From Gemmatimonadota bacterium (GTDB lineage: Bacteria; Gemmatimonadota; Gemmatimonadetes; Gemmatimonadales; GWC2-71-9), in assembly GCA_003221005.1 (NCBI GenBank), contig QHTZ01000076.1, forward strand, positions 1 to 36,343: a DNA stretch of 36,343 bases, read 5' to 3'. Positions within the stretch are counted from its first letter, which is position 1. Every line of letters begins with the position of its first letter. Below, in pieces: positions 1-36,343 of this stretch. The notes beneath the pieces were generated by a model, which ran no database searches, had not been told where the DNA came from, and saw only the letters and a program-made list of their open reading frames with translations. Made by a program: the position numbers and the translations under genes.

Positions 1-418
1 AAGCGCGCTGCGCCGCTTCGTACCAAGACCGCGCTTGGAGCGGCCGTCCCACGTGCTGTTCCGCGTGGCCGGCACGCAGCAAAGCCGCCACCACTTCGCC
101 CCCGTCGCCACGTTGCTGCGCTTCGAGGGCCTGCACGTACGCCCGATAGAGGACCTGGAGGTGCTCGGTGACCTGGTGGAACGCCTGCGGCATGCGGCGC
201 GTCAGCTCTTCAGGCTGCACGCCGCGCTTGCCGATGGTGAGATACGGGCCGGAGCTGGACCACAGCGCGCGCTCATCGGGGCGGGAGATGGAGACGAGGA
301 GCGCGCGCAAAGGTGCAACCACCTCGAGATCGGGGAGCAGCTCCAGCGCCTTGTCGACGCGCACCGGGACCGGAGCGGGCGAGGGGGAGGGCGAGGGGGA
401 GGAGCGGCCCGGGCTCAC
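1..418 (-). CDS. Truncated hypothetical protein (runs off window start), helical, possibly TPR-like
   Basis: Not in the ORF track. Its GTG at 418 overlaps the TGA of the upstream EBP gene (GTGA). The frame is open to the window edge: VSPGRSSPSPSPSPAPVPVRVDKALELLPDLEVVAPLRALL...VVAALLRAGHAEQHVGRPLQARSWYEAAQRA. Confidence 0.7.
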   Translation of the reverse strand, partial: MSPGRSSPSPSPSPAPVPVRVDKALELLPDLEVVAPLRALLVSISRPDERALWSSSGPYLTIGKRGVQPEELTRRMPQAFHQVTEHLQVLYRAYVQALEAQQRGDGGEVVAALLRAGHAEQHVGRPLQARSWYEAAQRA

Positions 419-1809
419 AACCCGTACTCCTTCATTTTCCGCGTCAGCGTGTTGCGGTGGATGCCGAGGATCTCCGCCGCGGCGCCGATCTGCCCGTTGG
501 TGTGCGCGAGTACACGCGCGATGTGGCGCGCTTCGAGCTCGGCCAGCGTGAGCAGGGCGCCCTGAGGCCGCTCGCCGAGCGTCGCCTCCTCGCCCCGGAA
601 TTCGTCGGGCAGGTGCTCCGCCCGCAGTACGTCGCCCGTCGCAACGATGACGGCCCGCTCGAGCACGTTGCGGAGCTCGCGCACGTTCCCCACCCAGGCG
701 TGGTTGCGGAGCAGGTCCAGCGCCCGGTCCGACATCGCCTGAATGCGCTTGCCGTAGCGCTCGGCGAACTGGCGGACGAAGTAGGCTGTGAGGAGCACCA
801 GATCGTCGCCCCGCTCGGCGAGGGTCGGAAGCCGGATGGTCACCACCGCGAGCCGGTAGTAGAGGTCCTCGCGGAACCGCCCTTGGGCGATCGCCTCCTT
901 GAGGTCGCGGTTCGTCGCGGCGATCAGGCGCACGTCCACGGGGATCGGCTCCCCGCCGCCGACCCGTTCGATCTCGCGCTCCTGGACGGCGCGGAGGATC
1001 TTGGCCTGGAGCGCGAGACTCATGTCCGCCACTTCGTCCAGGAACAGCGTGCCGCCGACAGCGTGCTCGAACCGTCCGATCTTGCGCGTGACGGCGCCGG
1101 TGAACGCCCCCTTTTCATGGCCGAACAGCTCGCTCTCCAGCAGGTTCTCCGGGATCGCGGCGCAGTTTACCGCGACGAACGGCGCCGTCGAGTGGGGGCC
1201 ATCCAGATGGATCGCGCGGGCGACGACCTCCTTCCCGGTGCCCGACTCACCCTGAATCAGCACCGTGGCGGCGCTCGGCCCCACGCGGGCCATGAGCTTG
1301 TAGACCTCCAGCATCGTGGGACTCTGACCCACGAGGGCGTATTGACCGACGGCGTGGTGCTCGACCGAGGGCAGCGGGACCGGGACCTCGACGGCGGCGG
1401 AGCGCACGCGCGCCAGGGCGCCGAGGAAGTCGTCCTTGCGGAGGGGCAGGGTCAGGAGGTCCAGCACGCCGAGGCTCTCGGCGCGCAACACCAGGCCCAT
1501 CGACGGATTGTCGGTCGCCGCGATCAGCCGGGGCGCGCCGCTCGCCCCGTGCAGCGCATCCACCCACCAGGCAAGATCGTCGTCTGCCCGCTCGCTCAAG
1601 ACGGCCACCACCAGGTCCCAGCGTTCGGCCGCGAGCTTGCGCACGGCCCGGGGTAGATCGGGCGCGCCCTCGACCTGGAGCGCCGCGTCCTCGGCCCACT
1701 GGCGCAGGCTCTGGACGACGCCTTCGTTCTCCTCACCGGCGACGACGAGAATCCGCACCCGCGACGAGTCCCCCTTCCGCGACGGAGCGGGGGGCGGGGA
1801 CGATTCCAT
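415..1809 (-). CDS. Sigma54-dependent enhancer-binding protein (pseudo-REC + AAA+ + Fis HTH)
   Basis: Walker A GESGTGKE, GAFTGA, LFLDEV, GRFREDLYYRL, WVGNVREL and C-terminal AAEILGIHRNTL. The N-terminal REC-like domain lacks the key Asp and Lys. Start is ATG 1809 or GTG 1815. Confidence 0.95.
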   Translation of the reverse strand: MESSPPPAPSRKGDSSRVRILVVAGEENEGVVQSLRQWAEDAALQVEGAPDLPRAVRKLAAERWDLVVAVLSERADDDLAWWVDALHGASGAPRLIAATDNPSMGLVLRAESLGVLDLLTLPLRKDDFLGALARVRSAAVEVPVPLPSVEHHAVGQYALVGQSPTMLEVYKLMARVGPSAATVLIQGESGTGKEVVARAIHLDGPHSTAPFVAVNCAAIPENLLESELFGHEKGAFTGAVTRKIGRFEHAVGGTLFLDEVADMSLALQAKILRAVQEREIERVGGGEPIPVDVRLIAATNRDLKEAIAQGRFREDLYYRLAVVTIRLPTLAERGDDLVLLTAYFVRQFAERYGKRIQAMSDRALDLLRNHAWVGNVRELRNVLERAVIVATGDVLRAEHLPDEFRGEEATLGERPQGALLTLAELEARHIARVLAHTNGQIGAAAEILGIHRNTLTRKMKEYGL

Positions 1810-1823
1810 TGACACCGGCGGTC

Positions 1824-2438
1824 TCAGGCGCCGCCTCCCGCGTCGCCCAGATACCGCGCTACCAGCACGAGCGCATCATCCGTACCCTTCGCATAGCGTG
1901 CGAGGATCTGGTCGGCGAGCTGCTGCGGCGTCGCATCGGACGCGATGCTCTCGGCGAACCCGCTCCTGATCCCGTCGGAGGCGAAGATGAGCGTATCGCC
2001 CGGCGTGAGACGGACGTGGTGCGCGTTGAGCGGGGGCAGCTCGGAGCCCACGATGCCGCCCGGCGTGACCAAGGCGGTCCGCCTAGGTCGCTCCGCGCGA
2101 TCGCCGTGGAGCAGCACACCCTCCACGTTGCCGACCCCGAGCCACGTCAGGGAGCGGTGCGCAAAACTGAGGAACGCGAGGCTCATCACTACCCCGCGCG
2201 TGCCGATCAACGCCTGGTGACACGCCTTCACCAGCGGCACCAGGGATTCGTCCGCCTGGCGGTCGAGCACGGCCACCGCAGCCCGGGCGGCGGTCGCGGC
2301 CTCGGCGCCGTGGCCGAGGCCGTCCACCACACCCAGAAGCACGCCTGTCGCCACGGGCTTTACCAAAGAGAGGTCACCCGACTCGCCAGCCAGCGCCGAC
2401 GTGGCGACGCCCCAGTCGATCACGGCGGTCGTGGTCAT
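1824..2438 (-). CDS. rsbX: RsbX-like PP2C/SpoIIE serine phosphatase
   Basis: SGD, VVDGLGHG, FASDG and TDD motifs; directly follows rsbT. Confidence 0.85.
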   Translation of the reverse strand: MTTTAVIDWGVATSALAGESGDLSLVKPVATGVLLGVVDGLGHGAEAATAARAAVAVLDRQADESLVPLVKACHQALIGTRGVVMSLAFLSFAHRSLTWLGVGNVEGVLLHGDRAERPRRTALVTPGGIVGSELPPLNAHHVRLTPGDTLIFASDGIRSGFAESIASDATPQQLADQILARYAKGTDDALVLVARYLGDAGGGA

Positions 2439-2445
2439 AGGCCCC

Positions 2446-2868
2446 TCAACCGAGCCGGCGCCATTTCTTCATGGTGACGGTCGTGCCCTGGCCCACCGCC
2501 GACGTGAGCTCGAACTCGTCCATGAGTCGCTTGGCGCCGGGGAGCCCGAGCCCGAGCCCGCCCGAAGTGGAATAGCCGTCCTGCAGCGCGCGCGCGATGT
2601 CGCGGATCCCGGGACCCTGATCGCGCGCGATCACGACCACGCCCTGCCGGTCGCCGTTCGCGACGACGCTGAGGACGATCTCTCCCCGCTTAGCGTACAT
2701 CAGGATATTGCGAGCGATCTCTGAGATGGCGGCAGCGATGACGGTCTGATCGCCGCTCGTGAACCCGGCGTTGGCCGCCACCTCCCGGCCCTGCTGGCGG
2801 GCCTGGACGACGTCCACGTCCGCCGCGATTGGGAGGCGCAACTCGTCAGCCACGGTCGATGCGTCCAC
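2446..2868 (-). CDS. rsbT: RsbT switch serine/threonine kinase
   Basis: ISEIARNILMYA, DQGPGI, GYST, GLGLGLPGAKRLMDEF and GTTVTMKKW; overlaps the end of rsbS. Confidence 0.93.
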   Translation of the reverse strand: MDASTVADELRLPIAADVDVVQARQQGREVAANAGFTSGDQTVIAAAISEIARNILMYAKRGEIVLSVVANGDRQGVVVIARDQGPGIRDIARALQDGYSTSGGLGLGLPGAKRLMDEFELTSAVGQGTTVTMKKWRRLG

Positions 2869-3247
2869 CTGGCGGACGGCGGTCCTCGAGCCGCCCCTCC
2901 CCCTGCTGATTGAGGAACGCCAATCCTTCTTCCAGGTCGAGCGCGGTCGCGACGCCCTTGAGCGTCAGACCGAGCTGGACCATGGCGAAAGCGACCTCTG
3001 GCTGGATGCCGACGATCACGGTGTCGGCGCCGCGCAGCCGCGCCATGTGAGCGATGTCGCGGAGCGTGCGGACGGCGAAGGAGTCCATCACGTCGAGCGC
3101 CGTGACGTCCACGATCACGCCCCTGGCGCGGAACCGCCCGACCCGCTCGATCAACGCCTCCCGCAGCTGCGAGAGATCGGCGTCCGTCAGCGCCGACTGA
3201 ATGGACGCGATCAGGTAGTGCCCCTGCTTCAGAATCGGAACTTCCAC
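2846..3247 (-). CDS. rsbS: RsbS stressosome antagonist (STAS)
   Basis: VPILK, VIVDVTALDVMDSF (Ser equivalent to B. subtilis S59), VGIQPEVA and TALDLEEG. Confidence 0.93.
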   Translation of the reverse strand: MEVPILKQGHYLIASIQSALTDADLSQLREALIERVGRFRARGVIVDVTALDVMDSFAVRTLRDIAHMARLRGADTVIVGIQPEVAFAMVQLGLTLKGVATALDLEEGLAFLNQQGEGRLEDRRPPGGRIDRG

Positions 3248-3276
3248 CGCGCCCTCCGCTTCCGGAGTGGGGTCAG

Positions 3277-4185
3277 CTACGGTTTGGGAGCCAGGTCTTC
3301 GAGCGGCAGCACCTTGTACCCGAGCAGCCGCTCCGCCTCCTCGATGCCGCCTTGCAGGTCGCCGACCGTCGCCATCTCACTCAGGTCGACGCCGATGGTC
3401 ACCAGCGTCTGCGCAATCTCGGGCGAGAGGCCCGTGACGATGACGGTGGCGCCAAGCAGCCGCGACGCCTCCACGGTTTGGACCAGGTGGTTCGCCACGT
3501 TCGAGTCCATCGCGGCCACGCCGGTGATGTCGATCACGACCACCTTGGCGCGGTTGGTCCGGATGGCGCGCAACAGCTGTTCAGTCAGCTGACGCGCGCG
3601 CTGCGGGTCGATGACGCCGATGATCGGGAGAATGAGCAGGCGCTCGCGCACCTGGAGTACCGGCGTCGACAGCTCGCGGATCGCCTCCTGCTGCTGGCGG
3701 ATGATGCGCTCGCGCTCCTGCACGAAGCCGACCGCCACGGTGTTGGCGACACGGTTGGCCGCCGGCTCGTAGGCGTCGAGAATCCGGTTGAGCTTGTCGA
3801 AGTCTTCGTGGTACTTGCCGAACAGCGAGCGGGCCAGCACGTCGCGCAACAACAGCACGATGCCCACCACTTCATGGGTCTCGACGCCCCGCGGGATGAT
3901 GCGCTCCGAAAGGTTCCGCGCGTACGCCTGCAGGGCCTCGAATGTCCCCGTCTCGAGCGCCTCGACGTAGTTGTCGTAGACTGAGGTTGCTTCGGCGAAG
4001 ATTTCCTCTTCCGTCATCGCGGTGAGGAGTTGTGCGCGGGTGATACGGCGCGCCCACTCCTCACGCAGCTGAGTGCGGTTCTGGCGCAGGTGGGCGACCA
4101 GTTCGCGCAGCAGCGCTGCGGTGGACTCCGTATGAGCCAGCGGATCCTGTGGCAGCGGCGGCGCTTCTTTGGCTTTGGTGGCCAT
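3277..4185 (-). CDS. rsbR: RsbR stressosome co-antagonist (helical N-terminal sensor + STAS)
   Basis: QQQEAIRELSTPV linker, ILPIIGVID, VIDITGV and TGLSPEIAQTLV; first gene of the rsbRSTX operon. Confidence 0.93.
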   Translation of the reverse strand: MATKAKEAPPLPQDPLAHTESTAALLRELVAHLRQNRTQLREEWARRITRAQLLTAMTEEEIFAEATSVYDNYVEALETGTFEALQAYARNLSERIIPRGVETHEVVGIVLLLRDVLARSLFGKYHEDFDKLNRILDAYEPAANRVANTVAVGFVQERERIIRQQQEAIRELSTPVLQVRERLLILPIIGVIDPQRARQLTEQLLRAIRTNRAKVVVIDITGVAAMDSNVANHLVQTVEASRLLGATVIVTGLSPEIAQTLVTIGVDLSEMATVGDLQGGIEEAERLLGYKVLPLEDLAPKP

Positions 4186-4228
4186 GGCTGGCGGTCCTCG
4201 CCTGGTCGAATGTTGCTAGCACGCAACA

Positions 4229-4243
4229 GCAAGGCTAGTGCCA
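4229..4243 (-). promoter_or_regulatory. Sigma54 -24/-12 promoter for rsbRSTX-EBP
   Basis: Minus strand TGGCAC-TAGCC-TTGC, an exact consensus match 44 nt upstream of the rsbR ATG. Confidence 0.85.
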
Positions 4244-4268
4244 CTTGGCGACCCCCATCCCAGCGGGC

Positions 4269-4294
4269 GTAAGCAACTTATTCACAAGATGTTA
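4269..4294. promoter_or_regulatory. AT-rich IHF-like box
   Basis: GTAAGCAACTTATTCACAAGATGTTA lies 25 nt upstream of the -24 box and matches 19054-19079 at 18/26 positions. Confidence 0.5.
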
Positions 4295-4365
4295 TGGTTA
4301 AGAGCGGAACTGTCCGGAAGCCACCGTGCAGCGGATTGTGGCAGCAGCAGAGTTTGCGGGGCACC

Positions 4366-4487
4366 AAAAAAGGGCGCGGGGAGTTCGGGCACCATCGGAG
4401 TTCCGTCGGTGTGGCGCTGGAGCAGCGACGGAACGCAATCCACGAATGGTCAGCTCAAAGTCAGCCCGTACTCCCCGGCTATGCCCT
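4366..4487 (-). ncRNA. Structured RNA element, copy 1 (ends in U6 tract)
   Basis: Nested stems AGGGC/GCCCU, CGGGGAGU/ACUCCCCG, CGGGC/GCCCG, ACCAU/AUGGU and GUUCCGUCG/CGACGGAAC, followed by a U tract; near-identical to 6942-7054. Confidence 0.65.
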
Positions 4488-4506
4488 GCTGCTCTCCACT
4501 AAGGCC

Positions 4507-5178
4507 TCATAGGCTCGCGGCGCTCTGCGCCGTACCTACCACGATGTCGCCCGTGGGAGTGCCAAGGGGGCCGATGAGGTACACGTGAATCATGTTCACG
4601 GTCAGGCCGGTGCTGTGCACGCCGTCGCCGGTCGGAATCTGCTCGTTCAGCACCACATATCCCACGCCCGGCAGATTCACTTGGGTGTTCGGCGTGGGCG
4701 CTTCGTCGCCGTAGCTCGCGCCGTTGACCACCAGTCCCACGAGCGTCGAGCCGTCCGATTCGCTGGTCGCCCCGACGCCGTTCGCGTAGCTCGTCGCCAC
4801 CGCCAGCACTGCCCGGGCCGTGATCAATCCGTTCAGCACGCTCACGTTGGCGGCTTCGGCGGTCGTCGTTGCGGAAACGAGCGTCTGGTCGAGCTGGCCC
4901 GTCGTGATGGACGCAAGGCCATCCGCGGAGAGCGTGCTCGGCACCGCGACGGTGGCCAGCTCGGAGTCCGCCATTCCCCCGGAGCTCGGCAACGCGGCGA
5001 TCGCGAATTGCTGTGCGCCGCTCGTCGTGGTCACAGCCGCGGCGGCCCCCTGCCCCGATACGCTGCCGGACTGCCCCTCGGAGCGGACGGGCGCCAACGC
5101 GAAACCACTCACGACGACGAGCACGCTTAGCGTCGAGAGCCATCGCGCCACTGCGACTGGGATCGTTGTTCCGGTCAT
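4507..5178 (-). CDS. Secreted choice-of-anchor P-like protein, no anchor, copy 1
   Basis: Sec signal peptide, then LNGLITA and PNTQVNLPGVGYVVLNEQ...GLTVNMIHV. Paralog of 7108-7797. Family name is from recalled motif similarity. Confidence 0.75.
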   Translation of the reverse strand: MTGTTIPVAVARWLSTLSVLVVVSGFALAPVRSEGQSGSVSGQGAAAAVTTTSGAQQFAIAALPSSGGMADSELATVAVPSTLSADGLASITTGQLDQTLVSATTTAEAANVSVLNGLITARAVLAVATSYANGVGATSESDGSTLVGLVVNGASYGDEAPTPNTQVNLPGVGYVVLNEQIPTGDGVHSTGLTVNMIHVYLIGPLGTPTGDIVVGTAQSAASL

Positions 5179-5188
5179 AGGCTATCGC

Positions 5189-6712
5189 TCACTTGCTCTT
5201 GTGGAGCTGAATGTTGCCTCCACTGAGGTACCCGGACGCGTGGTAGTCGGCGATCGTGACGTCGATGTAATCCCTGCCGCGACCGGGCTCTCCGTTGTCG
5301 CACGCCGCATTCATCGTAAATGAGTACGTGCCGCTCGCCGAGGGTACGTCTTTGTCCTTGAGCATGCCGGTGCCGGACCAGGTCCGGCAGCTGGGCTGGC
5401 CTGAGACGAGGCTGTAGCTGCCCGGGGTGATCGTGCCCTTGAACGTGAAGTCGCCATACGCGCACGTCGCAGACCCCGAGTCCACGCCGTCCAGGCAATG
5501 CTGCACCCACTCAAACTTGCCTCCCGTCGGCTTAGCCTCGAAGCCGAAGGTTGCGAAATCGCGTTTGTCACCGAGCTTCCCGCCACCCGTCATCTTGCCG
5601 CTGGCCGCGACCGCGACGCAGCTCACCGCAAACGACGCCGTGGCCGTGCCACCTGAGGGCACCGTGACCGACTGCGGGTTGGGGTCGCTCACCGTGCAGT
5701 TCGCCGCCACGTCCGAGAGCATGACGCTATGGCTGCCCGCCGCGAGCGCGGAGAAGGTGACACTGCCGTTCGTCGCGATCGTCTGACTCTGGCTCTCGTC
5801 CACCGTGACGGTGTAGCCGTCGGCATCGAGATTCGAGCCGGTCGTGGTCGTCGTCACTGTCAGGTCGCCGGTCGCGGGCCCCGCCGGGTTGAGCGAGAAC
5901 ACGCTGGCAAGCCAGGTGCTCGGCGTGGTGAAGATCCAGTTCCACCGCGGCTCGACCGTGCCCGCGGTGGCCTGCGTAGCCGTGTCCGCCTCGTCGACGA
6001 GAAACGCATCGGACTGCTCGACGAAGACCCCAAAGCCCGGGGGCGGATCGCGACCGACCACGCTGTTCGAACTGGTGATGGCAAAGGCGAGCGCGCCGGC
6101 CTCGACCGCAACCGGGCCGGGATCGGCGACGGTGGGATACGAGGAGCCGGTGCCCGAGGCCGAGCGGTGCTCGCCGAGTGCCCCCGCCAGTGTCGGGTCG
6201 ACGCCGGTCCACGCTGAGATCATCACCCCGCCATCCTCCACCGGCAGCGCGAGGTTCGCCTGCACCGCCAGCACGTGCGCATCATCCGTGTTCGGGTCGG
6301 GAAAGCCCTGCACGTTGGTGGCGACGTACGTCGCCATCGAGATGAGGCCGTCCGACACAAACTCGACCAGCGTGTACGTGTTGCCGACGGGCGTCTGCTC
6401 CGCGTTGGTCAGTCGGTCCGTCACCGAGGTGATGATGTTCGTGTGCATCAGCGTGGGATCGATCCACAAGAAGGTCGCCACGATGGCGTCCCCCACGTGC
6501 GGGTTCGTCGGGTTGAACCCCTTCACGAGCACGTCGCCCTGCTCGTTGAACGACCCGTTCACCTGATCGAGGACGATTCCGCTCCCCGTTGCGTCGAACG
6601 TCGGGGCCGCGAGGCCACGCCGCTCGGGACCGATAGACTCGGTACAGCCCACGGCGAAGAGCGCGGCCGCCACGAGCACCTGAACGCCACGGATCGTTGT
6701 TTCCCTGCGCAT
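5189..6712 (-). CDS. Multidomain lipoprotein (507 aa) with Ig-like repeat and C-terminal post-COAP-1-like domain
   Basis: ATG 6712 with GAGG RBS, lipobox AVG-C, TGDLTVTTTTTGSNLDADGYTVTVD repeat, and C-terminal GKMTGGG..ATFGF..DNGEPG..LSGGNIQLH. Confidence 0.8.
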   Translation of the reverse strand: MRRETTIRGVQVLVAAALFAVGCTESIGPERRGLAAPTFDATGSGIVLDQVNGSFNEQGDVLVKGFNPTNPHVGDAIVATFLWIDPTLMHTNIITSVTDRLTNAEQTPVGNTYTLVEFVSDGLISMATYVATNVQGFPDPNTDDAHVLAVQANLALPVEDGGVMISAWTGVDPTLAGALGEHRSASGTGSSYPTVADPGPVAVEAGALAFAITSSNSVVGRDPPPGFGVFVEQSDAFLVDEADTATQATAGTVEPRWNWIFTTPSTWLASVFSLNPAGPATGDLTVTTTTTGSNLDADGYTVTVDESQSQTIATNGSVTFSALAAGSHSVMLSDVAANCTVSDPNPQSVTVPSGGTATASFAVSCVAVAASGKMTGGGKLGDKRDFATFGFEAKPTGGKFEWVQHCLDGVDSGSATCAYGDFTFKGTITPGSYSLVSGQPSCRTWSGTGMLKDKDVPSASGTYSFTMNAACDNGEPGRGRDYIDVTIADYHASGYLSGGNIQLHKSK

Positions 6713-6758
6713 CAAATGCCACCTCTGTGTCGGGCGCGGACCCTCATCGTGCTGCAAC

Positions 6759-6773
6759 GCAATCACGGTGCCA
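6759..6773 (-). promoter_or_regulatory. Sigma54 -24/-12 promoter
   Basis: Minus strand (TT)TGGCAC-CGTGA-TTGC, an exact consensus match 47 nt upstream of ATG 6712. Confidence 0.85.
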
Positions 6774-6894
6774 AAACGCCACGCCCCACAGTGTGGCGGC
6801 GGTGCGGCGATCGAGCGGCGCCAATCTCGTGCCGGGCGAATGGTGACCTGTCGCGAGTCGATGCGCGCGCGCCTGCGGTGTGGCGTGCACGTCG

Positions 6895-6929
6895 AAAACG
6901 AAAACGACCCGGTATGAACTGGGTCGTTC
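6895..6929 (-). terminator. Intrinsic terminator after RNA copy 2
   Basis: Minus strand AACGACCC-loop-GGGUCGUU followed by UUCGUUUU. Confidence 0.65.
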
Positions 6930-6941
6930 GCGTCCTGCCAA

Positions 6942-7054
6942 GCAGTGCGGGGAGCCGGGCTTACCTTCGGGGTCCCGCCGGTGTGCGCTGGAGCAGCGGC
7001 GGAACGCAATCCACGAATGGTCAACTCAAGTCAGCCCGTACTCCCCGACTATGC
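6942..7054 (-). ncRNA. Structured RNA element, copy 2
   Basis: Same nested stems as copy 1, with a compensatory U-A to C-G change and a U-A to U-G wobble in GUUCCGCCG/CGGCGGGAC. Confidence 0.65.
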
Positions 7055-7107
7055 GACTATGTCTCGCCCTTCTGCTCTACTGCCAGACTCGTGCCACCCG
7101 GTGCGGC

Positions 7108-7797
7108 TCAAGGCCCCACAGAGCTCGACGCCGACCCGACGATGATCTCACCGGTCGTCGTCGCGCCACCCAACAGACCCCCAGCGCTCTGCAGGTAGAC
7201 GTGAATCATGTTCACCGTCATGCCACTGCTCGTCACACCGTCGCCCGAGGGAATCTGCTCGTTCAACACGACATAGCCGACTCCCGGGAGATCCATATTG
7301 GTGTTGGGAGCGACCACGTCATCGCCCCACGTGACCGGCACGCCCGCTACCACGAGGTTCTGGAACGTGGAGCCGTCGGCGTTGCTGGCGGCGCCACTCG
7401 CGGTGCTCCTGCTCATGACGTTGGCAATCACCTCGTCCGCCGTGATCAGCCCGTTCAGGATGTTGATGTGCGCGGCGCTCGCTGTGCTCTGTGCACCCGA
7501 TTCTGTAGTCCCGATTTCGCCCGACGTGATGCTATTGAGGAAATCGGACGACAGGGCGTCCGGTACACTGAGCGCACTGCCTTGGGCGTCCGCTTCGGCG
7601 CCGTCGGTCCCCGAGACGGCCGGCAAGACCGCGAGCGGCGCCTGACCACTGGAAGCGGCGGGCGTGTTCACATACGTGCTGTACGCCTGGCCGGCCACCG
7701 ATTGGGCAACGCTCGCCCCCATGAACCCAGCGGTCAGCCCGACGACGAGACCGAAGGCCGCGAGGCAGTTCACCCAATGCATTCTCATGCTGTTCAT
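7108..7797 (-). CDS. Secreted choice-of-anchor P-like protein, no anchor, copy 2
   Basis: GGAG RBS, signal peptide ending ASVA-Q, then LNGLITA and PNTNMDLPGVGYVVLNEQ...GMTVNMIHV. Confidence 0.78.
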   Translation of the reverse strand: MNSMRMHWVNCLAAFGLVVGLTAGFMGASVAQSVAGQAYSTYVNTPAASSGQAPLAVLPAVSGTDGAEADAQGSALSVPDALSSDFLNSITSGEIGTTESGAQSTASAAHINILNGLITADEVIANVMSRSTASGAASNADGSTFQNLVVAGVPVTWGDDVVAPNTNMDLPGVGYVVLNEQIPSGDGVTSSGMTVNMIHVYLQSAGGLLGGATTTGEIIVGSASSSVGP

Positions 7798-7851
7798 CAG
7801 TCACTCCTTCCTTGATCCGCAGTCCTAATGAGCCTGGATGTCATTGCCCGT

Positions 7852-8478
7852 TCACGACCCGTGATCGACGATGTTGCCGCCCGTCAAGTACGTGAGGTCC
7901 GTGTCCCCATATCCGGTGCTGATCCAGCGCATCGCATCGGTTCGGCTGTTCTGCGGCGCGCCACGATCGTTGTCGCACAGCTCCATCTGCACCTGGTCCG
8001 TGCCCTTGTTCCCGTCGACGCGCGCCGTGATGGGGTCCACACCGACCAGGAGACACGCGCCTCTGCCTGACGCGTCCGGGTCAATGAGCTCGGCGAACAC
8101 GGTCTCACCGTAGGCATCCTGCCCGTTGTGGATGGACACGTGCCAACTGGTGTGCGATGGGTGATGGTTGACTTCGATCTCGCCTTTGGTCACGATGCAT
8201 CGCCCGTCACCATCCGATCCGAGAAAGACATTGAACCCGAACGTGACCTTCCCTTCCAGCGTGCTCGTTCCAGTTGCGCCATCGTCGAAGTCTGGGTTGG
8301 GAGGGTCCATGCGGCCACCGCCGGTCCACTTCCCGGTGGGGCATTCTTCTACGCCGCCCCAAAAGCTCGGGCGGTGTGGTGCCATGTTGAGGTTCGTCTG
8401 ATCGCTGCAGGCCGCAGCTACCAGCGCGGCCGCGAGGAGACTCGGCCAGACGATGACGTTTCTCTGTTCTCGCATCAT
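7852..8478 (-). CDS. Lipoprotein with post-COAP-1-like domain
   Basis: Start ATG 8478 or 8475, lipobox AAA-C, and GKWTGGG..KVTFGF..LCDND..YLTGGNIVDH, homologous to the C-terminus of 5189-6712. Confidence 0.78.
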   Translation of the reverse strand: MMREQRNVIVWPSLLAAALVAAACSDQTNLNMAPHRPSFWGGVEECPTGKWTGGGRMDPPNPDFDDGATGTSTLEGKVTFGFNVFLGSDGDGRCIVTKGEIEVNHHPSHTSWHVSIHNGQDAYGETVFAELIDPDASGRGACLLVGVDPITARVDGNKGTDQVQMELCDNDRGAPQNSRTDAMRWISTGYGDTDLTYLTGGNIVDHGS

Positions 8479-8537
8479 GTGCGTTCTGCCCTCCTGCCCG
8501 GAGCGTTGGTGCGTTGACTTCCCGGGCACGCAGATGG

Positions 8538-8552
8538 GCAAACGCAGTGCCA
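8538..8552 (-). promoter_or_regulatory. Sigma54 -24/-12 promoter
   Basis: Minus strand TGGCAC-TGCGT-TTGC, an exact consensus match 60 nt upstream of ATG 8478. Confidence 0.85.
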
Positions 8553-8681
8553 CCACGGCGACCGCTGCAGCACGTTGGGATTACGAGAGATAGAAGGAAC
8601 GTCGCGGCGATGCAGCGATGCACGTGCAACGCGTTCGTGGCCACACGTGTCGTGCCCGCAGAACGCAGCCCCCATGCAACA

Positions 8682-8767
8682 CGAGCGGCCCGGCATCAGC
8701 CGGGCCGCTCGCTTCGTACCAGCACACGGCCGTCGCGGGGAGCGGCGTGCGGTCCGCTCCCCGCGGC
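8682..8767. repeat. Two GC-rich inverted repeats downstream of wecB
   Basis: CGAGCGGCCCGGC-ATCA-GCCGGGCCGCTCG (8682-8711) and CGCGGGGAGCGG-N8-CCGCTCCCCGCG (8734-8765); no U tract. Confidence 0.7.
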
Positions 8768-8780
8768 ACTGCCGCATCGA

Positions 8781-9962
8781 TCATGTACCCACCTCCTCGT
8801 GTGAATACGCTGGTGCTGCCGAAATCGCGACGGGGTAGCGCCGCAGCGCCACGTCGTTCATGGAAACGTCGTCGAGGCGCTCGTCATCGCACAGGACGCC
8901 GACGATCCGCTCCGCTGCACGGCCATCCCAGCGCTCGATCACGGGGCGCGCGGGCGAGCGGCGGGCGACCGCGCGCTCGGCGGCAGCGAGGATCGCGTCA
9001 GGTCGCGGCGGCACGAGCCGATTTGTGCCCGGGGCGCACGTGATCGGCCGCTCGGTGTTCGGTCGCACGGTGAGACAGGGAATGCCCAGGAACGTCGTCT
9101 CCTCCTGCAGCCCGCCCGAGTCGGTGATCACGAGCGCGGCCCCGACCACGAGGCCCAGCATCTCCAAGTAGCCGACCGGCTCCATGAGGCGCAGATCCCC
9201 GTCGCCCTCCGGGACCACGCCGAGGGCGCGGACGCGCTTCCGGGCACGGGGGTGCATCGGAAACAGCACGGGCCAGCGGCGGCCCAGGGACCGCAGCGCG
9301 TCGAGCAGCACGCGCAGCGTCGCCGGATCGTCCACGTTGGATGGCCGATGCAGCGTGACCACCACATACTCCCCTTCCCGCAGCTCGTGTCGTGCAGGGG
9401 CGTTGCGCTCGAGCGCCTCCGGCAGTGCCCAGCACAGCGAATCGATCATGACGTTGCCGACAAAGTGAACCCGCTCCGCGGGAATGCCCTCCGCTTGCAG
9501 GTTGGCTTCCGCGTCGCGCGATGGGATGAAGAGCAAATCCGACAGGCGGTCCGCCACGACCCGATTGATCTCCTCGGGCATACTCCAGTCGCCGCTGCGC
9601 AGTCCCGCTTCCACGTGGCCCACGCGGAGCCGGAGCTTCGCCGCCACCAGCGCCGCCGCGAGCGTGGAGTTCACGTCGCCGTACACCAGCACCGCGTCGG
9701 GCCGCAGCTGGACGAGCACCGGCTCCAGCCGCTCCATCACGGCCGCGGTCTGCGCCGCGTGCGAGCCGGAGCCGACGCCGAGATGGTGGTCGGGCGCCGG
9801 GATCCACAGCTCTTCGAAGAACGCGTCCGACATGTCGGGGTCGTAGTGCTGACCCGTGTGCACGATGACATGCTCCACGCCCGGACGCTTGACCAGCGCC
9901 CGGTCCACCGGTGCCAGCTTCATGAAGTTAGGCCGTGCACCCACGACAGAGACGATGCGCAT
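8781..9962 (-). CDS. wecB: UDP-N-acetylglucosamine 2-epimerase (non-hydrolysing)
   Basis: GARPNFMK, HTGQHYD, GDVNST, HVEAGLRS, PEEINR, TDSGGLQEE and TERP. Confidence 0.96.
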   Translation of the reverse strand: MRIVSVVGARPNFMKLAPVDRALVKRPGVEHVIVHTGQHYDPDMSDAFFEELWIPAPDHHLGVGSGSHAAQTAAVMERLEPVLVQLRPDAVLVYGDVNSTLAAALVAAKLRLRVGHVEAGLRSGDWSMPEEINRVVADRLSDLLFIPSRDAEANLQAEGIPAERVHFVGNVMIDSLCWALPEALERNAPARHELREGEYVVVTLHRPSNVDDPATLRVLLDALRSLGRRWPVLFPMHPRARKRVRALGVVPEGDGDLRLMEPVGYLEMLGLVVGAALVITDSGGLQEETTFLGIPCLTVRPNTERPITCAPGTNRLVPPRPDAILAAAERAVARRSPARPVIERWDGRAAERIVGVLCDDERLDDVSMNDVALRRYPVAISAAPAYSHEEVGT

Positions 9963-9964
9963 GC

Positions 9965-10602
9965 TCAGAAGAGCCGGGTCAGCCCGTAAATCGCCGCCGG
10001 GAGCGTGAGCAGAATACCGAGGACCTGCGCCGTGGTCGCGGCGTCGTGGCGTCGCGGCACGATGACGCAGTCGCCCGAGCGGAGCCTCATCTGATCCACG
10101 GTCAGACCTCGGGCGATCGCGTTCTGCAGTTGACTCCCGGACCAGAGCTGAACGGCGTCGCGCTCGATGCGCGCACTTCCCATCTTCGAGTCCCGCGTGG
10201 GTCCCCCCGCTGCCATGATCGCGTCGCTCACCGCCGCGTCCGCGGGGACGGCGTAGAAGCCCGGCCGGGCAACCTCCCCCAGGATCGACAGGCGAACGAG
10301 CACTCGCGCGTGCACTTCCGGGTTCTTCAAGAACCGCGCGAGCTGACGCGTGAGATAGGGCTCGATTTCGACGCGGCGCACACCGGCGAGCGACAGCTCA
10401 CCGACCCCGGGCAGCAGCAACGCCGGCCCCGGGGTCACCGCCAATGTGTCGCTCTGCTGGCGCGCGCTGTCGGTCAGACCCGGCTCGACCCGCAGCAAGA
10501 CCCGGTCACCCACGCGGACAGTGTCGTCCGGCGCCTGAGCCATCGCCAGTGGCGCGAGCAGCGCAAGCGACGCGACCGACGCGAGCAGGGAGCAGCGGGT
10601 GC

Positions 10603-10606
<4 letters not shown>
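9965..10606 (-). CDS. Short polysaccharide export (OPX/Wza-like, SLBB) protein
   Basis: ATG 10606 overlaps the glmS stop (ATGA). Signal peptide, VGDRV, LPGVGELSLAG, LGEVARPG, AIMAAGG, LRSGD and a hydrophobic C-terminal helix. Confidence 0.85.
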
Positions 10607-12429
<1,823 letters not shown>

Positions 12430-12432
12430 CGT

Positions 12433-12660
12433 TCACTCCCTCTCGTGCCGCCGGGGTTGCAGCAGCGGTTTACCGCCGGTCGCGAGGCCGAACTTCGCCA
12501 GCTGAGCCAGCGTGGCGTGGCCTTCGCTCACCCGCATTCCCCCGATCGTGAGGATCGTCGCGCCGCAGCGCTCGCAGGTCATCTCCCGCAATTGGCGTGC
12601 GCGGCGCGGTGGTTCCTTGTCGTCGCCGGCCGCCTTCCCTCCGCAACGGATGCAGAGCAT
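12433..12660 (-). CDS. Small putative zinc-binding protein (two CxxC)
   Basis: GGAGG RBS 6 nt before ATG 12660, CIRC and CERC motifs, stop 3 nt before the glmS ATG. Confidence 0.55.
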   Translation of the reverse strand: MLCIRCGGKAAGDDKEPPRRARQLREMTCERCGATILTIGGMRVSEGHATLAQLAKFGLATGGKPLLQPRRHERE

Positions 12661-12852
12661 CGGCATCCTCCAGCTACGTGGCTGTTCGAGGAGCGCGACA
12701 CTTCAAGTTTGAGGCCGACCAGCGCGCCGGCGCGCGCGCGCGCCGCCAAGCGCCTAGATCGGCAACGGCTTAGGCCCGTGCCCCGGGGCGCGCGCTGCGA
12801 CCGTCCCGTTGCGCACGCGCCGCAGCGGGGCCGCCCGCCAAGCGAAGGATTG

Positions 12853-12868
12853 CGGCCCCGGGCTTGCA
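12853..12868 (+). promoter_or_regulatory. Sigma54-like promoter
   Basis: CGGCCC-CGGGC-TTGCA (GG-N10-GC) upstream of ATG 12921. Confidence 0.5.
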
Positions 12869-12920
12869 GATACTCCGACTGCGGCAGCGCTGAGCCGCAC
12901 TGGAGGAAGGACCCGCGACG

Positions 12921-13883
12921 ATGACCGATCACATGCCACCAGACGGCTTACCGCTGGCACTGCTCGTCGAGGACCGGGAGGAGCGGATGCACTGGCTCGC
13001 GCACCTGTTCGAGACCAGCGGGTACGCGGTGCTGCGCGAGCGCACAGCCCGGCATGCACGGGAGCGCGCGCGGGCGGCGCAGCCTGACCTGATCCTGACG
13101 GCGGCGGACCTCCCCGACATGTCCGGGATCGAGCTATGCCGCGCGCTGTGCACGGACGCTCAGATCCCGAGCAGCACCCCAGTGTTCATCGCGCTCCCCG
13201 AAAGCGAGAGCCGCGAGCAGCGGCTTGCAGCGTTGCGCGCGGGCGCCTGGGAGTGCATCACGCCGCCGCATGACCCGGACGAAATTCTGCTCAAGGCCAA
13301 CGCCTACGTCCGCGCCAAACGCGCCGCTGACCGGATGCGGATCGAGGGATTGATCGACGCGCAAACGGGGCTCTACAACCGCCAGGGACTGGCGCGCCGC
13401 GCGCGCGAGCTCGCGTCCCAAGCGGTGCGGGACCACGGCGCGCTCACGTGCCTGGTGCTGGCCCTCGACCTCGAGATCGGCGGTCCCGCAGCCCTGGACG
13501 ACAGCGCGACCGGCGCGCTCACGCGCGGCGTGCACCTGTTGCAGGCGGCGGCCCGCCGCTCCGACGTCATCGGCCGCCTGGGCACGGCGGAATTCGCGGT
13601 GCTCGCGCCCGGAACGGATGCCATCGGCGCCCGCCGCCTGGCGGAGCGCCTCGCGGGCTCGCTCGAGGTCGGGACGACGGACGCTGTGGCCCTCGGGCTG
13701 CCTGGGGTGCGGGTGCGGTGCGGCTATGAGGCGGTCGCCAACATGGGCTACGCGCCGATCGAGCCGACCGAGCTGCTCCTGCGCGCGGCGGCCGCGCTGC
13801 GCACTGGGCAAGCCGAAGGCGGGGGATGGCTCCGCCGTTTTGAAGCCGCCGCCATCAATCCAACACCGCAAGCGGCATCCTAA
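12921..13883 (+). CDS. Degenerate REC-GGDEF protein (probable c-di-GMP effector)
   Basis: REC-like N-terminus, DAQTGLYNR, GGDEF replaced by GTAEF, and RxxD (RRSD) five residues upstream of it. Confidence 0.85.
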   Translation: MTDHMPPDGLPLALLVEDREERMHWLAHLFETSGYAVLRERTARHARERARAAQPDLILTAADLPDMSGIELCRALCTDAQIPSSTPVFIALPESESREQRLAALRAGAWECITPPHDPDEILLKANAYVRAKRAADRMRIEGLIDAQTGLYNRQGLARRARELASQAVRDHGALTCLVLALDLEIGGPAALDDSATGALTRGVHLLQAAARRSDVIGRLGTAEFAVLAPGTDAIGARRLAERLAGSLEVGTTDAVALGLPGVRVRCGYEAVANMGYAPIEPTELLLRAAAALRTGQAEGGGWLRRFEAAAINPTPQAAS

Positions 13884-16297
13884 GTGACGAGCGGCTGAGC
13901 CTGCGCCTCTTCGTCCACCGCCTCGTAACCAGGCAGATAGTAGGAGTAGTAACGATACGTCGCCCCAGCGGGGACGTCGTTCAGCACCGCGCCCAGCAGG
14001 CGGACCGGGAGGCGCTGCAGCACCTCGAGCTTCGCCGCCGTCATCTCGCGATCGCTCTGCCCGGTGCGCAGCACTAGCAGCAGGTTTCCAGTGAGCGTGC
14101 CCACGATGAGGGGGTCGACGCCTGCGGCGAGCGGCGGGTTGTCAAACAGGATCACGTCATAGTGGGTCCGCAGCCCGGCGACGAACTGCCCCATCGCCGG
14201 CGAGCCGAGCAGCTCGGGCGCATGGTGCGCGCGCGTGCCGCAGCTGACCAGCGCCAACGATGGATGGGTCGTCGATTGGACGATCGCCTCGAGCGGGGCC
14301 TCGCTGCGCAGGAAGTCGCACAAGCCGGGGCGGCGCGGCCGGCCCAGACGCCGGTGCAGCACACCGCGGCGAATGTCGGCATCCACGAGCAGGACGCGAT
14401 GTCCGCTCTCGGCAAACGTGTAGGCGAGGTTCGCCGCGATGAACGACTTCCCCTCGCCCGGACCAGGGCTCGTGACGGCCGCAATGAGCGGGCCCGCCGT
14501 GCCGTAGGCATGCTCCAGGTTCAAGCATACCCCGCGCAACGCCTCGAGCACTTCGGCCACGTTCTCGGACAGCGGCCCGGTACCCTGCCGCTGAGCCTCG
14601 GACTTCCGCAGGTGCGGCACCGCGCCGAGAATCGTCAGGCCCATGCCGCGCGACACCTGCTCGGGGTAGCGCACCCGGGGATCGACGCGATCGAGGAGCA
14701 CCGCTCCCGCGACCGCCAGGCCGAGGCTCGCGAACAGGGCGAACAAGACGATCCGCGGGGCCGTGTTCTTCACGGGCCGCTGTGGCGACACGGCCGAATC
14801 GAGGATGCGGACGTCGGGGATCGTGCTCGCCTCGGCAAGACGCGCCTCCTCGTACCGCTGCTGTAGCGTCGCGTACAAGTTCTCGGCGAGCGTCATGTCA
14901 CGCCGCAGGCGTGCTTCATCGATCGCCCGGGGAGGAATCTGACGCAGGTTCTGAGAGCCCGTCTCGACCCGCCGCCCGAGCTCCGCCTCCCGGGCCGCCA
15001 ACTCGCCCGCGAGCGCCTGCGCCAGCGCGGGGATGGTCTGCCGCTGCAGCGTCGCGATCTCCGCCGTGAGCCGTTGCACCCGTGGGTACGCGTCCGTGTA
15101 CTGGTATCTGAGGACGCGGAGGTCGGCCTGTTTCGTCACGAGCTCCTTCAGGGCTTGCGCCAGATCGGCGTTGTGCTGCACGGCCCCGATCGCTTCCAAC
15201 GCGGTGGCCGACAGGCCCGAGTCGCGCGCCTGCGCCAGCGCCTGGAGGATCGCCTTGCGATCCTGGTGCGCCTGCTGCTGCTCGATCTGCAGATCGAAGA
15301 AGCTCGTGAGGGCCGGGTCGCGGTCCGCGCCCGTGCCCGTCACGCCCGCCGCCGCCCGGCCGCTTGGAAGCGTGATGGTCCGTACGCCGAAACTCCGCAG
15401 CCCGGCCTCGGCGTCGCGCAGCCGCTGCCGCGCGGATTCTACCTGCTGGTCGAGGATCTTCGTCAGCTCGGTCACCTTCTCGCGCTTGAGCTCCGCCGCG
15501 ACCTCGACGTAGCGCTGGGCGATGGCGTTCACAATGGCCGTGATGCGAGCGGGTTGAGCGCCCCGCAGCTCGATGTGCAGGAAGCTTCCGTCCGGCGCCG
15601 CGCGCACATCCAACGCCTCGTCCAGGTGCCGCGCGCCGTCCCGCACCGTGGCCAGAGCGAAGCGGACGGTCCGCCCCGCTCCGAGCGCGTCCCGAGTGGG
15701 AACCCACAAGAACCCCAAGCGGGCGCCCACAGAGTCTCCCACCACCCCATGCTCGAGCGCGACCCCTTCCCCATCGGCCAGCGTGTAGTGCTGCCCCGTG
15801 GAGTCGACCGTCAGCCGGTACTTGCCGGGCCGGTACTGATCCGCGACCCCGAACGTCCCCAGCGCCACGCTGTCCGCGAGCGGGCGAACGGTCAGAAACA
15901 GGCGCTGCTCGCGCACCACCTGGTCGAGCACGATGTAGGACCGGAGCAAGTCCACCCAGGCCTCGGGCTCGAGCAGTTGACCCGAGCGAATAGGAGTCGG
16001 ACCGCGGTCCGGGCCGCGCCGATCCGCCTGGTCGATCCAGATGGTCGCCTGCACCAGGTATTGCGGTTTCAGGAACCGCGTCGCCGCGCCCCCGGCGGCG
16101 ACGCCGAGCAGGGTGACTGCGAGGATCAGCCACTTGAACCGCACGACGGCGCTCCACACGCGCCGCCAGTCGAGTGCGCCTTCGACCTCGGAGAACCCGG
16201 GCTCGACGAGGGAAAGGGCGGCCGGCTGCAGAGCCGCCCCCGCATCGGAGGATGGCGGGAGTCGGGCGAGTGCCGCGTGGTTGTCGCTGTTCGTCAT
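13880..16297 (-). CDS. wzc: Polysaccharide co-polymerase / BY-kinase (Wzc/GumC)
   Basis: Two TM segments, GPGEGKS, LLVDAD, ILFDNPP and the C-terminal Tyr cluster YRYYSYY. ATG 16297 has a GGAG RBS. Confidence 0.92.
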   Translation of the reverse strand: MTNSDNHAALARLPPSSDAGAALQPAALSLVEPGFSEVEGALDWRRVWSAVVRFKWLILAVTLLGVAAGGAATRFLKPQYLVQATIWIDQADRRGPDRGPTPIRSGQLLEPEAWVDLLRSYIVLDQVVREQRLFLTVRPLADSVALGTFGVADQYRPGKYRLTVDSTGQHYTLADGEGVALEHGVVGDSVGARLGFLWVPTRDALGAGRTVRFALATVRDGARHLDEALDVRAAPDGSFLHIELRGAQPARITAIVNAIAQRYVEVAAELKREKVTELTKILDQQVESARQRLRDAEAGLRSFGVRTITLPSGRAAAGVTGTGADRDPALTSFFDLQIEQQQAHQDRKAILQALAQARDSGLSATALEAIGAVQHNADLAQALKELVTKQADLRVLRYQYTDAYPRVQRLTAEIATLQRQTIPALAQALAGELAAREAELGRRVETGSQNLRQIPPRAIDEARLRRDMTLAENLYATLQQRYEEARLAEASTIPDVRILDSAVSPQRPVKNTAPRIVLFALFASLGLAVAGAVLLDRVDPRVRYPEQVSRGMGLTILGAVPHLRKSEAQRQGTGPLSENVAEVLEALRGVCLNLEHAYGTAGPLIAAVTSPGPGEGKSFIAANLAYTFAESGHRVLLVDADIRRGVLHRRLGRPRRPGLCDFLRSEAPLEAIVQSTTHPSLALVSCGTRAHHAPELLGSPAMGQFVAGLRTHYDVILFDNPPLAAGVDPLIVGTLTGNLLLVLRTGQSDREMTAAKLEVLQRLPVRLLGAVLNDVPAGATYRYYSYYLPGYEAVDEEAQAQPLVT

Positions 16298-16344
16298 TGG
16301 AACTCTGCTCCGCGTGACGGATGTGGTGCCGCCGCTGCGCAGCA

Positions 16345-16359
16345 GCAAGTCCGATACCG
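16345..16359 (-). promoter_or_regulatory. Sigma54-like promoter for wzc
   Basis: Minus strand CGGTAT-CGGAC-TTGC(T), 48 nt upstream of ATG 16297. Confidence 0.6.
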
Positions 16360-16490
16360 CGTCTCCACTTCCCTGTTGCGTGACCACGTGCCGCCCGTGA
16401 TGCCGCAAATCGGTGCACGGAGCGGGACGCGCCGATGCAGGTTGGTGCGGCAGGCCAGCGCGTCAGCCTTGCTGCGAGGTCGCGACAGCT

Positions 16491-16505
16491 TGGCCCGAAC
16501 TGTGC
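16491..16505 (+). promoter_or_regulatory. Sigma54-like promoter for the NtrC-type regulator
   Basis: (T)TGGCCC-GAACT-GTGC (GG-N10-GC). Confidence 0.5.
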
Positions 16506-16540
16506 GTAGCAGGGGGCCGAACCGTCTCGGGATGAGCCTT

Positions 16541-18145
16541 ATGGCGATGTCAGCGGTACATCCGGTACACGAGGGGGCTGGACGGCCGGCGGGGCCGGAC
16601 GACCCGAAGAACCTCGGCCTGCTCCTGCCCATCGGGCCTGAAGTCACGGCACGGATGCGGGTCGTCGTCATTGACGACGAGCACACACTGCGCGAGAGCT
16701 GCGCCACCGTACTGCGTAGCGAAGGCTACGACGTGACGGTGTGCGGCCGTGGCGAGGAGGCGCTCGAGCTCCTGAAGCGCCGAGCGTTCGACATCGCGCT
16801 AGTCGACCTGTACATGCAGGGCGTGAGCGGCTTGACGCTGCTGCGCGCGGCGCTCACCACGAACCGCGACACGATCGTCATCGTGATGACGGGCAATCCC
16901 AGCGTGGACACGAGCATCGAGGCGCTGCGCCAGGGCGCGTTCGATTACCTCCCGAAGCCGTTCTCGGCCACTCATCTGCAGGTGCTGATCGGCCGGGCGG
17001 TGCACACGCTGCTCGTCGCGCGTGAGACGCGCGAGCAGCAGGCGAGCCTCGAGCGGCAACCCGCGCGCACAGACCGGGTCACGCTGCTCGGTACGGCGCC
17101 CGCGTTCCGGCGGGCGGTGGATCTGGCCCGGAAGGTGGCCCCCACCGACGCCTCGGTGTTCATCACGGGAGAGAGCGGGAGCGGGAAGGAGCTCATCGCA
17201 CAGTTCATCCACCAGAACAGCCGCCGGTCCAGCCGCCCGTTCGTGGCGGTCAATTGCGCCGCCCTGCCCGAAGGGCTGCTCGAGTCAGAGATGTTCGGCC
17301 ACCGCAAGGGTGCGTTCACCGGCGCGGTGCGCGACAAGGCCGGGCTGCTGGAAGCGGCAAACGGCGGCACGCTGTTCCTGGACGAGCTGATCGACATGCC
17401 AAAGGCGATCCAGGCGAAGTTGCTGCGGGTGATTCAGGACGGCGTGGTGCGCCGGGTCGGCAGCGAAACCACGGACGCCGTCGTGAACGTGCGGTTCATC
17501 GCCGCCACAAACGGCGAACCCGAGGCGGCGCTCGCGTCGGGCGCGATGCGGGAGGACCTGTACTACCGCCTCCGCGTCGTGCCCATCTCCGTGCCGTCGC
17601 TGCACGAGCGCCCTGAGGACATTCCGCTCCTGGCGGAGTATTTCCTCACGACGTACTGGTCCCGGCACCGCAGCAAGGGCGTTGCGGCACCGAAGCTGAC
17701 CGACGGGGCGATCCACGCGCTGTGCGCGTACCCCTGGCGCGGCAATGTGCGCGAGCTCCAGAACGTGATCGAGCACGTGGCCGTGGTCACCGAGCCAGGA
17801 TCGGAAATCGCGCCTGAAAATCTCAATCTCGCAGAGGACGGAGCCCCCACCAGCGGGGCGAATCCCGCTTCCCTGATCTCGACGATGCTCGAGGAGAGTT
17901 ATCACGTCGCGCGGGACCGGGTCATCGCGCAGTTCGAGCGCCAGTACCTGACCTGGCTGGTGAACCGGGCGGGTGGGAACATGTCGAAAGCCGCTCGAGT
18001 CGCGGGCGTGGATCGCACCACGCTGTATCGGATGATGGAGCGGCACGATCTCCAGCGGAGCCCCACCGCCGGGTGGGTGGTCGAACGCGAGCCGGCGGCA
18101 GAGGCGGCGGTCGAACCGGCCGACGCCGATGAGAACGTAGCGTAA
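16541..18145 (+). CDS. NtrC-family sigma54 response regulator (REC + AAA+ + HTH)
   Basis: Canonical REC (VIDD, LVDL, KP), GESGSGKE, GAFTGA, LFLDE and AARVAGVDRTTLYR. The start could be any ATG from 16532 to 16655. Confidence 0.95.
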   Translation: MAMSAVHPVHEGAGRPAGPDDPKNLGLLLPIGPEVTARMRVVVIDDEHTLRESCATVLRSEGYDVTVCGRGEEALELLKRRAFDIALVDLYMQGVSGLTLLRAALTTNRDTIVIVMTGNPSVDTSIEALRQGAFDYLPKPFSATHLQVLIGRAVHTLLVARETREQQASLERQPARTDRVTLLGTAPAFRRAVDLARKVAPTDASVFITGESGSGKELIAQFIHQNSRRSSRPFVAVNCAALPEGLLESEMFGHRKGAFTGAVRDKAGLLEAANGGTLFLDELIDMPKAIQAKLLRVIQDGVVRRVGSETTDAVVNVRFIAATNGEPEAALASGAMREDLYYRLRVVPISVPSLHERPEDIPLLAEYFLTTYWSRHRSKGVAAPKLTDGAIHALCAYPWRGNVRELQNVIEHVAVVTEPGSEIAPENLNLAEDGAPTSGANPASLISTMLEESYHVARDRVIAQFERQYLTWLVNRAGGNMSKAARVAGVDRTTLYRMMERHDLQRSPTAGWVVEREPAAEAAVEPADADENVA

Positions 18146-18164
18146 GCGAGGGGAGAGCCATCGC

Positions 18165-18971
18165 ATGACCGTGCAAATCGCTCCAGAGCGCAAGACGACG
18201 CTACCCCGGCGCACACCGCCACCCCCTCAGCCCGATCCCGAGCCCGAGGATCTGGCGTCGTGCCTGGAGGGACCGAACGGCCTCGACCTGGTGGTCGAAA
18301 TGGCCCACGACCTTCGCTCGCCGTTGACCTCGATTCTCTTCCTGACCGAAGCCCTGCATCAGGGCCAGACAGGCCCGGTTACCGAGGCGCAACAGCGGGC
18401 GCTCGGCCTCGTCTACAGCGCGGCATTATGCCTCTGCACCGCCGCGAGCGACGTCCTCGAGTTGGCTCGGGGCGGGAATCAACTGATGGATCGCGAGCCC
18501 ACGCCCTTCTCAGTGTTGGAATTGTTCACCGCCGTCCGGAACATGACCCTGCCGCTCGCCGTCGCGAAGCAGCTGGAGCTGCGCCTCGTGCACCCCGTCC
18601 CCGAGCGTCGCATCGGCCACGCCCGTGCGCTGTCGCGCGTGCTGCTGAACCTGGCCACGAACGCGGTGAAGTACACCGACTCGGGCTTCGTCGAGGTCGC
18701 CGCGCGACCCCTGTCCGCGTCGCGACTCGAGTTCTCGGTCCGGGATAGCGGCCCTGGCATCGACCCGGTCACGCTCCGTAGCCTGTACCAGCCCGTGCGC
18801 CGGGCGCCCTCCGACGCACGACATCACTTCTCGAGCGCGGGCTTGGGGCTCGCGATCTGCCGCAAGCTCGTGCGGGCGATGGGCGCGGAACTCCAGGTGG
18901 AGACGGCTCCTACCCAGGGTACGCGGTTCTTTTTCCAGCTGGACCTGCCTCCCGCCAAGTCGCTCGCCTAG
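18165..18971 (+). CDS. Cytoplasmic histidine kinase without sensor domain
   Basis: MAHDLRSPL, NLATNAVKYT, DSGPGI and GLGLAI, with only a ~45-aa Pro-rich N-terminus. Confidence 0.9.
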   Translation: MTVQIAPERKTTLPRRTPPPPQPDPEPEDLASCLEGPNGLDLVVEMAHDLRSPLTSILFLTEALHQGQTGPVTEAQQRALGLVYSAALCLCTAASDVLELARGGNQLMDREPTPFSVLELFTAVRNMTLPLAVAKQLELRLVHPVPERRIGHARALSRVLLNLATNAVKYTDSGFVEVAARPLSASRLEFSVRDSGPGIDPVTLRSLYQPVRRAPSDARHHFSSAGLGLAICRKLVRAMGAELQVETAPTQGTRFFFQLDLPPAKSLA

Positions 18972-19053
18972 CCCGCAGCACGTCGTCGCGCGTCACCCAC
19001 ACTCGCCGCCGCAGTGCTATGTGGCGCGCGCACCGCAGGCTCGACACCACATC

Positions 19054-19119
19054 GTAACTCACTAACTACCAATATGTTAGCAAAGCTCGCCGCGGCTCTA
19101 CCGGTGCACGGAGCTTGCT
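19054..19119 (+). promoter_or_regulatory. IHF-like box plus variant sigma54 promoter
   Basis: GTAACTCACTAACTACCAATATGTTA (19054-19079), then GTGCAC-GGAGC-TTGCT (19104-19119) with TG in place of the conserved GG. Confidence 0.4.
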
Positions 19120-19132
19120 AATACCACGAGGC

Positions 19133-19852
19133 ATGACCACCGCTCTTCACTCGCTGACCGCGCCACACGCGCCGGCGCTTGGGGCGTACCCCGCGCCGCA
19201 TGCGGCCGCCCGCGAACCGCGCACGCGCCGCGTGCTCAACGTGCTCGTGGCGGCGGTCGGGATCGTCCTCGCGCTCCCGCTGATGCTGCTCCTTGCCGTG
19301 CTGATCAAGCTCACGTCGCGCGGCCCGGTGTTCTTCACCCAGATGCGAATTGGCATGGACCGCCGCTCGCTGTCGCGCGTGGGCGGGAATACGCGGCGCC
19401 AGATGGATCTGGGCGGCCGGCCGTTCGTCATGTACAAGTTCCGCACGATGTACGTCGATCACGGGAACGGCGACCGCCACGTGTGGGCGCGCCCCGGTGA
19501 CTCCCGCGTGACCGCGATCGGGCGAGTGCTGCGCAACCTCCGGCTCGACGAGCTGCCGCAACTCGTTAACGTGCTGAAGGGCGACATGAACGTCGTGGGC
19601 CCACGGCCCGAGCAGCCGGCGATTTTCGTCTATTTGCGGGAGCAGATCGAGGGGTACCAGCGCCGCCAACGCGTGCGGCCGGGCATTACGGGGTGGGCGC
19701 AGATCAACCAAGCGTACGATCAGTCCGTCGAGGACGTCCGCAACAAGCTCAGGCTCGACCTCGACTACATCCGGCGCCAGTCGGCACCCGAGGACCTCAA
19801 GATCATGGTGCGGACGCTCCCCGTCATGCTGTTCGGGCGCGGCGCCTGGTGA
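19133..19852 (+). CDS. Priming phosphoglycosyl transferase (bacterial sugar transferase)
   Basis: GPVFF.Q.R.G, YKFRTM, RLDELPQL, VGPRPE and RPGITGWAQI. Confidence 0.93.
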   Translation: MTTALHSLTAPHAPALGAYPAPHAAAREPRTRRVLNVLVAAVGIVLALPLMLLLAVLIKLTSRGPVFFTQMRIGMDRRSLSRVGGNTRRQMDLGGRPFVMYKFRTMYVDHGNGDRHVWARPGDSRVTAIGRVLRNLRLDELPQLVNVLKGDMNVVGPRPEQPAIFVYLREQIEGYQRRQRVRPGITGWAQINQAYDQSVEDVRNKLRLDLDYIRRQSAPEDLKIMVRTLPVMLFGRGAW

Positions 19853-19859
19853 CGACGGG

Positions 19860-21035
19860 TCAGCGCGCCGGCACGGGGTCGCGGCGCGTGGGCTCCCACA
19901 CCGGCGCCAGCCGACCCGCCAGAACCCGCAGCCACGCGTGCAGCACCGCCAGATTCCCAGCCACGAAGTAGGTCGGCAAAGCGAGCAGCCGCGGCAGCGT
20001 CTTGCGCTCCGGCCACAGCCATCCGCAGGCGGCCAAGAGAGCGAGCACTGCCGAGGTGGCGAGAGCGGCACGGGCCCATCCTGACGTGAACGCCAGTACA
20101 CCAAGGGCGGCCAGGAGCGACGCCAACGCCCAGGGCACGAGCCAGCGACAGAGCTTGTGGCTGAAGAGCATCCAGGCGAACACGCCGTAGCGCAGTGGGT
20201 TCAGCAGGGCGCGCTTGTAGGCCAGGGTGCCGAGGCCGCGAGTGATGGTCCTCACCTTCCGTCGGTACTCCTGGCGCAGCGACGCGCCCCGCGGCACGAA
20301 GCACACCGCTTCCGGAACGGACACCGCCCGCCGCCCGTGCTCCCGGGCGGTGAGCGCCGCGGCAAAGTCGCGACTCAGGGCCTCGGGCACGTCCTCCATA
20401 TGCAGCTTGGCGCGGATCGCGTACAGGCATCCTGACGCGCCCACGATTCCATACACCTTCGTCTCCAGGTCGCGGGTCCACATTTCGTACCCCACGTACG
20501 CTTCCTCCCCGGCGTTCGCCTGCGCGCTCACATCCGCTACGCTCACGTCGCGCCCTGAAGCGACGCCAACTGATGCGTCAGTGAACGCGCCCACGAGATG
20601 CTTGACGGCCTCGGGGTGGATCCGTACCGAGGCGTCGGTGTTGACGACGATCTCACCCGTGAGGTGCCGGCGCGCCGCGTTCTCGGCAGCTGTCTTGCCG
20701 CGCCGTTGCGACAGCTGCAACAGCTCGACGCCGCGGTCGCGGAAGCTCGAGACGATCTCATGCGTCCGGTCCGTGGACGCGTCCGAGATCACGAGGATCT
20801 GGTGCCGATCGGCCGGATAGTCGAGCGCGAGGATGCGTTCGAGGGTGCCGGCGATGACGTGCGCCTCGTTGTAGACGGGAAGGGTGATGCTGATCCGAGG
20901 CCAGCGGGACGGGGCTCGCCGCGCGCGCGGCCTGTGAGGGCGCAGTCTCAGCAGTGTCAGGATGGCGGGATAGCCGAAATAGGCGTACAGGCAAAAGCCC
21001 AGCGCCAGTGCGAGCACGACCCGAGGCAGCACCAT
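19860..21035 (-). CDS. Glycosyltransferase family 2, membrane-associated
   Basis: YFGYP, LPVYNE, SDASTD, GKTAA, NTDA and GASGCLYAIR. The start is coupled to the upstream stop. Confidence 0.92.
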   Translation of the reverse strand: MVLPRVVLALALGFCLYAYFGYPAILTLLRLRPHRPRARRAPSRWPRISITLPVYNEAHVIAGTLERILALDYPADRHQILVISDASTDRTHEIVSSFRDRGVELLQLSQRRGKTAAENAARRHLTGEIVVNTDASVRIHPEAVKHLVGAFTDASVGVASGRDVSVADVSAQANAGEEAYVGYEMWTRDLETKVYGIVGASGCLYAIRAKLHMEDVPEALSRDFAAALTAREHGRRAVSVPEAVCFVPRGASLRQEYRRKVRTITRGLGTLAYKRALLNPLRYGVFAWMLFSHKLCRWLVPWALASLLAALGVLAFTSGWARAALATSAVLALLAACGWLWPERKTLPRLLALPTYFVAGNLAVLHAWLRVLAGRLAPVWEPTRRDPVPAR

Positions 21036-22156
21036 CACGTCGCCACCGGCGCGGGCACGCCCTGGGAGACCTGCCGGTAGATGCCCGCGTAGCGGTCGAG
21101 CCACGGCCCGCCGCTGAAGTCCCGCTCCAGACGAGTGCGCGCGGCACGCGCGCGCTGCTGCGCCGCGGCCGGGCGCTCGTACACGCCCAGAATCTCCGCT
21201 GCGAGGGCGACCGGGTCGTCCGGAGGGACGAGTACGCCTTCCGTTGACGACATGACATCGGGCACGCCCCCTACGCCGGTCGCGACAATGGGGACACCGG
21301 CGGCCATCGCCTCGAACAGAACGACGGGAGTGCCTTCCGTTCGCGAGCTCAACACAAAGACGTCGAACGCCGAAAACAATCGCGCCGCACCCGGCACCAC
21401 GCCGTGCCAGTGGATTCGCTCCGCGAGCCCGAGGGCACGCGCCCGATCGAGTAGCACGCCGCGCTCGCGGCCCGTCCCAAGGACGGAGACGACAATCGGC
21501 AGGTCCCGCAAGTGCCCGATGGCATCGAGCAGGACGTCTGGACCCTTCTCCACGCTGAGCCGGCCGACCCAACCGACGTGAAAGGCGCGCGCAGGGATGC
21601 CGAGGGCGCGGCGTGCCGCGAGTCGCTCGAGCGGCGGCGTGATTCCCTGCCACGCGTTCTGGACAAGGTGCAACCGGTGGGGCGGTACACCGTCCTGAAT
21701 CAGCTGCACCATGAGCGGGCGCGAGACCACCACCACGGCGTCGAACTTCCGGTGGGCGCGCCGCTGCATCCGCTCGTACAACCGGTTCTTCCAATCTCCT
21801 CCGGTGAAGCCGTGAACTGTCGTCACCGTCGGGATGCCTAGCCGCCGGGCCACGGGTGCGTCCACGACATCCGGCCGATACCCGTGCGTGTGTACCACGT
21901 CGGGCCGCAGTCGGCGGCACAGCGCCAGGATCGCGGCGCGCTCTCGCCAATAGGCACGGCCCGAGAGGACGATCGGATGCGTCGTGACCCCACCGGCCCC
22001 CAGTGAATGGAGGAGCTGATCGGCCGCACCGGCGCCGTCGAGCACCGCTGCCACGTGCACCTCTTCCCCGGAGCGCGCCTGTCCTTGCGCGAGCAAGTGG
22101 ACGACGTGCTCCAAGCCGCCGACCTCCGCCGGCGCTAGAATGTGGAGGATGAGCAT
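21035..22156 (-). CDS. Glycosyltransferase family 4
   Basis: GGLE, HTHG, GRLSVEKG, EGTPVVLFEAMAAG (EX7E) and VGGVPD. Confidence 0.94.
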   Translation of the reverse strand: MLILHILAPAEVGGLEHVVHLLAQGQARSGEEVHVAAVLDGAGAADQLLHSLGAGGVTTHPIVLSGRAYWRERAAILALCRRLRPDVVHTHGYRPDVVDAPVARRLGIPTVTTVHGFTGGDWKNRLYERMQRRAHRKFDAVVVVSRPLMVQLIQDGVPPHRLHLVQNAWQGITPPLERLAARRALGIPARAFHVGWVGRLSVEKGPDVLLDAIGHLRDLPIVVSVLGTGRERGVLLDRARALGLAERIHWHGVVPGAARLFSAFDVFVLSSRTEGTPVVLFEAMAAGVPIVATGVGGVPDVMSSTEGVLVPPDDPVALAAEILGVYERPAAAQQRARAARTRLERDFSGGPWLDRYAGIYRQVSQGVPAPVAT

Positions 22157-22182
22157 CGGTTCCTTCTTCCGCCGCGCCTCCG

Positions 22183-23385
22183 TCAGGTGCGGGCGATCAC
22201 CGTGGAGGACAACTCCGACACACCGGACCGGAGGGACCGCGGACTCCCCCGTTGCCGCCCCAGCAGGACCGCGGCGACGGTTCGCGCCACGACCGCCGCG
22301 CCCGCCGGGGTGAGGTGGTCGTGGTCGTAATAGTGGCGCAGCCCCTGGGTCAACACTGGACGGAGGTCAAGGTGTGGGACGCAGAGTGCCTCGGCAATCG
22401 TGGCGGCACGGGCATCGACGAGCCCCAACAGGTGGTTGACGACCTCCAGGCTGTAATAGACGCTGACGGTTTCCTTCCAGGGCAAACCGACCGCGCCATG
22501 CCAGAAACGAGCCCGTTCCTCGGCTGTATAGTCCTTCTCGAACCATGGCTGGCGCACGACGAGCACGCGTTTCGCGTGCGCCATGGCTCTGCGGACGACT
22601 CGGCGGAAATGGAGCTCGAAGTTATCCAACAGGGAGGCTGGGTCCGGCACCGCCGTTCGCACCTCCTTTGCCGCGGCGCGCATCAGCCGCGCGGTCGCGA
22701 ACCACGCCCCGCCCCGCTCCTTCACCTCCAACGGATGCAACCATGATCGACGCAGCCGGCGGGCCACCTCCGTGAGGGCCCAGGCGGCAGGCGCCACACC
22801 GAAGGGCTGTCTCGGGTGACAGCCGAACAGCATTAACTCCGGCACCGGAGGGGCCGCACACGAGGGGGGCGCGCCGATCTCGAGCCAGTGGTACACGTCG
22901 CTGGCCCCGACCATGATGAGAATGGCATCGAGGTGGCGGTACCGGGGGAGGACCCGCTCGAGGATGACGTCCAACTCGATCGACCCGACGCCCGAGTGGC
23001 CGATATTGCCCACGTGAACCTGGCGAGCACCTAAGGTGCGGAGGCTGCCCGGTGCATTCAGCAAACGCTCGAGAGCCCCTGGCCAGCTCGTGGGCTGGTC
23101 GAGCATGAAACACTCGACGGCGCTTCCCCCCACGGCCAGAATCCGGTAGAGTCCCGCATCGCTCCCCCGAACGTCGTCGCCGCGCTCACCATCCGCGTTG
23201 ATGTCGAACCGCACTCGGCGTTCGAGCTCAGGACATGCCTCGGGATCCACCTGGATCTCAAGCCTTGCCCCTGGCGCCCACACGTAGCAGTGGGAACGCC
23301 GTCGAACCCACCAGCGGGCTCCCACCTCGGCGACGGCGAGCATGGTCAGTAGCGCGCATGCGGCGACGAGCACGCCGATGGTCAT
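22183..23385 (-). CDS. SGNH/GDSL-family hydrolase or acyltransferase
   Basis: N-terminal TM segment, block I GGS, block II NIGHSG and C-terminal DHDH. ATG 23385 overlaps the flippase stop. Confidence 0.75.
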   Translation of the reverse strand: MTIGVLVAACALLTMLAVAEVGARWWVRRRSHCYVWAPGARLEIQVDPEACPELERRVRFDINADGERGDDVRGSDAGLYRILAVGGSAVECFMLDQPTSWPGALERLLNAPGSLRTLGARQVHVGNIGHSGVGSIELDVILERVLPRYRHLDAILIMVGASDVYHWLEIGAPPSCAAPPVPELMLFGCHPRQPFGVAPAAWALTEVARRLRRSWLHPLEVKERGGAWFATARLMRAAAKEVRTAVPDPASLLDNFELHFRRVVRRAMAHAKRVLVVRQPWFEKDYTAEERARFWHGAVGLPWKETVSVYYSLEVVNHLLGLVDARAATIAEALCVPHLDLRPVLTQGLRHYYDHDHLTPAGAAVVARTVAAVLLGRQRGSPRSLRSGVSELSSTVIART

Positions 23386-24890
23386 GCCCGGCTCCAGGCC
23401 CGCAACACGGGAAGCCGGGCCCGCAGGTCGACGTATGGATCGTTCCGATACACGAAGAACACCCACGTCAAGCCGAAGAGCAGCACCATAGCGACGCCGG
23501 CACTCGCCAAGCCCCCGAGGCTTCGGACGTCGAGGCCAAGCTTGAACCAGAACAGCAGTGCCAGCACTGGGAGCGCGCCGAGGGTCGCGCGAGGCACTAC
23601 GTAGCGGAGGTACCCTGCGACTGGGGTCTGCAGCTCCCGGCAGGCATGGACCAAAACTAGGGCGGCGAACAGGACGTTAGGAATGGCGGTCCCGATCGCA
23701 ACGCCGGCGAGGCCCAGCGGGCGCGCCAGCACGACGCTCAGGCCGAGGTTGATGAGCCCAGCGACGAGGAATCCGATAGTCGGCAGACCCGGCTTGCCAA
23801 GCCCCATGAGAATCGGGAGCGCCACGCCGCGCACCGGGAGGAACACCAGGTACGAGACCATGAGAATCTGCAGCACCTGGCCCGCCGGCTTCTCGAACGT
23901 CGGATCGATCCACCAGGCGATGAACCGGGGCCCGAGGACAATCAGGAACAGCCCGGCCATCATCGTCAGCGAGAGGGCGATCTTGGACCACTTGAGGAAG
24001 ATCTCACGCAACTCCGCGGTCCGTCCCTGGGTCTTCAGCCGCGTCGCCAGCGGCATCACCACGGCGGCGATCGCGATGACCAGTTCCATCAGGTAGAGGA
24101 TAAAGCTGTTGGCGACGGTGAAGTACGGAATCGAGCTCACGTCCTGGAATTTCCCGATGACGAGCGAGTCCGTCTCGAACGAAAGACGGATCCCGGCGCT
24201 CAACACGAGGACGTACAAGCTGAAGGAGAAAATCCGCCGCACCATCCCCCAATCGAAGTCTGTCAGGCGGATCCGAGTGCCCGGATAGCGCCGCAGGATC
24301 AACCATGCGCACAGCGCAAAATCGAACGCCAAGCAGGCGAGCTGGATCAGGGCCAGGACGCTCAACGACGGCCTGAAAGTCAGCAGTCCGAGCGTCAGTC
24401 CCAGTCGCAGCAGTACGCCGGCGAAGCGCACGACGTTGCGGGGCACAAAGTCGTCGTGAGCGGAGAGAACCCCGTTCGGGAGCATCCCGACGAACCCGAC
24501 GGCCACGTACAAGACCGTGAGCGCGAAGGCCCAGTGGGCATCCGCCTGAATGCTCGCCGGAATGTCGTACGTGACGTTGAAGAACACGTACAGTCCCATC
24601 CCGACGACCAGCGCCACCCCGCCCAGCAGCAGGTACAGGGCGGTGCAGCTCCCGATGGCCTCGTTGAGTTTGCGCACGTCGCCGTCCGCCACGTGTTGCG
24701 CGAAGTAGCGGACCGACGCCATGGGCACACCGAGCACCAGGAGCCCGAGGTACCCGGTGATCGAGTTGATCAGGTTCCAAGTGCCGTACCCGGCGTCGCC
24801 GAGCTTGTGAAGCGTGAACGGAGTGAGAAGGTAGGCCGCTACGATGGTGACGAGCGTGATGATCCAGTTGCTGCCGACACTCTTGAACAC
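23382..24890 (-). CDS. wzx: Wzx-type oligosaccharide flippase
   Basis: Multi-TM, LTPF...LG..GYG.W, DSLVIGKF and LGLAGVAIGT; probable GTG start at 24890. Confidence 0.88.
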   Translation of the reverse strand: MFKSVGSNWIITLVTIVAAYLLTPFTLHKLGDAGYGTWNLINSITGYLGLLVLGVPMASVRYFAQHVADGDVRKLNEAIGSCTALYLLLGGVALVVGMGLYVFFNVTYDIPASIQADAHWAFALTVLYVAVGFVGMLPNGVLSAHDDFVPRNVVRFAGVLLRLGLTLGLLTFRPSLSVLALIQLACLAFDFALCAWLILRRYPGTRIRLTDFDWGMVRRIFSFSLYVLVLSAGIRLSFETDSLVIGKFQDVSSIPYFTVANSFILYLMELVIAIAAVVMPLATRLKTQGRTAELREIFLKWSKIALSLTMMAGLFLIVLGPRFIAWWIDPTFEKPAGQVLQILMVSYLVFLPVRGVALPILMGLGKPGLPTIGFLVAGLINLGLSVVLARPLGLAGVAIGTAIPNVLFAALVLVHACRELQTPVAGYLRYVVPRATLGALPVLALLFWFKLGLDVRSLGGLASAGVAMVLLFGLTWVFFVYRNDPYVDLRARLPVLRAWSRA

Positions 24891-24981
24891 GCGTTGTCTT
24901 CCCTCGCGACAGGGCCGCTCGTCCTCAGTCCGACGTGGGATTCCGCCCGCCCGCCCCAGTGCAGGGCCTGTGCCAATCGCC

Positions 24982-26028
24982 CTAACGAACTCCGGTAGCC
25001 GACGCGTGCGGCTCGAGCGTTGCGCTGTCGCCACACAGAAGCGCCGCGGCCTCGCTGATCGTGGCAAAGGTCACCCGAGTGAAACGGGCCAGGCCGTCGA
25101 GATAGGCGTCGACGGAGGCGTACAGGCGCGCGACATCCGCCGCCGTAGCCGCGAAGGGACTCAGCCCGGGCTTGAGACTCGGGGTATGCCAGGACAGCTG
25201 GAGATGGGGCACACCAAGTTCGAGCAGTTGGCGCGAGAGCGTCAGCATGTCGGCGACCGACGCCAGCTCCGGGCTCAGGGCGACGCGCTTGACCACGCCG
25301 GTCCGGGCGGCGAGCCCGGCGAGACGAAACCAGCGGAGCGGCGCCACATCGAGAAGGCGGCGTACGGGCTCCCAGAAGCTGAAGGGCCGGCGGCTGAAGC
25401 CGAAGGAGAGGGGGATCTCGACCAGGGGTCCCGAAGGGGCGGGCTGTGTGACGTCACGATCCGGCGCGAGGTGATACGGCGCGAGCGGCGCGCCCACGAA
25501 GTTCGGGCCATCGTCGAAGTCCTCCCAACTGATGAACGGGCACACACTCGAGTCGACGCGGTACCCGCAACGCAGCAGCGCGCCGACCGTATCGCGCCCG
25601 AGACCGTAGCGCCCGGCGCGAAAGGCGCGCGGCGGGAAGCCGAAGGTCTCCTCGAGCGCAGCGGTCAGGCGCTCGATCTTGGCCAGCTGCAGGTCGGCGG
25701 GCAGGTTCTTGAGCATCGAGTTCCGAGGGACTAGCGCTTGCAGCAAGGGAGGTGTGTTCCAGGGGTGCAGGTGCGCCGCGATCTCGCCTCCGCCCCGGTC
25801 ACATGCGTCCTGCAGCGCGTCCGCCGCCCGGGAGTCGATTGCGACTCTGTAGGCGGTGAAGTACGTCGGCCGCACCCCCAGGCGCCTGAAGAACTCCGCG
25901 AGCGGCCGGAGCTCGCCGATGTTCTCAAGCGTCACACCGCTACGGCTGGGGCGCCAGTTGTCCTCCTCAGTGTCGATCGACACGATGACCACGACGCCGC
26001 CAGAGCCGCGGCCAGGTCGCTCACTCAT
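24982..26028 (-). CDS. Polysaccharide deacetylase (WalW-like)
   Basis: SIDTEED, RPTYF, HLHPW, FRAGRY and DSSV. Confidence 0.85.
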   Translation of the reverse strand: MSERPGRGSGGVVVIVSIDTEEDNWRPSRSGVTLENIGELRPLAEFFRRLGVRPTYFTAYRVAIDSRAADALQDACDRGGGEIAAHLHPWNTPPLLQALVPRNSMLKNLPADLQLAKIERLTAALEETFGFPPRAFRAGRYGLGRDTVGALLRCGYRVDSSVCPFISWEDFDDGPNFVGAPLAPYHLAPDRDVTQPAPSGPLVEIPLSFGFSRRPFSFWEPVRRLLDVAPLRWFRLAGLAARTGVVKRVALSPELASVADMLTLSRQLLELGVPHLQLSWHTPSLKPGLSPFAATAADVARLYASVDAYLDGLARFTRVTFATISEAAALLCGDSATLEPHASATGVR

Positions 26029-27448
26029 CGATCCCTGCGGGCACAAGCTCTTGCGACGGGCGCCCTCCGGACAAGGAGGGAGCGGTCATGTACTCAGGAG
26101 GGGATACCCCGAACATCTCCAGGACCGTGGGTGCAATCGACCGCAACGGCACCCGTTCTTCGCACACGCGGTGATCCCGCTGAGGTGTGCGGATCCACAG
26201 CAGTCCGTCGGGATGGTGCATGCCGCTCTTGAGCCCGTCCGCCTGATAGAACACATCGAAGAAGGGCGTGGTGCGTCCCGACCCGGTGCGCAGTACGGCC
26301 TCCGTGGGCAGCGGTTGGAAGATCTTGCACCCGCTGAACAGGGCCGGTCCCTCCCGGCTGACGAGCATCGCGGGCGCGTTGTCGACCCGCAGCGCGCCCA
26401 ACTGGGCTTCAGCCCGCCGTGCGTCCCGCTCGCTCTCGAACCGCACGTGAAACTGCTCGGCCATGACCGGCGACACTTGGCACGGCGCGGTCACGCCCGC
26501 GACGGCCAGCAAGCGGGCGAAGTCGCGCGGGCGATAAAAGGTCTTGCCGCCGCGGTCCTCGTACATCAAACAGGGCTGCTGGCTCAACGCCGTGCACAGA
26601 ATCAGCGTCGTGTCCCGGCCCGCCAGCTCCATAAACTGGCCGAGCAGCTTGTCCATCTCCTGGTAGCCGAACAGAATTGCGCTCTCATATTCGGCTTGCT
26701 CCGCGAGGGCGGGCCTGATCTTGAAGTGCTCCGGCTCCATATTGCGCCAGTACTTGTGCTGCAAGTGCGCCGTGCTGTTGAGGAAGAACGTCGCAAACGC
26801 CGGCCGCAGCTTGCGGTAGTAAAACTGGAAGACGTCCCACTGCAGCTTGTCGAGGACCACCGCGCGCTTCCAGCGCCCGCCACCCTTGAGCTGCTCGCGC
26901 ATCAACTGCCGCACGATGGCGCTCGCCGTGCGCATCGAAAGGCCATGCGTGATCATGAACGTGACGAAGCTCACCAGCTCCGCAGGGGTCAGTGGGACAC
27001 GCTCGTTGGTATGCTCTTGCACGTTGCGCTGCACGAAACGGTAGTACGGCAGCAACTCGTCAGGATACGGCGCAACAGTCGTGGTCCACGGGTCCGGCAG
27101 CAGGTAGCCGTTCAGCGGCGCGTCGAATCTGGGATTCATGCTGCCACACACCCAAACCGGAATGTCGGCGTCCGACAGGAGATCCCACACGCACTTGCGG
27201 GTCAGCTTGGGTCCATCGCCGAGATGAAACACCCCGTGCTCGGCGTAGGAGAGACCGCTATGCACCGTGACCCACTGGATCCACGGATTCAGCTTGTCTT
27301 GCGGCTCTTCGGCATCGGTGATGTAAACGTCGGACTCCCTGTAAAACCGCTCGAAGTTGGGAAGCTTCCCTTGCTCGACGAACCGCTCCACCACCGCTGG
27401 CGTGAGCTCGTTGAATTCGAGTAGAACGACGGAGGCATCTCTGCGCAT
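26021..27448 (-). CDS. Alkaline-phosphatase-superfamily-like hypothetical protein
   Basis: VVLLEFNEL, PWIQWVTVHSG, AHLQHKYW, MDKLLG, SGMHHPDG and IAPTVLEMFG resemble the phosphodiesterase/sulfatase fold. Confidence 0.6.
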   Translation of the reverse strand: MRRDASVVLLEFNELTPAVVERFVEQGKLPNFERFYRESDVYITDAEEPQDKLNPWIQWVTVHSGLSYAEHGVFHLGDGPKLTRKCVWDLLSDADIPVWVCGSMNPRFDAPLNGYLLPDPWTTTVAPYPDELLPYYRFVQRNVQEHTNERVPLTPAELVSFVTFMITHGLSMRTASAIVRQLMREQLKGGGRWKRAVVLDKLQWDVFQFYYRKLRPAFATFFLNSTAHLQHKYWRNMEPEHFKIRPALAEQAEYESAILFGYQEMDKLLGQFMELAGRDTTLILCTALSQQPCLMYEDRGGKTFYRPRDFARLLAVAGVTAPCQVSPVMAEQFHVRFESERDARRAEAQLGALRVDNAPAMLVSREGPALFSGCKIFQPLPTEAVLRTGSGRTTPFFDVFYQADGLKSGMHHPDGLLWIRTPQRDHRVCEERVPLRSIAPTVLEMFGVSPPEYMTAPSLSGGRPSQELVPAGIDE

Positions 27449-27707
27449 AGCTCGCTCCTCACGCGGTCGCGCCTTCCACCGCTTGCGTGCGTGGGCGCCG
27501 GCTCCTCACCGCGCCCCGTTTCCCCGCATCACTCTTGCAAGGCTTGGGCTCCCAGCGTGACCGCGCCGGGCGGTCGTAACCACATACGCCGGAACGCGTT
27601 GCGTAGGGTACCGTGGCGCTTGGCTGACGCGCCGGAACACCAGTCCGTTGCGCCGGCGCGGCGGTCGTTTCCCGAGTCTTACGCTCCGTTGGGAGGTACG
27701 AGATCAC

Positions 27708-29696
27708 ATGTGCGGCATCGCTGGCGTCATCCACCGAGACCCCCACCAACCGGTATCCCTGGAGCTGGTCCGGGCCCTGTGCGCCGCCCTCGAGCACCGG
27801 GGCCCGGACGATGAAGGCCTCTACGTTCGCGGCCCCGTCGGACTGGGGATGCGGCGGCTGAGCATTATCGACGTGAGCGGCAGCCAGCAGCCGATCTTCA
27901 ACGAGGATGGTTCCAAGGTCATCGTCTTCAATGGCGAGATCTACAACTATCGCGAGTTACGCCGCGGCCTCATCGCCCGCGGCCACGTGCTCCGTACGCA
28001 GGGCGATACGGAGACCGTACTCCACCTGTACGAGGAGCTCGGACCGGCGTGCGTCGAGCAGCTCCGCGGCATGTTCGCGTTCGCCATATGGGACGCGACC
28101 CAGCGCACGCTGCTGCTCGGCCGTGACCGCTTCGGCATCAAGCCGCTGTACGTGCTCACGGCCCCCTGGGGCATCGCGTTCGCATCCGAGCTCAAGGCGC
28201 TGCATGCGGCTGGCCTGACGTCTCGTGCGCTCGACTGGGAGGCGCTCGACGCGTTTCTGCACGTCGGGTACATCCCCGCTCCGGCGACCCCGTTCCAGGA
28301 TGTCCGAAAGCTGGAACCCGGCCACACGTTGGTGTGGAAGAGCAACGGCGGCGACAGCATCGTGCGACGCTACTGGCATCTGCCGCCCGATGGCGTCGGC
28401 CGCCCGCCCACTGTCGAGGCGCGAATCCGCGACTGGGTCGACGAGTCGGTCGCCGCACACCTCGTCAGCGATGTCCCTGTCGCCGCGTTCTTGAGCGGCG
28501 GTCTGGACTCCTCGACCGTCGTGGCGAGTATGGCCCTGGTCGGTGAGCCGCCGCACGCGTTCACCGCGCGCTACTTCGGGTCCGGCCAGGAGACGGTCGA
28601 CGAGACGGGGCTCGCGCGCGAGCTCGCTCGCCGCTACGGGGTGAACTTGACGGTCGTGGATATCCATCCGAACATCCGCGAGATCTTCGAACCGATCGTA
28701 TGGGCACTCGACGAGCCCCACGCCGACGACTCGGCGATTCCTACGTGGCTCTTGTCGCAGGCTGTTGGGCGAGACTACAAGGTCGCGCTCACCGGCATCG
28801 GTGGAGACGAGCTATTCGGCGGGTATCCGCGGCACATCGGTCTGCCCCTCGCCGAGATCTACGGGAAGCTGCCCGCCGGCGTGCGACGGCTGGCGAGCGC
28901 CGCCGCCCAGCTGCTACCGGAGCCACGGACCGGCACCCTGGGCGTGGATCGGATCAAGCGGTTCCTGCGCTCAGGCGACGGAGACCTGCCCGAGCGGTAC
29001 CTGAGCTTCATGAGCCGGCTCGCCAACGGGGAACGGTCCAACCTCTACGCGCCCGCCCTCAGGGCCAGCATAACGGGCGACGCCGCCCGGGCACGGTTGC
29101 GGTCCCTGTACCACGACGAGGCATGTCCCTCAGGCCCCACGGCCGCGCTGTACCTCGACTACACGGCATACCTCCCCGACGACCTGCTGGCGCTGAGCGA
29201 CCGGCTCGCAATGGCCCATGGGCTGGAGATCCGGGTGCCATTCGTGGATCACGAGTTGGCGACGAGGGTTTTTCCGCTGCCGTATCGTCTCAAGATCGGT
29301 TGGTGGCGGAACAAGCGGCTGCTGAAGCGGGCCATGCACGCTCGGCTCCCGGAGGCTCACTCCAGAGCACCCAAGCGCGGGTTCGTCGGCCCCACAGCCG
29401 CGTGGCTGCGCAACGAGCTGCGGGGAATGCTCGAGGACGAGCTCTCGCCTGACCGGCAACGCCGCCTTGGCTATTTCCATCCGCCGACGGTCGACCGCTT
29501 GCTGCGCGAGCACGCGACGGGCCGACACAATCGGGAGCGCATCCTGTGGGCCCTCCTGTCGTTCTCGACGTGGCACCGCATCTTTGTCGAGTCAAGCGCC
29601 CGGGGCAGCGCGGCGGGCAACTCCAACGGACGTATCACCTCACAAGCCGCTGGCGACAACGGTACCGTAGCAAGTCAGTCAACGTGGGCAGGCTGA
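27708..29696 (+). CDS. asnB: Asparagine synthase-like amidotransferase
   Basis: MCGIAG, HRGPD, RRLSIID, FNGEIYN, FLSGGLDSS, GGDELFGGY and EIRVPFVD; GGAGG RBS. Confidence 0.95.
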   Translation: MCGIAGVIHRDPHQPVSLELVRALCAALEHRGPDDEGLYVRGPVGLGMRRLSIIDVSGSQQPIFNEDGSKVIVFNGEIYNYRELRRGLIARGHVLRTQGDTETVLHLYEELGPACVEQLRGMFAFAIWDATQRTLLLGRDRFGIKPLYVLTAPWGIAFASELKALHAAGLTSRALDWEALDAFLHVGYIPAPATPFQDVRKLEPGHTLVWKSNGGDSIVRRYWHLPPDGVGRPPTVEARIRDWVDESVAAHLVSDVPVAAFLSGGLDSSTVVASMALVGEPPHAFTARYFGSGQETVDETGLARELARRYGVNLTVVDIHPNIREIFEPIVWALDEPHADDSAIPTWLLSQAVGRDYKVALTGIGGDELFGGYPRHIGLPLAEIYGKLPAGVRRLASAAAQLLPEPRTGTLGVDRIKRFLRSGDGDLPERYLSFMSRLANGERSNLYAPALRASITGDAARARLRSLYHDEACPSGPTAALYLDYTAYLPDDLLALSDRLAMAHGLEIRVPFVDHELATRVFPLPYRLKIGWWRNKRLLKRAMHARLPEAHSRAPKRGFVGPTAAWLRNELRGMLEDELSPDRQRRLGYFHPPTVDRLLREHATGRHNRERILWALLSFSTWHRIFVESSARGSAAGNSNGRITSQAAGDNGTVASQSTWAG

Positions 29697-30477
29697 AGTA
29701 AGAGTCGGCTGGAACGACGCCGACCTGCCGAAGGCGCAAGCACTCTCCCGCGTCGAGCCGTCGGATCGCCTCTGCCTGAAGCGCGCTCTGCCGCTGCATC
29801 CCCTTCCACGCCAGTGTCACATGGCTGTCCTCGCCCGGGACGATCGACAGCCGCTCCTGGAACAGCACCGGGCCTGTGTCGATCCCATCATCGAGGAGAA
29901 ACACGGTGCACCCGATCATGTCGGGGCGACCGTGGAGCAGCGCCCAGAAGGGGGAATAGGAGCCGCGATACCAGGGCGTGACGCCCGGGTGACCGCCGAT
30001 CACCGCCACCGGCGCGAGCAGCCGTGGCTTCGCGCCGACGATGTACTTGGTGTGAACCACGAAGATGTCAGGATCCAGACGGCCGATCGCGGCGAGCGTA
30101 TCCGGGTGCGAATACGACTCCGTCTGGACGGAGGCGAGGCCCGCACCCACCAGCGTCGCCCGATCCGCCGCCTCGTCGACCAGTCGGGCGAGCACGCGGC
30201 GATCCCGGCGCCCGTTCCGGGCCCGGTCGTACAACCGCCCCAGGATTTGGCCCGCCGTGTGGACCGCCCCATGCCGCGCCGCCCAACGCCGCAGAAAGCG
30301 CGTCCGCGCCTTGAAGCCTCGCCGCGCGCACCAAACGACGCCCACCAGATTCACTCCTGCGCGGACTAAGGTCGCACAGGTGTTGCGCTCGAGTGGACCC
30401 TCCGAGCACAGCGCGACCACCCGGTGCGGCCGTCGGGGGCCGGGCTGCAGGAACTCAGGGCTCGAAAAAGTGGTCAT
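29635..30477 (-). CDS. Formyltransferase-family protein
   Basis: HPGVTPWYRG and GCTVFLLDDGIDTG; its 3' end overlaps asnB convergently. Confidence 0.82.
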   Translation of the reverse strand: MTTFSSPEFLQPGPRRPHRVVALCSEGPLERNTCATLVRAGVNLVGVVWCARRGFKARTRFLRRWAARHGAVHTAGQILGRLYDRARNGRRDRRVLARLVDEAADRATLVGAGLASVQTESYSHPDTLAAIGRLDPDIFVVHTKYIVGAKPRLLAPVAVIGGHPGVTPWYRGSYSPFWALLHGRPDMIGCTVFLLDDGIDTGPVLFQERLSIVPGEDSHVTLAWKGMQRQSALQAEAIRRLDAGECLRLRQVGVVPADSYFSLPTLTDLLRYRCRQRLVR

Positions 30478-31384
30478 GACCCACGGTTTCGGCCAGCAGC
30501 GCGCGCCGCACTTTCAGATACCTCCGCATCCCGAGCAGCCGTTTCGGGACGGCGAGCAAGGCTGCGCGGGCCCGCTCCCGCCGCAAGTCGCCGGCAAGCC
30601 ACCGTCTCAGGGTCGCAGCATCCGTGGACTGTCGTGCGCCGATGCGCGCGATGCCGCGCCGCCCGAGTGCCGTCGGGTTGATCCCGAGTGTGGAGGTGAA
30701 GACGCAGTCGTATCCCACCGCCCCGGCGATCTCGAGCACGCGCCGGTCGACCGCACCTCCCGGGATGCTGAGGCAGCGCACCGCCCTGCCAAGCAGGTCC
30801 TCCAGCCGCCGCCTCGAATCGGATAGCTCGGCGAAGATTTCCTGCGACGCGAGGCTACTGAGCATACGATGCGTGACCCCGTGAGAACCGATGGTGAAGA
30901 GTGAGGGGTCGAGACGACGCAATCCTTCCTGGTCGGCGAAGAAGCGCCGGCCGATGAACCCCGAAACGACAAAGAAGAACGCCGTGATGCCGCGCTCCGC
31001 GAGGATGGGCGCGGCGCCCTCGACAGCGCCGCGCCAGCCGTCATCGAAAGTGAGAACACAGCCGGGCCCGTCCAGCGTCCCGGCTCCGCCGAGGCAGGCA
31101 CGCAGGGCAGCCTCACCCAGACTACTGACCCCTGCGGCCTGAATGACATCGAGATGCGACCGGAAGACGCGCTCGGAAACGTGGTACATCGTTGCCGAAC
31201 GGCCGAGGCTCCCGTAGGAGAAGACGTCTCCCGGGTGTACATCGTGATAGGCCACCGCGACGAAGCTCCGGGGCACGGTCGTGGCGTGGAGCGACACCTG
31301 CTGCGCGGGCGCGACACTGGCACCGGGACGTGCGATCTCGCTCACGGGCGTGCCGGGGGGTGCTTCGCGAGGACGTGGAGCCAT
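30455..31384 (-). CDS. Polysaccharide deacetylase (NodB/CE4)
   Basis: YHDV, LTFDDG, GSHGVTH and SIPGG; start uncertain. Confidence 0.88.
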   Translation of the reverse strand: MAPRPREAPPGTPVSEIARPGASVAPAQQVSLHATTVPRSFVAVAYHDVHPGDVFSYGSLGRSATMYHVSERVFRSHLDVIQAAGVSSLGEAALRACLGGAGTLDGPGCVLTFDDGWRGAVEGAAPILAERGITAFFFVVSGFIGRRFFADQEGLRRLDPSLFTIGSHGVTHRMLSSLASQEIFAELSDSRRRLEDLLGRAVRCLSIPGGAVDRRVLEIAGAVGYDCVFTSTLGINPTALGRRGIARIGARQSTDAATLRRWLAGDLRRERARAALLAVPKRLLGMRRYLKVRRALLAETVGHDHFFEP

Positions 31385-32556
31385 TGCAGCGTTTCTACGA
31401 CGAACGGCGCGGGGTCTCGCCAGCGCCAGACCTCGCTCCGATCCCGGCGGGGTCGATGGTGCAGGAACTCCAGCACCGCGCCGAGCCTCGATCCGTCGCC
31501 GTTTTGCAGATGCGGGTCCGCGGGCGGGGAGCGCCGGAGCCGCAGATAGAGGTGATCAACGTCTCCCCAGAACCAGCGGCTCCGCACGCCCACACGATAG
31601 TGGGAGCACTCCGGGACCAGCTCCCCCGCGGCGCAACGAACGAGGAGAGCGGGAAAATCGACGCCCGCATCGACCGCGAGCTGGAGCGATCCCCAAAACC
31701 GACCGTTCAGCTCCATCAGCACGTAGCGGCCCGTGGCAAGCTCCCGCTTGCACTCGATCATCGCCACACCCTGCCAATCGAGCATGTCCAGGAGCTGTAG
31801 ACCGGGATCGACGAGCGCGGGCGCGAGCGGAATGCTTTCCCGGTAGACGCTCACGCCGCCGCTCGGCGGGTTCTCTCGCAACCGACGATGCGCGAACAGG
31901 GCGACGGCACGGCCGTTCCACCGCAGCACGAACAGCCCCTCGCCGGGCCCCACCACTCGGCGCTGCAGCAAGACGGGGAACGCGGCGGGAGGGAGTGTCG
32001 CGAGAACGCTGCGACAGGCCGAGGCGTCAGGGACAGGCGTAACCCCGAGCTTCAGGCGGACCGCCCCCACCCGCGCTACGGAGCGGTGCGGCTTTACGAC
32101 GGCTGGGAAAAAACTCTCTTCGGGGATCGCGTCCGGCCAGGCAGCAGCCGTGAGCATCACCCGCGTGTCTGGCACGCCGAGACCCACGCATTCGGCAAGG
32201 TGGCACGCGCGAACCTTGTCCGACGCCGCTTGATAGGTCTGAAGATCGGGAAACGGCAGGACCGTTTCGCGCGGCAGGGCGGTGCGGTGCTCCAGGACGG
32301 CTTCGACCGACGGATCCGCTAGGGGCAGCACGAGGTCGATCCCGCGTTCGCGCACCAGCGCACCCAGCTCCGCGGCGTAGGCGGACGGATCGCACAGGGG
32401 ATCAGCGTGGCTGAGACAGCGGTGCACCCCCCGAGACACGCCGGCAAGACACGGGTTCACGTCCGCGGCCACGTGCACCTCGTGACCGGCGGCACGCAGC
32501 GACCGTGCGGCCGCGAGGGCAGCTCGTTCGTTCCCATCCGTGATCAGCACACGCAT
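31342..32556 (-). CDS. ATP-grasp carboxylate-amine ligase
   Basis: VLITDG, SDK, FPAVVKP, LLQRRV, HRRLRE.PPSGGVS and MELNGRFWGS. Confidence 0.88.
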   Translation of the reverse strand: MRVLITDGNERAALAAARSLRAAGHEVHVAADVNPCLAGVSRGVHRCLSHADPLCDPSAYAAELGALVRERGIDLVLPLADPSVEAVLEHRTALPRETVLPFPDLQTYQAASDKVRACHLAECVGLGVPDTRVMLTAAAWPDAIPEESFFPAVVKPHRSVARVGAVRLKLGVTPVPDASACRSVLATLPPAAFPVLLQRRVVGPGEGLFVLRWNGRAVALFAHRRLRENPPSGGVSVYRESIPLAPALVDPGLQLLDMLDWQGVAMIECKRELATGRYVLMELNGRFWGSLQLAVDAGVDFPALLVRCAAGELVPECSHYRVGVRSRWFWGDVDHLYLRLRRSPPADPHLQNGDGSRLGAVLEFLHHRPRRDRSEVWRWRDPAPFVVETLQWLHVLAKHPPARP

Positions 32557-32671
32557 GCGTCAGTCCGAGCGACACTTTCCATGCCCACACGCAGCCGCCT
32601 TCGGCGTACCGGGATCGTTGCATCGCCGCAACGGTTCGAGCGGGTTGACCGCTCCTGCGCACGCCCAACAC

Positions 32672-32687
32672 TGGCGCCTGTCTTGCA
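32672..32687 (+). promoter_or_regulatory. Sigma54 -24/-12 promoter
   Basis: (C)TGGCGC-CTGTC-TTGCA upstream of ATG 32763. Confidence 0.75.
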
Positions 32688-32762
32688 ACAGCGTCGTGCG
32701 CCCTGGGCCCCAGGCGAGCCCAGGCGTCGCCGATACCCTCGATCGCGAGGAGGCAGACTGGA

Positions 32763-34142
32763 ATGACCGCGACCGCCCGTGCGCCCCAGCCGGGAGCGCG
32801 CGCCATCGCAGCGGGTCCCCCAGCGCACAGGCCGGCAGAACCGGCCCGCTGGGACCTGCTGCTGGTGTGCGTCGGCGTGTACGTGGCATGTGCCGTCGGG
32901 CGGGTGCACCTACTGTTTCCTGCGCTGCAGCCGCTCCAGCCGGCGTTCATCTCGGGAGTACTGGCGACGGGCCTCTACGCGCTCGCACAGTCCGGCCCCC
33001 GCCGCGTGGAGTTGCTGCGCCATCGGGTGACCTATCTGCTCCTCGCCTTTACCGTCTGGATGGCGCTGTCCGTGCCCGGCGCCCTGAACCGGGGCGCCGC
33101 CTTCCACTTCTGGACCGGCAACTTCATCAAGTCGGTCGTGATGTACTTCGTAATCGCGGGGTGCATCAGGGGCTTCCGCGACGTCGAGCGACTGGCCCTC
33201 GCGTACTTCGCCTCGACCGTCGTGTATACCGTGGTGGTGCTCGCGCGCTTCCAGCTGGACGAGAGCAACTGGCGTCTGGCGGGTCTGTACACCTACGACG
33301 CCAATGACTTTGCCACGCTCGTGGTCACGGCGATGCCGCTCGGCCTCTACCTCGTGCTGCGAAGCCGATCGCTGCTCTGGCGAGCCACCTCGCTCGGCGC
33401 CTTGGGCACGCTCGCCGTCGGCCTGGTGTGGTCGGGATCGCGGGGCGGCTTTCTGGCCCTGCTTGTCACGATCTGCTTCGTCTTATTCCGGTTCACCACA
33501 GTGCCGGCGAAATGGCGGCTGGCCGTCTTCGCGGTCATTCTCGTCCTCGTCGCGGGGATCGCCAGTGATCAGTACTGGACGGCGATGCAGACCATCCTCA
33601 AGCCGAGCGAGGACTACAACGAGACATCGGAGACCGGCCGTATTAAGACCTGGGAGCGGGGGCTCGGATACATGGCGCAGCATCCGCTGTTGGGGGTCGG
33701 CGCCAACAACTTCTGGTTCGCCGAAGGGACGATCTCGCCGCTCGCGTGGCGCCAGCAGTACGGGAGAGCCGTCCGTTGGGGCGCGGCGCATAACAGCTTC
33801 GTTCAAGTCGGTGCCGAGCTCGGCGTGCCAGGACTCCTGCTGTTCGTCGCCATCCTCGCCAGCACGTTCGCCTCCCTGCGTCGAGTCGCGAAATACGCGA
33901 TAGAGACGGCCCCTGGCGTGCACGGCCCGCCACGGCTTGCGCAGTCGCTGATGGCGGCGCTCATCGGATTCAGCGTCGGCGCGTTCTTCTTGTCCCTGGC
34001 GTACGCGGAGATGCTGTATACGCTCATCGCCCTGGCGGTCGCCCTAGAGAAGATCAGCCGCCCCAAGGCCAGCCCTCTGCCGTTGCCCGCAAGTCGAGCA
34101 GTTGTCGGCGGCGGGTCGCATCCGCTGCGACACACAGCATGA
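32763..34142 (+). CDS. O-antigen ligase / Wzy-like polymerase
   Basis: Multi-TM, DANDFA, SGSRGG, GR..TW, HPLLGVG and AHNSFVQVGAELG. Confidence 0.9.
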   Translation: MTATARAPQPGARAIAAGPPAHRPAEPARWDLLLVCVGVYVACAVGRVHLLFPALQPLQPAFISGVLATGLYALAQSGPRRVELLRHRVTYLLLAFTVWMALSVPGALNRGAAFHFWTGNFIKSVVMYFVIAGCIRGFRDVERLALAYFASTVVYTVVVLARFQLDESNWRLAGLYTYDANDFATLVVTAMPLGLYLVLRSRSLLWRATSLGALGTLAVGLVWSGSRGGFLALLVTICFVLFRFTTVPAKWRLAVFAVILVLVAGIASDQYWTAMQTILKPSEDYNETSETGRIKTWERGLGYMAQHPLLGVGANNFWFAEGTISPLAWRQQYGRAVRWGAAHNSFVQVGAELGVPGLLLFVAILASTFASLRRVAKYAIETAPGVHGPPRLAQSLMAALIGFSVGAFFLSLAYAEMLYTLIALAVALEKISRPKASPLPLPASRAVVGGGSHPLRHTA

Positions 34143-35344
34143 TCCTGCTCTCCATCGCGCTCGGGCTGCTCGCTACCGTCTTGCTGCTGCCGACGGTATC
34201 CGATCTGACGGCCGTGCTCCGCATCCTGGTGCGGGGGCGTACGCCGGCTCCGGTGGCGCCGGCCGACCCGCCGCGGTTCCTGTTTCTCGTGCCCGCGCAC
34301 GACGAGGAGCTCCTGCTGGCGCGTTGTCTCGAATCACTCAAGGGCCTGCGCTATCCTTCAGCGCGCTTCGACATCGTGGTGATCGCCGACAATTGCAGCG
34401 ATCGAACCGCCGATATCGCTCGTGCCGCAGGGGTCCGCTGTCTGGAGCGGACCGCGCCGAACGCGCCGGGCAAGCCTCGAGCGATCTCGTGGGCCGTATC
34501 ACTGCTTCCGGTGCGTGACTACGACGGGCTTGTTATCGTGGATGCCGACACGGAAGTCGCGCGAGACTTCGCCCTGCAATTGGCGGCGCGCGGGCCGCTG
34601 GCGCACAGGGTATTGCAACCGCACAGCGGCATTCTCAATCCCTCGGAAAACGCGCTGACGCGGATGGGCGCGGTCCTGGCCGCCGCCGACTACGATTTTG
34701 CGTACGTCCTGAAGACGCGGGCCGGACTGAATGTGCCGCTCAGCGTCGGGATGTGCCTTGGGTCAGGAGTGCTCGCCGCCACCGGGTGGACGGCTCACTC
34801 CCTCTCAGAAGATTGGGAATTGTACGCGGTGCTCACCGAGCGCGGCGTGAGGATCGAAGGCGTGCCAGCCGCCAAGATCCGTTCCTTGGAGGCCTCGACG
34901 CTGCGGGAGGCCGCCAGCCAGCGGCGCCGCTGGACCGCCGGTAAACTCACCGTCTTGGTACGCCACGCGGGACCGTTACTCCGTAGTCGGAGCATCGGGC
35001 TGGCGCAGAAGGTGGACAGCTTGGCGGCACTGAGCGTCACGGGACCCGTGGCGCATCTCTGCGCAGTGGCCGTGGCCGTCACGGCGGCCCTGCTCCTCCG
35101 ACCGCCGGGGTCGCCGTTGCTCGCCACCGCACTGCTGCTCACGCTCGTGCGCCCTGCGGTATACACGCTTGTCGCGCTCTGCGCGGACCCGGAGCCCGTC
35201 CGAGCGGCGCTGGCGTTCGCCTATCTCCCGCTCTACGCGATCTGGCGTGCCGGGATCACCGCGAGCGCCCTGGCGATGCTCGGCGACAAACCCTGGGTTC
35301 GCACGCAACGGCATGTCCCGCCTCCGCCCCGGCCATTGGGCTAG
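34139..35344 (+). CDS. Glycosyltransferase family 2 (D,D,D,QxxRW)
   Basis: VPAHDEE, ADNCSD, VDAD, SED and QRRRW; ATGA overlap with the upstream gene. Confidence 0.92.
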   Translation: MILLSIALGLLATVLLLPTVSDLTAVLRILVRGRTPAPVAPADPPRFLFLVPAHDEELLLARCLESLKGLRYPSARFDIVVIADNCSDRTADIARAAGVRCLERTAPNAPGKPRAISWAVSLLPVRDYDGLVIVDADTEVARDFALQLAARGPLAHRVLQPHSGILNPSENALTRMGAVLAAADYDFAYVLKTRAGLNVPLSVGMCLGSGVLAATGWTAHSLSEDWELYAVLTERGVRIEGVPAAKIRSLEASTLREAASQRRRWTAGKLTVLVRHAGPLLRSRSIGLAQKVDSLAALSVTGPVAHLCAVAVAVTAALLLRPPGSPLLATALLLTLVRPAVYTLVALCADPEPVRAALAFAYLPLYAIWRAGITASALAMLGDKPWVRTQRHVPPPPRPLG

Positions 35345-35350
35345 GTGGCC

Positions 35351-36343
35351 TCAGGGTCGGCTCAGCCGCACCCCGTCGATCCAGTAGTAGTCGGTCTCCG
35401 TCTTGCGCACACCGCTGTTCCCGCCCCACGTCGGGGCAAACATGAACTGGACAAAGTTCGGGTTGTCGAAGTTCACGTTCGTATAGTTGCCCACCAGGGT
35501 CGGCGCCGCATCCCCGAGCTTCGTCGCCCACCAGCGCACGATCCCGTCCCGCGCCGTGGGCGACGTGCTCCCCTTGCAATACAGCTCGATCCGATACCAG
35601 GTGCCCGGCGCAATCACATAGTTCCCGCCATTGACGTTGCCAAACAGATGCCACACGGTCCCCGAGCCCGCCGAGTTCGCCAGATGCCCGTTGGCTGCGG
35701 CGAGGAATTCCAGGGTCACCGTCAGGTAGTAAGCCGCCTGGTTCTGGTTGTTCATCATAACGATGAGATTGGCGACCGGGCCCGGCGACGCATCCATCCA
35801 GAACGAGATCTTGTCGATGCCGCTGGGATCGCCCTGCCAGGGCGTGCTCGCCTTCCACCAGAACGCGGTGTAGTACTCCCGCCCCACCGGGGCTGGGTTG
35901 GTGTAGAGGGTCCAGGGTTCCGTCCCGCTCAGCAGCCCCGCGGGGAACGTGATCTGGGCCACCCCCGGGGGGGATAGCGGGGCGGCGGCATCACCCACGA
36001 CCGCGGCCAATCCCGTTCCCGCCGTCTGATTCCAGAGGTTCGCACCGCTCATGAAGCTCCCAGTCGGGCTCGTCACCAGCTGACTGTAGGACCAATCCGT
36101 CAACGTCGTGTACCCCGCCGGCTCGTTCGGCCACGCCCCCCCGGCCGGTGGTGGCGGTGATGCCGTCACCGTGAGGGTGGCGGAGCCGGTGATGCCGCCG
36201 CTCGAGGCGCTGATGGTGGCGGGGCCAGCCACGAGGCCGGTCGCGAGCCCGCTCGCACTCACCGTCGCTACAGCCGCGGCGCTGCTCGCCCACGTGACGG
36301 GGCGCCCAGTGAGCGTGTTGCCCGCCGCATCCTTGAGAGTGGC
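35351..36343 (-). CDS. Truncated surface protein with Big_2 Ig-like repeat and C-terminal beta-rich domain
   Basis: Frame open to the window end. ATLKDAAGNTLTGRPVTWASS..VATVSASGL..G.ATISA is followed by a domain containing WYRIE..DG..RWW..WGG..YWID. Confidence 0.8.
   Translation of the reverse strand, partial: ATLKDAAGNTLTGRPVTWASSAAAVATVSASGLATGLVAGPATISASSGGITGSATLTVTASPPPPAGGAWPNEPAGYTTLTDWSYSQLVTSPTGSFMSGANLWNQTAGTGLAAVVGDAAAPLSPPGVAQITFPAGLLSGTEPWTLYTNPAPVGREYYTAFWWKASTPWQGDPSGIDKISFWMDASPGPVANLIVMMNNQNQAAYYLTVTLEFLAAANGHLANSAGSGTVWHLFGNVNGGNYVIAPGTWYRIELYCKGSTSPTARDGIVRWWATKLGDAAPTLVGNYTNVNFDNPNFVQFMFAPTWGGNSGVRKTETDYYWIDGVRLSRP

What the first reader, a model, noticed from the sequence alone, without database searches (positions are those of the whole stretch)
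4366..8552. Tandem sigma54-driven cassette: lipoprotein + anchorless secreted beta-protein + structured RNA (candidate new matrix or surface-fibre system)
Seen: the same four-part unit occurs twice (8552-6895 and 6773-4366). Each unit has an exact TGGCAC-N5-TTGC promoter, a lipoprotein ending in a TGGG..TFGF..CDN..GGNI domain, a signal-peptide protein with PNT..LPGVGYVVLNEQ..TVNMIHV, and a conserved RNA. Recalled knowledge: these motifs resemble the post-COAP-1 and choice-of-anchor P domains, which often occur in one polypeptide. Here they are split into a lipid-anchored part and a free part. Inference: the lipoprotein anchors or nucleates a secreted structural subunit that is co-expressed with the adjacent EPS.
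Basis: partly seen in the sequence, partly recalled or inferred. Interest (0 to 1): 0.85.

Follow-up and report, generated by a model that had tools for sequence, protein, structure and literature searches.

The report
Lipoprotein-tethered secreted protein pair plus RNA
A soil bacterium carries two neighbouring gene pairs, each a membrane-anchored lipoprotein predicted to hold a secreted partner protein of unknown function, and each followed by a previously undescribed folded RNA.

Summary
On the minus strand of this Gemmatimonadales MAG, two units each hold four parts:
- an exact TGGCAC-N5-TTGC sigma-54 promoter
- a lipoprotein with a post-COAP-1-type C-terminal beta-barrel
- an anchorless signal-peptide protein of the choice-of-anchor P (COAP) family
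- a ~120-nt structured RNA.

**Pairing.** The lipoprotein-COAP gene pair is conserved. 63 of 71 COAP genes in other genomes have a post-COAP-1 protein directly upstream. Single-chain fusions of the two domains also exist.

**Binding.** A complex prediction supports it (ipSAE 0.89, best control 0.00). The family-defining lipoprotein motifs form the interface.

**Two lineages.** The units are old paralogues (COAP proteins 45% identical), each with its own partner type.

**RNA.** It matches no Rfam family and has 10 covarying base pairs. It is separable from the cassette: elsewhere it stands alone, some copies behind their own sigma-54-like promoter, or sits directly 5' of a proline dehydrogenase gene.

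**Open.** A fibre or matrix role and co-expression with the neighbouring EPS genes remain untested. Neither protein model matches a solved fold, and full-text searches found no paper naming these families.

**Verdict.** A lipoprotein-tethered ("split-anchor") envelope complex under sigma-54 control, plus a new RNA motif. This is a new variant of named but uncharacterised families.

The parts
8538..8552 (-). Sigma-54 promoter P1 (TGGCAC-N5-TTGC), 60 nt upstream of the lipoprotein-1 start codon
   Evidence: Exact match. One of only 9 in the genome.
7852..8478 (-). Lipoprotein 1 (208 aa): signal peptide, lipobox Cys, and a beta-barrel domain of the post-COAP-1 type (divergent branch)
   Evidence: ORF. 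156 relatives. 12 of 44 relatives hit NF041523. AF2 pLDDT 84.2. Predicted to bind COAP1.
7108..7797 (-). COAP1 (229 aa): signal peptide plus choice-of-anchor P domain, no C-terminal anchor
   Evidence: NF040603 146.4 bits. AF2 pLDDT 92.2, all-beta.
7082..7096 (-). Sigma-54-like site (TGGCAC-N5-TGGC, one mismatch) between the COAP1 stop codon and RNA-1; possibly the RNA's own promoter
   Evidence: Analogous one-mismatch sites precede the RNA in L119, L121 and L122.
6935..7055 (-). Structured RNA, copy 1
   Evidence: CM hit of 141 bits. Covariation. Lies within a metatranscriptome record spanning 6921-7071.
6895..6925 (-). Hairpin plus T-rich tail after RNA-1 (terminator-like, read by eye)
   Evidence: Sequence. 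Not picked up by the simple scan, whose loop limit is 8 nt.
6759..6773 (-). Sigma-54 promoter P2, 47 nt upstream of the lipoprotein-2 start codon
   Evidence: Exact match.
5189..6712 (-). Lipoprotein 2 (507 aa): lipobox, about 350 aa with no family match, then a C-terminal post-COAP-1 domain (residues 374-505)
   Evidence: NF041523 43.7 bits, cut-off 40. N-terminal part: no Pfam hit and no Atlas hit.
4507..5178 (-). COAP2 (223 aa): signal peptide plus choice-of-anchor P domain; its start codon is 10 nt after the lipoprotein-2 stop codon
   Evidence: NF040603 140.8 bits. Sits in a clade whose partners are all long lipoproteins.
4364..4485 (-). Structured RNA, copy 2; its closing stem runs straight into a U6 tract
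   Evidence: CM hit of 117 bits. Fold.
4229..4243 (-). Sigma-54 promoter P3 of the downstream regulatory operon
   Evidence: Exact match. The same 15-mer occurs at the same place in 9 metagenome contigs.
415..4185 (-). Likely regulatory operon: RsbR-like STAS protein (3277-4185), STAS protein (2846-3247), PP2C/SpoIIE phosphatase (1824-2438), sigma-54 enhancer-binding protein (415-1815)
   Evidence: Pfam and NCBIfam. The link to the cassettes is inferred from position and shared promoter type only.

Best explanation
These are two paralogous sigma-54-dependent operons. Each encodes a Sec-exported lipoprotein and a Sec-exported COAP protein that has no anchor of its own. The lipoprotein's C-terminal post-COAP-1 beta-barrel docks onto the curved beta-sheet of the co-encoded COAP protein. 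The lipoprotein thereby tethers COAP to a membrane of the cell envelope. In other lineages the same two domains are joined in one chain, so this is a 'split-anchor' form of that architecture.

Each COAP lineage keeps its own partner type, a short or a long lipoprotein. The operons are probably switched on by the enhancer-binding protein of the adjacent RsbR/RsbS/PP2C module, next to an EPS locus.

Each operon ends in a conserved structured RNA. Its closing stem with a following U tract probably acts as the transcript's 3' end, and it may be released or separately transcribed as a small RNA.

Shown: the gene anatomy, family membership, conserved pairing, fusions, RNA covariation, and presence in RNA-library contigs.

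Predicted: the complex.

Inferred: the membrane location, the regulator, the RNA's role, and any function of COAP itself.
For: Family hits.

Pairing. Of 71 COAP genes with at least 750 nt of upstream DNA in 80 genome loci, 56 have a lipoprotein-HMM hit ending less than 250 nt upstream on the same strand. Of 8 further upstream ORFs tested, 7 hit NF041523, 5 of them above the cut-off.

Fusions. P0263, P0295 and P0288 carry both domains, which is 3 of 20 longer homologues scanned.

Complex. ipSAE was 0.89 (runs 0.87-0.90) against 0.00 for the best of 3 controls. That mark was reached by 58 of 80 solved complexes and 2 of 110 mismatched pairs; these counts hold only roughly because my own alignments were used. 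The runs agree in at least 92% of contacts and the partner's pLDDT is at least 86. The interface on the lipoprotein is its invariant motifs: residues 50-56, 77-83, 99-113 and 199-207 (compare). No solved fold resembles either protein, so the pass is unlikely to come from memory of a known complex.

Tree. COAP2 lies in an 11-row clade (SH-aLRT 100) with 9 long-lipoprotein partners and 2 unknown. COAP1 lies in a separate 16-row clade (99).

Sigma-54. Of 62 pairs, 20 have an exact site and 32 a site with at most one mismatch within 350 nt upstream of the lipoprotein gene. The background is 0.042 exact sites per kb per strand. rpoN is present and a bEBP is encoded downstream.

RNA. 95.9% of cells are paired, 10 of 31 pairs changed on both sides, 0 of 500 shuffles reached the observed score, and slid controls paired at most 60%.

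RNA-library contigs from 4 runs of 1 study match unit 1 at 99-100% identity from 6997 to 8494.
Against: No experiment exists on any member of either family; the paper searches found none.

The complex is only a model, and cognate versus non-cognate pairs were not compared.

Lipoprotein 1 itself does not reach the NF041523 threshold. Its profile matches lipoprotein 2 only over the last 45 columns.

The most conserved COAP motif (residues 164-200) lies outside the predicted interface. COAP's own activity is therefore unexplained and could be enzymatic or ligand-binding rather than structural.

Six of the 71 COAP genes have no partner nearby: L073, L111, and two each in L113 and L115.

In two Acidobacteria loci the post-COAP-1 domain sits on a MauG/MbnH-like di-haem enzyme, not on a lipid anchor. 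The domain is therefore a docking module in general, not specifically an anchor.

The RNA is missing from most COAP loci.

The RNA libraries may contain DNA, and no silent control stretch was laid.
Confidence: 0.6

Rival explanations
1. The pair is a periplasmic enzyme or ligand-binding complex rather than a tethered surface or structural protein. COAP would be a substrate or cofactor-binding subunit, and the post-COAP-1 domain merely recruits partners to it, such as lipoproteins or redox enzymes.
For: MauG/MbnH-like di-haem enzymes are fused to post-COAP-1 directly upstream of COAP in L081 and L082. The COAP motif at residues 164-200 is conserved but lies outside the interface. The lipoprotein barrel has invariant His and Cys residues. 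Both proteins have only Sec signals, with no evident route across the outer membrane.
Against: No catalytic family matches either protein. The Atlas structure neighbours join the COAP fold to envelope and surface modules, including a PEP-CTERM anchor; these are leads only. COAP is Gly/Ala/Ser/Thr-rich (48-50%) with few charged residues.
Confidence: 0.25
2. The conserved '3' element' works mainly as DNA. It would be an upstream activating region for the enhancer-binding protein of the next sigma-54 promoter, or nothing more than an elaborate intrinsic terminator, and not a functional RNA in its own right.
For: The distance from the element's core to the next sigma-54 promoter is nearly constant: 205-209 nt in the window's unit 2 and in 9 metagenome contigs, and about 200 nt in 5 further genomes. 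The closing stem runs into a U tract in most copies.
Against: Helices 1 and 3 show compensatory changes: 10 pairs, with 0 of 500 shuffles reaching the score. That argues for selection on RNA pairing. Some copies lie where no sigma-54 promoter follows: G005, the own-genome copy on C101, and three copies directly 5' of proline dehydrogenase genes that lack the U tract. The unpaired core sequence stays conserved in hits that were not selected by it.
Confidence: 0.2
3. COAP is an integral outer-membrane beta-barrel, or half-barrel, and the lipoprotein barrel is its plug, as in LptD-LptE.
For: COAP has long antiparallel strands. Its best structural rows are barrel walls: BtuB at Z 5.4 (rmsd 3.6, 96 aligned), with LptD, TamA and FapF also listed. 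Tandem-COAP homologues end in aromatic residues. The predicted interface is large, with 113-136 contacts.
Against: All Z scores are below the tool's usual noise level of 7-8, and the Foldseek TM-scores are 0.1-0.3. Aromatic residues make up only 2.7-3.6% of the window's COAPs and at most 4.1% across the 47-row alignment. There is no C-terminal aromatic residue.
Confidence: 0.07

Closest known systems
Single-chain COAP + post-COAP-1 proteins (NCBIfam NF040603 + NF041523)
   Same: The same two domains are present: COAP at 141-146 bits and post-COAP-1 at 43.7 bits on lipoprotein 2. Fused examples are P0263, P0295 and P0288.
   Different: Here the domains are on two genes. The gene order is reversed, with the post-COAP-1 gene first. 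The post-COAP-1 part carries a lipid anchor. Lipoprotein 1 is a divergent branch below the model's cut-off. Neither form has been studied experimentally.
Cohesin-dockerin type docking modules (recalled; a works-like analogy only)
   Same: One conserved domain (post-COAP-1) is attached to varied carriers: a short lipoprotein, a long lipoprotein, or a di-haem enzyme. In each case it sits next to, and is predicted to bind, one receptor domain, COAP.
   Different: There is no sequence or fold relation. Binding is only predicted. No multi-site scaffold is evident.
PEP-CTERM/exosortase cargo with sigma-54 PrsR-type regulators next to EPS loci (recalled)
   Same: There is an EPS locus beside the cassettes. 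Two sigma-54 activators have TIGR02915 among their best matches, at 362 and 365 bits, below the 502.6 cut-off. An Atlas structure neighbour of COAP carries PEP-CTERM in 80% of its cluster; this is a lead only.
   Different: The window's COAPs have no PEP-CTERM tail, and no exosortase was recognised among the ORFs scanned. Anchoring would be by a lipoprotein partner instead.
Sigma-54-dependent small RNAs encoded beside their activator, e.g. Vibrio Qrr next to luxO, and 3'UTR-derived sRNAs that share the mRNA terminator (recalled)
   Same: The RNA lies just upstream of an operon encoding a sigma-54 activator. Some copies have a sigma-54-like site 26-52 nt upstream. Others lie at the 3' end of a sigma-54-driven operon and end in a U tract.
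   Different: There is no sequence or Rfam relation. No target or chaperone is known. Some copies are 5' leaders of proline dehydrogenase genes, which fits a cis-acting element better.

Membership tests
NF040603 choice-of-anchor P | HMM score at or above the curated cut-off (27 bits), full-length domain | tested here: met
   146.4 and 140.8 bits, covering profile positions 2-184 of 185.
NF040603 choice-of-anchor P | A C-terminal sorting or anchor signal after the domain (meaning of the family name, recalled) | tested here: not met
   Both proteins end 2 residues after the domain. No sorting-signal model hit them.
NF041523 post-COAP-1 domain | HMM score at or above the cut-off (40 bits) | tested here: met
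   This row covers lipoprotein 2 only: 43.7 bits over residues 374-505.
NF041523 post-COAP-1 domain | HMM score at or above the cut-off, for lipoprotein 1 | tested here: not met
   No hit at E <= 0.1. Homology is supported only indirectly: 12 of 44 relatives hit the model, best E 5.3e-13, and hhalign gives probability 93.7 over 45 columns.
NF041523 post-COAP-1 domain | Lies C-terminal to a COAP domain in the same polypeptide (implied by the name) | tested here: not met
   It is on a separate gene, upstream of the COAP gene.
Bacterial lipoprotein | Signal peptide ending in a lipobox with an invariant Cys | tested here: met
   Read from the sequence...AAAC|SDQ and ...AVGC|TES. The Cys is kept in most of the family rows shown. 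My crude lipobox pattern fired in 42 of 62 partner ORFs, and some of those matches fell on other motifs. No dedicated predictor or acylation test was used.
Sigma-54 promoter | -24 GG / -12 GC consensus with correct spacing upstream of the gene; rpoN and a bEBP in the genome | tested here: met
Sigma-54 promoter | Transcription start about 12 nt downstream of the -12 element, dependent on RpoN | not testable with these tools
   Only assembled contigs of RNA libraries were available.
Any Rfam 15 RNA family | Covariance-model match | tested here: not met
   No match at gathering scores across the window. No match at E <= 10 for 4300-4520.
Intrinsic terminator | GC-rich stem directly followed by a U tract | tested here: inconclusive
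   In the MFE fold of copy 2, the closing stem abuts U6. The simple scan does not report it. Copy 1 and the proline-dehydrogenase copies lack the adjacent U tract.
Outer-membrane beta-barrel protein | Closed barrel, aromatic girdles, C-terminal aromatic residue | tested here: inconclusive
   Best Z 5.4 and TM 0.1-0.3. Aromatic content is 2.7-3.6%.

The most novel reading that the evidence does not exclude
Post-COAP-1 and COAP are the two halves of a previously unrecognised, widespread envelope docking system, with COAP as the receptor and post-COAP-1 as the plug-in module. The system attaches lipid anchors, long accessory domains or redox enzymes to COAP scaffolds. Its sigma-54 regulon includes a new RNA class whose conserved core is a ligand- or protein-binding aptamer. 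That core would be used in two ways: as a terminator-linked small RNA beside a stressosome/bEBP operon, and as a cis-acting leader of proline dehydrogenase genes.
Probability: 0.25. Interest if true: 0.75.

Novelty: new variant of a known kind. Interest (0 to 1): 0.58.

Why it matters
COAP and post-COAP-1 are named families with hundreds of sequence clusters: 820 representatives at E <= 0.001. My full-text searches found no paper that names them.

The evidence here combines three things: a conserved gene pair, reciprocal fusions, and a confident predicted interface built from the family's invariant motifs. Together these give a first concrete, testable statement of what post-COAP-1 does: it binds COAP. 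They also explain how anchorless COAP proteins of Gemmatimonadales could be held at the envelope.

These bacteria are abundant in soil and mostly uncultured. Unit 1 matches contigs from soil RNA libraries, although DNA carry-over in those libraries was not excluded.

The RNA motif is a new candidate family. It has good covariation, links to sigma-54, and an unusual split between sRNA-like and leader-like contexts.

Tried and rejected
**Family and fold searches that gave nothing**
- Pfam found nothing for any of the 4 proteins, nor for the N-terminal part of lipoprotein 2.
- The Atlas gave no usable hit for that part either.
- Rfam gave nothing.
- Foldseek against the PDB gave no match at E <= 0.001 for either model.
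- VIA-align gave only generic rows. COAP's best was Z 5.4. The lipoprotein barrel's best was Z 8.9 to a de novo 8-stranded barrel, then 7.6 to OmpA/NspA-type barrels and 5.5 to the HpuA C-terminal barrel. I read this as 'an 8-stranded up-and-down barrel', not as kinship.

**RNA searches and rejected readings**
- A BLAST-level search with the RNA in 301 genomes of the order gave mostly 20-25-nt chance hits. Only G005 proved real later.
- The terminator and sigma-70 scan found nothing relevant.
- Small-ORF reading rejected: copies differ by 1-4-nt indels inside the conserved core.
- Mobile-element reading rejected: there are only 3 copies in the genome, and the position is syntenic across genera.
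- Recent tandem duplication of the units rejected.

**RNA-library contigs**
- No contig covered 8508-8668, 4000-4160 or 4322-4482, and unit 2 was covered only in patches. These holes prove nothing.
- Contig breaks at 7054-7057 coincide with the repeat shared by the two RNA copies, so I treat them as assembly breaks, not RNA ends.
- Depths were not used to rank genes.

**Limits on specific results**
- The tree is the quick tree; the careful search did not finish. Its 'long' partner label rests on stop-to-stop length and is noisy outside the COAP2 clade.
- Rows left out of the tree: COAP hits that start beyond HMM position 20 or end before position 210 (partial genes).
- My lipobox regex is crude, and some of its hits were other motifs.
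- Supplements of papers were not consulted, and no paper was read.

**Unpublished genome G020**
- One claim rests on G020 (locus L003): that an orthologue of unit 1 exists as a single cassette in the same synteny, followed by a plain terminator and no RNA element.
- One row from L003 is also in each of alignments A2, A3 and A5. These alignments fed.
- No other claim depends on G020.

Full report
**Anatomy**

The window is high-GC DNA (63-72%). Protein and contig names place it in a Gemmatimonadales MAG. The genome held for it is 2.79 Mb in 141 contigs and 93.9% complete.

Everything in the finding lies on the minus strand. Reading 5' to 3':
- UDP-GlcNAc 2-epimerase (8781-9962)
- promoter P1 (8552-8538)
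- lipoprotein 1 (8478-7852)
- COAP1 (7797-7108)
- a one-mismatch sigma-54-like site (7096-7082)
- RNA-1 (7055-6935)
- a hairpin with a T-rich tail (6925-6895)
- promoter P2 (6773-6759)
- lipoprotein 2 (6712-5189)
- COAP2 (5178-4507)
- RNA-2 (4485-4364), ending in a U6 tract
- promoter P3 (4243-4229)
- an operon of an RsbR-like STAS protein, a second STAS protein, a PP2C phosphatase and a sigma-54 enhancer-binding protein (4185-415).

Upstream of the epimerase lies an EPS locus. It holds Poly_export/SLBB, GlmS, a Wzc-like kinase, GT2 glycosyltransferases, Wzx and Wzy. It also holds a response regulator with a GGDEF domain, a second sigma-54 response regulator and a histidine kinase.

**Is it more than chance?**

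The exact TGGCAC-N5-TTGC motif occurs 3 times in the window against 0.05 expected. It occurs only 9 times in the whole genome, against 1 for the reversed control. Three of those nine sit within 4.3 kb, each 47-60 nt upstream of a start codon.

rpoN is present in the genome at 422 bits, above its cut-off of 277. No sigma-70-like promoter was found in 4200-8800.

**The proteins**

Both secreted proteins are clear members of NF040603 (choice-of-anchor P). Lipoprotein 2 carries NF041523 (post-COAP-1) just above its cut-off. Pfam in the local copy has nothing for any of the four. The Atlas shows that some relatives carry PF26784 (DUF8256), at 11% of one cluster.

Lipoprotein 1 has no direct hit and shows no significant BLAST similarity to lipoprotein 2 beyond the signal peptide. 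However, it has 156 relatives. They share the motifs K-x-TGGGR-x-DP, KVTFGFN, CDN and TGGN-x-x-H. Of 44 relatives, 12 hit NF041523, and their profile aligns to the end of lipoprotein 2 with probability 93.7. I treat lipoprotein 1 as a divergent branch of the same domain superfamily.

COAP1 and COAP2 are 45% identical.

**Distribution and pairing**

COAP is widespread in metagenomes. There are 1552 close proteins at E <= 1e-5 and 820 representative clusters at E <= 0.001. It comes as single-domain (~220 aa), tandem (~430 aa) and long multi-domain forms.

Among 41 relatives' genomes only 3 have it, counting the window's own genome.

A scan of species-representative genomes gave 97 confirmed stretches, of which the best 80 were kept. 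Of these 80, 71 are labelled Gemmatimonadetes, Gemmatimonadales or Gemmatimonadota. The rest are Acidobacteriota (4), Binatia, Burkholderiales, Frankia, an unclassified Bacillati bin and one uncultured bin.

In these 80 loci, 71 COAP genes had at least 750 nt of upstream DNA.
- 56 have a hit to my lipoprotein HMM ending less than 250 nt upstream on the same strand.
- Of the other 15, I tested 8 upstream ORFs against NCBIfam. Seven hit NF041523, five of them above the cut-off.
- L087 (partly masked) and L057 show the motifs by eye only.
- Six have no partner: L073, L111, and the tandem-COAP genes of L113 and L115.

So 63 of 71 are paired by HMM evidence.

Two loci, L039 and L065, also hold two cassettes in tandem.

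The same synteny recurs in metagenome contigs from related organisms: epimerase, P54, lipoprotein, COAP, RNA, P54, RsbR, STAS.

**Fusions**

Of 20 longer homologues scanned, three (P0263, P0295, P0288) carry COAP followed by post-COAP-1 in one chain. P0324 and P0368 show the same by eye.

In two Acidobacteria loci the post-COAP-1 domain is instead the C-terminus of a MauG/MbnH-like di-haem enzyme, encoded directly upstream of COAP.

Post-COAP-1 therefore behaves as a portable module that travels with COAP.

**Structure and complex**

AlphaFold2 gives confident models.
- COAP1: pLDDT 92.2, all-beta, with 12 strands of up to 17 residues.
- Lipoprotein 1: pLDDT 84.2, a disordered tether (residues 24-43) followed by a 9-strand beta domain.

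Neither model matches a solved structure by Foldseek.

VIA-align ranks outer-membrane barrel walls first for COAP. The best is BtuB at Z 5.4, rmsd 3.6, 96 residues aligned. For the lipoprotein domain it ranks small 8-stranded barrels first. The best is Z 8.9, rmsd 3.5, 118 residues aligned. These values are at or below the tool's stated noise level.

COAP is poor in aromatic residues (2.7-3.6%) and has no terminal aromatic residue, which argues against a membrane barrel.

The complex prediction for COAP1 (33-229) with lipoprotein 1 (44-208) gave ipSAE 0.89 (three runs, 0.87-0.90), against 0.00 for the best of three controls.
- That mark was reached by 58 of 80 solved complexes and 2 of 110 mismatched pairs. 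These counts hold only roughly, because my own alignments were used.
- The runs agree in at least 92% of contacts, and the partner's pLDDT is at least 86.
- The touching residues of the lipoprotein are its invariant motifs. Those of COAP (64-70, 85-109, 122-144) lie in its more variable half.
- COAP's most conserved motif (164-200) stays free.

This supports binding but does not show it.

**Two lineages, not a fresh duplication**

In a quick maximum-likelihood tree of 77 COAP domains, COAP2 sits in an 11-row clade with support 100. All of that clade's known partners are ~500-aa lipoproteins (9 long, 2 unknown). COAP1 sits in a different 16-row clade with support 99, partnered mostly with ~210-240-aa lipoproteins. 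Each COAP lineage keeps its own partner type, as expected for cognate pairs.

**Sigma-54 control elsewhere**

In 62 pairs examined, 20 have an exact site and 32 a site with at most one mismatch within 350 nt upstream of the lipoprotein gene. The sites typically end 50-85 nt before the start codon. The background is 0.042 exact sites per kb per strand, which would give about 1 expected in these regions.

**The RNA**

The two window copies fold better than shuffles, with z-scores of -2.8 and -2.6.

An exact 23-mer from the core found 10 metagenome contigs. Two of them are near-identical to the window. The rest give three further variants, each just 3' of a COAP gene.

RNAalifold predicts 31 pairs in three helices. 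On that first alignment 97.1% of cells pair and 4 pairs changed on both sides.

A covariance model then found hits that had not been selected by the 23-mer. These were in L036, L074, L075 and G005, and in 9 of 151 genomes of the family, counting the window's own.

On the 16-sequence alignment (13 distinct rows):
- 95.9% of cells pair
- 10 of 31 pairs changed on both sides
- 0 of 500 shuffles reach the observed covariation score
- slid controls pair at most 60%.

Helix 2 and the internal-loop sequence stay nearly invariant. The alignment is fitted to the model and the sequences are related, so these numbers lean towards the structure.

The RNA's contexts differ:
- after COAP: the window copies, G332 and G377
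- alone between the epimerase gene and the RsbR operon, with no COAP or lipoprotein HMM hit in the 1.5 kb fetched on either side: G066, G272 and G347. The last two have a one-mismatch sigma-54 site ending 37 nt before the RNA.
- between msrB and an aminotransferase gene: G005
- beside a convergent phosphoesterase gene: a third copy in the window's own genome, C101:3484-3600
- directly 5' of proline dehydrogenase genes, without the U tract: G009, G340 and G272 C16.

The RNA is therefore a separable element that most often sits upstream of the RsbR/bEBP operon. In the window's unit 1 it has a sigma-54-like site of its own (7096-7082). In unit 2 it can only be the operon's 3' end.

**Expression hint**

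Four soil metatranscriptome runs from one study hold up to 43% of the sampled words of 4300-8600. Their contigs match unit 1 from 6997 to 8494 at 99-100% identity, and one 151-nt record spans RNA-1 (6921-7071). Contigs cannot show strand, ends or expression level, and DNA carry-over was not excluded.

**Comparison with what is known**

Full-text searches found no paper containing 'choice-of-anchor P', 'post-COAP-1', NF040603 or NF041523. A second search found none containing DUF8256, PF26784 or the model names. A search for 'choice-of-anchor' alone listed 33 papers; the 20 I saw as titles and abstracts did not mention family P.

The families are thus named but uncharacterised. New here are:
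- the split, lipoprotein-anchored architecture and its conservation
- the predicted interface
- the sigma-54 control
- the RNA motif.

The fibre or matrix idea remains open. It is compatible with the EPS neighbourhood and with Atlas structure neighbours that join the COAP fold to PEP-CTERM, VWA, Big and cell-wall hydrolase modules. Those neighbours are leads only. Nothing tested here shows polymerisation.

Noticed in passing
window 415-4243 (-): A sigma-54 promoter drives an operon of an RsbR-like STAS protein, a second STAS protein, a PP2C/SpoIIE phosphatase and a sigma-54 enhancer-binding protein. This looks like a stressosome-like partner-switching module wired to a bEBP that may activate its own promoter. 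The 15-mer promoter sequence is identical in 9 metagenome contigs from related organisms.
   Followed up: partly
L081:1562-3892 and L082:1583-3886 (Acidobacteria MAGs): MauG/MbnH-like di-haem enzymes carry a C-terminal post-COAP-1 domain (69.6 and 53.5 bits) and lie directly upstream of a COAP gene. This hints that COAP may be modified by, or may recruit, a redox enzyme.
   Followed up: partly
L123, L124, L126 (genomes G009, G340, G272): Divergent copies of the RNA motif lie immediately 5' of proline dehydrogenase genes and lack the U tract. This is a leader-like context that would suit a cis-regulatory element or riboswitch.
   Followed up: partly
Own genome G000:C101:3484-3600 (+) (L127): A third, divergent copy of the RNA motif (40 bits, E 8.9e-6) lies outside the window, next to a convergent phosphoesterase-family gene.
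   Followed up: partly
L007 / L118 (genome G005, same genus): The RNA motif lies between a secreted MsrB gene and a class I/II aminotransferase gene, in a genome where no COAP gene was found. A one-mismatch sigma-54 site lies about 100 nt upstream.
   Followed up: partly
window 12921-18971: The EPS locus holds a response regulator with a GGDEF domain, a Wzc-like tyrosine kinase, a second sigma-54 response regulator (TIGR02915 among its best matches, below the cut-off) and a histidine kinase.
   Followed up: no
window 24982-27448 (-), 19118-20104 (-), 10849-12924 (+): Long ORFs within the EPS locus have no family match. 24982-26046, 26021-27448 and 19118-20104 were scanned against both Pfam and NCBIfam. 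10849-12924 (+) was scanned against Pfam only. 10849-12924 (+) overlaps the GlmS gene on the other strand and is probably not a gene.
   Followed up: no
L039 and L065 (Gemmatimonadetes MAGs): Two lipoprotein-COAP cassettes lie in tandem in other genomes too. In L065 a ~540-aa lipoprotein pair precedes a short-lipoprotein pair, the reverse of the order in the window.
   Followed up: no
P0265, P0268, P0272, P0289: Tandem-COAP proteins (~420-450 aa) end in aromatic or hydrophobic residues (...RTF...FRF...RSY...KPL), unlike the single-domain forms.
   Followed up: no

Follow-up and report, generated by a model that had tools for sequence, protein, structure and literature searches.

A predicted family of sigma-54-dependent small RNAs built round an invariant folded core in soil Gemmatimonadota

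Introduction

What function, if any, has kept two closely similar structured elements alike in a stretch of DNA whose neighbouring genes have drifted apart? The window, that is, the whole stretch of 36,343 nucleotides analysed here, carries these elements on its minus strand, each behind a gene for a choice-of-anchor P (COAP) protein, and a sequence-only reading had taken them for a covarying RNA tied to the 3' ends of secreted-protein genes. We lean, with some reserve, towards the view that they are two of the three genome copies of a new family of small RNAs that depend on sigma-54 and keep an invariant structured core. The family is undescribed, and its home is the soil Gemmatimonadota. A literature search on Gemmatimonad sigma-54 small RNAs returned nothing relevant and no paper on regulatory RNAs in Gemmatimonadota, and a search on the stressosome or RsbR together with sigma-54 enhancer-binding returned nothing relevant either.

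Results

The two copies were delimited as follows.

4359..4491, minus strand: RNA element copy 1 (c1), by its fold and by covariance-model scores of 101.6 bits (R1) and 88.8 bits (R2)
6930..7061, minus strand: RNA element copy 2 (c2), by its fold and by covariance-model scores of 97.4 and 91.4 bits

The repeats are real and their flanks have diverged, as the sequence-only reading had it: a repeat search finds direct repeats at 96% identity over 45 nt (4414-4458/6985-7029) and 27 nt (4458-4484/7028-7054), c2 is the sole BLAST match to c1 in the whole 2.79-Mb genome (88% over 109 nt, E 5e-31), and the genes upstream of c1 and c2 share 53% nucleotide and 45% amino-acid identity. Folded on the minus strand, both copies give rods (-54.7 and -58.0 kcal/mol, z -3.4, equalled by 0 of 200 shuffles), about 125 nt long in the case of c1, with a bulge of about 13 nt on the 5' side where one of 12-13 nt had been described. 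Their alignment also contains the compensatory change from U-A to C-G that had been noted earlier. Covariance models recovered a third, divergent copy in the same genome, giving three copies by this method and two by BLAST. There is no scatter of REP- or MITE-like copies, an outcome that the earlier reading had named as a danger to itself: the three copies in 2.79 Mb sit in placements that are syntenic across genera.

Searching related genomes with covariance models, as had been advised, placed the element, at one to three copies per carrier, in 11 of the 151 genomes from a single Gemmatimonadales family, whereas 79 genomes taken from 11 further families of the phylum had none; an exact 20-nt core pattern run against species genomes returned just the three congeners already known. 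The homologue set comprises 45 distinct sequences, of which 26 come solely from a metagenome scan with a 19-nt core pattern and 3 more from that scan duplicate genome-derived ones; the metagenome-derived members over-represent the rsbR-linked subgroup, and many of them are closely related. The family is not in Rfam. Release 15 gives no match in the whole window, and at E values up to 10 no match overlaps either copy, nor does any overlap the element in 9 diverse loci.

In the alignment of the 45 sequences the share of pair cells that are paired is 89.6%; sliding the partners lowers it to 43-58%. Double changes are seen at 31 of the 39 pairs. None of 500 shuffles attains any of these measures, and a set of 16 sequences gives the same covariation picture, so that the covariation predicted from two copies holds among the homologues. 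G-U cells outnumber A-C cells by 195 to 46 on the minus strand, which is thereby confirmed as the sense strand, the one that had been named as mRNA-sense. Because compensatory changes keep the pairing and G-U is tolerated on one strand only, selection acts on an RNA. Variation is uneven along the rod: pairs 55:138, 61:131, 64:130 and 71:128 are invariant in all 45 sequences, distal pairs vary freely, and the apical part is variable in both sequence and length. The invariant core takes in, on both strands, helix 3, a 5-nt AUUGC bulge and the first pairs of helix 4, together with an internal loop on the 5' side whose last letters are GAGYUG and, close to the base, a CAUA loop; it is probably a binding surface. 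A pseudoknot between the bulge GAGY and the apical loop, suggested earlier, did not stand, the complement occurring in the apical part of 4 of 45 sequences against a shuffled mean of 2.2 (maximum 7). Inspection of the alignment by eye revealed neither a conserved start codon nor a conserved reading frame that would speak for a small ORF within the element, and the loci compared show no conserved alternative (antiterminator) pairing. Nothing in the analysis points to a role for c-di-GMP, which had been put forward as a ligand for probing.

Upstream of the rod, a same-strand search over at most 150 nt with [TC]GG[CT]A[CT]-N5-T[TG]GC and a companion motif search downstream identified two predicted promoters.

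7082..7096, minus strand: P1 of c2, predicted from a sigma-54-type -24/-12 motif (TGGCAC-N5-TGGC) 20 nt upstream of c2
4229..4243, minus strand: P2, predicted sigma-54 promoter (TGGCACTAGCCTTGC) of the rsbR operon, 115 nt after c1

The -24/-12 element (GG-N10-GC) that marks the sigma-54-dependent sRNA class precedes 35 of the 45 distinct instances, c2 and the third genome copy included, against a background of 0.0046 per 150 nt in the same loci, and the genome encodes both an activator and an rpoN DNA-binding domain (215.8 bits). In the unbiased matches from species-representative genomes the P1 motif is found in 11 of 17. The ten instances without it are c1, a metagenome copy almost identical to c1, four further COAP-linked copies and the whole set of four that are linked to proline dehydrogenase (Pro_dh). 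By comparison, c1 lost its promoter through a deletion of about 60 nt, and because of this deletion it is probably made only as the 3' end of a transcript of genes B and A. The leader from P1 to the rod differs in length among the loci, between about 0 and 60 nt. In 32 of 45 instances the P2 motif, exact or with one base changed, follows the element at a distance of 113-116 nt. A second sigma-54 motif is present in just one of 18 rsbR loci that have no RNA core, and genome G073, a congener of G138, has lost core and P1 together. No clear activator site common to P1 and P2 emerged and none was recognised for P1 of c2; in 18 of 34 instances P2 is preceded by GTGCA/TGCAC at a distance of 95-135 nt, but for P1, at 60-200 nt, the figure is only 7 of 35. 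A simple promoter scan of 4100-7300 gave no sigma-70-like sites.

The 3' ends of the two copies are built differently. As had been noted, c1 ends in U6 (the A-run at 4366-4371 on the plus strand), and the rod base with U6 forms the terminator; c2 has no terminal U tract at its rod base and is followed by a separate hairpin and then UUUUCGUUUUCG, the terminator that had been pointed out there.

6890..6936, minus strand: hairpin and U-rich tract directly after c2, probable intrinsic terminator (-20.4 kcal/mol, z -3.9)

A separate terminator hairpin also follows the element at locus L030, and a T-run of at least 4 falls within the last 20 nt in 26 of 45 instances. A simple terminator scan of 4100-7300 gave no match at the elements, its loop limit excluding both structures; the hairpin of c2 was missed because its loop exceeds that limit. 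A conserved GTGCA follows the 3' T-run, and since it also stands upstream of rsbR in loci that have no element, part of the 'terminator' may be a DNA enhancer. Transcript data consist of the assembled contigs of two metatranscriptome runs, which show no transcript ends. The only RNA-library contig on an element, X19 (6997-7255), extends from the interior of gene C over P1 as far as the 5' half of c2 and fits read-through or library DNA as well as initiation at P1. Neither RNA run has a contig over c1 (bins 4158-4545 are empty) and DNA runs do cover it, a result uninformative on expression.

The genes around the two copies, assigned from Pfam and NCBI family models, are all on the minus strand.

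415..1815, minus strand: sigma-54 activator (AAA+ Sigma54_activat and HTH_8, Pfam)
1824..2438, minus strand: SpoIIE/PP2C phosphatase (Pfam)
2446..2868, minus strand: RsbT-like HATPase_c_2 kinase (Pfam)
2846..3247, minus strand: RsbS-like STAS protein (Pfam)
3277..4185, minus strand: RsbR-like gene (STAS and RsbRD_N; Pfam and synteny), 174 nt downstream of c1
4507..5178, minus strand: COAP gene A (NF040603, 140.8 bits), its stop 15 nt before the covariance-model boundary of c1
5189..6712, minus strand: gene B with a Post-COAP-1 domain (NF041523), with sigma-54-like motifs at 6759-6773 and 6820-6834
7108..7797, minus strand: COAP gene C (NF040603, 146.4 bits), upstream of c2

The proposed setting in the 3'UTR of secreted-protein genes survives in part. 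It suits c1, which has no promoter of its own and fits a 3'UTR element with a terminator, and it fails for the family, in which the upstream gene encodes a COAP protein in just 15 of 45 instances, a UDP-GlcNAc 2-epimerase in 16 and others in the rest. In 29 of 45 instances an operon of rsbR, rsbS, rsbT, PP2C and sigma-54 activator genes follows 168-182 nt downstream in the same orientation, and the conserved neighbours of the element are thus the sigma-54 motif upstream and the rsbR operon downstream, not COAP. The RsbR protein beside the element is unusually conserved, with 78-97% amino-acid identity among orthologues in 19 genera, and 18 rsbR loci with orthologous genes have no element. Elsewhere the neighbours are varied (Pro_dh, RtcB, MsrB/aminotransferase, GNAT, tRNAs): a Pro_dh gene begins 0-98 nt after the element end in four instances, two instances are divergent to an RtcB gene and lie behind a sigma-54 motif, and in the window's own genome RtcB is on other contigs, near no copy. 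Gene B follows c2 after 218 nt. In COAP-linked copies the promoter motif is at or just past the upstream stop codon and the terminator is common to RNA and gene; many copies have no same-strand upstream gene, or a gap of 200-500 nt to it. At locus L003 the upstream gene is divergent, so read-through cannot feed the element, and loci L024 and L032 have a convergent downstream gene; copies that face convergent genes must be stand-alone units.

Pairing of the 38-nt conserved 5' strand with six local translation starts (rsbR, genes A, B and C, the gene at 7852-8556 and the activator; start regions only) was assessed with RNAduplex and gave nothing convincing. The best target was rsbR (z -1.96, equalled by 9 of 200 shuffles), which falls short of significance when six tests are made, and the remaining five were no better than the shuffle mean. 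In a genome of 2.8 Mb, chance alone should yield matches of 9-11 nt.

Discussion

How would such an RNA be made and used? A typical gene of the family would be a stand-alone unit, in which a sigma-54 (-24/-12) promoter 20-120 nt upstream leads into the rod and then into a terminator, furnished either by the rod base and a U tract or by a separate hairpin. Its commonest place would be directly upstream of an rsbR operon in the same orientation, with the operon served by a sigma-54 promoter of its own. Within the window, c2 has this full predicted layout, and c1 would probably arise only as the 3' tail of an mRNA of genes B and A that itself perhaps starts at the sigma-54-like motifs ahead of gene B. 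We suppose that P1 and P2 fire and that the operon-encoded protein at 415..1815, the candidate activator of both, may drive them. The RNA would then work in trans, and we suppose further that it would be recognised through its folded core by a protein or other ligand, in the manner of GlmY or 6S RNA, and not act through pairing of a linear seed. It is tempting to go further and to see in the RNA a dedicated arm of a stressosome-to-sigma-54 pathway, in which the activator would turn on operon and RNA together and the core would bind stressosome proteins, the activator or the sigma-54 holoenzyme as feedback; we give this extension a slim chance. If it were true, the RNA would be a structured decoy for a sigma-54 circuit, as 6S RNA is for sigma-70.

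The observations that tie the element to downstream genes could instead speak for a cis-acting leader or attenuator, riboswitch-like or protein-dependent, in which transcripts begun at P1 or in upstream genes would run into the rod, and its stabilisation by a ligand or protein would cause termination at the U tract and so set read-through into the rsbR operon, proline dehydrogenase or the post-COAP gene B. The fixed distance and common orientation to rsbR in 29 of 45 instances, the four Pro_dh genes that begin within 98 nt, the position of c2 ahead of gene B, the aptamer-like look of an invariant core between covarying helices and the double use of the rod base as terminator stem are all in keeping with it. 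We nevertheless hold it unlikely, if worth serious thought, since rsbR has its own strongly conserved sigma-54 promoter in between (32 of 45), 18 orthologous rsbR loci do without the element, the downstream genes at L024 and L032 are convergent, the leader varies in length and no conserved antiterminator pairing is seen, and the downstream genes have no pathway in common. Looking upstream rather than downstream, one may ask whether the element is only an elaborate intrinsic terminator or 3'UTR stabiliser of the COAP or epimerase genes that insulates the rsbR operon and has no further function. The start of c1 15 nt past the stop of gene A and its end in U6 agree with this, as does the RNA-library contig that extends from gene C into c2, and in G073 a 73-nt hairpin with a T-run at the corresponding place indicates that a plain terminator is enough there. 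Termination, however, does not need an internal core that is invariant across six genera, and it leaves the dedicated upstream sigma-54 motif of 35 instances unexplained; L003 has no same-strand upstream gene, and c2 needs a second hairpin to terminate. This reading seems to us rather improbable.

A divergent member of a known rod-shaped family (6S RNA, SRP RNA or Y RNA) would explain the rod with its conserved bulges, and it is true that RF00013 has no match in any of 6 genomes of the Gemmatimonadales family, which leaves their 6S RNA unaccounted for. The two instances divergent to RtcB behind a sigma-54 motif resemble the Salmonella rsr-yrlBA-rtcBA locus, and Y RNA/YrlA likewise combines a rod with a conserved bulged helix. 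We regard membership as very unlikely for each of the three. Rfam is empty on the element even at E up to 10, and presence in 11 of 151 family genomes at one to three copies is unlike a housekeeping RNA. 6S RNA was rejected on this narrow distribution, on the length of about 125 nt, on bulges confined to the 5' side without a central two-sided bubble and on the missing RF00013 match; bacterial SRP RNA was rejected because RF00169 matches other loci in 5 of 5 relatives, not the element; and Y RNA was rejected as the TROVE/Ro protein (PF05731) is absent from 5 of 5 element-carrying genomes, Rfam has no match and most copies lie away from RtcB. Least credible of all is that the element works as DNA, for instance as a cruciform or an array of activator binding sites, or that it is a mobile repeat of the REP/MITE kind. 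The 3' end does abut the conserved T-run and GTGCA at the place where one would look for activator sites, about 115-130 nt ahead of the rsbR promoter, but compensatory pairing and the tolerance of G-U on one strand (195 against 46) argue against a function in DNA, and three syntenic copies with none scattered argue against mobility.

Returning to a sigma-54-dependent small RNA, several known systems offer parallels. GlmY acts through binding of a protein, RapZ, and not through mRNA pairing. In Enterobacteriaceae its gene lies directly upstream of qseEGF (qseE-qseG-qseF, glrK-glrR), which encodes its sigma-54 activator (PMC8745638, PMC6075780); there, as predicted for the present family, a sigma-54-promoted sRNA gene stands upstream of, and in the same orientation as, an activator operon. 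The element has no sequence or structure match to GlmY in Rfam and belongs to another phylum; it forms one long rod, and its adjoining operon is of a stressosome-like RsbR/S/T-PP2C type where that of GlmY is a two-component system. Qrr RNAs are short, multi-hairpin and Hfq-dependent, and they expose a single-stranded seed. In the present family, in contrast, conservation falls on a bulged double-stranded core, neither strand of which varies. Qrr1-5 of Vibrio depend on sigma-54 and LuxO and occur as several sibling copies per genome, according to a preprint (bioRxiv 10.1101/2021.07.01.450815). The likeness therefore lies in the link to sigma-54 and an activator, motif-predicted in our case, and in the several copies per genome. 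The element has its rod shape in common with 6S RNA, which is nearly universal, measures about 180 nt, has a two-sided bubble at its centre and is recognised by a protein through a conserved internal loop. MicL and DapZ are 3'UTR sRNAs with an internal promoter, and they resemble the COAP-linked copies, in which a promoter motif lies at or after the stop codon and the terminator of the upstream gene is used jointly; they differ from the many copies that have no same-strand upstream gene or are 200-500 nt away from it.

It is worthy of mention that Gemmatimonadota are abundant in soil, and that an RNA family so well supported (45 distinct sequences, strong covariation, a predicted promoter and terminator) joins two poorly connected subjects, sigma-54 regulons and stressosome-type RsbR/S/T modules outside Firmicutes. 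The invariant double-stranded bulged core offers a concrete handle for pull-downs and structure probing. Within the window, the segmental duplication has held the RNA at 84-88% identity and the adjacent coding sequence has drifted to 45%.

Organization of the locus

Every gene in this part of the window lies on the minus strand. In 5′ to 3′ order, with COAP standing for choice-of-anchor P, the features are as follows.

7852-8556, minus: unnamed secreted-looking gene, first in order
7108-7797, minus: COAP gene C, second in order, before c2
7082-7096, minus: P1, sigma-54 motif of c2, 20 nt before the c2 model boundary
6930-7061, minus: RNA element copy c2, between gene C and gene B
6820-6834 and 6759-6773, minus: sigma-54-like motifs before gene B, from the motif search
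5189-6712, minus: post-COAP-1 domain gene B, after c2
4507-5178, minus: COAP gene A, between gene B and c1
4359-4491, minus: RNA element copy c1, after gene A
4229-4243, minus: P2, sigma-54 promoter of rsbR, TGGCACTAGCCTTGC, nearly invariant among loci
4185, minus: operon start (rsbR), after c1
3277-4185, minus: RsbR-like gene (STAS + RsbRD_N), head of a five-gene operon

The operon encodes RsbR (STAS + RsbRD_N), RsbS (STAS), RsbT (HATPase_c_2), a SpoIIE/PP2C phosphatase and a sigma-54 activator, and the genome also encodes rpoN. Exactly two COAP genes exist in the whole genome, each with an element copy after it. Minus-strand -24/-12 motifs cluster within 4229-8552, with starts at 8552 (preceding the 7852-8556 gene), 7096 (c2), 6834 and 6773 (gene B) and 4243 (rsbR); judged by these motifs, a single sigma-54 regulon seems to take in the entire COAP/post-COAP cassette, the RNA and the stressosome-like operon. 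A conserved hairpin, GTTGC-N6-GCAAC (4186-4228, minus), begins at the -12 element of the rsbR promoter, is retained in most rsbR loci with variation confined to its loop, and may be an operator or leader structure.

Two copies of a rod-shaped RNA

The sequence-only reading had described a duplicated structured RNA within otherwise diverged DNA, and this description holds: the repeats contain blocks of 45 and 27 nt at 96% identity and are 88% identical over 109 nt by BLAST, while the two COAP genes share about 53% nucleotide and 45% amino acid identity. Both copies fold into a rod on the minus strand (-54.7 and -58.0 kcal/mol, z about -3.4); c1 ends in U6, and beyond c2 stands a hairpin of -20.4 kcal/mol with a U-rich tract behind it. 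BLAST of the 2.79-Mb genome found no further copy beyond c1 and c2, and a covariance search (model R2, below) found a third, divergent one at G000:C101:3478-3603.

Copy c1 shares 84% identity with c2 and only 73-76% with its positional orthologues, which suggests a recent copying event or gene conversion. The related contig L099 has the order COAP-C, P1, element, rsbR, and contigs L060, L069 and L075 have the order gene B, COAP-A, P1, element, rsbR; in the window's genome, a block comprising gene B, gene A and an element has been inserted between c2 and rsbR. In L060, L069 and L075, the positional orthologues of c1 are preceded by TGGCACCAGGTTTGC directly after the COAP stop codon, where the window and the near-identical metagenome contig L088 have a deletion of about 60 nt. 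Copy c1 would now rely on the gene B-gene A transcript, started behind the sigma-54-like motifs at 6759-6773 and 6820-6834. In two runs, soil DNA contigs pass directly from 4244 to 7123 and leave out 2878 nt; the shorter flank measures only 23 nt, and the junction is a weak hint of strains without the gene B-gene A-c1 block.

Conservation and covariation

Among 60 relatives, BLAST of c1 gave full-length homologues in three congeneric genomes, at 72-74% identity. Covariance model R1, built from 5 sequences, gave full-length matches in 10 of the 151 genomes sampled from the window's Gemmatimonadales family; R2, from 16 sequences, matched in 11 of the 151 (6 of 78 genera) with 1-3 copies per genome. 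No match came from the order's two other families (0/62 and 0/27 genomes) or from 11 further families of the phylum (0/79). Scanning metagenomes for a 19-nt pattern from the core gave 80 loci, biased to one subgroup because the pattern was derived from it, and 45 of these had a model match. The combined alignment holds 49 matches, 45 of them distinct.

In this alignment, which was fitted to the model and is thus biased in favour of structure, standard pairs fill 89.6% of pair cells as against 43-58% after a 1-3-column shift of the 3′ partners, both-sided changes occur in 31 of 39 pairs, and none of 500 column shuffles reached any of five covariation measures. The earlier 16-sequence set gave the same picture, and MAFFT/RNAalifold on the first five sequences recovered the same rod independently. 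G-U cells outnumber A-C cells (195 vs 46), so the window's minus strand is the transcribed one, as had been proposed.

Helix 2 at the rod base, distal helix 4 and helix 5 covary freely, and the apical part varies in both sequence and length. Near-invariant are the CAUA loop by the rod base, GAGYUG at the end of the 7-13-nt internal loop on the 5′ side, both strands of helix 3 (ACCA/UGGU, GG/CC), and the 5-nt bulge AUUGC with the first pairs of helix 4. The bulge-loop pseudoknot suggested earlier is not conserved (4/45 vs a shuffled mean of 2.2).

Genomic context

Secreted-protein genes had been noted upstream of both copies, but comparison does not support COAP genes as the defining context: COAP lies upstream in only 15 of the 45 distinct instances, UDP-GlcNAc 2-epimerase in 16, a divergent sigma-54 activator in 1 and other or unknown genes in 13. 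The conserved neighbour lies downstream, an RsbR-like gene 168-182 nt past the element in 29/45 (three further contigs are too short on that side to judge), and P2, TGGCACTAGCCTTGC, stands 113-116 nt past the element, ahead of rsbR, in 32/45. Among the 17 matches in species-representative genomes, our unbiased set, six precede rsbR, four directly precede a proline dehydrogenase gene and two are divergent to an RtcB gene; the other five neighbour an aminotransferase/MsrB pair, post-COAP gene B, a tRNA cluster, a GNAT gene and a convergent phosphoesterase gene. Of the 151 family genomes, 26, belonging to 19 genera, have an orthologue of rsbR (78-97% amino acid identity). Such conservation of the RsbR-like protein is unusual; the neighbouring epimerase is 53-79% identical.

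A sigma-54 motif accompanies the RNA core

The motif [TC]GG[CT]A[CT]-N5-T[TG]GC lies on the same strand within 150 nt upstream of 35 of the 45 distinct instances and of 11 of the unbiased 17; the background outside those positions in the same loci is 0.0046 per 150 nt. It is present upstream of c2 and of the third genomic copy, and absent at c1; it is also missing from four other COAP-linked copies and from every one of the four linked to proline dehydrogenase.

We examined the DNA upstream of rsbR at 18 loci that have no model match beside the gene; contig ends cut 2 of them, and two unpublished genomes among the 26 with an orthologue were left out. With filters off, no element was found in these regions (best score 17.4 bits), and a second upstream sigma-54 motif occurs in only one of the 18. 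G073, a congener of the carrier G138, has a truncated derivative (L152, G073:C11, 627-699): helix 2 (the outer stem), CAUA loop and T-run are still in position, a short stem-loop stands instead of the core, and no P1 motif lies upstream. The motif thus accompanies the RNA core and not rsbR, and the RNA is a non-obligatory part of the rsbR operon.

Nature of the element

The evidence best supports a new family of small RNAs that depend on sigma-54 and occur as sibling copies within a genome; the main copy sits directly upstream of an operon whose last gene encodes a sigma-54 activator. This recalls glmY, which, according to passages in PMC8745638 and PMC6075780, lies directly upstream of qseEGF. 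A sigma-54-dependent sRNA beside its regulator's operon is a known kind; as far as Rfam 15 and the texts covered by full-text literature searching show, what is new is the RNA family, its rod architecture and, in Gemmatimonadota, its association with a stressosome-type operon.

Four rival explanations are to be weighed against a small RNA. A cis-acting attenuator would fit the frequent position ahead of rsbR; judged by gene orientation, the element must be a unit of its own, neither leader nor 3′UTR, in L024 and L032, where the downstream gene is convergent, and in L003, where the upstream gene is divergent. A T-run of at least 4 closes the rod in 26/45 instances, and at c2 and L030 a separate terminator hairpin replaces it. 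A role as terminator or stabiliser alone would not require the near-invariant core, leaves the promoter motif that goes with it unexplained, and fits poorly with the second hairpin at c2. A DNA element finds its best ground in rsbR-linked loci, where the T-run is followed by GTGCA: the T-run-GTGCA(C), which in some loci is repeated or palindromic, precedes the sigma-54 promoter of rsbR by about 115-130 nt (about 4350-4375, minus, in the window), is also retained in rsbR loci without the element (L152-L169), and probably serves as a DNA activator site as well, likely for the operon's own activator. The rod itself shows the G-U excess of a transcribed strand.

As for a divergent known RNA, the element is unknown to Rfam: Rfam 15 gave no match at gathering thresholds and, at E up to 10, nothing over the element in the window or nine diverse loci. 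SRP RNA was rejected, as it sits elsewhere in 5/5 relatives. The element is too short for 6S RNA, has no two-sided bubble and occurs in too few genomes; 6S RNA itself had no match in any of six family genomes. Y RNA is disfavoured, no Ro/TROVE protein being found in 5/5 element carriers. Separately, the window's genome (93.9% complete) has no bacterial SRP RNA match, probably owing to an assembly gap, and 5/5 relatives do.

Regarding the small RNA's mode of action, a protein or ligand that reads the folded core seems likelier to us than pairing through a linear seed, since the conserved part is a bulged double-stranded core, invariant on both strands. Local duplex predictions for base-pairing targets were unconvincing.

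The stretch is matched in soil metagenome runs of 16 studies and partly in two metatranscriptome runs. One exact RNA-library contig (6997-7255) spans the gene C 3′ end, P1 and the 5′ half of c2, which read-through from gene C could produce, as could DNA in the library; others cover gene C and the 7852-8556 gene, and the contigs reveal no transcript ends.

Additional features of individual loci

In epimerase-linked loci (L036, L057, L059, L061, L086, L091, L093 and L110), a tandem 9-nt palindrome, ATGCTGCAT, lies about 95 nt upstream of P1 and is a possible activator site; some loci have a similar word, ATGCTGC, in the spacer that precedes the rsbR promoter. The proline-dehydrogenase-linked copies (L022, L025, L027 and L028, in G009, G109, G033 and G177) have an extra GC-rich hairpin ahead and stop 0-98 nt short of the start codon; speculatively, short AT-rich words just 5′ of the ATG might serve a leaderless mRNA as -10 boxes. 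Finally, at L029 997-1298, one divergent copy of the element is preceded at 200-500 nt by three tRNA genes, with the sigma-54 motif placed between them and the element.
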